From Anaeramoeba ignava BMAN (taxonomy: Eukaryota; Protista; Anaeramoebae), in contig JAPDFW010000058.1 in the NCBI GenBank assembly GCA_028826165.1, forward strand, positions 372,001 to 436,000: a stretch of DNA of 64,000 nt, given 5' to 3'. The notes under the pieces were generated by a model, which had not been told where the DNA came from, did no database searches, and saw only the letters and a program-made list of their open reading frames with translations. Below are positions 1 through 64,000 of the stretch, one piece after another (positions within the stretch are counted from its first letter, which is position 1; every line of letters begins with the position of its first letter). The translations under genes and the position numbers were made by a program.

Positions 1-836
1 CTAATATTACTGCATTCATGGATATTTCACCATTTTGGAAAATCAAACAAATTCGAGAAAAATTAAAAGTTCAAAATTATCCATTTTGGAATAAACCTTT
101 ATTTTTTGGAAATTATCTTCTTGAAGATGAAAAAACAATTCTTGATTATGGACGCGAGGGTTTTATTGATGAAATTTATTCATATATGAATATTTTTATT
201 GAAATATCTCCAAAAAAAAGAATTGATATTGATATTGAATTTAATACAAATTTAACAATTAAAGATATCAAAGAATTATTTCAACAAAAAATGAAAGAAG
301 AATTAATAAATCAAAATTTCTTTATTAGTTTCAATAATCGAATACTTCAAGATAATCAAAAACTTAATGAATGTAGAATTGGAAATCATTCAGTTCTTTT
401 TTATCAAATTAAAATCAACATTCAAGCTTTAAATGGGAAAATACATGAATTATTTATTTCACCTTATTCAACAATTAATGAATTTTTAAATGAATTATAT
501 TTAAATGGAATTTCAGAAAAAAATCTTCATTTTAATGATAAATTAATTACAGATTTCCAAAAAGAACAGAAATTAATTGAATGTGGAATTGAAAATGATT
601 CAACTATTTCCTATTTAATTACAATCAAGATATTCCAATTAATTTATGAAAGTTATTTTACTATTGAATGTTTTGATAATGAAACTATTCAAAATTTAGA
701 ACAAAAAATCAAAAAAGAAAAACAAATTGAAAAAGAATTCAAATTAACATTCAATGGGAAAGAACTTGATAAAGAAAAGAAGATTAATGAATATCAAATC
801 AAGCATTTTTCAATTTTAAGATTAATTTTCCTTTGA
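1..836 (+). CDS. Multi-ubiquitin-like-domain protein, copy 1 (5' end cut off by window)
   Basis: Tandem Ubl folds (e.g. [12 protein letters not shown]...[23 protein letters not shown]; [12 protein letters not shown]...[23 protein letters not shown]). Near-identical to the 3' parts of copies 2 and 3. Confidence 0.85.
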   Translation, partial: NITAFMDISPFWKIKQIREKLKVQNYPFWNKPLFFGNYLLEDEKTILDYGREGFIDEIYSYMNIFIEISPKKRIDIDIEFNTNLTIKDIKELFQQKMKEELINQNFFISFNNRILQDNQKLNECRIGNHSVLFYQIKINIQALNGKIHELFISPYSTINEFLNELYLNGISEKNLHFNDKLITDFQKEQKLIECGIENDSTISYLITIKIFQLIYESYFTIECFDNETIQNLEQKIKKEKQIEKEFKLTFNGKELDKEKKINEYQIKHFSILRLIFL

Positions 837-932
837 TTCATTTCAATCATTTTTTTTTCAAAATTCATTTCAAAATTAAAAAATTCATTTTTCATTTTTC
901 ATTTTTCATTTTTTTTATTTTTAAAAAAGAAA

Positions 933-2540
933 ATGCAAATTTTTGTTAAAACTTTAACTGGAAAAACAATTACTATTGAAATTAATCCAACAGATACAAT
1001 AGAATATTTAAAAGAAAGAATTTATGATAAAGAAGGAATTCCAATTTGTGAGCAAAGATTAATTTTTGCAGGAAAAAACTTAAATGAAAATGAAAAAACT
1101 GTAAACGATTATAATATTGAAAAACAATCAACAATTCAGCTTGAAGTGAGTTTAGTAGGTCTAAGAAGAAGTTCAACATATATTAAAACATCTTATGGTC
1201 AATCTATTTCTGTTAGTAACGCATGTCCTCATTGTAATTCAGGTGGAACAATTAATAATTTAAAAGCAAAAATCGAAAAACAATATTCAATTCCTTTTGA
1301 AAATCAAAAATTATTTTATAATGGAAATCTTTTGGAAAATAATAAGAAATACATTGATTATGGAATGGGTTGTTCTGCTGAAGTTTATTTAGATTATGAT
1401 TTAAAAGACTTTTCATTTCCAATTTTTGTTAAATCTTCAAATAACAAAATTTTCAAAGTTTTATTATCAAGTTTTGAAAAAGTTGAAAAAGTTGAAAAAG
1501 TTCCAAATATTCAATTTAATAAATTAAAACAAATAATTGAATCAATAACAAAAATTCCTCAAAATGAACAAAAACTATTTTTCAAAGAAGTTGAATTGAA
1601 AGATGATAAATCACTTTCAGATTATGATATTTCCAAAGATTCAATAATAGATTTAAAAAATGAATTTAAAGATAAAGAAAGAATATTTCTATTATATGAT
1701 TCCGTTAATTATTTTCAACAACTATATATTTCACCATTTTGGAAAACCAAACAAATTCGAGAAAAATTTAAAAATAAAAATTTTTCATGTTGGAATAAAC
1801 CTTTATTTTTTGGAAATTATCTTCTTGAAGATGAAAAAACAATTCTTGATTATGGAAGTGAAGGTTTTATTGATGAAATTTATTCATATATGAATATTTT
1901 TATTGAAATATCTCCAAAAAAAAGAATTGATATTGAATTTGAATTTAATACAAATTTAACAATTAAAGATATCAAAGAATTATTTCAACAAAAAATGAAA
2001 GAAGAATTAATAAATCAAAATTTCTTTATTAGTTTCAATAATCGAATACTTCAAGATAATCAAAAACTTAATGAATGTAGAATTGGAAATCATTCAGTTC
2101 TTTTTTATCAAATTAAAATCAACATTCAAGCTTTAAATGGGAAAATACATGAATTATTTATTTCACCTTATTCAACAATTAATGAATTTTTAAATGAATT
2201 ATATTTAAAAGGAATTTCAGAAAAAAACCTTCATTTTAATGGTAAATTAATTAAAGATTTCCAAAAAGAACAGAAACTAATTGAATGTGGAATTGAAAAT
2301 GAATCAACTCTTTCCTATTGAATTAAGATAAAGATATTCCAATTAATTTATGAAATTGATTTTACTATTGAATGTTTTGATAATGAAACTATTCAAAATT
2401 TAGAACAAAAAATCAAAAAAGAAAAACAAATTGAAAAAGAATTCAAATTAACATTTAATGGGAAAGAACTTGATAAAGAAAAAAAGATTAATGAATATCA
2501 AATCAAACATTTTTCAATTTTAAGATTAATTTTCCTTTGA
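933..2540 (+). CDS. Multi-Ubl protein, copy 2 (about 7 Ubl units). In-frame TGA at 2319-2321 cuts off the last Ubl; the frame stays open to 2540.
   Basis: Starts [48 protein letters not shown] (ubiquitin-like) with no C-terminal GG. TCC TAT TGA ATT here corresponds to TCC TAT TTA ATT in copy 1. Confidence 0.85.
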
Positions 2541-2617
2541 TTCATTTCAATCATTTTTTTTTCAAAATTAAAAAATCCAAAAATCCATTTTTCATTTTTT
2601 AAATTTATTTTAAGAAA

Positions 2618-4379
2618 ATGCAAATTTTTGTTAAAACTTTAACTGGAAAAACAATTACTATTGAAATTAAACCAACAGATACAATAGAATTTTTAAAACA
2701 AATTATATTTGGAATTGAAAATTTACCAATTTGTGATCAAAGATTAATTTTTGGAGGAAAAAACTTAAATGAAAATGAAAAAACTTTAAAAGAATATAAT
2801 ATTGAAAAACAATCAACAATTCATATTGTTTTAAGATTAGCTCCTCCAAATAGTTCAACATATATTAAAACATCTTATGGTCAATCTATTTCTGTTTATA
2901 ATTCTTGTCCTCATTGTAATTCAGGTGGAACAATTAATAATTTAAAAGCAAAAATTGAAAAAAAATATTCAATTCCTTTTGAAAATCAAAAATTATTTTA
3001 TAATGGAAATCTTTTGGAAAATAATAAGAAATACATTGATTATGGAATGGGTTGTGCTGCTGAAGTTTATTTAGATTATGATTTAAAAGACTTTTCATTT
3101 CCAATTTTTATTAAATCTTCAAATAATAAATTTTTCAAAGTTTTTTTATCAAGTTTTGAAAATCCGCAAAATATTCAATTTAATCAATTAAAAAAAAGAA
3201 TTGAATCAATAACAGAAATTCCTCAACATGAACAGAAACTATTTTACAAAGAAGTTGATTTGAAAAATGATAAATCACTTTCAGATTATGGTATCTCTAA
3301 ATATTCATTAATATCTTTGAAAAATGAAGTTAACGAAGAACAAAAATTGAGTCTTCGGTTTTATGATTCTAATATTACTGCATTCATGGATATTTCACCA
3401 TTTTGGAAAATCAAACAAATTCGAGAAAAATTAAAAGTTCAAAATATCCATTTTGGAATAAATCTTTATTTTTTGGAAATTATATTCTTGAAGATAAAAA
3501 AACAATTCTTGATTATGGAATTGAAAATGATGAGACAATTTATTCATATATGAAGATTTTTATTGAAATATCTCCAAAAAAAAGAATTGATATTGATATT
3601 GAATTTAATACAAATTTAACAATTAAAGATATTAAAGAATTATTTCAACAAAAAATGAAAGAAGAATTAATAAATCAAAATTTCTTTATTAGTTTCAATA
3701 ATCAAATACTTCAAGATAATCAAAAACTTAATGAATGTAGAATTGGAAATCATTCAGTTCTTTTTTATCAAATCAAAATCACTATTATAACATTAGAAAA
3801 GAAGCTTGCTATATTATATATTTCACCTTATTTCACGATTAATGAATTTTTAAATGAATTATATTTAAAAGGAATTTCAGAAAAAAATTTCAAAAAGAAC
3901 AGAAATTAATTGAATGTGGAATTCAAAATAATACAATTCTTTATTATAAAATTAAAATCAATATTCGAGTTTTGGATGGGAAAATACATGAATTAATTGT
4001 TTCACCTTATTCAACCATTAATGAATTTTTAAATGAATTATATTTAAAAGGAATTTCAGAAAAAAATCTTCATTTTAATGGTAAATTAATTAAAGATTTT
4101 CAAAAAGAACAAAGATTAAATGAATGTGGAATTCAAAATAATACAATTCTTTATTATAAAATTAAAATCAAAATATTCCAATTAATTGATAAAAGTTATT
4201 TTACTATTGATTATGTTGATAATGAAACTATTCAAAATTTAGAACAAAAAATCAAAAAAGAAAAACAAATTGAAAAAGAATTTAAACTAATATTCAATGG
4301 AAAAGAACTTGATAAAGAAAAGAAGATTAATGAATATCAAATCAAACATTTTTCAATTTTAAATTTAGTTTTTCTCTAA
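2618..4379 (+). pseudogene. Multi-Ubl protein, copy 3 (about 8 Ubl units), broken by frameshifts near 3445 and 3888; pseudogene or assembly error
   Basis: Three ORF pieces collinear with copies 1 and 2. One T is missing at ~3445 (aaaatatcc vs aaaattatcc) and ~30 bp are missing at ~3888. One Ubl unit is internally duplicated. Confidence 0.7.
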
Positions 4380-4403
4380 TTTATTCTAATATGTATTTTT
4401 TTT

Positions 4404-5123
4404 TTAAAAATCAGATTCTTCAGAAATTGAATCATGATTTTCATTTTCATTTTCATTTTCATTTTCATTTTTTTGATCCCAATCTTTCATTTTAGCATCA
4501 AGTAAAAAATCATCTCTAAAAACTTCCCATTTTTGATTATTTTGAGGAGAATTTTCTTGAATATTTTTTTGATCTTGATTTTTTGAAACTTTAACATCTT
4601 GAGATTTCAACATTTCAAGAAATTTTCCTTTTGATAATTGTTTTGAATCTAAATCAGAATTTTCAGTTGGAATTGATTGTTGTTTTTGAATAGCATTGAA
4701 TAATCTAACAACACCAATAGTTGCTATTCTATTAAGTTTTCTATCATATTCATCATTTGTAGGAAGTTTATATTGTTTGTTTTTATTTTCTATTTGAGAA
4801 GCTTTAAAAAGTTTTTCTTCTCTTTTTTCTTTTTTTTGTTTTTCAATTTGATTTATTTTTTTTGAACTTGTTTTATTTTGTGATAATATTGGTTGATCCA
4901 CTTTTTTGATGTCCTCATTTAAAATCTGTAATATTTGCGTTTTAAATTGATTTGTTTTTTCTGTTGAATTTTGTTGTTTTTTTTTCTTGTTGAAATTTTT
5001 CTTTTTCTGTTTTTTTTTTCTTCTTTTTTGTTTTGCTTCTTTTATAATTTGTTTAATTTCATCAAATTCATTTTCTGTTTCAATTTCTTTTTCTTCTTCA
5101 ATTTCTTTATTTTTTTTATTCAT
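4404..5123 (-). CDS. RRP15: RRP15-like ribosome biogenesis protein
   Basis: Motifs DRKLNRIATIGVVRLFNAIQKQQ, LSKGKFLEMLK and WEVFRDDFL..AKMKDWD typical of Rrp15. Confidence 0.85.
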   Translation of the reverse strand: MNKKNKEIEEEKEIETENEFDEIKQIIKEAKQKRRKKKQKKKNFNKKKKQQNSTEKTNQFKTQILQILNEDIKKVDQPILSQNKTSSKKINQIEKQKKEKREEKLFKASQIENKNKQYKLPTNDEYDRKLNRIATIGVVRLFNAIQKQQSIPTENSDLDSKQLSKGKFLEMLKSQDVKVSKNQDQKNIQENSPQNNQKWEVFRDDFLLDAKMKDWDQKNENENENENENHDSISEESDF

Positions 5124-5489
5124 AATTTAATTTTAAAAAAAAGAAAAAAAATGAAAAAAATAATTTTAAAAAAAATAATAAATTTTTCAAAAAGAAATTT
5201 TTAATTGAGAAATGTGTTTAAAAAGAAATTCTCAATCAAATCTCAGGTTTTTGAATTTTAAAATTATTATCTCTTGCATTTGGCGACAGAGTTAGTAATT
5301 AATTGAATCAATTTTATATTTGATTTATAATTACTACCGCTTTAATAAATGCGAAAAGAAAAGTAAAAATTAAAAACTTTATTTTTTTTTTTTTTTTTTA
5401 ATTAACGAATAAATTTTTTTTTTTAATTAAAATTTTTTAACGAATTCCGCAAAAAAAAAACTTTAATAAATTTAATTAATTTTCCGCAA

Positions 5490-5520
<31 letters not shown>

Positions 5521-5549
5521 TTTTTTTGATTTGATTTTTGGAAAAGAAA

Positions 5550-6536
5550 ATGAACATAATTTGTCTTGAAGGTCCACATGGTTCAGGTAAATCAACTCTT
5601 GTTAAACAATTTCAAGAAAGTGGATTTGAAACTCTTGATGAAGGATTTCTTGATATGAAAGAATATTCTCTTCATCCTCAATCTTTAACAATGGAAGTTG
5701 CTTGGATTAGTTCTTGGTTTCAAAGTGTTTTGAAAATGGCTCATTCAATGAAAGATAATTTACAAGAAAAACCTTCTTTAGAAAAGATTTTTATTGCTGA
5801 TCGTTCTCCTTATTCTGCTGTTTATTGTAAAATCAAAATCAAAATCCGATATAAATATAAATATAAATATAAATATAAATATAAATATAAATATAAATAT
5901 AAATATAAATATAAATATAAATATAAATATAAATATTAATTAAAATCAAAATCAAAATCAAAATCAAAATCAAAATCAAAATCAAAATTAAAATTAAAAT
6001 TAAAATCAAAATCAAAATCAAAATCAAAATCAAAATTAAAATTAAAATAAAAATCAAAATCAAAATCAAAATCCAATATAAATATAAATATAAATATAAA
6101 TATTAATTAAAATCAAAATCAAAATCAAAATCAAATTTGAAAAATAGATGCTTCTTCAGGATATCTGTTAAAAGAATTGATTAAAACTCAAATTGCTGAA
6201 ATTCAAGAATTATCAAATGTAAACATTTTTACAGTTTATATCAAAGTTGAAAAAGAATTATTATGGAAAAGAATTCAAGAAAGATTAAAAGTAGAACCTG
6301 AAAGAATCAAATATAATGAAGGTTCAAGAGAATGGTTGGAAAAAACAGTTAATTTTTATGATAAATTTGAATGGGATTATGTTGTTGAGAATAATGAACA
6401 AACAATCAATGTTGTGAAAGGTGAAATCATCAAAACTCTTTCAGATCAAGTTGATTTCCAAGATTATCAAGAAACTATTTTTGATTCTTCATTCATTCGT
6501 TCTCCTTCTGAAAAAGATAACAAAATATTTGTTTGA
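5550..6536 (+). CDS. P-loop deoxynucleoside/thymidylate kinase-like protein; 2 exons (5550-5826, 6148-6536)
   Basis: IICLEGPHGSGKST Walker A, ADRSPYS motif, KRIQER lid. Splicing GT5827..AG6147 restores the frame (SAVY-YASSGYLLKEL). Confidence 0.8.
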
Positions 6537-6690
6537 AAAAGAAAAAGAAGAAAAAGGAAAAAAAAAATTTTTTTTATTCCACTTTTTTTATTCCACTTTT
6601 TTTTTTTGAATTATTGAATTTGAATTTGAATCAAAATTCTCAAATAATTTTAATGAATGAAGAAATCAAAAAAAAACAAATTTAATTTTT

Positions 6691-8295
6691 AAATATAAAT
6701 TCAAATCAAAAATAAATATTATTTTATTTAATTATTTATTAGCTATTTATTAAACTTTAAACATAAATTCTAATTCTATTTAATTATTTAAATTAAATTA
6801 TTTATAAATTATTTATTAATTATTATTTAAATTTTAAATATAAATTTAAATCAAAAATAAATATTATTTTATTTAATTATTTATTAATTATTTATTAAAC
6901 TTTAAACATTAATCCTTATTCTATTTAATTATTTAAATTAAATTATTTATAAATTATTTATTAATTATAATTTAAATTTTAAATATAAATTTAAATCAAA
7001 AATAAATATTATTTTATTTAATTATTTATTAATTATTTATTAAACTTTAAACATTAATTCTTATTTTATTTATTTATTTAAATTAAATTATTTATAAATT
7101 ATTTATTAATTATTATTTAATTTTTAAATATAAATTTAAATCAAAAATAAATATTATTTTATTTTATTATTTATTAATTATTTATTAAACTTTGAGCATA
7201 AATTCTTATTCTATTTAATTATTTAAATTAAATTATTTATAAATTATTTATTAATTATTATTTAAATTTTAAATATAAAAATGATCAAAAATAAATATTA
7301 TTTTATTTAATTATTTATTAATTATTTATTAAATTTTAAATATTAATTCTTATTCTATTTATTTGTTTAAATTAAATTATTTATAAATTATTTATTAATT
7401 ATAATTTAATTTTTAAATATAAATTTAAATCAAAAATAAATATTATTTTATTTAATTATTTATTAATTATTTATTAAACTTTGAACATAAATTCTAATTC
7501 TATTTAATTATTTAAATTAAATTATTTATAAATTATTTATTAATTATAATTTAAATTTTAAATATAAATTTAAATCAAAAATAAATATTATTTTATTTTA
7601 TTATTTATTAATTATTTATTAAACTTTAAACATTAATTCTTATTCTATTTATTTATTTAAATTAAATTATTTATTAATTATTTATTAATTATAATTTAAA
7701 TTTTAAATATAAATTTAAATCAAAAATAAATATTATTTTATTTTATTATTTATTAACTATTTATTAAACTTTGAACATAAATTCTTATTCTATTTAATTA
7801 TTTAAATTAAATTATTTATAAATTATTTATTAATTATTATTTAAATTTTAAATATAAATTTAAATCAAAAATAAATATTATTTTATTTTATTATTTATTA
7901 ATTATTTATTAAACTTTGAATATTAATTCTTATTCTATTTAATTATTTAAATTAAATTATTTATAAATTATTTATTAATTATTATTTAAATTTTAAATAT
8001 AAATTTAAATCAAAAATAAATATTATTTTATTTTATTATTTATTAATTATTTATTAAACTTTTAAATATTAATTCTTATTCTATTTAATTATTTAAATTA
8101 AATTATTTATAAATTATTTATTAATTATTATTTAAATTTTAAATATAAATTTAAATCAAAAATAAATATTATTTTATTTAATTATTTATTAATTATTTAT
8201 TAAACTTTGAACATAAATTCTTATTCTATTTATTTATTTAAATTAAATTATTTATAAATTATTTATTAATTATTATTTAAATTTTAAATATAAAA
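6691..8295. repeat. Minisatellite, ~145-bp unit, about 11 copies
   Basis: aaatataaatttaaatcaaaaataaatatt recurs at ~6691, 6836, 6981, 7126 ... 8142. Confidence 0.9.
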
Positions 8296-8805
8296 AATGA
8301 TCAAAAAAATGATCAAAAAAAAAAAAAAAATAGGAATAAAAAAAATGGAAAATAAATTCTCCTTTTTTTATTTATTTATTTAAAATATTATTTTTAAATC
8401 AAATTATAAATAAAATATTGAATACTTGAAATAATAAATCTCCTTTGTTTTAAATTTTTGTTTTTTAAAATTGGTTTTTAATTAAAAAATTAAAATTAAT
8501 TTAAATTGACAAGTGGACAAAAAAAGGTTTTATCTACTTAAGTGGATAATTTAATTTTGCTTTATAATTTTTACCTTTTTTGCTTTATTTTTTGATTTTA
8601 AAAAAAATGATCAATTCTTCATTTTATTCATTTTTATTTTTTTTTATTTTTTTTATTCTTTTTAAAAAATCTATTCAAAAAATTAAAAAAATTGAATATA
8701 AAATTTTTTAAAATACACAATTTTTAATATAAACAATTGATTTCTTTGTTCTTTCTTTATTTGATTTTTATTTTGATTTTTATTTTATAATTAAACAAAA
8801 AAAAA

Positions 8806-9072
8806 ATGACAGGAAAATTTAATCCAAATTTAAATTCATTAAAAATAATTCAACCAAAACAAAACATTAATTTTTTTGCACTTTTTAATCAAAATCAACA
8901 AGAACTTCCACCTTTTCAATTAGAAAATTATAATAAAGGAAAGATAATTGAAGAAAATGGTTTAACTCAAATTCAAACTTCAGATTCTGTTCCTGATTTT
9001 TTGGTTTATTATTCTTATGATATTGAATTAAAAAAAGATGAAGAAAAAATTCAAATTGAAAAAAAAATCTAA
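8806..9072 (+). CDS. Small hypothetical protein (88 aa)
   Basis: ATG after an A-run like other genes here, coding-like composition, no family recognised. Confidence 0.45.
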   Translation: MTGKFNPNLNSLKIIQPKQNINFFALFNQNQQELPPFQLENYNKGKIIEENGLTQIQTSDSVPDFLVYYSYDIELKKDEEKIQIEKKI

Positions 9073-9257
9073 ATCTAAAACTAAATTCAATAATTTTTTA
9101 ATTTTAAAATTAATTGGATTTAATAATTCCTTTATTTTTTTTTAAAATGTTTCCTCTTTTTTCTTTTTTCTTTTTCTTCTTTTTTTTATTAATTAAAAGC
9201 GAAAAATATTTTTTTTTCATTTTTTTTTTCATTTTTTTTTAAATTAATTTTATTAAA

Positions 9258-12200
9258 ATGTTTCCAAGATTTTCAACAACTCCTTCAAGATTTGGAAATT
9301 ATGATTTACTTCGTACTCCAAAAGTTAGTTTAAAAACACAAGGAAATGTAAATTAAATTTATTTTTAAAAAATTTTTAAAAATTAAAAGTGAATTTTATT
9401 TTTATATAACATTTTAAATTAGACGTTATTTAATTATTTAAATTAAACATAAATTCTAATTTAAAATTAATCATAGATTTCAATTCAATAATTAAAAATT
9501 AAAATTAAAATTAAAATTAAAATCAAAATCAAAATCAAAATCAAAATTAAAATTAAAATTAAAATTAAAATTAAAATTAAAATTCAAAAATTAATTTAAA
9601 AAGACAATAGAAGGACTTAATAAAGAAAACTTTGAACTAAAATTAAAAATATATTATTTAGAAGATGAACTCAAAAAATTTATACAAGATGATGAAGTTG
9701 ATGAATCTTATCCACAACAAATTGCAGAATTAAAAACAGAACTTGAAATGAAAACCAATGAATTAGAAGAAACAGATAATTTATTAAAAGAAGCAAGAGA
9801 AACAATATCAGATTTACAACAACAACTTCAAGAAACTCCAACAAAAAAACCAGCATTTCTTGATAAATTATCATTTAGTGGATTAAGAAAAAGCCAGTAA
9901 ATAAAATAATAATATTTTTTAATTAAATTATTTTAAATTAAATTGTTTAAATTAAATTGTTTTAATTAAATTGTTTTAATTAAATTGTTTTAAATTAAAT
10001 TATTTTAATTAAATTATTTTAAATTAAATTATTTAAATTAAATTATTTAAATTAAATTGTTTTAAATTAAATTGCTTTAAATTAAATTGTTTTAAATTAA
10101 ATTGTTTTAAATTAAATTGTTATAAATTAAATTATTTAAATTAAATTATTTAAATTAAATTATTTTAAATTAAATTATTTTAAATTAAATTGTTTAAATT
10201 AAATTGTTTTAAATTAAATTATTTAAATTAAATTGTTTTAAATTAAATTATTTAAATTAAATTATTTAAATTAAATTATTTATAAATTGTTTAAATTAAA
10301 TTATTTAAATTAAATTGTTTTAAATTAAATTATTTTAAATTAAATTATTTAAATTAAATTATTTATAAATTAAATTATTATAAATTAAATTATTTAAAAT
10401 TAAATTATTATAAATTAAATTGTTTTAAATTAAATTATTTTAAATTAAATTATTTTAAAATTAAATTGTTTTAAAATTAAATTGTTTAAAATTAAATTGT
10501 TTAAAATTAAAATTGATTTAAATTAAATTGTTTTAAATTAAATTATTTAAATTAAATTATTTAAATTAAATTGTTTTAAATTAAATTGTTTTAAATTAAA
10601 TTGTTTTAAATTAAATTATTTTAAATTAAAATTGTTTTAAATTAAATTGTTTTAAATTAAATTATTTTAAATTAAAATTATTTTAAATTAAATTGTTTTA
10701 AATTAAATTGTTTTAAATTAAATTATTTTAAATTAAATTATTTAAATTAAATTATTTATAAATTAAATTATTTTAAATTAAATTATTTTAAATTAAATTA
10801 TTATAAATTAAATTGTTTTAAATTAAATTATTTTAAATTAAATTATTTTAAATTAAATTGTTTTTAAATTAAATTGTTTTTAAATTAAATTGTTTAAATT
10901 AAATTGTTTTAAATTAAATTGTTTTAAATTAAATTGTTTTTAAATTAAATTGTTTAAATTAAATTGTTTTAAATTAAATTGTTTTAAATTAAATTATTTT
11001 AAATTATTTTTTTAAAAATTGTTTTAAATTAAATTGTTTTAAATTAAATTATTTTAAATTAAATTGTTTTAAATTAAATTGGTTTTAAATTAAATTGTTT
11101 TTAATTAAATTATTTTAAATTAAATTGTTTTAAATTAAATCGTTTTAATTAAATTGTTTTAATTAAATTATTTTAAATTAAATTATTTAAATTAAATTGT
11201 TTTAATTAAATTGTTTAAATTAAATTATTTTAAATTAAATTGTTTTAAATTAAATTGTTTTAAATTAAATTGTTTTAAATTAAATTGTTTTAAATTAAAT
11301 TATTTTAAATTAAATTATTTAAATTAAATTATTTAAAAATTGTTTTAAATTAAATTGTTTTAAATTAAATTGTTATAAATTAAAACAATTTAAATTAAAT
11401 TATTTAAATTAAATTATTTAAAAATTGTTTTAAATTAAATTGTTTTAAATTAAATTATTTTAAATTAAATTGTTATAAATTAAATTATTTTAAATTAAAT
11501 TGTTTTTAAATTAAATTGTTTTTAAATTAAATTGTTTTAAATTAAATTGTTTTAAATTAAATTGTTTTAAATTAAATTATTTTAAATTAAATTATTTATA
11601 AATTAAATTATTTTAAATTAAATTATTTTAAATTAAATTATTTATAAATTAAATTATTATAAATTAAATTATTTATAAATTAAATTGTTTTAAATTAAAT
11701 TGTTTTAAATTAAATTGTTTTAAATTAAATTATTTTAAATTAAATTGTTTTAAATTAAATTATTTTTAAATTAAATTGTTTTAAATTAAATTGTTTTAAA
11801 TTAAATTATTTTAAATTAAATTATTTAAATTAAATTGTTTTAAATTAAATTGTTTTTAAATTAAATTTTAAATTAAATTGTTTTAAATTAAATTGTTTTA
11901 AATTAAATTGTTTTAAATTAAATTGTTTTAAATTAAATTATTTTAAATTAAATTATTTTTAAATTAAATTGTTTTAAATTAAATTGTTTTAAATTAAATT
12001 ATTTTAAATTAAATTGTTTTTAAATTAAATTGTTTTAAATTAAATTATTTTAAATTAAATTATTTAAATTAAATTGTTTTTAAATTAAATTATTTTAAAT
12101 TAAATTATTTTAAATTAAATTGTTTTAAATTAAATTATTTTAAATTAAATTATTTTAAATTAAATTATTTTAAATTAAATTGTTTTAAATTGTTTTAAAT

Positions 12201-15200
12201 TAAATTGTTTTAAATTAAATTGTTTTAAATTAAATTGTTTTAAATTAAATTGTTTAAATTAAATTGTTTTTAAATTAAATTGTTTTAAATTAAATTGTTT
12301 TTAATTAAATTATTTTAATTAAATTATTTTTTAATTAAATTGTTTTTAATTAAATTGTTTTAAATTAAATTGTTTTTAATTAAATTATTTTTAAATTAAA
12401 TTGTTTTTAATTAAATTATTTTAAATTAAATTGTTTTTAATTAAATTATTTTAAATTAAATTGTTTAAAAATTATTTAAATTAAATTATTTTAAATTAAA
12501 TTGTTTTAAATTAAATTATTTAAATTAAATTGTTTTAAATTAAATTATTTTAAATTAAATTATTTTAAATTAAATTGTTATAAATTAAATTGTTTTAAAT
12601 TAAATTATTTTAAAAAAAATTATTTTTTTTTTAAAATTTTTTAGTCAAGAATTACTTCAACAAAGTATTGAACTCCAAAAAAAAAGAACTTCAGAAGTTC
12701 AAAATCAAGAAATTGATGCTTTAAAACAAACAATTCAATTAAATAGTGAAAATGATACTCTTAAAGATATGGAAATTAGAAATCTTAATGATAGAAATGA
12801 ACAATTAGTTTCTGAAAACCAAGAATTAACTTCTCAATATGAAGAAATTTCTTCACAACTTGAACAACTCAAAGAAGCATATTCCCAAGAAAAATATCAA
12901 AATAACCAGAAATTAGAAAATTTATCTTCTCAAAACGAAGAATTATCAAACCAATTAAATTCTTTATTCCAAGAAAACCAACAACTACAAGAAACAATCG
13001 AAAATATTAATCAAAAATTATCTCAAAAAAAACAAAAATATCAAAAAAACAAAAACGATTTATTTTCTCAAATCCAACAATTAACTTCCCAAAACGAAGA
13101 ATTATCAGCTCAATTTGATTTATTGAAAACTAATCATGATAAATTAGATCAAGAAAATGAAAATTTATCTTCTATGATTGAAGAACAAACTCAATATCTT
13201 GAAAAACAAAAACAAATTGCTCTTAAACTCCAAAATTTATTGGAACAAAACAAAAAGAAAACAGAAATATTGGAACAAGATAATGACGAAAAAGATCAAC
13301 AACTTGAACAGCAAAATCTTGAAAACAACGAAATTACTGAATCCATAACATCTGCTCTTCAAAAATTGGAAAATTACACTCAAATCATTCAAGAAAAAAA
13401 TGAGAAAATTAGAGAAAAAGAACAAGAATTCCAAAATCTTCAAGATCAAGCCCAAAAAATGCAAAAAGAAATTGAAAACTTATCCCAAAAAGCAAATCAA
13501 ATGGAAAATGAAGATTCTTCAAAAATAGAATCCATTTCTCTTCTTCAAAATGATCTTGAATCCAAAAACAAAGAAATTGAAAATCTTAATTCACAAATAA
13601 ACGATTTGAATCAAGAAAAACAAAATTTAAAAAATGAGATTGCTCAATTAAATGAAAATAATAAAGAATTTGAAAATCAAAACAACCAAATTTCTGGATC
13701 ATTAGAAAATATGAAACAAGAATTCCAAGAAACATATCAAGAACTCCAAAAAGTAATTCTTGAATACAAACAACAAGCTTTGAATGACAATCAACAAATT
13801 GAAAACCAACTGCAAAATATTGCCAAATTAGAAAAAGATAACCAATTATTGAGCGAAAATTTGAAACAAATTGAAAATCAAGAAAATTCTCAATTCCAAA
13901 ATTTACAATCAAAAATCAAGAAGAATGAAGAAAAGAAAAAAGAATTAAAACAACAAATCGAAAAATTACAAAATCAAAACGAACAAACAAAACAATCATT
14001 GATGAAATTAGAAAAACAAGTAGGACATTTAAAAGTGGAAAACCAAAATTTAATGAGAGTTAAAGAACAATTATTAAATCTTAAAAATCAAAACGAATCA
14101 ACAATCAAAGAATATCAACAATCACATGAAAAAGCACAACAATATATTAACGAACTTAAACAAAATCAAACTCATGTTTTCACAAACAGTGAAAGACAAA
14201 AACAAGATTTATTAGATCTAGCTCAAGAAAGAGAAGGTCTTGAAAATGAGATTAATAAACTAAAAGATATGAATCGCCAAAAACAAAATGAGATTAATTC
14301 ATTGCAATCTGAACTTATTGAAGCCAAAAATAAAATTGATGAGTTGAATGAAAATATACAACAACTTGCAAATGAATATACCTCAAAAATACAAGAAATT
14401 GTTGGTCTTTCACAAACTACAACATTAAATCAAAATGGATGGGAAAATCAACAAAATCAAATGAAAGAATTTTTCAATTCTCAAATTGAAAAACTTCAAA
14501 AAAAACTGAATAAAAATGCCAAATTAATTGATGAATTACGCAAAGAAATTGAAAACAAAGATCTCGAAATTATGCAATCAAAGAAAGATATTACTAATTT
14601 AAAAATGGCTGAAAGTCAGAATAATGAATATTATGAACAAGCTATTGATGAACTAAATTCCAAAATTGCAGAAAAAGAATCCATTTTAAGAAACTTAAAT
14701 TTTGAAAGTGATAAAGCTCTTCAAGAAAAAACATCAACAATCGCAGAAAATTATCAACAAGAACTTCAAGAAAGAGATTCATTACTTAATATTATCAACG
14801 ATAAATTACAGCAAATTGTTTCTGATCCAAATTTATTAAGAAGTGATTTAATGAACCAGCAATTCAAAGGTTTATCTTCAAATTTTATTCTTTTGAAAAC
14901 AAATATTTTACAAAAAATTAATCATCTTTTGGATTATAAATTGGAATTGGAAAGAAAGAAAAAAGAAATTGATAATAAATTGAGCAAATTTTCATCAACA
15001 GTGGATAATAAATTGAATGAACAAAAAAGAAAAAACGAAGAAAACGAAAAAAGAATCAAAGATTTAATGTCACATTTGAAAGCTTTAAGAGAACTTAATC
15101 AACAAAAAACCCAAGATTTAGTTTCTGCTCAAGACATGATTCAACATTTAGAATCAGAAAAAACACAAGCAGAAAGCACTATGCTATTATTATCACAAGA

Positions 15201-17379
15201 TGTTTCTTCCAAAACTAATAAACATGAAAATGCAATTCGAGAAATTAATTCATTGAAACAAACACGAAAATCACTTCAAGATAAAATTTTACAAATTGAA
15301 AAACATCTTAATGAAAAAATTGATAGTCAACAAGCTATTCTGAAAGAAAGAAATGAAATTGCTCAAGAAAATGAATCAATGCAAAAGGAAATTTCAAACT
15401 TGCAAAACGAATGCCAAAATTTACAAAGAGAATACACAAAAATTGAATCTGAAAGAGATGATTTATACAAACAATTAGCAAGTCTTCAAGAAGAAAAAGA
15501 GCAAATTGAAAGTGATTTTGAACAAAAAGAAGCAGATTATCAATCCAAAATTGATTATTTAAACAAAAAATATGAAGATCTTCGAAATGAACAAATATCA
15601 TATTCAAATCTTAATAAGGAAAATCAACAATTACTAAGAGATTTTAGAGAAATTCAAACTGAAAGAAATACTTTATATTCTGAAATTAAGCAATTACGCA
15701 AAGATAAAAGTGAACTTCAATCTGATATACAAAAATTGCAATTTCTTGTTAGAGATTCAAATAATTTGAAATCTGATTTAGAAAGTTTTCAAATTCAAAT
15801 CAAAATGAAAGAACAAGAATTGGAAGAAAAAGAAAATGAAATTTTAAAATTAAAAATGAAACAAAAACAAAATGAGAATTATGAATTGAAATTAAAAGAT
15901 GAAGAATTGGAAGAAAAAGAAAATGAAATTTTAAAATTAAAAATGAAAGAAAAACAAAATGAAAATGAAATTTTGAAATTAAAAATGAATGAACAAGAAT
16001 TACAAGAAAAGGAAAATGAAATTTATCAATTAAAAATGAATGAACAAGAATTACAAGAAAAGGAAAATGAAATTTATCAATTAAAAATGAATCAGAAACA
16101 AAATGAAAATGAAAATTATAAATTAAAAATGAATCAACAAGAATTACAAGAAAAACAAAATGAAATTAATTCATTAAATTGGAAATTGCAAAATCAACAA
16201 TCAAAATTAAAAGAATTAGATGAATTGAATCAAGATCTTGAAACAGAAAACAATAAACTAAATCAAGATATGAATGAATTACAAAAACAATTATCAATCG
16301 CAGAAAAAAAAATACAAGAAGCATTAAATCCTCTTCCAAATTCAACAATAGATTCAAATTCACAAAGAAGTCTTGATTTAAATTCAATTCAAAACCCAGA
16401 TTCTCAAAAAAAAGGAATTTTCTCAAATTTCAAATCAAAATTATCAACACTTAGTAAAGAAAACCAACCAAAATCAACTGAAATGAATTATTCATCTCCA
16501 ATTTATGCAGCAAATATTCAATCAAATCAAAAACCATATATTGAAAGAAAATCACCAACAATTCCAAATTATTCAATAACCAAAAATTTGAAAATTTCTC
16601 CAAAATTAAATGAAAATCCAAATCCTAAAAATTTGAATAATTATACACATCTTTATCCTAATAGTTTATCAAGCGTTCCATCAGAATTTGATAATTTATC
16701 CTTTCAATCTGATCTTGAAGAAGAAAAATTATTGGAAAGAACTCAAGGTTCACCATCAAAATTGGAGAACGAACTTGATAAGATAATTATAGATCAAGTT
16801 GAAAAAATGCAAAAAGTTATGAAAAAATCACATGATAAACTTGAAAAAAATCGATTGGATTACATAAAAGAACAAACAAAGAAATCAAAACCAGCAAATA
16901 TTATTAGACAAGCAAAATCAGCAATAACAGGAATAAATAAACCGTTAAGTAATTTATCAAATAAAAACAATTTGCAAAGAAATTTCAATCAAGAATTTCA
17001 ATCACCAAAAGCTATAAATCCAATTAGAAATCATTCAAATTTTAATTTCCAAACAGAAATTCCAAAAACAGAACCAAAAATCAAATTAAAACCTCTTTTC
17101 AACAAGAATTCTTTCCAAAATGATAATAATTTAAATCAAAATGATAATTTAATTTTAGAAAGTAATTCATTTAAAAGTGATGAATTTACAAGTAATTCTC
17201 CAATTCCAATTAGAATCAAAGAACAAAATGAACAAGAAAAAAAATATTTTCCTTTTCAATCAAATTTAAATTCAAAAACAAAAGAAATTGAAAATGATCC
17301 AATTGAAGAAATTTCAAAATTATCAAAAGGTTTAAATTTTTTACAAAATCAATTAAAACAGTATTCTAATAAGAAATAA
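9258..17379 (+). CDS. CM1-domain (centrosomin/CDK5RAP2/Mto1-type) coiled-coil protein, ~1705 aa; exons 9258-9347, 9604-9896, 12645-17379
   Basis: Spliced N-terminus reads SLKTQGN|TIEGLNKENFELKLKIYYLED, the CM1/gamma-TuNA motif. Both GT-AG introns keep frame into the 1536-aa coiled-coil ORF. Confidence 0.8.
9920..12610. repeat. Intronic satellite, 15-17-bp unit (TTTTAAATTAAATT[G/A])n
   Basis: Fills most of the 2.75-kb intron 9897-12644. Confidence 0.95.
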
Positions 17380-17399
17380 ATAAAAAATTTAAATTTTTA

Positions 17400-17742
17400 A
17401 TTTTGATTTTGATTTTGATTTTTAATTTTGATTTTTATTTTATTTTGATTTTAATTTTGATTTTGATTTTGATTTTGATTTTGATTTTCATTTTGATTTT
17501 AATTTTGATTTTGATTTTGATTTTCATTTTGATTTTGATTTTGATTTTGATTTTGATTTTTGATTTTGATTTTTATTTAAATTTTCATTTTCATTTTGAT
17601 TTTGATTTTTATTTTGATTTTGATTTTGATTTTGATTTTGATTTTGATTTTTATTTATTTTTATTTTGATTTTGATTTTGATTTTGATTTTTATTTTGAT
17701 TTTGATTTTGATTTTGATTTTGATTTTGATTTTGATTTTGAT
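17400..17742. repeat. (TTTTGA)n microsatellite between convergent 3' ends
   Basis: Hexamer run seen directly. Confidence 0.9.
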
Positions 17743-17749
17743 TAAATAA

Positions 17750-18073
17750 TTATAAATCTTGTAAATTTCTTTTCTTTTGTGGAGTAACATAAAAAACATT
17801 ATTCCCTCTAATAAAAATATCTGCATATTTATTTTTAAATTGTCCTTCAATCCATTCTTCAGCTTGTTCCAAGGAAATATTCATATATGCATCAAGACAT
17901 GCAAGAATTCCTTTTGTTTTATTTATTATTATTTATTTTCATTTAAGAAAGTAACAATTTAAAAAAATAATTTTAAAAAAAAAACCTTTATATTCAATAG
18001 AACTTGTTAATTTAACAATAACTGGTTTTCCAATAATATTTTTAAGGAAATCACTTGGAGATTTTGAAGTCAT
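17750..18073 (-). CDS. LSM6: U6 snRNA-associated Sm-like protein LSm6, 82 aa; intron 17911-17985
   Basis: Spliced translation MTSKSPSDFLKNIIGKPVIVKLTSSIEYKG-ILACLDAYMNISLEQAEEWIEGQFKNKYADIFIRGNNVFYV; not present in the ORF track. Confidence 0.9.
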
Positions 18074-18104
18074 TTTTATTTTTTAAAATGAAAAATGAAA
18101 AAAA

Positions 18105-18760
18105 TTAAAAAAATGAAAATAAATTTAAATTAATATTTATTAATAAAATATTTTTAAATATTATTTTTAAATTAAATTTATTATTTAATTCTTATATTTA
18201 TTATTTAAAAATAAATTAAATAAATTAATAAAAATAAAATTGGATAAAAAATTTAATTAAAATAAATTAAAAATGAAAATAAATTTAAATTAATATTTAT
18301 TAATAAAATATTTTTAAATATTATTTTTAAATTAAATTTATTATTTAATTCTTATATTTATTATTTAAAAATAAATTAAATTAATTAATAAAAATAAAAT
18401 TGGATAAAAATTTAATTTAAAAATAAAATAAAAATGAAAATAAATTTAAATTTATATTTATTAATAAAATATTTTTAAATATTATTTTTAAATTAAATTT
18501 ATTATTTAATTCTTATATTTATTATTTAAAAATAAATTAAATAAATTAATAAAAATAAAATCGGATAAAAAATTTAATTGAAAAATAAATTAAAAATGCT
18601 TTAAAAATAAATTTAAAATTAATATTAAATTTATTAATAAAATAGATTAAAATATTATTTTTTTAAAAAAATTGAAAATTTATTATTTAATTCTTATATT
18701 TATTTATTTATTTAAAATAAATTAAATAAAAATTAATAAAAAATAAAATAAATCTTTTAA
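18105..18760. repeat. Minisatellite, ~160-bp unit, about 4 copies
   Basis: aaaatgaaaataaatttaaattaatatttattaat at ~18111, 18271, 18431, with a degenerate fourth copy. Confidence 0.85.
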
Positions 18761-18764
18761 AAAA

Positions 18765-19150
18765 TGAATTGAAAAAAATTAAAAATATTTAAATTTCTTA
18801 TTAGTTTTGATTTAATATTTAATTTAAATTCTTTTTTAAAATTAATTGAATATTAAAAATTTGTTATTAAAATTTATTAAAATAGATTAATTTCCTTTTT
18901 AAAAAATGAAATGAAAAATTGTATTGAAAAATATATAAATTTCTTAATAGTTTTGATTTAATATTTAATTTAAATTCTTTTTAAAATTAGTTGAATATTA
19001 AATATTTATTATTAAAATTTATTAAAATAGATTAATTTCTTTTTAAAAAATAAATTAAAAAATTAAATTGAAAAATATTTAAATTTCTTAATAGTTTTGA
19101 TTTAATATTTAATTTAAATTCTTTTTTAAATTAATTGGATATTAAAAATT
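18765..19150. repeat. ~150-bp repeat family, block 1 (upstream of BTB-TLDc gene)
   Basis: aaatttcttaatagttttgatttaatatttaatttaaattcttttt unit; also at 20875-21390 and 25990-26460. Confidence 0.85.
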
Positions 19151-19266
19151 TATGATTATTTTGATAATTTTTCATTATTAAAAATCTGAAAAAAAAATAT
19201 TTAAAAAATTTATTTTCATTTTTTTTTTCATTTTTTTCATTTTCTTTTTCAAATTTTTTATTCAAA

Positions 19267-20745
19267 ATGATAAAATATTCAAATTTAGAAAAACTTTCAA
19301 ATGATTTAAAAAATTTATTTCAAAATCAAAATAAAAATGAAAAAGAAAGTTATTTTGATTTTGAAATAATTTGTGAACAAAATAAAACTTCATTTAAAAC
19401 TCATAAATCAATTCTTTCTTCAAGAAGTCAATATTTTAAATCTCTTTTCAAATCAAAAATGAAAGAATATCAAGAAAATAAATTAATTCTAAAAGATGTT
19501 TCAAGTTCAATTCTATTTCCAATTTTAAATTATCTTTATTCAGGAAAGATTAAAATTAATTCAGAAAATGCAATTCAAATTTTAATTTTTTCATCAAAAT
19601 ATTTAATTGATGATTTAATTAAAATTTGTTCAAATTTTATCAAAAAGAATTTACAATTTGAAAATGTTGTTGATATTCTTAAATTATCTGAATCAATGAA
19701 CTTAAATCAATTATTTGATTCTTCTTATCAATTTATTTCTGAAAATTTTGAAGAATTCATCAAAACTCCATTTTTTCTTGAACTTGAAGAAAATCGTTTA
19801 AATTCAATATTATCAAATAATTTTATTGATACAGATGAATTCGAAATTTTTGAATCAATAATAAAATGGGGAAAACATAAATTAAATATTAATCAAGAAA
19901 AAGATAATCAAAAACTGAATAAAGAAGAAAAAGAAAAAATTCAAGATCAAATTTTAAATGTTATTGAAAAAATAAGATTTATTCATTTTTCACAAGAAGA
20001 ACTTGAATATACTTTGAAAGAAGATTTAATTCCAAATCAATATCTTCGGGAATTAGTTCATTTTTTATTGTTACGAAATAAAGAAAATGAAAATGAATTA
20101 GAAGAATTTATTGAAAAAGAAAATCAAATCCAAAATTCATTCATTTTCAAACCAAGATTCGGTTTAAATTTTTCAGAAATAATACAAGAAAAAGAAGATT
20201 TCAAGAAAATAAAAGAATGGATAAATGATAATGAATTCTTTTACAGAATGGGATTAGGATTTTCAGCAGAAAGAGATGGATTTAATTCTTTCGAATGGCA
20301 TAAAAAATGTGATGAAAAAGGAAAAACATTAGTTATTATCAAAACCAAAGATAATTTTATTTTTGGAGGATTTACTTCAGTTGGATTTACAACTGATAAA
20401 TCAAAATGGAGAAAAGAAAATAGGGAAGATGAAGATGGATATATTCCAGATCCAAATGCATTTATTTTTTCATTAAGAAATGATAAGGATAATAGAGTTC
20501 CAGTGAAATTTCCAATTAAAAAAGATGAAGAAGAAAATGCAATTTTTTATCAAAAAATTAGTGGTCCAAATTTTGGAAATCGAGATTTTTATTTATTTCC
20601 TAATTTATATAAAATCGATTCTAATTTTGGTTCTACTTATAAACTTCCTTATGGAATTAAATATGGAACAAAAAAAGCTAAAAGTTATTTAGCTGGTTCT
20701 TATGATAAATTGATTGTTGATGAACTTGAAACTTTTTTCATTTAA
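19267..20745 (+). CDS. BTB/POZ-BACK-TLDc protein
   Basis: DFEIIC...FKTHKSILSSRSQYFKSLF (BTB), BACK helices, and TLDc motifs RDGF..FEWHKKCD.KGKTLVIIKT..FIFGGFT, AFIFSL, GPNFG, ELETF. Confidence 0.92.
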   Translation: MIKYSNLEKLSNDLKNLFQNQNKNEKESYFDFEIICEQNKTSFKTHKSILSSRSQYFKSLFKSKMKEYQENKLILKDVSSSILFPILNYLYSGKIKINSENAIQILIFSSKYLIDDLIKICSNFIKKNLQFENVVDILKLSESMNLNQLFDSSYQFISENFEEFIKTPFFLELEENRLNSILSNNFIDTDEFEIFESIIKWGKHKLNINQEKDNQKLNKEEKEKIQDQILNVIEKIRFIHFSQEELEYTLKEDLIPNQYLRELVHFLLLRNKENENELEEFIEKENQIQNSFIFKPRFGLNFSEIIQEKEDFKKIKEWINDNEFFYRMGLGFSAERDGFNSFEWHKKCDEKGKTLVIIKTKDNFIFGGFTSVGFTTDKSKWRKENREDEDGYIPDPNAFIFSLRNDKDNRVPVKFPIKKDEEENAIFYQKISGPNFGNRDFYLFPNLYKIDSNFGSTYKLPYGIKYGTKKAKSYLAGSYDKLIVDELETFFI

Positions 20746-20874
20746 AAAAATTTCAAAATTCAATTCATTTTTCATTTACTTTCAATCAAATTAAATTCTT
20801 CAAATTAATAAATAAGAAAACAAATCCAATTATAAATAATTTCAAATAAATTTAAAAATGTGATTAAAAATTTT

Positions 20875-21390
20875 AAAAAATGAATTGAAAAATTTAATTG
20901 AAAAATATTTAAATTTCTTATTAGTTTTGATTTAATATTTAATTTAAATTCTTTTTTAAAATTAATTGAATATTAAATATTTATTAGTAAAATAGATTAA
21001 AATAGATTAATTTCTTTTTAAAAAATGAATTGAAAAATCGAATTAAAAAATATCTAAATTTCTTAATATTTTTAATTTAATATTAAATTTAAATTCTTTT
21101 TTAAAATTAGTTGAATATTAAATATTTATTATTAAAATTTATTAAAATAGATTAATTTCCCTTTTAAAAAATAAATTAAAAAATTGAATTGAAAAATATT
21201 TAAATTTCTTAATAGTTTTGATTTAATATTTAATTTAAATTCTTTTTTAAAATTAATTGGATATTAAATATTTATTATTAAAATTAATTAAAATAGATTG
21301 ATTTCCTTTTTAAAAATAAATTAAAAAATTAAATTGAAAAATATCTAAATTTCTTAATAGTTTTGATTTAATATTTAATTTAAATTTTGT
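20875..21390. repeat. ~150-bp repeat family, block 2
   Basis: Same unit as 18765-19150, about 3.5 copies. Confidence 0.85.
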
Positions 21391-21619
21391 ATTTCTGATT
21401 ATTTCATAAATATTTCTATTATTATTCTTTATTATTCTTTATTTATTATCTTTAAAAAACAATTTTTCAATTTAATCTTCTTTTTAATAATATTTTTAAA
21501 TTAAAATTAAATTATTTATAATTGGATTTGTTTCCCTATTTATTTATTTGAAGAATTTAAATTGATTGAAAGTAAATGAAAATAAAATTGAATTTTGAAA
21601 AAAAAATGAAAAAAAGTTT

Positions 21620-24600
21620 TTAAATGAAATAAGTTTCAAGTTCATCAACAATCCATCCATTATAAGAACCAGCTAAATAACTTTTAGCTTCATTTGTGTA
21701 TTTTTTAATTCCATTAGGTAGATTATAACTAGTACCAAAATTTGAATAACCAGATTGTAAATCAGAATTTAAAAGAAAATCACCTATAAATATTTTAATA
21801 AAGATAAATAATTAATTTTAATAATAATTAATAATAATTTAATTTAAAATTAATTTTATTTTAAATTTAAATAATAATATTATTTATTATATTAATATTT
21901 TGGATTATTTATTATTTTAATTTTAATTATAATAATAAATATTTATTAAATATAAATTATTTACGAACTATTTTAATAAAGATAAATAATTTAATTTTTA
22001 ATAATAATTAATAATAATTTAATTTAAAATTAATTTTATTTTAAATTTAAAAATAATAATATTATTTATTATATTAATATTTTGGATTATTTATTAATTT
22101 AATTTTAATTATAATATTAAATATTTATTAATTATAAATTATTTACAATCTATTTTAATAAGAGATAAATAATTAATTTTAATAATAATTAATAATAATT
22201 AATAATAATTTTATTTTAAATTAAAATAATAATATTATTTATTATATTATTATTTTGGATTATTTATTATTTTAATTTTAATTATAATAATAAATATTTA
22301 TTAATTATAAATTATTTACAACCTATTTTAATAAAGATAAATAATTAATTTTAATAATAATTAATAATAATTTAATTTAAAATTAATTTTATTTTTAAAA
22401 TTTAAATAATAATATTATTTATTATATTAATATTTTGGATTATTTATTTATTTAATTTTAATTATAATATTAAATATTTATTAAATATAAATTATTTACC
22501 ATCTATTTTAATAAAGATAAATAATTAATTTTAATAATAATTAATAATAATTTAATTAAAAATTAATTTTATTTTTAAATTTAAAAATAATAATATTATT
22601 TATTATATTAATATTTTGGATTATTTATTAATTTAATTTTTAATTATAATAATAAATATTTATTAAATATAAATTATTTACCATCTATTTTTAATAAAGA
22701 TAAATAATTAATTTTTAATAATAATTAATAATAATTTATTTTAAAATTAATTTTATTTTAAATTGAAATAATATTATTTATTATATTAATATTTTTGGAT
22801 TATTTATTAATTTAATTTTAATTATAATAATAAATATTTATTAAATATAAATTATTTTACCATCTATTTTAATAAAGATAAAATAATTAATTTTTAATAA
22901 TAATTAATAATAATTTAATTTAAAATTTATTTTTATTTTTAAATTTAAATAATAATATTATTAATTATATTAATATTTTGGATTATTTATTAATTTAATT
23001 TTAATTATAATATTAAATATTTATTAATTATAAATTATTTTACCATCTATTTTAATAAAGATAAATAATTAATTTTAATAATAATTAATAATAATTTAAT
23101 TTAAAATTAATTTTATTTTTAAATTTAAATAATAATATTATTTATTATATTAATATTTTGAATTATTTATTTATTTAATTTTAATTATAATAATAAATAT
23201 TTATTAATTATAAATCATTTACCATCTATTTTAATAAAGATAAATAATTAATTTTATTTTAAAATTTAAATAATAATTTAATTTAAAATTAATTTTATTT
23301 TTAAATTTAAATAATAATATTAATTATTATTATATTAATATTTTTGGATTATTTATTAATTTAATTTTTAATTATAATAATAAATATTTATTAAATATAA
23401 ATTATTTTACCATCTATTTTAATAAAGATAAATAATTAATTTTAATAATAATTAATAATAATTTAATTTAAAATTTATTTTATTTTAAATTTAAATAATA
23501 ATATTATTAATTATATTATATTATTTTGGATTATTTATTAATTTAATTTTAATTATAATATTAAATATTTATTAATTATAAATTATTTTTACCATCTATT
23601 TTAATAAAGATAAATAATTAATTTTAAATAATAATTAATAATAATTTATTTTTTAAATTAATTTTATTTTTAAATTTAAATAATAATATTATTTATTATA
23701 TTAATATTTTGGATTATTTATTTATTTAATTTTAATTATAATAATAAATATTTATTAAATATAAATTATTTACTCCCTATTTTTAATAAAGATAAATAAT
23801 TAATTTTAATAATAATTAATAATAATTTATTTTAAAATTAATTTTATTTTAAAATTTAAATAATAATATTATTAATTATATTAATATTTTGGATTATTTA
23901 TTAATTTAATTTTAATTATAATAATAACTATTTATTAAATATAAATTATTTACAATCTATTTTAATAAAGATAAATAATTAATTTTAATAATAATTAATA
24001 ATAATTTATTTTAAAATTAATTTTATTTTAAATTGAAATAATAATATTATTTATTATATTAATATTTTGGATTATTTATTAATTTAATTTTAATTATAAT
24101 AATAAATATTTATTAAATATAAATTATTTATATTTACATCCTCCAAAACTTGGACCATAACTTAAACTATAATAAATTGCATTTTCTTCTCCTTGTTTAA
24201 TTATAAATTTCTTTGGTTTTCGATCATTTTTATCATTTCTTAATGAAAAAATAAATGCATTTGGATCAATAATATATCCATATCCATAATTTGGATAATC
24301 TAACTTTGAATCTAACTTTAAATCTGAATCTGACTCTGAATCTGAATCTGAATCTGAATCTGAATCATCTTCATTCCATTTTGATTTATCAGTTGTCCAT
24401 CCAACTTGAGTAAAACCTCCAAAAATAAAATTATCTTTTGTTTTGATAACAACTAATGTTTTTCCTTTATTATCAACTGCTTTATGCCATTTTTTAGAAT
24501 TAAATCCATCTCTTTTTGCTGAAAATCCTTTTTTCATTTTGGAAAAGAAATTATTATCATTTATCCATTCTTGTAATTTAATGATATATTCTTTTCCTTG

Positions 24601-25838
24601 AATAATTTTTGAATCTGAAAAAATCTTCAACAATTTAAGATTTTGAATTTCATCTTTTTGTTTGAGAATCTTATCTTTCTTTTCAACTTCTTTCTTCCAT
24701 TTCTCTTCAATTTCCTTTTTTTGTTTGTCATTTTCTGATTTCAATTTTTGATTTTCAGATTCAAATGATTTGATTCTTTTATCTCTTCTTTTAATTTTAT
24801 TATCTTTCTTTTCAACTTCTTTCTTCCATTTCTCTTCAATTTCCTTTTTTTGTTTGTCATTTTCTGATTTCAATTTTTGATTCCATTGTTTTTGTTTTTC
24901 AGTTTTAGATTTCAAATCTTGATTCTCCTTTTCTTTTTCTTTGATTTTCTTTTCTTTTTCTTTAATTTTTGTTTGATTTTCTTGATCTTGAATTTCAAAA
25001 ATAGTTCTTTCAAAATGAATTAAAAAAGAATTTGGAAGAAAAATATCAAATTGTTTTAATTTATCAAAATCTTGTTTTGAAATTGAATCTTTATCAAATA
25101 ATGAAAAAAAAGAATGAAATAATCTTTTCTTTGCATTTATTTTCTGTTTATATTTCCTTAATTTTAATGAATTAACTCTTTTTTCAATCCAATTATTTAA
25201 AAATTGAAAAAAATCAAATTGAAAAATTTCTTTTTTTTCTTGTTTAAATTGAATAAATTTGATAATTTCTTCTTTAGTTAAATTGAATAAATTCTTATTA
25301 TTTTGAATTTGGGAAAAATTTTGATTTATTAATTCAAAACATTTTATTTCAATTTCATTTGAATTTAAATTTCGATTTTGGAATAAAAATTGGAAAAATT
25401 TGAATAATTAATTGAATTTAAAATTTTTGAATAATTTCTTTTCAATAAATTTAATTTAAAATAAATTGAAATTTCCAATAATTGAATAAGATTTTCTTGA
25501 TTCTCAAAAGAAATATTTCCATAATAAATATAACTTAAAATTGATTCCATTTCTTTTTTATTAAATTGATTTAAAGAAATAAAAAGAGATTCTTGCCTTA
25601 ATGATTCATTAAAAAAAGGAGATCTTGAAGATAAAATTGATTTATGAACTTTAATTTCAAAAGGATTTGATTCATTCTCAACAAAAATTGAAAAATCTTT
25701 AAATGAATTTCCATTTAAAAGGTTTGAATAATTTTTAATTAAATTTTTTGTTACTTTTTTTTCTAAATTTTTCTTTTCATTTTGATTTGCATTTTGATTT
25801 GCATTTTCATTTTGGTTATTATTATTATTATTATCCAT
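21620..25838 (-). CDS. BTB-coiled-coil-TLDc protein; exon 1 25838-24138 (homopolymer frameshifts near 25390-25440), last exon 21783-21620, microexon/intron array between
   Basis: N-terminus nearly identical to the 32610 gene. TLDc ...GPSFGG T|GT donor at 24137; acceptor AG at 21785-21784 gives (C)DFLLNSDLQSGYSNFG...YLAGSYNGWIVDELETYFI*. Confidence 0.85.
21784..24137 (-). repeat. 13 tandem ~180-bp units, each a GT...AG intron, separated by twelve 3-nt putative microexons
   Basis: Minus-strand junctions all read aaatAG-NNN-GTaaa; NNN in transcript order = ATT, GGA, ATG x7, GTT, ATT, TTC. Confidence 0.85.
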
Positions 25839-25989
25839 TTTGTTTTTTGTGTTTTTGTTGTATTTTTGTTTGTGTTTTTTAAAAAAAAAAGGAAAAAAAT
25901 GAAAAAAAAATTTAAAAAAAAAATAAATAAAAAAAGTGGATTTTGAAAATAAATAAAAATATAAAAAATAAGAATAAATTTAAATTAAT

Positions 25990-26460
25990 AATTAATTTAA
26001 TTCCTTTTTAAAAATTAATTTTATATTAAATATTTATTATTAAAATCAATTAAAATAGATTTATTTCCTTTTAAAAAATATATTGAAAAATTAAATTGAA
26101 AAAATATTTAAATTTATTAATAGTTTTGATTTAATATTTAATTTAAATTCTTTTTTAGAAATTAATTGAATATTAAATATTTATTATTAAAATTAATTAA
26201 AATAGATTTATTTCCTTTTAAAAAATGAATTGAAAAATTTAATTAAAAAATATCTAAATTTCTTAATAGTTTTAATTTAATATTTAATTTAAATTTTTTT
26301 TAAAATTAATTAAATATTAAATATTTATTATTAAAATAGATTAAAATAGATTAATTTCCCTTTTAAAAAATAAATTGAAAAATTGAATTAAAAAATAATT
26401 AAATTTATTAATAGTTTTGATTTAATATTTAATTTAAATTCTTTTTTAAAATTAATTAAA
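25990..26460. repeat. ~150-bp repeat family, block 3 (divergent promoter region of the BTB-TLDc and A2M-Ubl genes)
   Basis: Same unit as blocks 1 and 2. Confidence 0.85.
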
Positions 26461-26571
26461 AAAAATTCTTAATTTGAAAAAAAAGAAACAAATACATCAT
26501 CAATTAAGAAAAATATTTTAAAAAAATTTATTTTTATTTTCATTTTTTTCATTTTTATTCTTAAAAAAAAA

Positions 26572-29500
26572 ATGCTTTCAATCGAACAAATTTCAACAAC
26601 ACTTCTCAATAGCCAAAGATTTATTCCTTACATTTCACTTGATAAACAATTATATCAACCAGGAGAAAACATTTTCATTCGAGCAGTAGTTTTAAATTCT
26701 TTTACAAACGAACCATTAATTGATCCAAATGTATTAAATCAACTCAAAAATGCAAAAATCAAAATTCAAGATGCAAGAGATCAAACAGTTTTAGAAGAAG
26801 ATTTAAAATTGGATAATATAAAAGAAAGTAGTGTTTATTCATATTGTTGGAAAACTGATGATTCAACAAAAGGAGGAGAATATAAAGTGGTTATTTCTCA
26901 TTTTATTTCTGATCAATTATTTTCATCTGAAAGAAAATTTGTTATTAGACCTTTTAGAATTCCAAGATTGAATAAGAACATTGAATTTCTTAAGCAAAGT
27001 TATTCAGCAAAAGATGAAGTTGAAGCTATTTTATCAGTTCAAAGAGTAGAAGGCGAAAATAATAAATTGGAGGAAATTTCTGTTACTTATCATGCTCAAA
27101 ATGAATCTGATATTTTTAAAACTGAAACAAAAAATCTTGATTCAAAAGGAAAATTATTGATTAAATTTACTTTGCCTTCTCTTATAATTTCTGATGTTGT
27201 TTTGAATTGTATTATTAAGGACGGAGATGTTCAAGAAAATGCAATTAAAAACGTTCCTGTTGTGAATTCAAATTTTGATGTTAGTTTCTTTCCTGAAGGA
27301 GGAAATTTGGTTTATGGAATCAAATCAAGAGTTTATTTTGAAGCAACAAATGATATCAATGAACCAATTGATTTGGAAGCAGAATTAGTTTCTTCAAACA
27401 ATGAAACAGTTAATCAAAATATCATTTTAAAAACTCAACATGAAGGAAGAGGATTTTTTGAATTTACTCCCCAAAATGATAACAAATACTCTTTGAAAGT
27501 TATCAAACCAAAAAAAGATTCTGAATCAAAAATAGAATTATTTAAAATTCTAAAAGAAGGAGTTTCAATGAAAGTTTTAAAACCCTCATTTTCATTTGGA
27601 GAAGAAATTGAGATTGAAATGATTTCTTCTTATTCAGGAAATTTCAAAGTGGGATTATTTAAAAAGGAAATTGAGATTGGACAAGAATTAGTATCAATTT
27701 CAGAAGATCAAAAATACAAACCAATTATTGTTAAAATTTCACCAAAAAATGAAAAATACCAACAAGGAATAATAAGAATAACAATTTACAAAGTTGAACA
27801 AAAAGAAAATCAAAAAATACTAATTATTCCAACAACAGAAAGATTAACATTCATTAAACAAAAAAGAGAGCTTAATTTCAATATTAAACTTAATAAAGAA
27901 TCTTATATTCCAGGTGAAAAAGTTGAAATGATTATTGAAACAAAGGATCAAAACAATGAACCAATTAATTCAATTTGTGGAATAACAGTTACAGATAATT
28001 CAGTTTATGAAATGACTGAAAAAGCTGATCGAAATCCAAATTTATTTTCTATGGTTCATTTAGAAAATGAAGTATTAAAATTTCATGACTCTGAATCCTA
28101 TCTTGATTTTAATGATGAAATTAGTCAAAGTATTTTTTATATTTTTATATTTTTATATTTTTATTTAAAAAATTAATTTATTTTATTATTATTTTTATTA
28201 GAAAAACTTGATCTTTTACTTGGTATTCAAGGATGGAGAAAATTTGTTTTTTCAAATGATTTTGCTCAAATTTCCAAAAATCAAGAGAAAATTTTGAAAG
28301 CTTTTGTAATTCCTGAAAATATTATCAATTTCCATATTAAATATGATCAAGATTCAATTTCTCTTTCTTGTCTTCCACAAACACCTTTAATCAAAATCAA
28401 AGAACTTATTGAAAAAGGATTTGATATTCCAATTTCATCTCAATATCTTTTCAAAGAAAAGAATATCTTTCAGAAAATGATAAATCAATAAATGATTTGA
28501 AAATTGAACAAGATCAAGAACTCAAAGTTTTGGATTCAAGAAAAACTGGAGAGAAAATATTCGTTAATGTTCTTGATATTGATTTAGTTTCATTAGATTA
28601 TAATCAAAACAACAAAATTTCTTCTGTTAAAAAATATTTTGAAGAAAATGAAGGAATGAAACAACAAAATCAAACAATATTTTTCCAAAATGAAAAATTA
28701 GAAGATGATAAAACATTAAATGATTGTGGAATAAAACATGGAGATGTACTTAAAATGGATTCAAGTGAAATTATGATTGAAATTCATTGTTCTAAATTTG
28801 AAACAATGAAAATTTTTATTGATCCAAAAGAAACTATTGGAAAAGTGAAACAAATTATTGAGGAAAAACTAGGATTCTTTCAAATTCAACAAGACCTTTT
28901 TTTCGACAATAAAAATTTAGGAGATGATAAAACTCTTCAAGAAAATAAAGTCAAACATAAATCAAGAATGCTATTTTTCTTAAACGGATCCAAAAATTTA
29001 AAAATGAAAGTTAAAGTTCAACATTTTGAGAAAATTATTGAATATGAAGTTTTTACAAATGAGGGAATCTATAATTTAAAGAAAAAAATTGAAGAAAATT
29101 TCAAAATTCTTTGTGACAAACAAAAATTATTTTATAATCGAAGTGAAATTTACATTTATAATAATTTTCAAACTGAAATTATTCCAAATAATGCAATTAT
29201 ACAATTAATTACAGATGAAGATGAAGATAGGGATTTGAAATTAACTATAAAAAATGATTCCAAAAATGAAGAATATCAAATTGAAACAAAATTTGGAGCA
29301 ACACTTGAAGAATTAAAAGAAATTATTGAAGAAAAAGTAGGGATTGTACAAAACAAACAAATAACTCTCTTAAATGAAAAAGAACTTGATGATTTAGATA
29401 AAAAATTACTTTATTATTTAATCAATAATGGAGATGTTATTCATGTTCAAGAAAATAGAAAACAGAAACCTTATTTTGATATCAATATTCAATCAGTTTC

Positions 29501-32500
29501 AGGAAAAGTTTTTTCATTAAATGTGAAAGAATCAGACAAAATTAGATTTTTGAAAAAACAAATTCAAAAACAATTACAAATTCCTTTTGAAAAACAAATT
29601 CTTTTTTATAAAGGAAAATATTTGAATGATGTATCAACTCTATCATCCGTTTCAATTTTCAAGAAAGATTCAAACAATGTTTTAATTCAAATGGTTGATC
29701 CTAATACAAAAGTTATTGTCAATATTAACATGCCTGGTGATGAAAAAACAGTACATCAAATTGAATGTGAAATTGGAAACACAATTTATGATTTGAAAAA
29801 ATTAATTGAAGAAAAAGGAATTGTTTCAGAATCCTTTGATTTCTATCAACCTTCAAACCATCGACTTTCAGAAAATGAATTATTAGCTTCTTTAGATTAT
29901 TTCTTGGGACAAAAGGAAATGTCTCTTGATTTAGATTATTATTCAGGTTGTGAAAAAATTGAAATTAAAACATTAACAGGAAAAATTTACATTTTTGAAG
30001 TTAATCCAGATACATTAGTTGGAGAGGTTAAACAAAAAATGGAAAACGAAACAAGAATTCCAGCAGAGCAACAGAGATTCGTTTTTAAAGGGAAATTAAT
30101 ACAAAATGAAAAAACTTTAGGGGATTATAGAATTGAAAATGGAGCATTAATTCATATGGTGTTATTATTAAGAGGAGGAGGTGGAGGAGGATATATACAA
30201 CAACCAGTTCGTAAAAATCAAGTAAAAAAAGAAGTCCCACAAATTGCAAAACAAGATGGATTGAAATTAATCAATGATAAAAAACCATTTCATATTGAGA
30301 TTGAACCATTTGCAAGAGTTTATTCTCATAAATTAAACAAAAAAGAAGAAATTCAAGAAAAAGAAAGAAAAGATTTTACAAACACAATTTATTGGAATCC
30401 ATCAATAAAAAATGAAATTGAAATTGAAAATGAAAATGAAAATCAAGTTAAAAAAAGTTCAGATTTTAAAATTGAATTTGAAACAAATGATTCAATTACT
30501 TCATTTAGAGTTTTAATTGATGGATTTACTAATGATGGAATAATCGGAAGTTCAAATTCTTTTGTTTTTGCTTCAAAAAAACCTTTTTATATTGAACCTA
30601 AATTACCACTTGAAATAACTTATAGTGATGAAATTAACTTTCCTGTTTATTTTGTGAATAATTTCCATAATACTTCATTGAAAATTGAAATGAATATTGA
30701 AGCAAAAAATTTGAAATTAAGTGAAAACAAAAAACAATTTGAATTAAAACCAAATGAAAGATTTGCAGAATTTATCAAAGCAACAATTTTAGAAAGTAAA
30801 TCAAATTTAATTTCCAAAAACATTCCAATCAAAATTACAGCAAAATGTATTGATAAACCATTTATTCAAGATTCAATTACAAAGGAATTGAAAGTTGTTC
30901 CAAATGGATTTCCAGATTATTACATTTATTCAGGAATTCTTTCAAACAAAATCAAAAAAATTGAGAATAAATTTACACTTCCTTCAATCATTCCAAAAAG
31001 TTTAACTTTCTCAATTCAACTTTATCCATCAATTCTTGCTAATTTTACAGAATCAATCAAAAGTTTAATTAAAGAACCTTATGGATGTTTTGAACAAACA
31101 TCAAGTGTTCTTTATCCAATGATAATGGCACAAAAATACTTTAAAAAAACAGGATATGATGATTTAGAACTAATTCAAAAAGCAAACACTTTTATTCAAA
31201 AGGGATACAAGAAATTAATATCATATGAATGTAAAAATGGAGGATTTGAATGGTTTGGATCAGATCCAGCACATGAAGCATTAACATCAATGGGAGTTCT
31301 TGAATTTCTTGATTTATCAACAATATTTTCAGTTAATCAAGAAATGCTACAAAGAACAACAAGTTGGTTAATTTCTAGGAAAGATGAAGAATCAAAATCA
31401 TTCAAAAAAAATGCAAGAGCATTAGATTCATTTGGATATGCACCTCAACACACAACAGATGCTTATATCATTTGGTCTTTATCGGAAGGAAAAATTGAAA
31501 CTGAGAAAATTGGAGATATTATTCAAAGACTTTATCAAGAAACACATAAAGAACATGAAAATGATCCATATTATATTGCATTAGTTTCAGCAACAATGTT
31601 CAATACAAATCAAAATGAACAATCATTGGAATTGGGTAAAAAATTAGTTAAATTTCAAGATAAAAAAGAAGGATTTATTTCTGATTCAAAAACATCAATT
31701 ACATCATCAAAAGGATCAAATTTAATCATTGAAACAACATCTTTAGCAATTCTTTGTTGGATAAAACATGGAAAAGAATTCAGTAAGAATATTGCTCATG
31801 CAAGTGAATGGATTTTTTCAAAATGTTCATCAGGAAAATTTGGATCAACTCAATCAACTGTTTTAGCATTAAAAGCTTTATCTGCTTTTGATGATTTTTC
31901 TGATAAAGAACAAAAAGAAGAAATTTTGATTAATTTATCATTTGGAAAAACACAAAAACAAATTGAAATTGGAGAAAAACAAGAAGATTCTCTTGAATTC
32001 AAATTTGGAAATGAAATTTTTGAAAATGAAAAAGAAATTGATTTTGGAATTGAAATGGAAAAAGGAAAAATGATGAGATTTTCAACAAGATTTGATTATT
32101 ACACAGAAAAACCAAAAGATTCAACAAAATGTCCATTATCAATTTCCACAAAATTAAAAGAAGAAAAGATAAAATTAGGAGAAACATCAGAAATTCATGT
32201 TTCTATTGAGAATTTGGAAAATCAAGAATCAGGAATGGTTGTAGCCATTATTGGAATTGCAGGAGGAATTGAAACAAGATTTGAACAATTACAAAATCTT
32301 GTTAAGAAAGGAATTGTTTCTTCATTTGAATTGTTTGGAGCAAGACAAGTTGTTTTTTATTGGAGAGGAATGAATCCAAATCAAAAAATTGAATTTGATA
32401 TTGAAGTACTTGCAACAATTCCAGGAAAATTTAAATCATCTCCATCAAGAGTTTATTTGTATTATGGAGATGAAGAAGATAAGAAATGGATTGAACCTTC

Positions 32501-32522
32501 TTCTATTGAGATTTTCAATTAA
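26572..32522 (+). CDS. Alpha-2-macroglobulin/thioester protein with ~8 tandem Ubl domains in the bait region, ~1959 aa; intron 28130-28201; 1-nt frameshift at ~28457-28460
   Basis: MG motifs YISLDKQLYQPGE, FFPEGGNLV, HEGRG, SYIPGEKV, GITVTDNSV; spliced LDLLLGIQGWRKF; Ubl array ending LLLRGG; RKDFTNTIYWNP; thioester EPYGCFEQTSS (31086-31097); GGFEWFG; FGSTQSTVLALKAL; PSRVYLYY. Confidence 0.9.
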
Positions 32523-32609
32523 TTTTTCAAAAGCAATTTCCAAAATTTTTTTTTTTCATTTTTTCATTTTTTTTCTTTTCAAAAAATCAAAATCAAAAAA
32601 TAAAAGAAA

Positions 32610-34449
32610 ATGAATAATAGCAATAATGATGATAATAATAATAATAACAATAATAACCAAATTCAAAATGCAAATCAAAATGAAAATGAAAATGAAATGA
32701 AAAATTTAGAAAAAAAAGTAACAAAAAATTTAATTAAAGATTATTCAAACCTTTTAAAAGGAAATTCATTTAAAGACTTTTCAATTTTTGTTGAGAATAA
32801 ATCAAATCCTTTTGAAATTAAAGTTCATAAATCAATTTTATCTTCAAGATCTCCTTTTTTTAATGAATCATTAAGGCAAGAATCTCTTTTTATTTCTTTA
32901 AATCAATTTAATAAAAAAGAAATGGAATCAATTTTGAGTTATATTTATTATGGAAATATTTCTTTTGAGAATCAAGAAAATCTTATTCAATTATTGGAAA
33001 TTTCAATTTATTTTAAATTAAATTTATTGAAAGAAATTATTCAAAAAAAAATTTTAAATTCAATTAATTATTCAAATTTTTTCCAATTTTTATTCCAAAA
33101 TCGAAATTTAAATTCAAATGAAATTGAAATAAAATGTTTTGAATTAATAAATCAAAAATTTTCCCAAATTCAAAATAATGAAAATTTATTCAATTTAACT
33201 AAAGAAGAAATTATCAAATTTATTCAATTTAAACAAGAAAAAAAAGAAATTTTTCAATTTGATTTTTTTCAATTTTTAAATAATTGGATTAAAAAAAGAG
33301 TTAATTCATTAAAATTAAGGAAATATGAACACAAAATGAATTCAAAGAAAAGATTATTTCATTCTTTTTTTTCATTATTTGATAAAGATTCAATTTCAAA
33401 ACAAGATTTTGATAAATTAAAACAATTTGATTTTTTTCTTCCAAATTCTTTTTTAATTCATTTTGAAAGAACTATTTTTCAAATTCAAGATCAAGAAAAT
33501 CAAACAAAAATCAAAGAAAAAGAAAAGGAGAATCAAGATTTGAAATCTAAAACTGAAAAACAAAAACAATGGAATCAAAAATTGAAATCAGAAAATGACA
33601 AACAAAAAAAGGAAATTGAAGAGAAATGGAAGAAAGAAGTTGAGAAGAAAGATAAAGAGAATCAAAAATTGAAATTGGGATTTGAAAAAGAAAATAAAAA
33701 AAAAGATAAAATTCTCAAACAAAAAGATGAAGAAATCCAAAATCTTAAACTATCATTTGAGAAAGAAAATCAACAAATCAAAATTGAAAAAAAAATGAAA
33801 CACAATCAAAATGAAGAATCAAATCAAAATGAAAATAAATTATTGAAAATTTTTTCAGATTCAGAAATTATTACAGAAGAAGAATATATTATTAAATTAA
33901 AAGAATGGATAAATGATAATAAATTCTTTTACAGAATGAGATTGGGATTTTCAGCAAAAAAAGATGGATTTGATTGTTTCGAATGGCATAAAAAATGTGA
34001 TAAAAAAGGAAAAACATTAATTATTATCAAAACCAAAGATAATTTTATTTTTGGAGGATTTACTTCAGTTGGATGGACAACTGATAAATCAAAATGGAGT
34101 AACGAAATAAAGCTTTTCAAAGGATCTATTGAAGATCCAAATGCATTTCTTTTTTCATTAAGAAATGATAAAAATGATCGAAAACCAGAGAAATTTCCAA
34201 TTAAAAAAGATGAAGAAGATGATGCAATTATGTATAATTTAGAAAATGGTCCAATATTTGGATATTCCACTGGGTTATATAAAGATGATTTATGGATTTC
34301 TACAGAATTAAAAACTGGATGGACAAATTTTGGTAATTGTTATGAACTTCCTTATGGAATTAAATATGGAACAAAAGAAGCTAAAAGTTATTTAGCTGGT
34401 TCTAAGGATAGTTGGATTGTTGATGAACTTGAAACTTTTTTTCATTTAA
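32610..34449 (+). CDS. BTB-coiled-coil-TLDc protein; true end probably ETFFI* at 34449
   Basis: BTB and TLDc motifs. An extra T in gaaactttttttcatttaa, relative to the paralogs, causes apparent read-through into a microsatellite to 34805. Confidence 0.88.
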
Positions 34450-35195
34450 AAAAATTTTCAAAATCAAATTCAAAATCAAAATCAAAATCAAAATCAAATT
34501 CAAATTCAAAATTAAAATCAAAATCAAAATCCAAATTAAAATCAAATTCAAAAAAAATCAAAATCGAAATCAAATTCAAATTCAAATTCAAATTAAAACC
34601 AAATTCAAAATTAAAATTAAAATTCAAATTCAAAATTAAAATCAAATTCAAAATTAAAATCAAAATCAAAATTAAAATTAAAATCAAATTCAAAATCAAA
34701 TTCAAATTCAAAATCAAAATTAAAATCAAAATCAAAATCAAAATCGAAAATCAAAAATCAAAATCAAAAAAAATCAAAATCAAAAAATTCAAAATCAAAA
34801 ATTAAAATCAAAATCAAAATCAAAATCAAAAATCAAATTCAAAATCAAAATTAAAATCAAATTCAAAATCAAAATTAAAATCAAAATCAAAATCAAAATC
34901 AAAATCAAATTCAAATTCAAAATCAAAATCAAAATTAAAATCAAAATTAAAATCAAAATCAAAATTAAAATCAAAATCAAAATAAATTAAAATCAAAATC
35001 AAAATCAAAATTAAAATTAAAATCAAAATCAAATTCAAATTCAAATTCAAAATCAAAATTAAAATCAAAATCAAAATCAAATTCAAAATCAAAATCAAAA
35101 TCAAAATCAAAATTAAAATTAAAATTAAAATCAAAATCAAAATGAAAATCAAAATCAAAATCAAAATCAAAATCAAATTCAAAATCAAAATTTTT
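34450..35195. repeat. (AAAATC/AAAATT)n intergenic microsatellite
   Basis: Hexamer run seen directly. Confidence 0.9.
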
Positions 35196-35247
35196 TTTTT
35201 CATTTTTTTTTTCATTTTTTTCTTTTCAAAAATTTTTTAAATAAAAA

Positions 35248-36744
35248 ATGGAAAAATATTCACATTTAGGAAAACTTTCAAATGATTTAAAAAATTTATT
35301 TCAAAATCAAAAAGAAAAAGAAAATTATTTTGATTTTGAAATAATTTGTGAACAAAATAAAACTTCATTTAAAACTCATAAATCAATTCTTTCTTCAAGA
35401 AGTGATTATTTTAAATCCCTTTTTAAATCCAAAATGAAAGAATATCAAGAAAATAAATTAATTATAAAAGATGTTTCAAGTTCAATTCTATTTCCAATTT
35501 TGAATTATTTTTATTCAGGAAAAATTAAAATTAATTTAGAAAATGCAATTCAAATTTTAATTTTTTCATCAAAATATTTAATTGATGAATTAATTGAAAT
35601 TTGTTTAAATTTTATCAAAAACCATTTACAATTTGAAACTGTTGTTGATATCCTTAAATTATCTGAATCAATGAATTTCAATCAATTATTGGATTCTTCC
35701 TATAAATTTATTTCTAAAAATTTTGAAAAATTTATCAAAACTCCATTTTTTCTTGAACTTGAAGAAAATCATTTAAATTCAATATTATCAAATGATGAAA
35801 TCTTAATAAATGAATTTGAACTCTTTGAATCAATAATAAAATGGGGAAAACATAAATCAAATATTAATCAAGAAAAAGATAATCAAAAACTCAATAAAGA
35901 AGAAAAAGAAAAAATTCAAGATCAAATTTCAAATGTTATTGAAAAAATAAGATTTATTGATTTTACAAAAAAAGAATTTGAAAAAACTTTGAAAGAAGAA
36001 TTAATTCCAAAACAAATTTCAGAAAAATTAATTCAATTCCAAAAACTTCAAAACCAAGAAAATGAAAAAGAATTAAATCAATTTATTGGGAAAGAGTTAA
36101 AAGAATTTATTGAAAAAGAAAATGAAAATGAAAATTCATTCATTTTCAAACCAAAAATTGGTTTAAGTTGTTCAACAATAATACAAGAAAAAGAACATTT
36201 CAACAAATTAAAAGAATGGATAAATGATAATAAATTCTTTTACAGAATGAGATTGGGATTTTCAGCAAAAAAAGATGGATTTAATTGTTTCGAATGGCAT
36301 AAAAAATGTGATGATCAAGAAGAAACATTAATTATTATCAAAACAAAAGATAATTTTATTTTTGGAGGATTTACTTCAGTTGGATTTATAAGCAATTATG
36401 TACATTGGAGTAAAAATCTTGGAGAAGCTGGATATATTTCAGATGAAAATGCATTTCTTTTTTCATTAAGAAATGATAAAAATGATCGAAAACCAGAGAA
36501 ATTTCCTGTTAAATACTTGAAACATAGAACTGCTCTTTCTTATCAATACGATATTGGTCCAACTTTTGGAAAATTTTCTTCTGATCTTTTTTTGGATGAA
36601 AAATTAAAAACTGGATGGACAAATTTTGGTAATTGTTATGAACTTCCTTATGGAATTAAATATGGAACAAAAGAAGCTGAAGATTATTTAGCTGGTTCTT
36701 ATGATCAATGGGAAGTTGAAGAACTTGAAACTTTTTTCATTTAA
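35248..36744 (+). CDS. BTB/POZ-BACK-TLDc protein
   Basis: Close paralog of the 19267 gene; intact 498-aa ORF. Confidence 0.92.
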   Translation: MEKYSHLGKLSNDLKNLFQNQKEKENYFDFEIICEQNKTSFKTHKSILSSRSDYFKSLFKSKMKEYQENKLIIKDVSSSILFPILNYFYSGKIKINLENAIQILIFSSKYLIDELIEICLNFIKNHLQFETVVDILKLSESMNFNQLLDSSYKFISKNFEKFIKTPFFLELEENHLNSILSNDEILINEFELFESIIKWGKHKSNINQEKDNQKLNKEEKEKIQDQISNVIEKIRFIDFTKKEFEKTLKEELIPKQISEKLIQFQKLQNQENEKELNQFIGKELKEFIEKENENENSFIFKPKIGLSCSTIIQEKEHFNKLKEWINDNKFFYRMRLGFSAKKDGFNCFEWHKKCDDQEETLIIIKTKDNFIFGGFTSVGFISNYVHWSKNLGEAGYISDENAFLFSLRNDKNDRKPEKFPVKYLKHRTALSYQYDIGPTFGKFSSDLFLDEKLKTGWTNFGNCYELPYGIKYGTKEAEDYLAGSYDQWEVEELETFFI

Positions 36745-36749
36745 AAAAA

Positions 36750-37690
36750 TTTTCAAAATCAAATTCAAATCAAAATTCAAAATTAAAACCAAATTCAAAA
36801 TTAAAATTCAAAATCAAATTCAAATCAAATTCAAATCAAAATCAAAATAAAATTCAAATTCAAAATTAAATTCAAAATTTAAATTCAAAATTAAATTCAA
36901 AATTTAAATTCAAAATTAAATTCAAATTAAAATTAAATTTAAATTCAAAAATCAAATCAAAATTAAAATCAAAATCAAAATTCAAATTCAAATTCAAAAT
37001 TAAAATCAAAATTAAAATCAAAATTAAAATTAAAATTAAAATCAAAAAAATCAAAATTCAAAGTCCAAAATTCAAATTCAAATCTAAAATCAAAATCAAA
37101 ATCAAAATTCAAAAATCAAAATCAAATTCAAATCAAATTCAAAATTCAAATTCAAAAAATCAAAAAAATCAAAATCAAAATCAAAAAATTAAAATTAAAA
37201 TCAAAAATTAAAACCAAATTCAAATTCAAAAATTCAAAATTCAAAATTAAAAATTCAAAAATTAAAATTAAAAATCAAAAAAAAAAAAAAAATCAAAATC
37301 AAAATCAAAATCAAAATTAAAAATCAAATTAAAAAAATCAAATTCAAAATCAAATTCAAAATCAAAAAACTAAAAAAATCAAAAATTCAAAATCAAAAAT
37401 TCAAATTCAAATTAAAATTCAAAATAAAAATTAAAATTCAAAAAATCAAATTAAAATCAAAATTAAAATCAAAATCAAATCAAAAAAATTAAAATTCAAA
37501 ATTTCAAAATTAAAAATCAAAATCAAATTCAAAAAAAATCAAAATCAAAAATTAAAATCAAAAATCAAAATTAAAAAATCAAATTCAAAATTAAAAATTA
37601 AAATTAAAATCAAAAAAAAAAAAATCAAAATCAAAAAAATCAAAAAATAAAAATCAAAATTAAAATTCAAAAATCAAAATCAAAATTTTA
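36750..37690. repeat. Degenerate (AAAATC/AAATTC)n intergenic microsatellite
   Basis: Seen directly. Confidence 0.9.
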
Positions 37691-37741
37691 TTTTTCATTT
37701 TTTTTTCATTTTTTTCTTTTCAAAAATTTTTTAAATAAAAA

Positions 37742-39228
37742 ATGACAAATTATTTAAATTTAGAAAAACTTTCAAATGATTTAAAAAATTTATTTCAAAA
37801 TCAAAAAGAAAAAGAAAGTTATTTTGATTTTAAAATAATTTGTGAACAAAATCAAATTTCATTTAAAACTCATAAATCAATTCTTTCTTCAAGAAGTGAT
37901 TATTTTAAATCTCTTTTTAAATCCAAAATGAAAGAATATCAAGAAAATAAATTAATTCTAAAAGATGTTTCAAGTTCAATTCTATCTTCAATTTTGAATT
38001 ATTTTTATTCAGGAAAAATTGAAATTAATTTAGAAAATGCAGTTCAAATTTTAATTTTTTCATCAAAATATTTAATTGATGATTTAATTGGAATTTGTTT
38101 AAATTTTATCAAAAACCATTTACAATTTGAAACTGTTGTTGATATTCTTAAATTATCTGAATCAATGAATTTCAATCAATTATTGGATTCTTCCTATAAA
38201 TTTATTTCTAAAAATTTTGATAAATTTATTGAAACTCCATTTTTTCTTGAACTTGAAGAAAATCATTTAAATTATATTTTATCAAATTATGAAATCTTAA
38301 CAGATGAATTTGAACTCTTTGAATCAATAATAAAATGGGGAAAACATAAATCAAATATTAATCAAGAAAAAGAATTGAATAAAGAAGAAAAAGAAAAAAT
38401 TCAAGATCAAATTTCAAATGTTATTGAAAAAATAAGATTTATTGATTTTACAAAAAAAGAATTTGAAAAAACTTTGAAAGAAGAATTAATTCCAAAACAA
38501 ATTTCAGAAAAATTAATTCAATTCCAAAAACTTCAAAACCAAGAAAATGAAAAAGAATTAAATCAATTTATTGGGAAAGAGTTAAAAGAATTTATTGAAA
38601 AAGAAAATGAAAATGAAAATTCATTCATTTTCAAACCAAAAATTGGTTTAAGTTGTTCAACAATAATACAAGAAAAAGAACATTTCAACAAATTAAAAGA
38701 ATGGATAAATGATAATGAATTCTTTTACAGAATGAGATTGGGATTTTCAGCAAAAAAAGATGGATTTAATTGTTTCAAATGGCATAAAAAATGTGATAAT
38801 CAAGAAGAAACATTAATTATTATCAAAACCAAAGATAATTTTATTTTTGGAGGATTTACTCAGTTGGATTTATAAACAATGAAATTTATTGGAGTAAAAA
38901 TCTTGAAGAAGCTGGATATATTTCAGATGAAAATGCATTTCTTTTTTCATTAAGAAATGATAAAAATGATCGAAAACCAGAGAAATTTCCTGTTAAATAC
39001 ATGAAAAATAGAACTGCTCTTTATTATCAAGACGATATTGGTCCAACTTTTGGAAAATTTTCTTCTGATCTTTTTTTGGATGAAAAATTAAAAACTGGAT
39101 GGACAAGTTTTGGTAGGAGTTATAAACTTCCTTATGGAATTAAATATGGAACAAAAGAAGCTGAAGATTATTTAGCTGGTTCTTATGATCAATGGGAAGT
39201 TGAAGAACTTGAAACTTTTTTCATTTAA
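37742..39228 (+). CDS. BTB/POZ-BACK-TLDc protein, tandem copy of 35248, with a 1-nt frameshift at ~38860
   Basis: tttactcagttgga vs tttacttcagttgga in the paralog; otherwise collinear to ELETFFI*. Confidence 0.85.
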
Positions 39229-39386
39229 AAAAATTTTCAAAATCAAATTCAAATTCAAAATTTGATTCCATTTTTTTTTGCTTTTTTGAAATTTATAAAA
39301 TAATAATAATATTATTATTAAAAAAAAGAAGATTCAAAAAAAAATTCAATTTTGAAGAAGAAAAAAAAACATTTTTGGATTAAATT

Positions 39387-40239
39387 TTAACAAACAAAAA
39401 TCCATTCATCTTCTCCAATATTAAGAGCATCATTAATAATAGCAACATCAACAAATTGCCTTAAACCACCATGATTAACATTAATATAACACCATTCTTT
39501 TTTGGTAATATTTCCTTTTTTGTTCTCTTTTATTGTATTAAAAACTATAAATTTAAAATATTTATTTTTTTAATTGAAATTTTTTAATTGGAATTTTTTA
39601 AATAGAAATCAAACCAATTTCCGATTCTTCTTTTGATTTAACAAAATCAAGACGTTGTAAAGCAACAAATAATTCTTCTTTTGACATTCCCTTTTAAATT
39701 AAAATTTTTTCAATTAAATTTTAAATAAAAATTTCAATTAGAATTTAAATAAAATTTTAAATAAAATTTTCTTTTTACTTCATCTAAATTTGAACACCAT
39801 GTTTTAAATGTAGTTTCAACTTGATTCGTAATCACTTCAAAATGGCTTTTAAATTTTATAAAATCATGAGATTTAAGATGCTATTAATTTCAAAACAAAT
39901 AAAAAAGAATAAAAAAAAAACAATAAATTTTTTAAAAGAAAAAAACTGTTTTAGAAATTTAAATGAAATTTAATTAATTTAAACTAAATCAACCTCAGAA
40001 GAATTTTCTGAACAAAATCTTTGGAATTGTTTTTCTGCATTTTCATCTGATATTCCTAATTTAGAACAGTATTTAACGAATATATCTTTTGTTAAACCTA
40101 AATATCTTTGTGATTTTTCAATTTCAAGAAGAAGTTGATTATAATCTTGAAGATAATTTGAAATTTGTTCTTCAGATAAATTTGGAAAAAGAGTCTTTAA
40201 TTCTTGATAATTTTGTTTATTTCTTTGACAATTTCCCAT
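39387..40239 (-). CDS. Small N-myristoylated protein with degenerate EF-hands (recoverin/calcineurin-B-like); 4 exons
   Basis: MGNC start; GT-AG introns 39881-39984, 39691-39778 and 39545-39614 keep frame; GMSKEELFVAL and NKKGNITKKEW resemble EF-hand loops. Confidence 0.6.
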
Positions 40240-40323
40240 TTAAAAAAATAAAAGAAAGAAAGAAAAATGATTTTTTAATTTTTTTTCATTTTTTTAATTT
40301 TTATTTTTTTCATTTTTTTTTTA

Positions 40324-43300
40324 ATGCAAGATTTATTATTTTCTCCTTTTAAAATTCAAATTTCTCCTCAAAATCCTTTTCAATCTCAAATTTCAAAACC
40401 TCCTTTAAATGGTTCTTTTGAAATTATTGGTTTATATCAACCTTTAGCAAATATTTCAAATTTAAACTTTTTAATTTCATATTCAACAGAAAAAAATCAA
40501 AGAAATCAAGTGAATTAAATTAAAAAAATTATTACATTAAAAATTTCTGATTGATTTTTTTTTTTCTTTTTAGAGTTTTATTTTTCTTTATTATTTCTTT
40601 GATTTTAAACAACAACCAAAAGAACTTTTTCGAATTAAAAGAGAAAATCTACAAATTTCAATTATTAACGCAACAATTTCTTCAAGTTTAACTAAAATTA
40701 GTAAAAAAAAAAACATTTTACTTTATTTTCTTTTCTTATGATTTATTTTTAATTTCTTTTTTTATTTAATTTAGTTTATACAATTTATAATCGTAAGTAA
40801 TATTTTTCAATATTTAAAAATAAAAATAAAAATAAAAATAAAAAAAAGTGGAATAATTTTTTTCTTTTAAAAAAGCTGCTTTATCAAAACCTTTTGAAAG
40901 TTTTCTTTCTCTCCAAGATCCTACAACTAATAATTTTACACATCAACCATTTGGAAAACCTTCTGAAAATTTACATAGTTATTTTGTAATTTTTTTTTTC
41001 CAAATTAATTTCATTTTATTTTATTGATTTTTAAAATTAAATTTAGATCCTAAATCAAAACCATTTACTTTTATTTTCAGATCGAGATATTTCTTTAATT
41101 AAAACTCAAAATTATGTAAATTTTCTTGTTTTTTTTTTTTCATTTTTATTCTTTTGACAAAATTCTCATCCAAAAAAAAATTTTTTTTTTCCATTTTAAG
41201 GAAAAACAAAAAATTAAACAAAAAATTGCAAAAAATGTAGATTGGTTTCAATTTGATGTTAGACCTCCACGTTTTTATCTTTATGTTTTCAAAGAAAAGC
41301 AATTTACTGTTTATTCTTATAAAAAAAAAAAATTTAAATCACTTTTTAAACCAATTTACGTAAACAATTTAATTTTTTTATTTAATTTCCAATTTCTAAA
41401 TTAAATCTTCATTTCTTTTTTTAGATTACTACTTATTTATATCCAAATTTTTTTGGAGATCTAAAAAAAAAACCAATTCAAAAAAACAATCAACCTTTTT
41501 TATATTTTCGCAATTCACTTACTGAAAATGAAATTTTTCAATGTTTTGATTTTGTTAATCTTGTAAAATCAAAATCAAAATCAAAATCAAATTCAAAATC
41601 CATTAGAAAATGAAAACCAAATTCAAAATTAAAATCAAAATCAAAATCAAAATCAATATTAAATTCAAATTCAAATTCAAATTCAAATTCAAAATCAAAT
41701 TCAAAATTCAAAATCAAAATCAAATTCAAAATCAAAATCAAAATCAAAATCAATATTAAAATCAAAATTCAAAATCAAAATCAAATTTAAAATTAAAATC
41801 AAAATTAAAATCAAAATTAAATTTAAAATCAAAATAAAAATTAAAATCAAAATTAAAATTAAAATTAAAATTAAAATTAAAATTAAAATCAAAAATCAAA
41901 AATAAAAAATCAAAATCAAAATTCAAAAAATTCAAAATCAAAATCAAATTCAAAAATCAAAATCAAAATCAAAATCAAAATCAAAATCAAAATCAAAATC
42001 AAAATCAAATTCAAATTCAAATTCAAAATCAAAATCAAAATCAAAATCAAAATTAAAATTAAAATCAAAATTAAATTTAAAACCAAAATCAAAATCAATA
42101 TTAAAATCAAAATCAAAATCAAAATTAAAATTAAAATCAAAATCAAAATCAAAATCAAAATCAAAATTAAAATCAAAATTTAAAATCAAAATCAAAATCA
42201 AAATCAAAATCAAAATCAAAATTAAAATTAAAATCAAAATCAAAATCAAAATCAAAATCTAAATCAAAATCAAAATCAAAATCTAAATCAAAATCAAAAT
42301 CAAAATTAAAATTAAAATCAAATTCAAAATTTAAATCAAAATCAAAATCAAAATCAAAATCAAAATCAAAATCTAAATCAAAATTAAAATCAAAATCTAA
42401 ATCAAAATCAAAATCAATATTAAAATCAAATTCAAAATCAAAATTAAAATCAAATTCAAAACTAAAAGGAATCTTGTTATTGTTTATGCTATTCAAAAAT
42501 TTCACTACAAACTCAAACTTTAGTTACTAATGTTCTTATTATTATTGAAGATCAAGAATATTATATGGAGTTACCAAAAATTCAAGCTTCATCTCTTCCA
42601 AATTTTGGAGTAATTTCAGAAACACTTGTAATTGAGTTTCCAAATAAAAAAACATGTCTTATCGATTGCAATGGACATTCACCTACTCCATTATTTTGTG
42701 AAAAGAAATTTTTTGAAGAAATTGAAAATGAAATTGAAATTGAAAATGAAAATGAAAACGAAATTGAAATTGAAAATCAAAATGAAAATGAAAATGAAAA
42801 TGAAAATGAAAATGAAAATGAAAATCAAAATCAAAATCAAAATCAAAATCAAAATCAAAATCAAAATCAAAATCAAAATCAAAATAAAAATGAAAATCAA
42901 AATCAAAATGAAATTGAAAATAAAAATCAAAATCAAATTCAAATTCAAAATGAAAATCAAAATCAAAATCAAATTCAAAATGAAAATCAAAATCAAAATC
43001 AAAATCAAAATCAAAATAAAAATAAAAATCAAAATAAAAATCAAAATAAAAATCAAAATAAAAATCAAAATCAAAATGAAAATAAAAATCAAATTCAAAA
43101 TGAAAATGAAAATGAAAATGAAAATCAAAATCAAAATGAAAATCAAAATGAAAATGAAAATCAAAATCAAAATCAAAATGAAATTGAAAATGAAAATGAA
43201 AATGAAATTAAAAATATATTTATTCCATCAATAAGAAATTTTTTTAAAATAACTCGATTCAATCAAGTTAATAATTCAAAGCATCTTATTCAAAATTTAG

Positions 43301-45264
43301 TTATTGAATCAGTTGATTTTTCTTCAAAAAAGTTAATTTCAATCCAAGAATTTGATTCTGTTATATTACAACAAATTTTCCATCTTATTTTTTTCCATTT
43401 TGTTGATATTTCAGAAGAATTAAAAAAAGTTTTACCACTTGAAAACATCGAAAGACTATTTTTTGATATACAAGAATTCAGAAATAAAATTCAAAATTTC
43501 AACATAAATTCTTCTCGAAGAATTAACAGAGAACAAGAAATTAATAATAATAATAATAATCAATCAGAAATAAATTTGTTTGAAAGTGATGATATTGATG
43601 ATAGGAATAATGAAAATGTTAATATTCAAGAAAATGATATCCGAAATAATGATATGATGAATTCGATAAATTGTAATAAAATCTAAAATCAAAATCAAAA
43701 TCAAAATCAAAATCAAAAATCAAAATAAAAATAAAAATAAAAATAAAAATCAAAATGAAAATGAAAATGAAAATGAAAATGAAAATGAAAATTAAATTCA
43801 AAATCAAAATTAAAATTAAAATCAAAATCAAAATCAAAATTAAAATTAAAATTAAAATTCAAAATCAAAATCAAAACCAAAATCAAAATTAAATTTAAAA
43901 TTCAATTCAAAATCTTAGTTAATCTTGCAAACTCTTTTTTTGCGAAATATTCTTGTCGTGCTTTTTCACTTGCAAGTCAAAACGCAATCCATTTTTTAAT
44001 ATATATTTTTTCCAAAAGTGCTTCACATTTATTAAAACCAAATGTTTTGCAAGAATTATTTTTTGGATTTTATTTTATAGAACATAAATTAAAGCATTTA
44101 ATTCAAACAATTTCTTTAATTGATTTCCCACTTCTTGTAAAAATCAAAATTAAATTAAAAATCAAAATTAAAATCAAAATAAAAATAAAAATCAAAATTA
44201 AAATCAAAATCAAAATCAAAATCAAAATCAAAATCAAAATCAAAATCAAAATCAAAATTAAAATTCAAAAAAATTAAAATCAAAATTAAAAAATTCAAAA
44301 TTAAAAAAATCAAAATAAAATTTAAAATTAAAATTAAAATCAAAATCAAAATCAAAATCAAAATCAAAATCAAAATCAAAATCAAAATCAAAATCAAATT
44401 CAAAATCAAAATCAAAATCAAAATCAAAATCAAAATCAAAATCAAAATTCAAAATTAAAATTAAAATCAAAATCAAAATCAAAATTAAAATCAAAATCAA
44501 AATTAAAATTAAAATCAAAATCAAAATTAAAATTAAAATTAAAATCAAAATTAAAATTCAGATTTATATCCAAAATAATAAAATACCAACAATTTTTGAA
44601 ATGCCAATAATTCGAGTTGATTCCAAAAATTTAATCCCTGAGCAATCTTTCGAAAAAATAGATACATTTTGCTCTTTTTTCTGTTTATCAATCAAACCAT
44701 TTATTATTGAAATTAGTTCGCAATGTTTTGATGTTTTATCTTTTTTGATTCAAAATTCTTCTATTGATCCAAAATATCAATTTGAATTATTTTCTGATTT
44801 ATTCTTTGTGTTAAATTTACTTAATTCACAAATTGAACAAAAATATTTTATTCAAAAAGAAAATCTTTCTATTCATTCTCAATTCTTTAATCAAGAAACA
44901 AAAAAGATTAATAAAGAATATAAAAAAAAAGAAAAAGACAATCAAATCAAAAAAAGAATTTCAACTTATAAATCAAATCAACAAAAGATTCTTTTATTAA
45001 AACATCTTTTAAAAAGAACAAGAATTTTAGTTGAAAAAAAAAATTCAGAACAAATTAATCCAAAAATTCCGAAAGAAGATCTTATTTTTTTAAAAAAGTA
45101 AATTTATTTATTTTTATTTTCAATTTTTCAAATTCAATTTTTTAATTTTTTAATTTTTTATTTTATTATTTTTTAATAGATTTCCAACAAGAAATATGGT
45201 TGAATTTTTTATTGATAATGAAATTTTTCCACAAGAAAATTTTGATAATTTAGAAAATATTTAA
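40324..45264 (+). CDS. Large multi-exon protein with microsatellite introns and an N/Q/E tract; weak resemblance to the GSAP/pigeon family
   Basis: Series of coding-like exons bounded by GT/AG. IAKNVDWFQFDVRPPRFYLY recalls the GSAP W.Q[WF]D....R[LF]Y segment. Exon structure not fully resolved and family call tentative. Confidence 0.45.
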
Positions 45265-45394
45265 TAAAAAATTTTTTTTTAAGAACAAGAAAATGAAAGA
45301 AAATTGAAAATAATTTTTCATTTTTCATTTTTCATTTTTCATTTTTCATTTTTCATTTTTCATTTTTTCATTTTTTCATTTTTTTCATTTTGAA

Positions 45395-47861
45395 ATGTCA
45401 GTTATTTCAGCTCAAGACGCATTTTCTCAAGCAAATTCACAATTTATTGATGGTAATAATAAAAATAATAAAAACAAATTTTTTTTTAAATTTTTTTTTT
45501 TAAATTTTTTTTTATTAGAACAATATGAAGAAGCACTTGAAAATTATAACCTCGCAATTGAACTTTCAGAAAAGAATGATAAAGTTCTTGCAGATTATTA
45601 TTCTAAAAGAGCAGCTTGTAATTTAGAATTAGGAAATTATACAGGTAAATTTTATTTTAAAAACAAAAAGGAAAATTTTTTTTATTTAAAAAATATTATT
45701 ACTATTTAGATTCATTATCAGATGCGAATAAAGTAATTGATTTAGATCCACAAAATGTATTTGGATATGTTCGAAAAGGGTAAATAGTTTATAATTCAAA
45801 ATTGAAAGAAAAAATTAATCAAAAATTCTGAAAACAATTTTTTTAATTTTTTTAAAAAAAAAGGCTTTCATTATTTCAACTTGAAGAATATTTTAGTGCA
45901 AAATCAGCAATTGAATCTGGTTTAAAAATTAAACCTGAAGATAGAAAATTAAAAATGTGGTTAAGAAAATGTGAAGCAGAAATTGAACAAGAAAATGAAA
46001 AAGAAAATGAATTAAAAAATCAAAAACCAAAAGAAAAACCAAAAGAAAATGAATTAAAAATCAAAATCAAAATCAAAATCAAAATCAAAATCAAAATCAA
46101 AAACCAAAAGAAAAACCAAAAGAAAATCAAAAAGAAAATGAATTAAATCAAAATCAAAATCAAAATCAAAATCAAAATCAAAATCAAAATCAAAATCAAA
46201 ATCAAAATCAAAATCAAAACAAAAATCAAAATCAAAATCAAAATCAAAATCAAAAAGAAAATGAATTAAATCAAAATCAAAATCAAAATCCATTTTATAA
46301 TCCTCCAAAAAAACAAAAAATTGATTATAATTGGTCTCAAACAAAAGATTTAATTTTATTATCCATTTTATATCAAAATCCAAAACCCAAAGATTTTGAT
46401 ATTGATATTAAAAGTAGAACAGTTAATATTACAATTAGAATAACTAAGAATAGAGATTATAGTCTTGTTATTCCTTTATCTGATGAAATTGTTTCAGAAC
46501 AAACAAAGAAGGAATTTAAAGCAGATAAATTAGAACTTCATTTAAAAAAAAAGAATCCAAAACCATGGAAAACTCTTGAACCTAGTTCAACAAAAAGTGC
46601 AAATTAATTAAAATTAAAATTAAAATTCATTTATAAAATTAAAATTAAAATTTAAAATCAAAATTAAAATTAAAATTAAAATTAAAATTAAAATTAAAAT
46701 TAAAATTAAAATTAAAATCGAAATTAAAATTAAAATTAAAATTAAAATTAAAATTAAAATTAAAATTAAAATTAAAATTAAAATTAAAATTAAAATTAAA
46801 ATTAAAATTAAAATTAAAATTCATTTATAAAATTAAAATTAAAATTAAAATTAAAATTAAAATTAAAATTAAATTTAAAATTAAAATTGAAATCAAAATT
46901 AAAATTAAAATTCATCTATAAAATTAAAATTAAAATTAAAATTAAAATTAAAATTGAAATTGAAATTGAAATTAAAATTAAAATTAAAATTCAAATTAAA
47001 ATTAAAATTAAAATTAAAATTAAATATTAAAATTAAAATTAAAATTAAAATTAAAATTAAAATTAAAATTAAAATTAAAATTAAAATTAAAATTAAAATT
47101 AAAATTAAAATTAAAATTAAAATTAAAATTAAAATTAAAATTAAAAATTAAAAATTAAAATTAATATTAAAATCAAAATTATTAAAATTAAAATTAAAAT
47201 TAAAAATTAAAATTAAAATTAAAATTAAAATTAAAATTAAAATTAAAATTAAAATTAAAATTAAAATTAAAATTAAAATTAAAATTAAAATTAAAATTAA
47301 AATTAAAATTAAAATTAAAATTAAAATTAAAATTAAAATTAAAATTAAAATTCATTTATAAAATTAAAATTAAAATCAAAATTAAAATTAAAATTTAAAT
47401 TTAAATTAAAATTAAAATTGAAATTGAAATTAAAATTAATATTAAAATTAAAATTAAAATTAAAATTTAAATTAAAATTAAAATTGAAATTAAATATTAA
47501 AATTAAAATTAAAATTAAAATTAAAATTTAAATTAAAATTCTTTTGAAAATTCTTTTGAAAATTCTTTTGAAAATAATCTCTTTTTTAGATTCAGGAAAA
47601 ACTCCTACATATCCAACATCAAGTAAAACAAAAAAGAATTGGGATCAAATTCTTAAAGATGAAGATGATTTTGATGTTGGAGGAGATCCATTAAATGCAT
47701 TATTTCAGAAAATTTACATGCAAGGAAATGATGAAACAAGAAGAGCAATGAATAAATCATTTTTAGAAAGTGATGGAAAAGTTTTATCAACAAATTGGGG
47801 AGATGTTGGAAATCGAAAAGTTGAATATGTTCCTCCAAAATCAGATGGTTCTCCAATTTAA
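45395..47861 (+). CDS. SUGT1: SGT1 co-chaperone (TPR-CS-SGS), multi-exon
   Basis: TPR exons, CS domain (YNWSQTK...), and SGS motif YPTSSK..KNWD...LNALFQKIY..G.DETRRAMNKSFLESDGKVLSTNW; last intron 46597-47589. Confidence 0.93.
46600..47545. repeat. Intronic (AAAATT)n microsatellite
   Basis: Fills the last SGT1 intron. Confidence 0.92.
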
Positions 47862-47999
47862 AAAGAAGATGATGAAAAAATTTTTTTTACTTTTAGGGAA
47901 AAATTTTTTTGCTTTTTTTTGATAAAACAATTTAAAAAAAAAAAGAAAACGTTTTTTCATTTTTTTCATTTTTTTCATTTTTTTTCATTTATTATTTTT

Positions 48000-49523
48000 A
48001 TGAATCAAACTTTTTCAAATTTTCAAGAACTCAGTCAAAATTTATTCAAACTTTTTAACCAACAAAATTTTCTTAGTGATTTTGAAATTGAAGTTAAAAA
48101 TCAATTCAAATTTTATTGTCATAAATCAATTCTTTATTCAAGATCACCATTTTTTAAAGAATTTTTTGAAAATGAAACAACAAAAAACCAAAAAAATTTC
48201 AGACTTAATTCAGTGAAAAAAGAAGCTATGGAAAAAGTGCTCATTTTTATTTATTCAGGAACTGTTGAACTTAATGATGATACAGTTCTTGATGTGATGC
48301 TTTTATCAAATAAATTGCGAATTCAACGACTTCAAGAATTTTCACAAGAATTTTTTCAAAAAAAACTTTCTATTCAAAACATTCTTCAAGTTTATGATAT
48401 TTCGCTTCAATTCAATTCGCAATTAAAAAATAAGTGTGTTAAATTTATGAATAAAAACATGAGCCAAATTCTGAAAGAAGGAAGATACAGTGATTTATCA
48501 AGTTTTTCAATGAAAGAAATTTTGAAAAGCAACCAATTCATTATCAAAAAAGAGTCTGAACTGATGAAATTTTTATTGAAATGGAATGAATTTTTTGAAG
48601 CAAATTTAACAGAGAAGAACAAAATCAATGAAAATGACGAAAAAAAAGAGAAAAAAGAGGATGATTCAAAATACTTTTTTAAATTGGAAGAAAACAAAGA
48701 AAACAAAGAAAACAAAGAAGAAAAGGATAATTTTTTCAAGTATATTCGGTTTATTGATTTTTCACCAGATGAATTATTTGAATACAAAGAATACATTCCA
48801 AAAGAAGTACTTTTGGATATTTTCTCACTCAAAACAGTATCATCACTAAATCAACGGAAAATTTTCATGAATTTCTCATCAAACCCATTATTTGAAGGCT
48901 CATTAATTTACACACCACGAATAAATTTCTTCACAAAATCGAAAATATTGAGTGATGAAAGAAATCAAAAATCAATCAATTATTATATTTTCAAACTAAG
49001 TCAATGGCTTGGCTCAACAGATTTTCTTAATTCTTGTTCGCTTTGTTTTCGTGCGACTCGGGATGATTTCTCTGCTGAGAGATTCCATGCTCAATGCGAT
49101 GAACAGGGACCAACATTAGTGTTCTATCAAACCCCAAAAAACTTCATTTATGGTGGATTTACAACTGCCGGTTGGAAAGATCCTATCGATGGATACTTTG
49201 TCACTGATCCAAATGCGTTTATCTTCCTCATCAACAATCCAGAGTCAAATTATCCTGCTGAAAAATTCGCAAACACTGAGGAGGAACATGCTTTGTTTTA
49301 TAAAAAAGATAGAGGTCCAACTTTTGGTGATTCTGATTCAACAAGTGATTCTTTGTTAACTGACCATTTTGCTGGTTTTGGTTATAGCTATAAAAATCCG
49401 ACTTCTGATGATTTTGATCCTTTAAAAGAATCCACTTTTTTTGCTGGTTCGGATATTAAAAATAAGTTGATGGAAATTGAAGTGTTTTGTTTAATTGATT
49501 CCAAAAAAGAAAAATTGAACTAA
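48000..49523 (+). CDS. Divergent BTB-BACK-TLDc protein
   Basis: SDFEIEV..FYCHKSILYSRSPFF; LCFRATRDDFSAERFHAQCDEQGPTL..YGGFT; GPTFG; EIEVF; first ATG at 48000. Confidence 0.9.
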   Translation: MNQTFSNFQELSQNLFKLFNQQNFLSDFEIEVKNQFKFYCHKSILYSRSPFFKEFFENETTKNQKNFRLNSVKKEAMEKVLIFIYSGTVELNDDTVLDVMLLSNKLRIQRLQEFSQEFFQKKLSIQNILQVYDISLQFNSQLKNKCVKFMNKNMSQILKEGRYSDLSSFSMKEILKSNQFIIKKESELMKFLLKWNEFFEANLTEKNKINENDEKKEKKEDDSKYFFKLEENKENKENKEEKDNFFKYIRFIDFSPDELFEYKEYIPKEVLLDIFSLKTVSSLNQRKIFMNFSSNPLFEGSLIYTPRINFFTKSKILSDERNQKSINYYIFKLSQWLGSTDFLNSCSLCFRATRDDFSAERFHAQCDEQGPTLVFYQTPKNFIYGGFTTAGWKDPIDGYFVTDPNAFIFLINNPESNYPAEKFANTEEEHALFYKKDRGPTFGDSDSTSDSLLTDHFAGFGYSYKNPTSDDFDPLKESTFFAGSDIKNKLMEIEVFCLIDSKKEKLN

Positions 49524-49623
49524 CAAATTTTGATTAAAAAACAAAAACAAAAACAAAAACAACATTTTTTTGCTTTTTTTTAATTTCATTTTTTTTAAAT
49601 CATTTTAAAAAAGAAAGGAAATA

Positions 49624-50388
49624 ATGGAGAAGTTTTCTCAAAATGTTTGGAATTTAAAAATTGATTTCATCTTTCATTGTTTCAATCTGGTAATTTTAAA
49701 TTATAAATTAGAATTAAATTTGAAATTAAATTTAAAATAAATTTAAAATAAAAATTTATAAAAATTAGTTTGGATGGTTTTTTGAAATTGGAGGATTAGG
49801 TTAGAAATGATTTATTTATTGATTTATTTATTTATTTATTTAATTAAAAACAAATTTTGCATTTTTATTCCTAAATTTTAAAGCAAGTTTTGAAGAAACT
49901 ATTCAAAAGACTTTAGTATTATATTTTTTAACTACAATGTTTTCGCTTTGTGTTTCTATTGCAATGATTGTCTTATCAGGATTTGAAAAATTAGGAACAA
50001 AAGCAAGAAATTTTTTTATTTTTTGCATTATTCCAATTATTATATTCAATTTATATGGAGCACAATATATTTATGATATTTTTTGTTTAGCATATAAAGA
50101 GAATTCTTTATCATGTTTAACAGAGAGTCGAATATTTGTAGTTGGAGCAACTTTTTCAACATTTGGGCTTGTGTGTTTTCCAAAATTATTTATAAAATCT
50201 AAACCAAAATTAAAATCAAAATCAAAATATAAATTCAAAAATTAAAATTTTCTATTTTATTGAAATAGGCTGGATTATTAGTTATAAATACTATCAAATC
50301 ACAAGATTTACAGAACAAAGGTTATGAATTAATTTCAGGTGAAAATGATCCAAAAAAATCCAAATTAGAAAACAAAATGAAAAATTGA
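49624..50388 (+). CDS. Small multi-pass membrane protein, multi-exon
   Basis: Hydrophobic exons joined by short GT-AG introns; C-terminal GYELI sorting-like motif. Confidence 0.55.
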
Positions 50389-50622
50389 AAAATGAAAAAA
50401 TGTTGGTTAAATTGAAGTGGTTGAAATGACTAAACTAAAAAAAGGAAAATTGAAAATTGAAAAAAAAAAATATATCCCCACACTTTGTGAGCTGGATCTT
50501 TAAATTAAATTTGATTTGAAATGATCAATTTTTTGATTAAAAAGAAAGAAAATTATTTTTTTCTTCAAAATCTTTTTTTTTAAATTCGTTTTTTTCTTGT
50601 TTAAAAAGAAAGAAAAATTGAA

Positions 50623-52650
50623 ATGAATTCTTTGTTATTTTTATTTTTACTTTTACTTGCTTTTCCTTGTTATTTTTCAACACAAACTTATAGAGCTGCA
50701 GTTTTAGAGTTTTCTCCTTATCAATTTCAACCTGGAGATAATTATCAACTTCTTCTTCGAAATCTTGCTGAAATGGAGGTTTATTTCCAAAATCTAAACC
50801 AAAATTAAAATATAAATCTAAATCTAAATATAAATATAAATATAAATCAAAATCTCAAAATCAAAATATAAATCAAAATCAAAATATAAATCTAAATCAA
50901 AATCTAAATATAAATCTAAATCAAAATATAAATCTAAATATAAATCTAAATATAAATATAAATATAAATCTAAATATAAATCTAAATCAAAATCAAAATA
51001 TAAATATAAATCAAAATATAAATCTAAATATAAATATAAATATAAATCTAAATATAAATATAAATATAAATATAAATCAAAATATAAATCAAAATCAAAA
51101 TCTAAATCTAAATATAAATATAAATCAAATTCAATATCAAAATCAAAATCAAAATATAAATATAAATATAAATATAAATCAAAATCTAAATCAAAATCTA
51201 AATATAAATCAAAATAAAAATCAAAATCAAAATCAAAATCAAAATCAAAATATAAATCTAAATAGAAATATATCAGTGAAGCAAAAAAACAAGGAGCACA
51301 AATAATTGTATTACCAGAATATGGACTTGAAGGATGGTATGAAGAATGGGATCGAGATAATATACTTCCAATACTTGAACCATTACCTAATTATTATGCA
51401 GGAAAAACATGCAATCCATGTTTAGAAAAATGCAAAGATAAGAATGGAAACAATATAGATTTCAAGAAATTACCAGTATTAAAAGAAGCATCATGTATTG
51501 CAATGAAATATTCAATAATAATAGCAATTGATGGAATAAATGATGTTCAATATTGTGAAAATCAAACAGATTGTCCACCAGATGGAAGATTTCAATTCAA
51601 TACTCTTGTTGTACTTGATGAACAAGGTTTTCTTGTTGCAAAATATCATAAAGGACATAACTATGAATCAGAATCTAATTATTTCGACCAACCAAAAACA
51701 CCTGAAATTGTTTATTTTGATTCAAGTTTTGGTGTTCGTTTTGGAATGTTCATCTGTTTTGATATTCTTTGGAATCAACCAACTTACTCTCTTGTTTATG
51801 AACTTGGTATTTCCAATATTCTCTTTCCAACTTATTGGGGTAATTTGGCTCCTGCTTTTTCTGCTAATGAATTTCAAGTTGGTTTTTCAAAAAGTAATAA
51901 AGTTAACTTTTTAGCTTCTAATATTGGTTATGATGGTTTTTACAGTTCTGGTTCAGGAATATTTTCAAATGGTCTTCCACTTGCTTTTTATACTAATGAT
52001 ACAATTTATCCTTCAAATCGATTACTCATTGCAGATGTTCCTATTATTATTGAAGAAAAACCTTCTATTATTTCTTTTGATTCTAATTTTTTGGAATTTG
52101 ATGATTTATCAATACCTTCTTTTAAGAAATTTCAAGCAATTCCTGGAACAAGTGGAAGTTTATTTTTATCAGTTTCTGGAGTTGATTGTCAAGTGAATTA
52201 TTCAATTAGTAAATTTTTGTTTTTGTTTAAATTTTTTGCTAGTTCAAAAAAAAAATTCTTATTTATTTTTTTCTTAATAAAAAAAAAAACAAAGGTCAAA
52301 ATCAAAGTGAATCATTTGAAATTGAAGAATATGCTTTATTTGCTTATTCTGGTCTTGGTTTTTTTCCTATTCAAATTTCTTTTTGTGGTTTAACAAGATG
52401 TGTTCCTGATCCAAATCAACAATTTGATTGTGATGTTTATCAAACAGTTCATTCAAATACTTTTTTTGACTCTTTTGAAATTGAATCCAATTTACAAAAT
52501 TCACAACTTTCTTTTGCTATGGCGAATGAAGATGGATTACAAATTATTAATGATGAATATTTAAATATTGGAAATGGAACAATTTCAAATAAAGATGGAA
52601 AAGTTTTCAAATTATTAAGTTCAGTTTTTTTACAAGTTTTCCAAGAATAA
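50623..52650 (+). CDS. Vanin/pantetheinase/biotinidase-family nitrilase, copy 1; introns ~50779-51265 and ~52209-52293
   Basis: Signal peptide, YRAAVLEF, catalytic Glu (VLPEYG), Lys (AKYHKGH) and Cys (FICFDI); CPPDGRFQFNT. Confidence 0.9.
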
Positions 52651-52960
52651 TTCAAAATAATTTAATTTAAAATTGAATTCAAAATTTAATTCAAAATTTA
52701 ATTCAAAATTTAATTCAAAATTTAATTTAAAATTTAATTCAAAATTTAATTCAAAATTTAATTCAAAATTTAATTCAAAATTCAATTCAAAATAAAAATC
52801 GGAAAAAAATCTATTTATTCATTTTAAATAATTTATATTTTAATTTATATTTTTTAATGTTGAATTTTTTTCAATTTCATTTATCAGAAAATTTATTTCT
52901 TAAATTAAATTTATTTTTTAAATTCATTTTTTTCTTGTTTAAAAAGAAAGAAAAATTGAA

Positions 52961-54869
52961 ATGAATTCTTTGTTATTTTTATTTTTACTTTTACTTGCTT
53001 TTCCTTGTTATTTTTCAACAAAAACTTATAGAGCTGCAGTTTTAGAGTTTTCTCCTTATCAATTTCAACCTGGAGATAATTATCAACTTCTTCTTCGAAA
53101 TCTTGCTGAAATGGAGGTTTATTTCCAAAATTAAAATCAAAAATATCAAAATATAAATATAAATCTAAATCTAAATATAAATATAAATATAAATATAAAT
53201 CTAAATCAAAATCAAAATATAAATATAAATATAAATCAAAATATAAATATAAATCTAAATCAAAATATAAATCTAAATCAAAATATAAATCAAAATATAA
53301 ATATAAATCTAAATATAAATCTAAATATAAATATAAATCTAAATATAAATATAAATATAAATCTAAATATAAATCTAAATATAAATCTAAATCTAAATCT
53401 AAATCAAAATCTAAATCTAAATCTAAATATAAATCAAAATCTAAATAAAAATCAAAATCAAAATCAAAATCTAAATCTAAATAGAAATATATCAGTGAAG
53501 CAAAAAAACAAGGAGCACAAATCATTGTATTACCAGAATATGGACTTGAAGGATGGTATGAAGAATGGGATCGAGATAATATACTTCCAATACTTGAACC
53601 ATTACCTAATTATTATGCAGGAAAAACATGCAATCCATGTTTAGAAAAATGCAAAGATAAGAATGGAAACAATATAGATTTCAAGAAATTACCAGTATTA
53701 AAAGAAGCATCATGTGTTGCAATGAAATACTCAATAATAATAGCAATCGATGGAATAAATGATGTTCAATATTGTGAAAATCAAACAGATTGTCCACCAG
53801 ATGGAAGATTTCAATTCAATACTCTTGTTGTACTTGATGAACAAGGTTTTCTTGTTGCAAAATATCATAAAGGACATAACTATGAATCAGAATCCAATTA
53901 TTTCGACCAACCAAAAACACCTGAAATTGTTTATTTTGATTCAAGTTTTGGTGTTCGTTTTGGAATGTTCATCTGTTTTGATATTCTTTGGAATCAACCA
54001 ACTTACTCTCTTGTTTATGAACTTGGTATTTCCAATATTCTCTTTCCAACTTATTGGGATAATTTTGATCCTGCTTTTTCTGCTAATGAATTTCAAGTTG
54101 GTTTTTCAAAAAGTAATAAAGTCAACTTTTTAGCTTCTAATATTGGTTATGATGGTTTTTACAGTTCTGGTTCAGGAATATTTTCAAATGGTCTTCCACT
54201 TGCTTTTTATACTAATGATACAATTTATCCTTCGAATCGATTGCTCATTGCAGATGTTCCTATTGTTATTGAAGAAGAACCTTCTATTATTTCTTTTGAT
54301 TCCAATTTTTTGGAATTTGATGATTTATCAATACCTTCTTTTAAGAAATTTCAAGCAATTCCTGGAACAAGTGGAAGTTTATTTTTATCAGTTTCTGGAG
54401 TTGATTGTCAAGTGAATTATTCAATTAGTAAATTTTTGTTTTTGTTTAAATTTTTTGCTAGTTCAAAAAAAAAATTCTTATTTATTTTTTTCTTAATAAA
54501 AAAAAAAACAAAGGTCAAAATCAAAGTGAATCATTTGAAATTGAAGAATATGCTTTATTTGCTTATTCTGGTCTTGGTTTTTTTCCTGTTCAAATTTCTT
54601 TTTGTGGTTTAACAAGATGTGTTCCTGATCCAAATCAACAATTTGATTGTGATGTTTATCAAACAGTTCATTCAAATACTTTTTTTGATTCTTTTGAAAT
54701 TGAATCTAATTTACAAAATTCACAACTTTCTTTTGCTATGGCGAATGAAGATGGATTACAAATTATTAATGATGAATATTTAAATATTGGAAATGGAACA
54801 ATTTCCAATAAAGATGGAAAAGTTTTCAAATTATTAAGTTCAGTTTTTTTACAAGTTTTCCAAGAATAA
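52961..54869 (+). CDS. Vanin/pantetheinase-family nitrilase, copy 2 (tandem duplicate)
   Basis: Nearly identical to copy 1 with the same intron positions. Confidence 0.9.
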
Positions 54870-54999
54870 TTTACAAAAAATTCAATTCAAAATTTAATTC
54901 AAAATTCAATTCAAAATTTAATTCAAAATTTAATTCAAAATTTAATTCAAAATAAAAATCGGAAAAAAATCTATTTATTCATTTTAAATAATTTATATT

Positions 55000-57529
55000 T
55001 TAATTTATATTTTTTAATGTTGAATTTTTTTCAATTTCATTTAATTCATTAAGAAGATCAGAATCAATAAGTTGATAAACAGGAAAGTGATGATTAAGTT
55101 GTTTGTTTGTATGTATTTTGAATATTGAACAAAGACCTCCAAAATCTTTATTTTTTTTAGCAAAAAAAACTCTATGAATTCTTGAATGAAGTAAAGCCAT
55201 TGAACACATTACACAAGGTTCTCTTGTTATATATAAATCAAGATCAGTGCAAAGATATCGAGAAGATTTTGAGAATTCTTTACGTTTTTTTGTTTGAGAA
55301 TTTGATTTATTTTTATTTTGATTTTCAATTTGATTATTTTGAATTTGATTTTCAATTTGAATTTGATTTTGATTTTCAATTTGATTTTGAATTTGATTTT
55401 GAATTTGATTTTGAATTTGATTTTGAATTTGATTTTGATTTTGATTTTGATTTTGAATTTGATTTTGAATTTGATTTTGATTTTGATTTTGATTTTGATT
55501 TTGATTTTGATTTTTATTTTGATTTTTATTTATATTTTGATTTATATTTTGATTTTCAATTTGATTTTCATTTTGATTTTGATTTTGATTTTGATTTTGA
55601 ATTTGATTTTTATTTTGATTTTGATTTTGATTTTGATTTTGATTTTGATTTTGATTTTGATTTTGATTTTGAATTTGATTTTCAATTTGAATTTGATTTT
55701 GATTTTGATTTTGATTTTGATTTTGATTTTCAATTTGATTTTGATTTTCAATTTGAATTTGATTTTCAATTTGATTTTGATTTTTTTGATTTTGATTTTG
55801 ATTTTGATTTTGATTTTGATTTTGATTTTGATTTTGATTTTGATTTGATTTTGATTTTGATTTTGATTTTGATTTTGATTTTGATTTTGATTTTGATTTT
55901 GATTTTGATTTTGATTTTCATTTTGATTTTCAATTTTATTTTCATTTTCTAAATTGTGCTCTAATTTGGAAATTTCTTTAATCAATAAAATTGATGTATG
56001 ATTCAAAGGATTATAAAAACAATCAAATTCTAAATGAATTCTTTTATCGAAAGTACTTGCTAAAATTTCACCATTTTTTGGATCAACAATCAATCCACCA
56101 ATTGGTAATTCTGAATATTGATTTGCAATAGAAGCATTTTTAATAGCAATTTGCATAAAATATTTTGCCATTTTCTCTTCTTTTTGAGTTAAATATGGAG
56201 TTTCACTTACACTTCTATTTATTAATAATATAAAGAGAAAATCAATCAAAAAAATTATCATCAAAAATTATTGGTGATGAAATTACTTTGGTGATCTTTT
56301 CCATGTTGTTGGCCATAATTCTAATGCTTCTTTTAATTGATCTTTTGTATGTGGTTTATATTGAGGAACTGCTACTTCAAAAACTCTTAAATTATTTTCT
56401 TTTATTATATTTTCCATTTCCTTAATCATTTCTTTATCTCCAAGAATTACATGATCTGAATAAAAAGGAATATTTTATCAATTTTATAAATAATTTTATA
56501 TTTAATTTTATAAATAATTTTATAATTAATTTTATAAATAATTTTATATTTAATTTTATAAATAATTTTATAAATAATTTCATAAATAATTTTATATATA
56601 ATTTTATAAATAATTTTATAAATAATTTTATAAATAATTTTATAAATAATTTTATAAATAATTTTATAAATAATTTTATTAATAATTTTATAAATAATTT
56701 TATAAATAATTTTATAAATAATTTTATAAATAATTTTATAATTAATTTTATTAATAATTTTATAAATAATTTTATAAATAATTTTAATAAATAATTTTAT
56801 AAATAATTTTATAATTAATTTTATAATTAATTTAATAATTATTTTTATAAATAATTTTATTAATAATTTTATAAATAATTTTATAAATAATTTTATAATT
56901 AATTTTATAAATAATTTTATAATTAATTTTATTAATAATTTTATAAATAATTTTATTTAATAATTTTATAAATAATTTTATAAATAATTTTATTAATAAT
57001 TTTATAAATAATTTTATAAATAATTTTATAAATAATTTTATAAATAATTTTATAAATAATTTTATAAATAATTTTATAAATAATTTTATAAATAATTTTA
57101 TAAATAATTTTATATTTAATTTAATAAATAATTTCCGCTTTAAATTTATATTAAATGTAATATTAAAATTTATAAATAATCAGATAAATAATTTTTATAA
57201 ACGAGTTTTCGTAAATTAATTTCTAAAGATCTCCTTTACTTTTTCCAATTGATGTTTGTCTTTTGACTCTTTTAAGATGATCAAAATTTTTTGAAAGAGG
57301 AAAATTTGAAAGTTGATTAAGTATTTGACTTGTTTTTTTTTGTTCAATTTCTGTTGCAAATAAAAAAACTAAACAAAAAAAAAAACAAAATAATTTTTTA
57401 AAAGAAATTTAAATTAAAATTACTTTTTTTAAATTTTAGAAAATATTAGAAAATAAAAATTAAACAACTTTTTCCAATTGAACGTTCATAATTTTCATGT
57501 CTAATAAGGATAAAAGAAGGATTAGACAT
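55000..57529 (-). CDS. TAD3: tRNA adenosine-34 deaminase subunit TAD3/ADAT3, multi-exon
   Basis: [32 protein letters not shown]...GGL...IH....LNHHF; HLKRV; WPTTW; NPLNHTS lacks the catalytic Glu. Confidence 0.88.
56480..57130. repeat. Intronic 12-mer satellite (AATTTTATAAAT)n
   Basis: Within a TAD3 intron. Confidence 0.9.
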
Positions 57530-57907
57530 TTTTTTTATTTATTTAAATTAAAATTAAATTAAAAAGGAGAAAAATGAAAAAAAAATTAAAAAAATTTTTA
57601 AATAAAAAAAGGAGAAAAATAAAAGATCAATTTAAAATAATAAAAATAAAAATAAAAATAAAAAATAAAAAGTAAATAAAAGGGGGCAAAATAACAAATA
57701 AACTTAAAATTAAAATCTTTTTTTATTTATTTTATTTGATCTGTTATCTTTTATTTAAAAAAATTTTTTATTGTTTTTTTTTTATTTTTCATTTTTCATT
57801 TTTTTCTTTTTTCCTTTTTTCTTTAATAATTTTTTATTTACTTTTTTCTTTTTTTTTAATAATAACAATAATAATAATTTTTTTTTTTAAATTTTTTAAA
57901 ACGAAAA

Positions 57908-60900
57908 ATGTCAGAAGATTCCAATTTTTATTCAATATTAATACGATTTGCCAAAATAATATTTGAACGATTTGACAAACATAGTAAATTTACACTTGAT
58001 GAATTACAAGAACTTTATTATCACAAATTTGGACAAAAAAAAACGGAATTTCAAATGTTATGCAAAATGTATTTACAAAATGGTTTTTTTGATTATATTG
58101 AAGAAGAAGATGTTTATGTTACTTGCAAAAATTGGAGATTTACTTTATCTAAAATGTCTAGTTATGAAAAATTTAAAAATATTGATTTTCCTCAAAATGA
58201 TTCTATTTTTATTCAAAAAAATTCTCATAAAAATTCAAAATTTAAAAATCATTCAAATAATCAAAAATCTTTATCTTTGAAAAATGAAAAGACTCAAAGA
58301 CAACTTAGAAATAATCATAAAAAAAATAAAATCGTTAATGGATTTTCGAGTGATAATGATTCTCTTATTGATAATTATTCAAATGATGAAACAAATATAA
58401 ATAACATAAAAAATAATAAAAAAAATAAAAATAAAAATAAAAATAAAAATAAAAATACAAATAAAAATGAAAATGAAAATGAAAATGAAAATTATAATGA
58501 AAATGAAAATTATAATGAAAATGAAAATTATAATGAAAATGAAAATGAAAATGAAAATGAAAATGAAAATGAAAATGAAAATTATAATGAAAATGAAAAT
58601 TATAATGAAAATGAAAATGAAAATGAAAATGAAAATGAAAATGAAATTCAAAATGCAATTCAAAATGAAATTCAAAATCAAATAGAAAATGATAATCAAA
58701 TAGAAAATGAAAATGTAATTCAAAAAATTATATTTAATAAAAATTATATTTAAAATAAATTATTTAATAAAAATTATATTTAAAATAAATTAGAATGATC
58801 TAGATGCTCAAGATAATGAAATTGAAAATGAAGATAATGAGCAAACAGATAATACAAGTGATTATGAAGAAGAAACTAAAAAAAATTCAAAAAGAAAAAA
58901 GAAAAAATCTAAAAAGAAAAAAAAAAATAAAAGTAAAAGTAAAAGTAAAAACAAAAGTAAAAACAAAAATAAAAAGGCCAAATCAAAAGAAAAAAGTTCA
59001 ATTTCAATAAAAAAATCAAGAGCAACAAGAACAATCGGAATGCTTGGCTTTTTAATTTTAGATAGATTACTTATAAGTACAAATTACAATCATTTTATAA
59101 AAATTATTTATAAAAATTAATTATAAAATTATTAATAAAATTATTTATAAAATTATTTATAAAATTATTTATAAAATTATTTATAAAATTATTTATAAAA
59201 TTATTTATTAAATTATTTATAAAATTATTTATTAAATTATTTATAAAATTATTTATTAAATTATTTATAAAATTATTTATTAAATTATTTATAAAATTAT
59301 TTATTAAATTATTTATAAAATTATTTATAAAATTATTTATTAAATTATTTATTAAATTATTTATTAAATTAAATATAAAATTATTTATAAAATTAAATAT
59401 AAAATTATTTATAAAATTATTTATAAAATTATTTATAAAATTATTTATAAAATTATTTATAAAATTATTTATAAAATTATTTATAAAATTATTTATAAAA
59501 TTATTTATAAAATTATTTATTAAATTAATTATAAAATTATTTATAAAATTAATTATAAAATTATTTATAAAATTATTTATAAAATTAAATATAAAAATTA
59601 TTAATAAAATTATTTATAAAATTATTTATAAAATTATTTATAAAATTAATTATTAAATTAAATATAAAATTATTTATAAAATTAATTATTAAATTATTAA
59701 TAAAATTATTTATAAAATTATTTATAAAATTAAATATAAAATTAATTATAAAATTATTAATAAAATTATTTATTAAATTATTTATAAAATTAATTATAAA
59801 ATTAATTATAAAATTATTTATAAAATTATTTATAAAATTATTTATAAAATTATTTATAAAATTAATTATAAAATTAATTATAAAATTATTAATAAAATTA
59901 TTTATAAAATTATTTATAAAATTATTTATAAAATTATATATAAAATTATTTATAAAATTAAATATAAAATTATTTATAAAATTAAATATAAAATTATTTA
60001 TAAAATTAAATATAAAATTATTTATAAAATTATTTATAAAATTATTTATAAAATTATTAATAAAATTAAATATAAAATTAATTATAAAATTATTTATAAA
60101 ATTATTTATAAAATTATTAATAAAATTAATTATAAAATTATTTATTAAATTATTTATAAAATTATTTATAAAATTATTTATTAAATTATTTATTAAATTA
60201 AATATAAAATTATTAATAAAATTATTTATAAAATTAATTATAAAATTATTTATTAAATTATTAATAAAATTATTTATAAAATTATTTATAAAATTATTTA
60301 TAAAATTATTTATTAAATTAAATATAAAATTATTTATAAAATTATTTATAAAATTATTTATAAAATTAAATATAAAATTATTAATAAAATTATTTATAAA
60401 ATTAAATATAAAATTATTAATAAAATTATTTATAAAATTATTAATAAATTTATTTATAAAATTATTTATAAAATTATTTATTAAATTATTTATAAAATTA
60501 TTTATAAAATTATTTATAAAATTATTTATAAAATTAAATATAAAATTATTTATTAAATTATTTATAAAATTATTTATAAAATTACTTATTAAATTATTTA
60601 TTAAATTATTTATAAAAATTTTCAAAAAAGATGAACAAACAAGAGATGAACTTGCAGCAGATACAGGATTTGCACGACAAAGAATATGTACAGTTCTTTC
60701 CATTTTCAAAGGAGTGGGAATCATAAATGAATCTGATAACGAAAATCGAAATTTAGCAATTCAAATGAACACAAAACAAGCAGAATTATTTTTCAAAATA
60801 CCAGAAAAAATAGCATATCTTTATAAACTGCACAGTAAAATCTATGAAGCATCACAGTCTGTAATGTCTTTGCTTGGTCAAGTTAAGAAAATCACTTATT

Positions 60901-61901
60901 CAATTGAAAGTGAAAATGCAGAAAATCTCAAATCACAATTCATGAAGACAATCGAGCCTATTTTCCCAAAATTATCAAGTCTGGTTCGGCGAAACCGATT
61001 GAAGTACCCGAACATGCAGATTGTGAATCCACGCCCCACTTTGGATCGCAATTTCGATCCTGTGCAAATTTTGCAAATGATTCCAAAATCCAAAACGCCG
61101 AGTAAAAAAAACAAAAAAAGAGAAAAAAGAAAAAAACCAAATGAGACACCACCACTTGCATTTGAGATGGAAGAGCCCGAGAAGACCACTCATCGAGAAC
61201 ATGCACAGAACACGAGCTTTACTAAACACAAAGAAGAGAATATCAATGCAAATGAGCGTGACCTCAACACTTCTCTCCCACATAATAACCAAAACCAGAA
61301 ATACTTCCTAAACGAGCAGTTCGAGCTTCCTTATCAAGACGAACCTGCAGAAACATTTGGTCAGTTCTCTGGGTTTTCATCTCTCTTCTCGAGAGAAAAT
61401 CCACAGAATAATTTTATCCCTAATTATGATTTTGAAAGTGAACAAGATCAAGAAGGAATAAAGCAAAAAAAGCAGAAGAAAAAACATTCGAGTTCTCGTT
61501 CCCAGGAAAACGCCCGCAACTCAAACAAGAAACACAAACATGATTTCTCTGAAAGTGACACAATCGATGTTGCCGAATTTCTTGGTTCAATGGCTAACCA
61601 GAAAGAGGAGAATACTTTGCAACCTTGGAATCTTACTTTGTCTCCCGTTTTGATGTCTGTTCCTAGTAACTCTTCAAATATCCCTGAAATACGCCCTTTT
61701 AATACTTTCTCTCCCATTTTTATCCCTCAGACAACTTCAGACGCAAATCATGAGATTGTTCTCCATTCTCCTTTGCTTGGCCCGTTTTCTCCTACTATTC
61801 AACAATCTATGGCTCCTAATATCATGAATTTACCTCCTTTGTTCTTAACAAATCAGAAGAAAAAGAATCAGAACGGAAACAGATCTGGTGATTTTGATTA
61901 A
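57908..61901 (+). CDS. Winged-helix (E2F/DP-like) putative transcription factor; introns ~58715-58793 and 59077-60630
   Basis: Spliced TIGMLGFLILDRLLI-NEQTRDELAADTGFARQRICTVLSIFKGVGII resembles the E2F wHTH (RRIYD..NVL.G.GLI), followed by a coiled coil and a Pro/Ser-rich tail. Confidence 0.55.
59090..60620. repeat. Intronic 12-mer satellite (ATTTATAAAATT)n
   Basis: Fills intron 59077-60630; same unit as the TAD3 intron in each gene's sense orientation. Confidence 0.92.
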
Positions 61902-62135
61902 CTTTGTATGCGCCTTTTATGATCTGTTATTATTTGTGATTTTTGTTTTTGCTTTTTTGTTTTGTTCCACTTTTTTTTTTTTTTGCTTTACTATTTTTGC
62001 TTTACTATTTTTACTTCATTTTTGATTTCATTTTTGATTTCATTTTTTACTTGAATTGATAAACCAAAAACATTTTATTTTTAATTTTTCATTTTTCATT
62101 TTTCATTTTTCATTTTTCATAAACAAATAAATAAA

Positions 62136-62672
62136 ATGTCAAATTTAGAAAAAGAAAAAGAAAAAGAAAATAGAAATAAAGATAAACGTCATGATAATAA
62201 ACAAAAACATCGAACCAAAGACATTGATAGACGCAGAGAAAAAACAAGAGAAAGAAGAGAAAGACACAATCAAAGTGACAGTGATAGTGACATTGATAGG
62301 AAAAGAGAATCAAGAGAATCAAGAGAATCAAGAAAATCAAAAGAAAGACGAGAATCAAGAGAAAGATACAAGCATCATCGCACACACAGTTCTCATCACA
62401 AACACGAGAAAAAAGAATATGAACGGGAATCAAGACATCACAGATCAAGGAAATCAGAACCAGAAAAATCTCGAGGTCAAAAAGAACAAGAATCACTATT
62501 AAAATTATATGGTCTTCCTTCTGGTTTTGGTACAACTAAAGGCCAAAAAGTTACTGGAAATATTACTGGCTTTGCTAGGCCAAAAACTAAAAGAAAATAT
62601 AGTCAATATATTAATAAAAAGAAAAGATCTCAACTTCAACAAAATCAACCTAATAATCAATCTAATATTTAA
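62136..62672 (+). CDS. SNRNP27: U4/U6.U5 tri-snRNP 27-kDa protein-like
   Basis: RE/RS-rich N-terminus plus GLPSGFGTTKGQKVTGN...KRKYSQYIN. Confidence 0.8.
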   Translation: MSNLEKEKEKENRNKDKRHDNKQKHRTKDIDRRREKTRERRERHNQSDSDSDIDRKRESRESRESRKSKERRESRERYKHHRTHSSHHKHEKKEYERESRHHRSRKSEPEKSRGQKEQESLLKLYGLPSGFGTTKGQKVTGNITGFARPKTKRKYSQYINKKKRSQLQQNQPNNQSNI

Positions 62673-63231
62673 TTCTTCTTCTTCTTCTTTTTTTTTTAGA
62701 AAAAACATTTTTAAATTTTAATAAACATTTAATTGGGAAATGTAAAGGAAAATTCATTCAAAATGAAAATGAAATTTAAAACCAAAATGAAAATGAAAAT
62801 GAAAATGAAAATGAAAATGAAAATGAAAATATAAATCTAAATCTAAATCTAAATATAAATATAAATATAAATATAAATATAAATATAAATATTTAAATAA
62901 ATATAAATATAAATATAAATATAAATATAAATCTAAATATAAATATAAATCTAAATATAAATATAAATATAAATATAAATCTAAATATAAATCTAAATAT
63001 AAATCTAAATATAAATGTAATTGAAAAAATTCTAATTGAAAATTTAAAATGCGAATTAAATTGAGAAAAGATCATTTTTTTTCTTCTTTATTATTTTTTT
63101 TTTTTTTTCAATTTAAATTTTAAAAAAAAAAATAATTTTTAATTTTTAATTTAATTTTACGAAAATTATTTTCTCCTTCTGTTTTTTTTAACAAAAAAAT
63201 CATTCGAAAATCGTCATTTGTTCCCCTTTAA

Positions 63232-63524
63232 ATGAGTAACCCAGAAATATCATTAGAAAAATGCCCAAAATTAACGGATGAGGATCGCCAAAAAGTAAAA
63301 GGAGCTGTTGGAAGACGCATGAGAATAGATTTTCAAGGATGGATTTTAAAAAATAACATAAAACATCAACGAATTGAAGAGAGAATTTTAGTTTTAACTC
63401 AATACCAAATTATTACGATTGGTAAAAGAAAAACTTCAGTTAGAACAACTGTAAAAAATTTTTCTTCTTTTGTGTTTTTTAATTTTACAATTAAATTTGT
63501 TATTGTTGTTGTTTTTGTTTCTTT

Positions 63525-63556
<32 letters not shown>

Positions 63557-64000
63557 TTTATTGATTGAATGTTCATTGGTTCAAATTCTTAATTATAATT
63601 TTCAATTAAAATTTATAATTAATTTTATAATTGAATTTGCTAACTGAATTATAACTCAATTTACTGATTGAGTGTTAATTAAATTTATAATTAAATTTAT
63701 AATTAAATTTATAATTAAATTCATAATTAAATTTATAATTAAATTTATAATAAAATTTATAATTAAATTTATAATTAAATTTATAATAAAATTTATAATT
63801 AAATTTATAATTATATTTATAATTAAATTTATAATTAAATTTATAATTAAATTTATAATTAAATTTATAATTAAATTTATAATTAAATTTATAATTAAAT
63901 TTATAATTAAATTTATAATTAAATTTATAATTAAATTTATAATTAAATTTTTTATAATTTAATTATATTTATAAATAAATTAATAATAAAATTTTCAATT
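63232..64000 (+). CDS. 5' exon (63232-63450) of a possible CARMIL-like protein; intron runs off the window
   Basis: KVKGAVGRRMRI...EERILVLTQYQIITI resembles the CARMIL N-terminal PH domain; GT donor at 63451 followed by a 12-mer satellite. Confidence 0.45.

Follow-up and report, generated by a model that had tools for sequence, protein, structure and literature searches.

In the protist Anaeramoeba ignava BMAN, genes of a large BTB-TLDc family are interrupted at one homologous site by tandem arrays of near-identical introns, and the spacers between these introns, nearly always 3 nt long, behave, to judge from their conservation and variability, as selected exons. This architecture is real and unusual and is very likely translated, and a further diversification of the encoded loop at the level of splicing is plausible.

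The window, by which we mean the whole 64,000-nucleotide stretch that was analysed (contig JAPDFW010000058.1, positions 372,001 to 436,000), carries on its minus strand at 21784-24137 a tandem array of 13 near-identical units of 170-185 nt each, 2354 nt in total. Each unit starts with GT and ends with AG on that strand, and the twelve spacers between units are all exactly 3 nt long. The array splits the TLDc-coding part of a BTB-TLDc gene immediately behind the residues GPSFGG (a GPxFG motif), in intron phase 1. The features of the gene, in window positions, are as follows.

24138..25838, minus strand: first exon of the gene (BTB, coiled coil, TLDc), whose last full codons give GPSFGG and are followed by one base of the split codon (phase 1); from Pfam and three-frame translation
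23957..24137, minus strand: intron unit 1, 181 nt, with array-specific 5' end; from sequence
23954..23956, minus strand: 3-nt exon candidate 1 (ATT); from junction parse, as are candidates 2 to 12
23774..23776, minus strand: 3-nt exon candidate 2 (GGA)
23593..23595, minus strand: 3-nt exon candidate 3 (ATG)
23411..23413, minus strand: 3-nt exon candidate 4 (ATG)
23223..23225, minus strand: 3-nt exon candidate 5 (ATG)
23044..23046, minus strand: 3-nt exon candidate 6 (ATG)
22861..22863, minus strand: 3-nt exon candidate 7 (ATG)
22682..22684, minus strand: 3-nt exon candidate 8 (ATG)
22500..22502, minus strand: 3-nt exon candidate 9 (ATG)
22320..22322, minus strand: 3-nt exon candidate 10 (GTT)
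22147..22149, minus strand: 3-nt exon candidate 11 (ATT)
21965..21967, minus strand: 3-nt exon candidate 12 (TTC)
21968..23953, minus strand: internal intron units 2-12, 170-185 nt, ~3% G+C, GT..AG, alternating with exon candidates 2-11; from sequence
21784..21964, minus strand: intron unit 13, 181 nt, with array-specific 3' end; from sequence
21620..21783, minus strand: last exon, 2 bases completing the split codon, then 53 C-terminal TLDc residues and the stop; from sequence

Read in order, the spacers are thus ATT, GGA, seven times ATG, GTT, ATT and TTC. A re-reading of the sequence bore out what a preliminary description had given for this gene: all coordinates and triplets, GT..AG units with spacers of exactly 3 nt at all 12 junctions, phase 1, and the two translations with all triplets included or all skipped. 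The frame is open both with all spacers joined and with none, and the microexons would contribute 12 of more than 600 codons. The array is ~3% G+C and contains only 15 AG and 16 GT dinucleotides, of which 13 each are unit ends. Compared with the internal units, unit 1 has its own 5' end with 7 extra nt and unit 13 its own 3' end with 6 extra nt. Pfam places the BTB domain (PF00651, E=4e-14) on 25365-25838 and the TLD domain (PF07534, E=6e-15) on 24139-24915. Three-frame translation shows one frameshift in the first exon near 25375 (minus strand), between BTB and the rest, which may be real or an assembly error; assembly indels are plausible, since short upstream open frames occur in many paralogs as well. 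The further claim that no subset of triplets can create a stop holds for all ordered subsets of the window gene, which give 254 distinct products rather than 4096 because seven of the spacers are identical, but it does not extend to all paralogs, where exons starting with AG or AA exist and produce a stop after a preceding T.

Four intronless BTB-TLDc paralogs lie near the array gene, at window 19267-20745, 32610-34805, 35248-36744 and 47919-49523 (+), and have different loops at the array site. Elsewhere in the window, the plus strand encodes an alpha-2-macroglobulin-like gene at 26572-32522 (MG2, A2M, TED and receptor-binding domains), with several ubiquitin-like domains inside and an apparent short intron at ~28130-28201, and an ORF with four ubiquitin-like repeats at 933-2321. 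Plain A+T satellites occupy 6680-8294 (145-nt units), 9916-12626 (15-nt) and 59090-60610 (~12-nt); the two of these three that were read hold no AG-NNN-GT junctions, and the ORF at 59585-60724, mostly within the last satellite, is probably spurious.

A search of the genome with the array unit returned at least 934 matches on many contigs. The expectation that paralogs would hold similar arrays was confirmed by parsing 229 kb of A. ignava sequence, which yielded 32 genes that have the unit at this site. They carry from 0 to 28 spacers per gene, the gene C66 having a single unit, and 302 spacers in total that fall into 24 triplet types. All parsed microexons are of phase 1-1, and their lengths are 3 nt in 285 cases (94%), 4 nt in 12, 2 nt in three and 5 nt in two. 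The junction pattern matches the genome 371 times and the reversed control once, which excludes chance as its source. Further arrays, on contigs C1, C13, C73 and others, are known from pattern matches alone. Judging from first-donor and last-acceptor patterns and from short open frames before the last exon, the genome likely holds roughly 50 array loci. This would be about one in ten family members; with the last exon as query, ~500 candidate TLDc ends were found, many of them fused to BTB. Public annotation does not represent the arrays: among 22 NCBI models matched to array genes, 19 treat the array as one intron and three stop at it. These models say little on the use of microexons, as ordinary aligners miss 3-nt exons, and such exons are overlooked by standard aligners and gene finders (PMC8831610). 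Protein searches and cluster look-ups returned only genome-based NCBI models and no transcript-derived protein of an array gene; the same protein collection does include a transcriptome-derived protein of another paralog. RNA-seq data for A. ignava are described in the genome paper (PMC11550330).

Several observations indicate that the spacers are exons. The splice-site dinucleotides are kept: in the paralog survey, which did not require AG or GT, one or the other was lost at only ~9 of 302 junctions (~97% intact), and genome-wide 371 intact junction patterns stand against one without AG and three without GT. This is not a protection of G+C bases as such, because the three sites of the unit that are most polymorphic (diversity 0.29-0.62) are all among its four C positions. 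Spacer length is also kept, with 371 family junctions of 3 nt versus 13 of 4 nt; for a generic junction pattern applied to the whole genome the numbers are 1472 versus 97, as compared with 271 and 280 in reversed controls. Both the splice sites and the frame-preserving length therefore bear the mark of purifying selection. In contrast, diversity at the three triplet positions is 0.62, 0.30 and 0.69 versus 0.029 per intron site, an excess of 10-24-fold. The AG and GT flanks stand on introns of spliceable size, and in the arrays of contig C1, two of which end in the TLDc last exon, the junction is kept at spacings of 61-425 nt, the shortest being comparable to the ~70-nt apparent ordinary intron at window 28130-28201. 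A satellite of the same unit body (~90% identity) lies downstream of two array genes, and in the one on C93 the junction is constant, different and has neither AG nor GT. In ordinary satellites that happen to match the junction pattern the triplet is nearly invariant. At the middle base of the triplet, which corresponds to the third codon position in this phase-1 family, T occurs in 314 of 371 cases and C in none. Taken together, it is highly probable that the spacers are translated.

Two arguments on composition were weakened or dropped. That all non-T middle bases are non-synonymous was downgraded, as AGA, TGA and AGG may derive from GGA by single changes and two triplets starting with CA exist, and a higher pyrimidine content of the last acceptor relative to internal ones (0.50 versus 0.49) is unsupported. 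A second family of 3-nt junction arrays, at C1:409304-412862 and C1:1796386-1797785, has ~75-nt spacing and a different triplet set in which triplets end in A or T, with no stop triplets among those listed; at C1:409304-412862 all triplets end in A or T and the middle base is variable, a pattern suggesting that its phase may differ from the phase 1 of the BTB-TLDc family.

The array site falls in a loop of a conserved fold. An AlphaFold model of a paralog TLDc domain (from an NCBI model with all exons skipped; pLDDT 96.9) places it in a coil between two strands, and a Foldseek search with this model gave E=1.5e-8 to 6r82 and further matches to NCOA7 and V-ATPase-bound TLDc proteins. The fold agrees with those of TBC1D24, NCOA7, OXR and mEAK-7, so that membership in the TLDc family is supported by both Pfam PF07534 and structure. 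Across 163 paralogs no single sites vary more than the loop and several adjoining positions (loop variability 3.4-3.7 bits, length 0-9), while the rest of the frame is conserved. The preliminary description had singled out this loop as the place where the intronless paralogs differ most; it is indeed among the most variable sites, but its neighbours are equally variable and an earlier loop has larger indels. In the 133 paralogs not known to carry arrays, the loop has 0-9 residues (median 3; 30% Gly), whereas full inclusion of the microexons would give array genes a median of ~9 and up to 29 residues. Joined microexons encode mostly Asp, Tyr, Ile, Phe, Asn, Ser and Val. The modelled position suggests that the loop is surface-exposed and may have a binding role. 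The combination of BTB (PF00651) with a substrate-binding-type domain (PF07534) is present, and a BACK domain occurs in some paralogs, although none was detected in the pieces of the window gene. On these domains the window protein may be an adaptor of a Cullin-3 type ubiquitin ligase, and the BTB domain together with family-wide hypervariability would be compatible with a role in immunity or defence.

Duplication and loss of cassettes diversify the loop in the DNA. The proposal of cassette-level diversification in the preliminary description is upheld by paralogs that differ in unit number and in triplet order, with the excess variation residing in the exons. Units diverge by 2.5% within arrays and 2.9% between arrays; certain triplets are common to many arrays (ATT in 22, ATG in 21, TTG in 18), and neighbouring triplets are identical in 18% of cases versus 9% for exons of different genes. 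Such a pattern is what one would predict if units duplicate in tandem, undergo unequal crossover and are exchanged among paralogs, and the special ends of the first and last units may act as fixed borders of the array. Triplet order is retained in duplicated genes, as in C21/C91 and the C1 arrays. Among the arrays with shrunken, unequal introns at G000:C1:942330-942802 and 1057852-1073183, two can be recognized as gene duplicates by a common triplet run in the same order. A quickly searched tree of 126 TLDc domains shows 8 array changes, of which only 2 are forced by strong branches; it discriminates poorly between a single origin of arrays and their spread by conversion, and no clear retrocopy was seen in it. 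At L049 (C24:117071 and 121376) two paralogs, one intronless and one with an array, sit back to back in opposite orientation and have ten identical residues before the motif, which suggests local gene conversion between them. Repeats of the intron body also form satellites 3' of two array genes (L043 4680-5530; G000:C137:166807-167619), and three satellite-type units are mixed into the C114 array (L045 minus strand), doubling those introns, which suggests exchange between intron array and flanking repeat.

As to which triplets reach the mature transcript, we tentatively favor varying in-order subsets, that is, substantial subset splicing, at a probability slightly short of even. It is quite possible, though on balance doubtful, that splicing is instead fixed, every intact gene including all its triplets in one loop, and that diversity arises in DNA alone: cassettes that are duplicated, lost or altered at single bases would then distinguish paralogs, alleles and generations. 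In favor of this, protists with short introns as a rule splice out every intron by intron definition. When all exons are joined, the frame stays open and clean in 17 of the 28 complete arrays, which also speaks for fixed splicing; the other 11 hold a stop or a non-3-nt exon, so that 39% of arrays would be broken, whereas the junction with all exons skipped is open in 29 of 29 complete genes, which counts for subsets. The broken arrays may be assembly or polishing errors in repeats. Frame-breaking exons are likewise not depleted, 4-nt exons making up ~4% of spacers and thus not falling below the ~1% that we estimate from intron indel rates, which counts for subsets unless these exons are assembly artefacts. 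Fully included loops would exceed those of the 133 other paralogs (maximum 29 versus 9 residues), and with a quarter of their residues aliphatic or Phe they would be unlike the short Gly-rich loops found there; on the other hand, BTB-TLDc proteins tolerate long loops elsewhere.

The distribution of stops is similarly divided. GA is absent as an exon start, even though Gly is usually encoded by GGA (117 versus 28 GGT) and GA-starting triplets are common in another array family; GA is the single start risking a stop that has a safe alternative, and its absence was counted for subsets, but the argument is weak as triplet types have few independent origins. Stops at adjacent exon pairs number 4 versus 7.3 expected (P=0.08), or 3 versus 6.2 with runs collapsed (P=0.07), whereas non-adjacent pairs show no stop avoidance, 23 of 30 AG- or AA-starting exons lying in genes whose first exon ends in T. 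This adjacent-only trend fits a fixed order better than free choice, and the kept triplet order of the duplicated genes and the four of 27 arrays in which many subsets contain stops were also counted for fixed inclusion.

It is improbable that the array is one long intron holding a minisatellite, with spacers never included and the public single-intron models right. The genome is full of A+T-rich tandem repeats, the unit is also found as plain satellite 3' of two genes, 19 of the 22 NCBI models skip the whole array, a one-unit gene exists, and the first donor and the last acceptor are unlike the donors and acceptors inside the array. However, a skipped satellite leaves without explanation the conserved internal AG/GT and 3-nt length, the 10-24-fold excess variation in three bases, the survival of junctions in shrunken introns and the differences in triplet composition between array families, and in ordinary pattern-matching satellites the triplet hardly varies. 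Very improbable is a choice of one among N exons in the manner of Dscam, or a somatic deletion of cassettes, leaving a single triplet or a shortened array per transcript or cell: the terminal splice sites are distinct and the loops of other paralogs mostly have 2-3 residues, near the yield of one or two exons, but 23 exons would then give a stop versus 17 expected from random placement, and the internal introns have complete, identical splice sites with nothing visible to forbid joining neighbours.

Under the favored reading of subset splicing, the spacers would be real single-codon exons of the BTB-TLDc family, the repeating cassette being an intron plus 3 nt. That cassettes are gained, lost and exchanged, within a gene and between paralogs, by unequal crossover and gene conversion is shown by the 0-28 cassettes per gene and the shared triplets, and selection, to judge from conservation and variability, would keep the splice sites and favor different triplets. 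Because the introns are in phase 1, every residue draws its first codon base from the end of one exon and the other two from the start of the following one; since it spans a junction, skipping one exon removes a residue and can alter its neighbour. Intron definition probably takes out the introns in succession, and subset transcripts may well arise, as donors hardly differ from one another, nor do acceptors, and no skip disturbs the frame. One gene could then produce a single surface loop, rich in Asp, Tyr and hydrophobic residues, in many versions, with a computed 254 possible subset variants in the window gene and up to ~68,000 in one paralog. The likely use, as far as domains indicate, would be to let a BTB adaptor in a ubiquitin ligase of the Cullin-3 type bind varying targets. 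We put forward only tentatively, as possible rather than probable, that this is a single-codon splicing repertoire for intracellular recognition and ubiquitination in a single-celled eukaryote, and that it arose more than once, given similar arrays in other protists.

Such arrays were sought in metagenomes by a pattern scan for three consecutive 3-nt junctions with short introns. Most matches were plain satellites, but in several A+T-rich contigs the triplets vary. Their introns are ~25-30 nt long, cloned in L120, L168, L112 and L083 and diverged in L089, L141 and L157, and the contigs hold runs of 3-nt and some 6-nt exon candidates, known from their sequence pattern. The run in L157 follows an ORF with a Cys/His cluster and coiled coil, and both L157 and L089 have at an end CCCCAAT-type repeats, which resemble the telomeres of ciliates. 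As these variable-triplet arrays lie in unrelated metagenome contigs, the architecture is not confined to Anaeramoeba, and arrays of single-codon exons may have been overlooked in A+T-rich genomes of protists.

Even with fixed splicing, up to 28 consecutive 3-nt exons are extreme, and they have been missed by public annotation in dozens of genes. Array genes test the limits of exon size and packing density for the spliceosome, and provide a loop that can evolve one residue at a time via tandem duplication. If subsets are spliced, this would be junction-level diversification in a unicellular eukaryote, functionally like that of antibody CDR3 but at the RNA level. BTB, TLDc and microexons go unmentioned in the main texts of the Anaeramoeba genome papers, and a literature search, with many subscription papers outside its coverage, found no published description of such arrays.

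Among known systems, Dscam1 has tandem duplicated, domain-sized exons in a recognition protein that splicing diversifies, one being chosen per cluster; the tandem duplication of exons is shared, but a one-of-N choice fits poorly here, with 23 stop-giving single choices. Introner elements, a term that appears in PMC13685798, are near-identical introns dispersed at unrelated sites. The likeness is in the many near-identical introns of one genome, but here all 32 of 32 parsed unit copies are tandem, at one homologous site of one gene family; in the part of the genome that was read, no dispersed non-homologous insertion was found, and further copies with at least 85% identity to the unit belong either to arrays of this family or to satellites lying 3' of array genes. 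The TLDc proteins TBC1D24, NCOA7, OXR1, mEAK-7 and Rtc5 have the same fold as the A. ignava domain, but are few and conserved V-ATPase regulators, unlike the ~500 TLDc ends of A. ignava with hypervariable sites around the loop. Cytohesin-1 has a diglycine/triglycine switch in which a 3-nt exon alters a binding loop by one residue and changes specificity (PMC6314551). The spliceosome can thus handle such exons; that case is one conserved, regulated exon between unrelated introns, with no tandem array or hypervariability.

Closer parallels are the ROCO-LRR and NB-ARC-TPR genes of brown algae, fast-turnover families of candidate recognition proteins whose tandem exon cassettes are shuffled and under diversifying selection, ROCO being alternatively spliced as well (PMC3341825, PMC11378527). 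Tandem exon cassettes are shuffled here too, in the DNA; however, a brown algal exon is a whole LRR or TPR repeat, while ours, at 3 nt, holds no structural repeat but the bases of one residue within a single loop. The Schistosoma MEG system comprises 35 genes and at least 87 proteins, was missed by automatic annotation, and has exons mostly of 15 bp (with ranges of both 6-81 and 3-81 bp stated) between introns of 0.1-5 kb (PMC10526429). It shares with the present arrays rows of very short exons, mostly multiples of three (PMC10526429), and tandem symmetric exons of such lengths are what we observe (phase 1-1, 285 of 302 being 3 nt). The differences are that MEG micro-exons make up most of a secreted protein, whereas here they form one loop of a folded intracellular domain in a BTB-TLDc architecture, and that exons here are typically 3 nt long, between introns cloned from a single unit, with residues assembled across the junctions. 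The array works most like the MEG genes and the exon-shuffled receptors of brown algae, but belongs to neither of them, nor with the single 3-nt exons that tune a binding loop.

Follow-up and report, generated by a model that had tools for sequence, protein, structure and literature searches.

The window, i.e., the whole 64,000-nucleotide stretch of Anaeramoeba ignava DNA that was analysed, carries on its forward strand (as for all features given below) the gene KAJ5077470.1 at 26572..32522. A sequence-only reading had joined three open reading frame pieces at this locus into one protein of ~1959 aa by means of a 72-bp intron and one missing A, and exactly 1959 codons are obtained after intron removal and with the missing A counted. 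Exon 1 (26572..28129) covers MG1 to the first half of MG6 and the start of LNK, according to Pfam and hydropathy. The predicted GT..AG intron (28130..28201) is 97% AT and contains a stop; its donor site is identical in the paralogs C24 and C70, and the NCBI models P0001-P0003 join here. Note that a contig end at 28129 was set aside as a sign of splicing, since 28130-28207 was masked in the read comparison. Exon 2 (28202..32522) forms a single frame once an assembly slip at 28456 is discounted. Indeed, one more A in the A run behind this position is present in all four read sets (read-derived contigs compared with the window), the run is also longer in C70, and the run X2 contig with the extra A agrees with the window at variable sites nearby and thus represents this gene copy. 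A real frameshift, which had already been doubted, is ruled out by the extra A together with the open frames of the paralogs. In addition, the LNK motif, the chain of ubiquitin-like (Ubl) domains and the thioester domain lie in one open frame in the paralogs C24, C70 and C74, and the junction from the last Ubl to the plug motif is bridged by read contigs (X1 record 4, 29750-30389), which counters the concern that these parts do not form one unit. The NCBI gene model was rejected, as its false intron skips 48 residues. The NCBI name 'polyubiquitin-c' was also rejected: the Ubls are 22–43% identical to ubiquitin with one GG only, and the near-identical 76-residue repeats of a polyubiquitin precursor, each ending in GG, are not found.

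Around the Ubl chain, the protein has the body of an alpha-2-macroglobulin (A2M), with MG domains, a split MG6, a CUB with inserted thioester domain (TED) and MG8 in the canonical order of the thioester superfamily, as seen from Pfam and paralog models. Pfam identified MG2 (1e-10) and A2M_BRD (7e-4) on exon 1, for which a comparison with PDB sequences gave no match, and A2M, TED (1e-27) and A2M_recep (1e-6) after the Ubl chain. Structure models of paralogs match C3, C4, CD109, A2ML1 and ECAM, and the half behind the bait is best matched in structure by C3/C4/C5 (Z 15). The motif LDLLLGIQGWRKF (28207..28245), near-invariant in this A2M subfamily, had been assigned to the MG ring but belongs to the LNK insert. 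The RKDF plug (30366..30377) is equivalent to the R-x-x-F of C3 alpha'NT and A2ML1 BR-C: residue 406-407 of the paralog model aligns to C3 742 (mature)/764, so that RKDF corresponds to about C3 742-745, and its R, D and F are invariant in 58 homologs. In the paralog models, the Ubl chain is placed between the LNK motif and RKDF and thus occupies the bait slot directly before the plug, as had been proposed. At ~650 residues, mostly folded Ubls with 62 unstructured residues, it differs from the short unstructured bait of A2M inhibitors.

The plug is followed by the second half of MG6, MG7 and the first part of CUB (30378..31061; Pfam A2M and structure models), the thioester domain (31062..31916), and the second part of CUB with MG8, the receptor-binding domain (31917..32519). 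The thioester motif GCFEQ (31083-31097), earlier described as intact, aligns with GCGEQ of CD109, with Cys and Gln both preserved. At the position of the CD109 catalytic His, an Asp is found (31425-31427) in place of the His of C3/C4B, as in 182 of the 188 homologs with a readable motif. The catalytic His of complement gives hydroxyl reactivity (PMC7864068); Asp at this position points to an amine preference of the thioester. No signal peptide or hydrophobic N-terminus was found in KAJ5077470.1, whose N-terminal hydropathy is 0.95 compared to 2.5–3.5 in secreted bacterial kin, in agreement with the proposal of an intracellular A2M. Pfam gave no hits for an anaphylatoxin domain, furin site or C345C domain, and the protein ends after MG8.

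Concerning the bait itself, about eight tandem Ubls had been reported; spacing and alignment do give eight, while only six stretches pass Pfam PF00240 (E 8e-64). Ubl1-Ubl7 (28315..29951; alignment boundaries place their starts at about 28315, 28542, 28761, 28989, 29226, 29466 and 29703) are degenerate, without di-Gly, and 22–34% identical to ubiquitin where scored. In the C70 model, Ubl5 and Ubl6 are confidently beta-grasp and Ubl3 partly so; confidence is low for Ubl1, 2, 4 and 7 in this first model, owing to the noisy alignment there. Ubl8 (29952..30179) ends in LLLRGG (30162-30179), and its equivalent in a paralog model matches ubiquitin with Z 17 and rmsd 0.4. The view that only the last domain is closely ubiquitin-like holds in that Ubl8 is the most ubiquitin-like and keeps LRGG, but its identity to host ubiquitin is only 43% and Arg72 is replaced by Leu. 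Apart from this Leu, Ubl8 offers what a deubiquitinase (DUB) substrate should, i.e., a beta-grasp, I44/I36 patches and di-Gly, and L8, I36, R42, K48, H68, V70, L73, R74, G75 and G76 of ubiquitin are kept. Positions of the DUB-contact patch, which we listed from general knowledge, are 83% conserved versus 60% for other surface positions. The chain is followed by GGGG and a 62-residue low-confidence linker (30180..30365; pLDDT <50), the most variable part of the gene, with 20–39% identity between recent paralogs.

Six genes for Ubl-baited A2Ms were identified in two species, four in A. ignava and two in A. flamelloides, the latter found in two strains. Conservation of the terminal LRGG had been suggested as a check, and the di-Gly is indeed kept in all six (LRGG, LKGG, LRGG, LIGG, LRGG+LKGG and LRGG), on the last folded domain in five of them and followed by Gly in five, with a perfect LRLRGG tail in C70, P0010 and P0387. 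In contrast, GG is missing from all 28 Ubls that lie upstream in the chains of the four A. ignava genes. Identity of the last domain to ubiquitin ranges from 43 to 84%. The exception in position is P0010, with two di-Gly and a GG-less folded Ubl after the last one. The thioester motif and Asp are kept wherever they could be read, except in C74, where Cys and Asp are both lost, yet LIGG is kept. The arrays of the two species are not collinear (8 versus 4–5 domains, ~25% identity). In body-only trees, Ubl-baited genes from the two species fall together (SH-aLRT 91 and 84), and an A. flamelloides body used as query finds the A. ignava Ubl genes as first matches. Purifying selection acts on the body (dN/dS about 0.3–0.6). 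Between paralogs, the bait has changed much more quickly, with 46–63% identity for Ubl8 versus 93–97% for TED; dS goes up along with dN, however, and their ratio stays at or below about 1, so that positive selection is not demonstrated for the bait. That polyubiquitin recently overwrote the last Ubl by gene conversion is unsupported (C70, 81–85% DNA identity, 69–82% at third positions), and the poly-Ubl genes at 1-4400 of the window were rejected as bait donors, with generic 24–30% similarity only. Head domains of nearby poly-Ubl genes, although more like ubiquitin (61–66%), are also without GG.

The same slot holds other folded proteins, namely Snf7 in paralog C116 and PspA in the metagenomic homolog P0261, and ordinary A2M paralogs begin with myristoylation-like MG motifs. 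The closest sequence relatives belong to a planctomycete/Phycisphaera-type subfamily (LLLGTQGWRRF / R.DF.ET.YW), also seen in Pelomyxa and Protostelium, with 34–38% identity over the C-terminal 720 residues and motifs in common. Many bacterial members are secreted, and baits of 150–600 residues are tolerated; outside Anaeramoeba, these are mostly low-complexity, a few holding PspA, OmpA, CarboxypepD_reg or TM hairpins. No ubiquitin domain occurs among the ~330 non-Anaeramoeba relatives listed, one search being weak and dominated by polyubiquitins, and a metagenome scan for Ubl+A2M found nothing. The protein is not mentioned in the literature searched or in the Anaeramoeba genome papers (including PMC10710043 and bioRxiv 10.64898/2026.04.11.717937), nor was a folded ubiquitin bait in any A2M found there, in line with the initial statement that no A2M of this architecture is known.

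Judging from these features, KAJ5077470.1 is probably a cytosolic, monomeric A2M-family protein whose bait was replaced by a Ubl chain. [quoted passage not shown] A folded domain would be unable to pass this channel, so that the trigger would have to be a cut downstream of all folded domains of the bait, and the di-Gly is placed where such a cut could pull the plug. The bait slot, the intact thioester, the missing signal peptide and the kept di-Gly fit a cut after GG as trigger, and we favour, at somewhat less than even odds, a di-Gly-triggered covalent trap: a DUB or other LxGG protease would bind the last Ubl, cut after GG and be caught through a surface lysine on the exposed thioester, the GG-less upstream Ubls serving as spacer or additional binding sites. 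With their differing last domains, the paralogs may each probe another set of enzymes, for instance giant-virus proteases, USPs of selfish elements or effectors from bacteria living inside the cell, and candidate cutting enzymes range over host, transposon, virus or effector DUBs. A. pumila harbours a Dot/Icm Legionellales symbiont (bioRxiv 10.64898/2026.04.11.717937, which names no DUB), and giant-virus gene traffic is described for Anaeramoeba (PMC10710043), both being plausible foreign sources.

The trap is favoured by the di-Gly of all six Ubl-baited genes, which the upstream A. ignava Ubls and the head domains of nearby poly-Ubl genes lack, by the grouping of Ubl-baited genes from both species in body-only trees, by DUB-contact residues conserved above other surface positions, by the bait diverging far more than the body, and by Snf7 and PspA in the slot. 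Against it stand the many host USPs (140 exon-level matches). Cleavable linear ubiquitin fusions are normally cut fast in the cytosol, and the near-ubiquitin C70 copy could therefore be spent on housekeeping enzymes. The Ubl after the last di-Gly in P0010, the lost thioester of C74 with its retained LIGG, and the lack of dN/dS support for positive selection on the bait also speak against it, as does the same cassette (degenerate Ubls, a true ubiquitin and LRGG-GGG) in L045, an unrelated protein without thioester. Finally, only 10–20 added bait residues impair native folding of human A2M (PMC9352918), though the present subfamily tolerates far longer baits.

Unlikely, to our mind, but deserving attention is activation instead of trapping: cleavage after GG by a host DUB, either during maturation or in response to a signal, in the manner of the convertase for C3/C4, after which the thioester would label proteins or membranes in its vicinity (symbiosome, phagosome, invader surfaces). 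The N-terminal half would then terminate in a free ubiquitin tail, which E1/E2/E3 might couple to targets. The many host USPs, the perfect tails of three copies, folded inserts in the slot of complement's anaphylatoxin domain, the likeness of Snf7 and PspA to membrane-targeting modules, the myristoylation-like motifs and the L045 cassette all agree with such gating. However, Ubl8 of the window lacks Arg72, and a ubiquitin-like tail of this kind is a poor E1 substrate by established rules; the 43% identity, the rapid last-domain divergence, which fits a fixed host partner less well, and the Asp, which argues against glycan tagging, also weigh on the other side.

The proteasome/p97 alternative of the sequence-only reading, in which the Ubl chain (through proteasome, p97 or UBA/UIM receptors) delivers the A2M, together with the cargo it has captured, for degradation while ordinary proteases cut a true bait in the disordered linker after GG, appears improbable. 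It does explain the seven GG-less domains, and the linker resembles a classical bait in its lack of structure and its hypervariability, the P0010 chain ends without GG, and uncleavable ubiquitin fusions are directed to p97/proteasome (PMC3507821); it fails on the conserved di-Gly, since an adaptor would be better off without GG, which the neighbouring poly-Ubl genes have lost and all six A2M genes keep. We give still less credit to a huge bait that blocks the native thioester state, leaving a non-covalent decoy whose role is limited to binding ubiquitin enzymes or being cleaved by them, or to a passenger cassette in a poly-Ubl-rich genome. At least 150 ubiquitin-family matches (with true polyubiquitin on contig C75), the thioester-dead C74, the non-collinear arrays and the impaired folding of human A2M with long baits (PMC9352918) would suit it, whereas the thioester motif and Asp of the other copies, purifying selection on the body and persistence of the architecture in two deeply diverged species do not. 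That a poly-Ubl gene and an A2M gene were fused by an error of assembly or annotation is largely refuted and most improbable: the window has a frameshift and no single read contig spans the gene, but three paralogs in one open frame, two more genes in two A. flamelloides strains and the bridging contigs oppose it.

When compared to A2M inhibitors (human A2M, monomeric A2ML1, CD109, E. coli/Salmonella A2M), the MG ring, LNK and bait in MG6, R-x-x-F plug, CUB with inserted TED, GCxEQ and MG8 are in common, whereas KAJ5077470.1 has no signal peptide, folded Ubls instead of a short loop, a di-Gly cut as predicted trigger and Asp at the His position. Complement C3/C4/C5 likewise have a folded module before the alpha'NT plug, cut off by a specific protease, and C4A also has Asp for His; in contrast, KAJ5077470.1 is predicted to be intracellular, lacks the anaphylatoxin domain, furin site and C345C, and its module mimics a cytosolic protein. 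Within the planctomycete-type A2Ms, the ubiquitin domain is restricted to Anaeramoeba among the relatives listed. Polyubiquitin, ubiquitin-ribosomal fusions and ISG15/FAT10 share the tandem beta-grasp and a terminal LxGG with further residues behind it, an arrangement seen in precursors that DUBs process, but the A2M Ubls sit inside another fold, with one GG domain (two in P0010) and 43–84% identity to host ubiquitin. In plant NLR integrated decoys, a host-protein copy is built into an immune scaffold at a variable slot, which resembles ubiquitin and Snf7 here; it is a resemblance only, and the scaffold of KAJ5077470.1 is a thioester protein whose output would be a covalent bond. In engineered A2M, a bait swap changes which protease springs the trap (PMC8267569, PMC9352918), these baits being short peptides unlike the folded Ubls.

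Altogether, it is conceivable, though we hold it a little more loosely than the trap itself, that a bacterial-type A2M gave rise in Anaeramoeba to an immune family inside the cell with built-in, exchangeable decoys, namely DUB-trapping Ubl baits, an ESCRT-III bait in a sister gene and PspA in a metagenomic homolog. The defences formed by A2M and complement proteins are known from outside the cell or from the periplasm, and we know of no natural protein inhibitors that covalently capture DUBs. If true, a free-living protist would have connected thioester chemistry with its cytosolic ubiquitin system, the bait slot would accept whole folded domains, and KAJ5077470.1 would test the plug-in-channel trigger model, which demands that the cut fall after the last folded domain. 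A2Ms baited with ubiquitin would also serve as a template for DUB-selective traps and offer a direct route to fish out the cutting enzymes, whether of effector, viral, transposon or host origin. In that case, a suicide trap for DUBs would exist in nature, encoded in a genome, and a single cell would possess a system akin to complement.

The A2M-family gene at window 26572-32522 (+) consists of three open-reading-frame pieces and, as the sequence-only reading had proposed, gives 1959 codons once a predicted 72-bp intron (28130-28201, with GT..AG ends and a donor common to two paralogs) is removed and one missing A is restored. The frame break is an assembly slip and not a true frameshift, since each of the four read sets carries an extra A after position 28456; in run X2, this A lies on a contig that has the window's own letters at neighbouring sites. 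Read contigs also run across the join from the last ubiquitin-like (Ubl) domain into the plug (an R-x-x-F motif, here RKDF). The NCBI model KAJ5077470.1 ('polyubiquitin-c') was rejected, as it sidesteps the slip with a spurious intron and lacks 48 residues. Searches with the window model were run one exon at a time, and the joined proteins used in searches are database entries.

Pfam places MG2 and A2M_BRD in exon 1, followed by ubiquitin in six stretches and then by A2M, TED and A2M_recep. The eight Ubl units expected in the bait are recovered by spacing (73–83 residues each), but Pfam counts only six. Likewise, the last unit (Ubl8) ends in LLLRGG as described, but its identity to host ubiquitin is just 43%, less close than had been claimed; GGGG and a 62-residue linker follow. 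In the AlphaFold model of an intact paralog (C70), three MG6 strands lie before the insert and four after it, Ubl5, 6 and 8 form confident beta-grasp folds, and Ubl8 matches ubiquitin with a Z of 17. In the model of an ordinary paralog, the R-N-D-F motif aligns with C3 from residue 742 onward, the segment that forms the alpha'NT plug (PMC9156758). Together, the flanking MG6 strands and this alignment indicate that the Ubl chain occupies the bait/anaphylatoxin slot, where it had been predicted to lie.

Its domain order, plug and intact thioester motif (GCFEQ) place the protein in the A2M/thioester superfamily; where CD109 has its catalytic His, the matching residue is Asp, as in most of the subfamily. 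It departs from classical A2M inhibitors in secretion and in their short, unstructured bait, and by the usual tests it is neither complement nor polyubiquitin. The family looks cytosolic, since the window protein has no signal peptide and ordinary paralogs begin with myristoylation-like Met-Gly motifs. Such starts, suggesting N-myristoylation, occur in ordinary-bait paralogs of both A. ignava and A. flamelloides (L018-L024, P0004-P0009) and are absent from Ubl-baited ones.

About 12 A2M paralogs are present in the A. ignava genome: four have an 8-Ubl bait (contigs C59, the window gene, C24, C70 and C74), one, with an intact thioester motif, carries an intron-rich Snf7/ESCRT-III domain in the bait slot (L026:3202-4672, - strand, G000:C116), and the others have low-complexity baits. 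In A. flamelloides, Ubl baits occur in two genes, both of them present in two strains (P0010/P0121 and P0387/P0448). Body-only trees bring the Ubl-baited genes of both species together with no more than moderate support (SH-aLRT 91 and 84) and their arrays are non-collinear, so that a single origin with turnover appears likely, though unproven. Outside Anaeramoeba, the protein is closest (34–38%) to bacterial A2Ms of the Planctomycete type and to proteins from Pelomyxa and Protostelium, and no ubiquitin domain occurs among the outside relatives listed. A JGI metagenomic relative, P0261 (L057:4206-8738), has a whole PspA/IM30 domain as bait (Pfam 4e-42), in parallel with the Snf7 bait; it is probably a bacterial A2M, and a flotillin/Band 7 gene lies nearby. 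In another metagenomic homolog (P0265) the bait contains an OmpA-like domain, and several other homologs hold CarboxypepD_reg or transmembrane hairpins there.

A search for conservation of the terminal LRGG found LxGG kept on a ubiquitin-like domain in all six Ubl-baited genes; in five of them this domain is the last folded one, with the di-Gly behind it, and in five a further Gly follows directly. GG is absent from upstream Ubls, and also from the head domains (61–66% ubiquitin-like) of the tandem poly-Ubl genes at the start of the window (1-4400; genes at 18-4379). Across the six GG domains, conservation reaches 83% at DUB-contact positions vs 60% at other surface positions. Among three recent paralogs, bodies are 87–97% identical, Ubl8 46–63% and the linker 20–39%; as dS rises too, the divergence shows a hypervariable bait but does not demonstrate positive selection.

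In the A2M family, the bait is cut and its C-terminal stub retracts through a channel, triggering the change (PMC9352918, PMC9156758). A folded domain should jam this channel, and an effective cut must then fall beyond the last domain that is folded, where the di-Gly sits. On this reading, a DUB or other LxGG protease would dock on the last Ubl and cleave after GG, the plug would retract, and the thioester would bond to an amine of the cutting enzyme; in monomeric A2ML1, the covalent bond is required for inhibition. This covalent, di-Gly-triggered trap is the best reading, at slightly short of an even chance, and the decoy-trap reading is given slightly lower odds. Within this scheme, a native thioester, cleavage, capture and the identity of the target are all inferred.

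Several observations are awkward for the trap. The host genome has 140 USP matches, P0010 has a folded, GG-less Ubl behind its last GG, and human A2M folds poorly with longer baits. One Ubl-baited paralog (L017:3231-7670, G000:C74) has lost the thioester Cys and the Asp yet keeps LIGG, and the same cassette is inserted in an unrelated protein of a bacterial/fungal family (L045:25-2130, G000:C13), where degenerate Ubls precede a domain 91% identical to ubiquitin that ends in LRGG-GGG. Among rival readings, host DUBs might activate the protein in a convertase-like manner, its thioester tagging bystanders or membranes, which we consider unlikely. Less likely still, the Ubls could serve as a proteasome/p97 adaptor, with the linker as an ordinary bait, and a non-covalent decoy or passenger is the least probable of the three.

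Elsewhere, a comparable poly-Ubl array lies ~25 kb before C70, and a second array class (L047-L056; G000:C65, C147, C74) has 77-residue units ~80% identical to ubiquitin, each with LRGG then Asn. Several BTB-TLDc genes flank the A2M gene (window 19267-39228), a neighbourhood that may mean little since they are common in the genome. Two near-identical 296-aa ORFs in tandem (window 51503-54612) resemble a nitrilase/vanin-type hydrolase. Dispersed near-identical USP copies (open frames of 302–303 aa; G000:C128, C105, C1, C80, C24, C59) would fit a mobile element with a deubiquitinase as cargo.

Our literature search, covering subscription journals in part, turned up no ubiquitin-baited A2M, and macroglobulins go unmentioned in the Anaeramoeba genome papers. 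The Ubl-baited A2M is a real feature, observed in architecture, position, motifs and conservation, and plausible candidate targets of the proposed trap would be a Dot/Icm Legionellales symbiont (in A. pumila), giant viruses, or the dispersed USP copies of the A. ignava genome itself.
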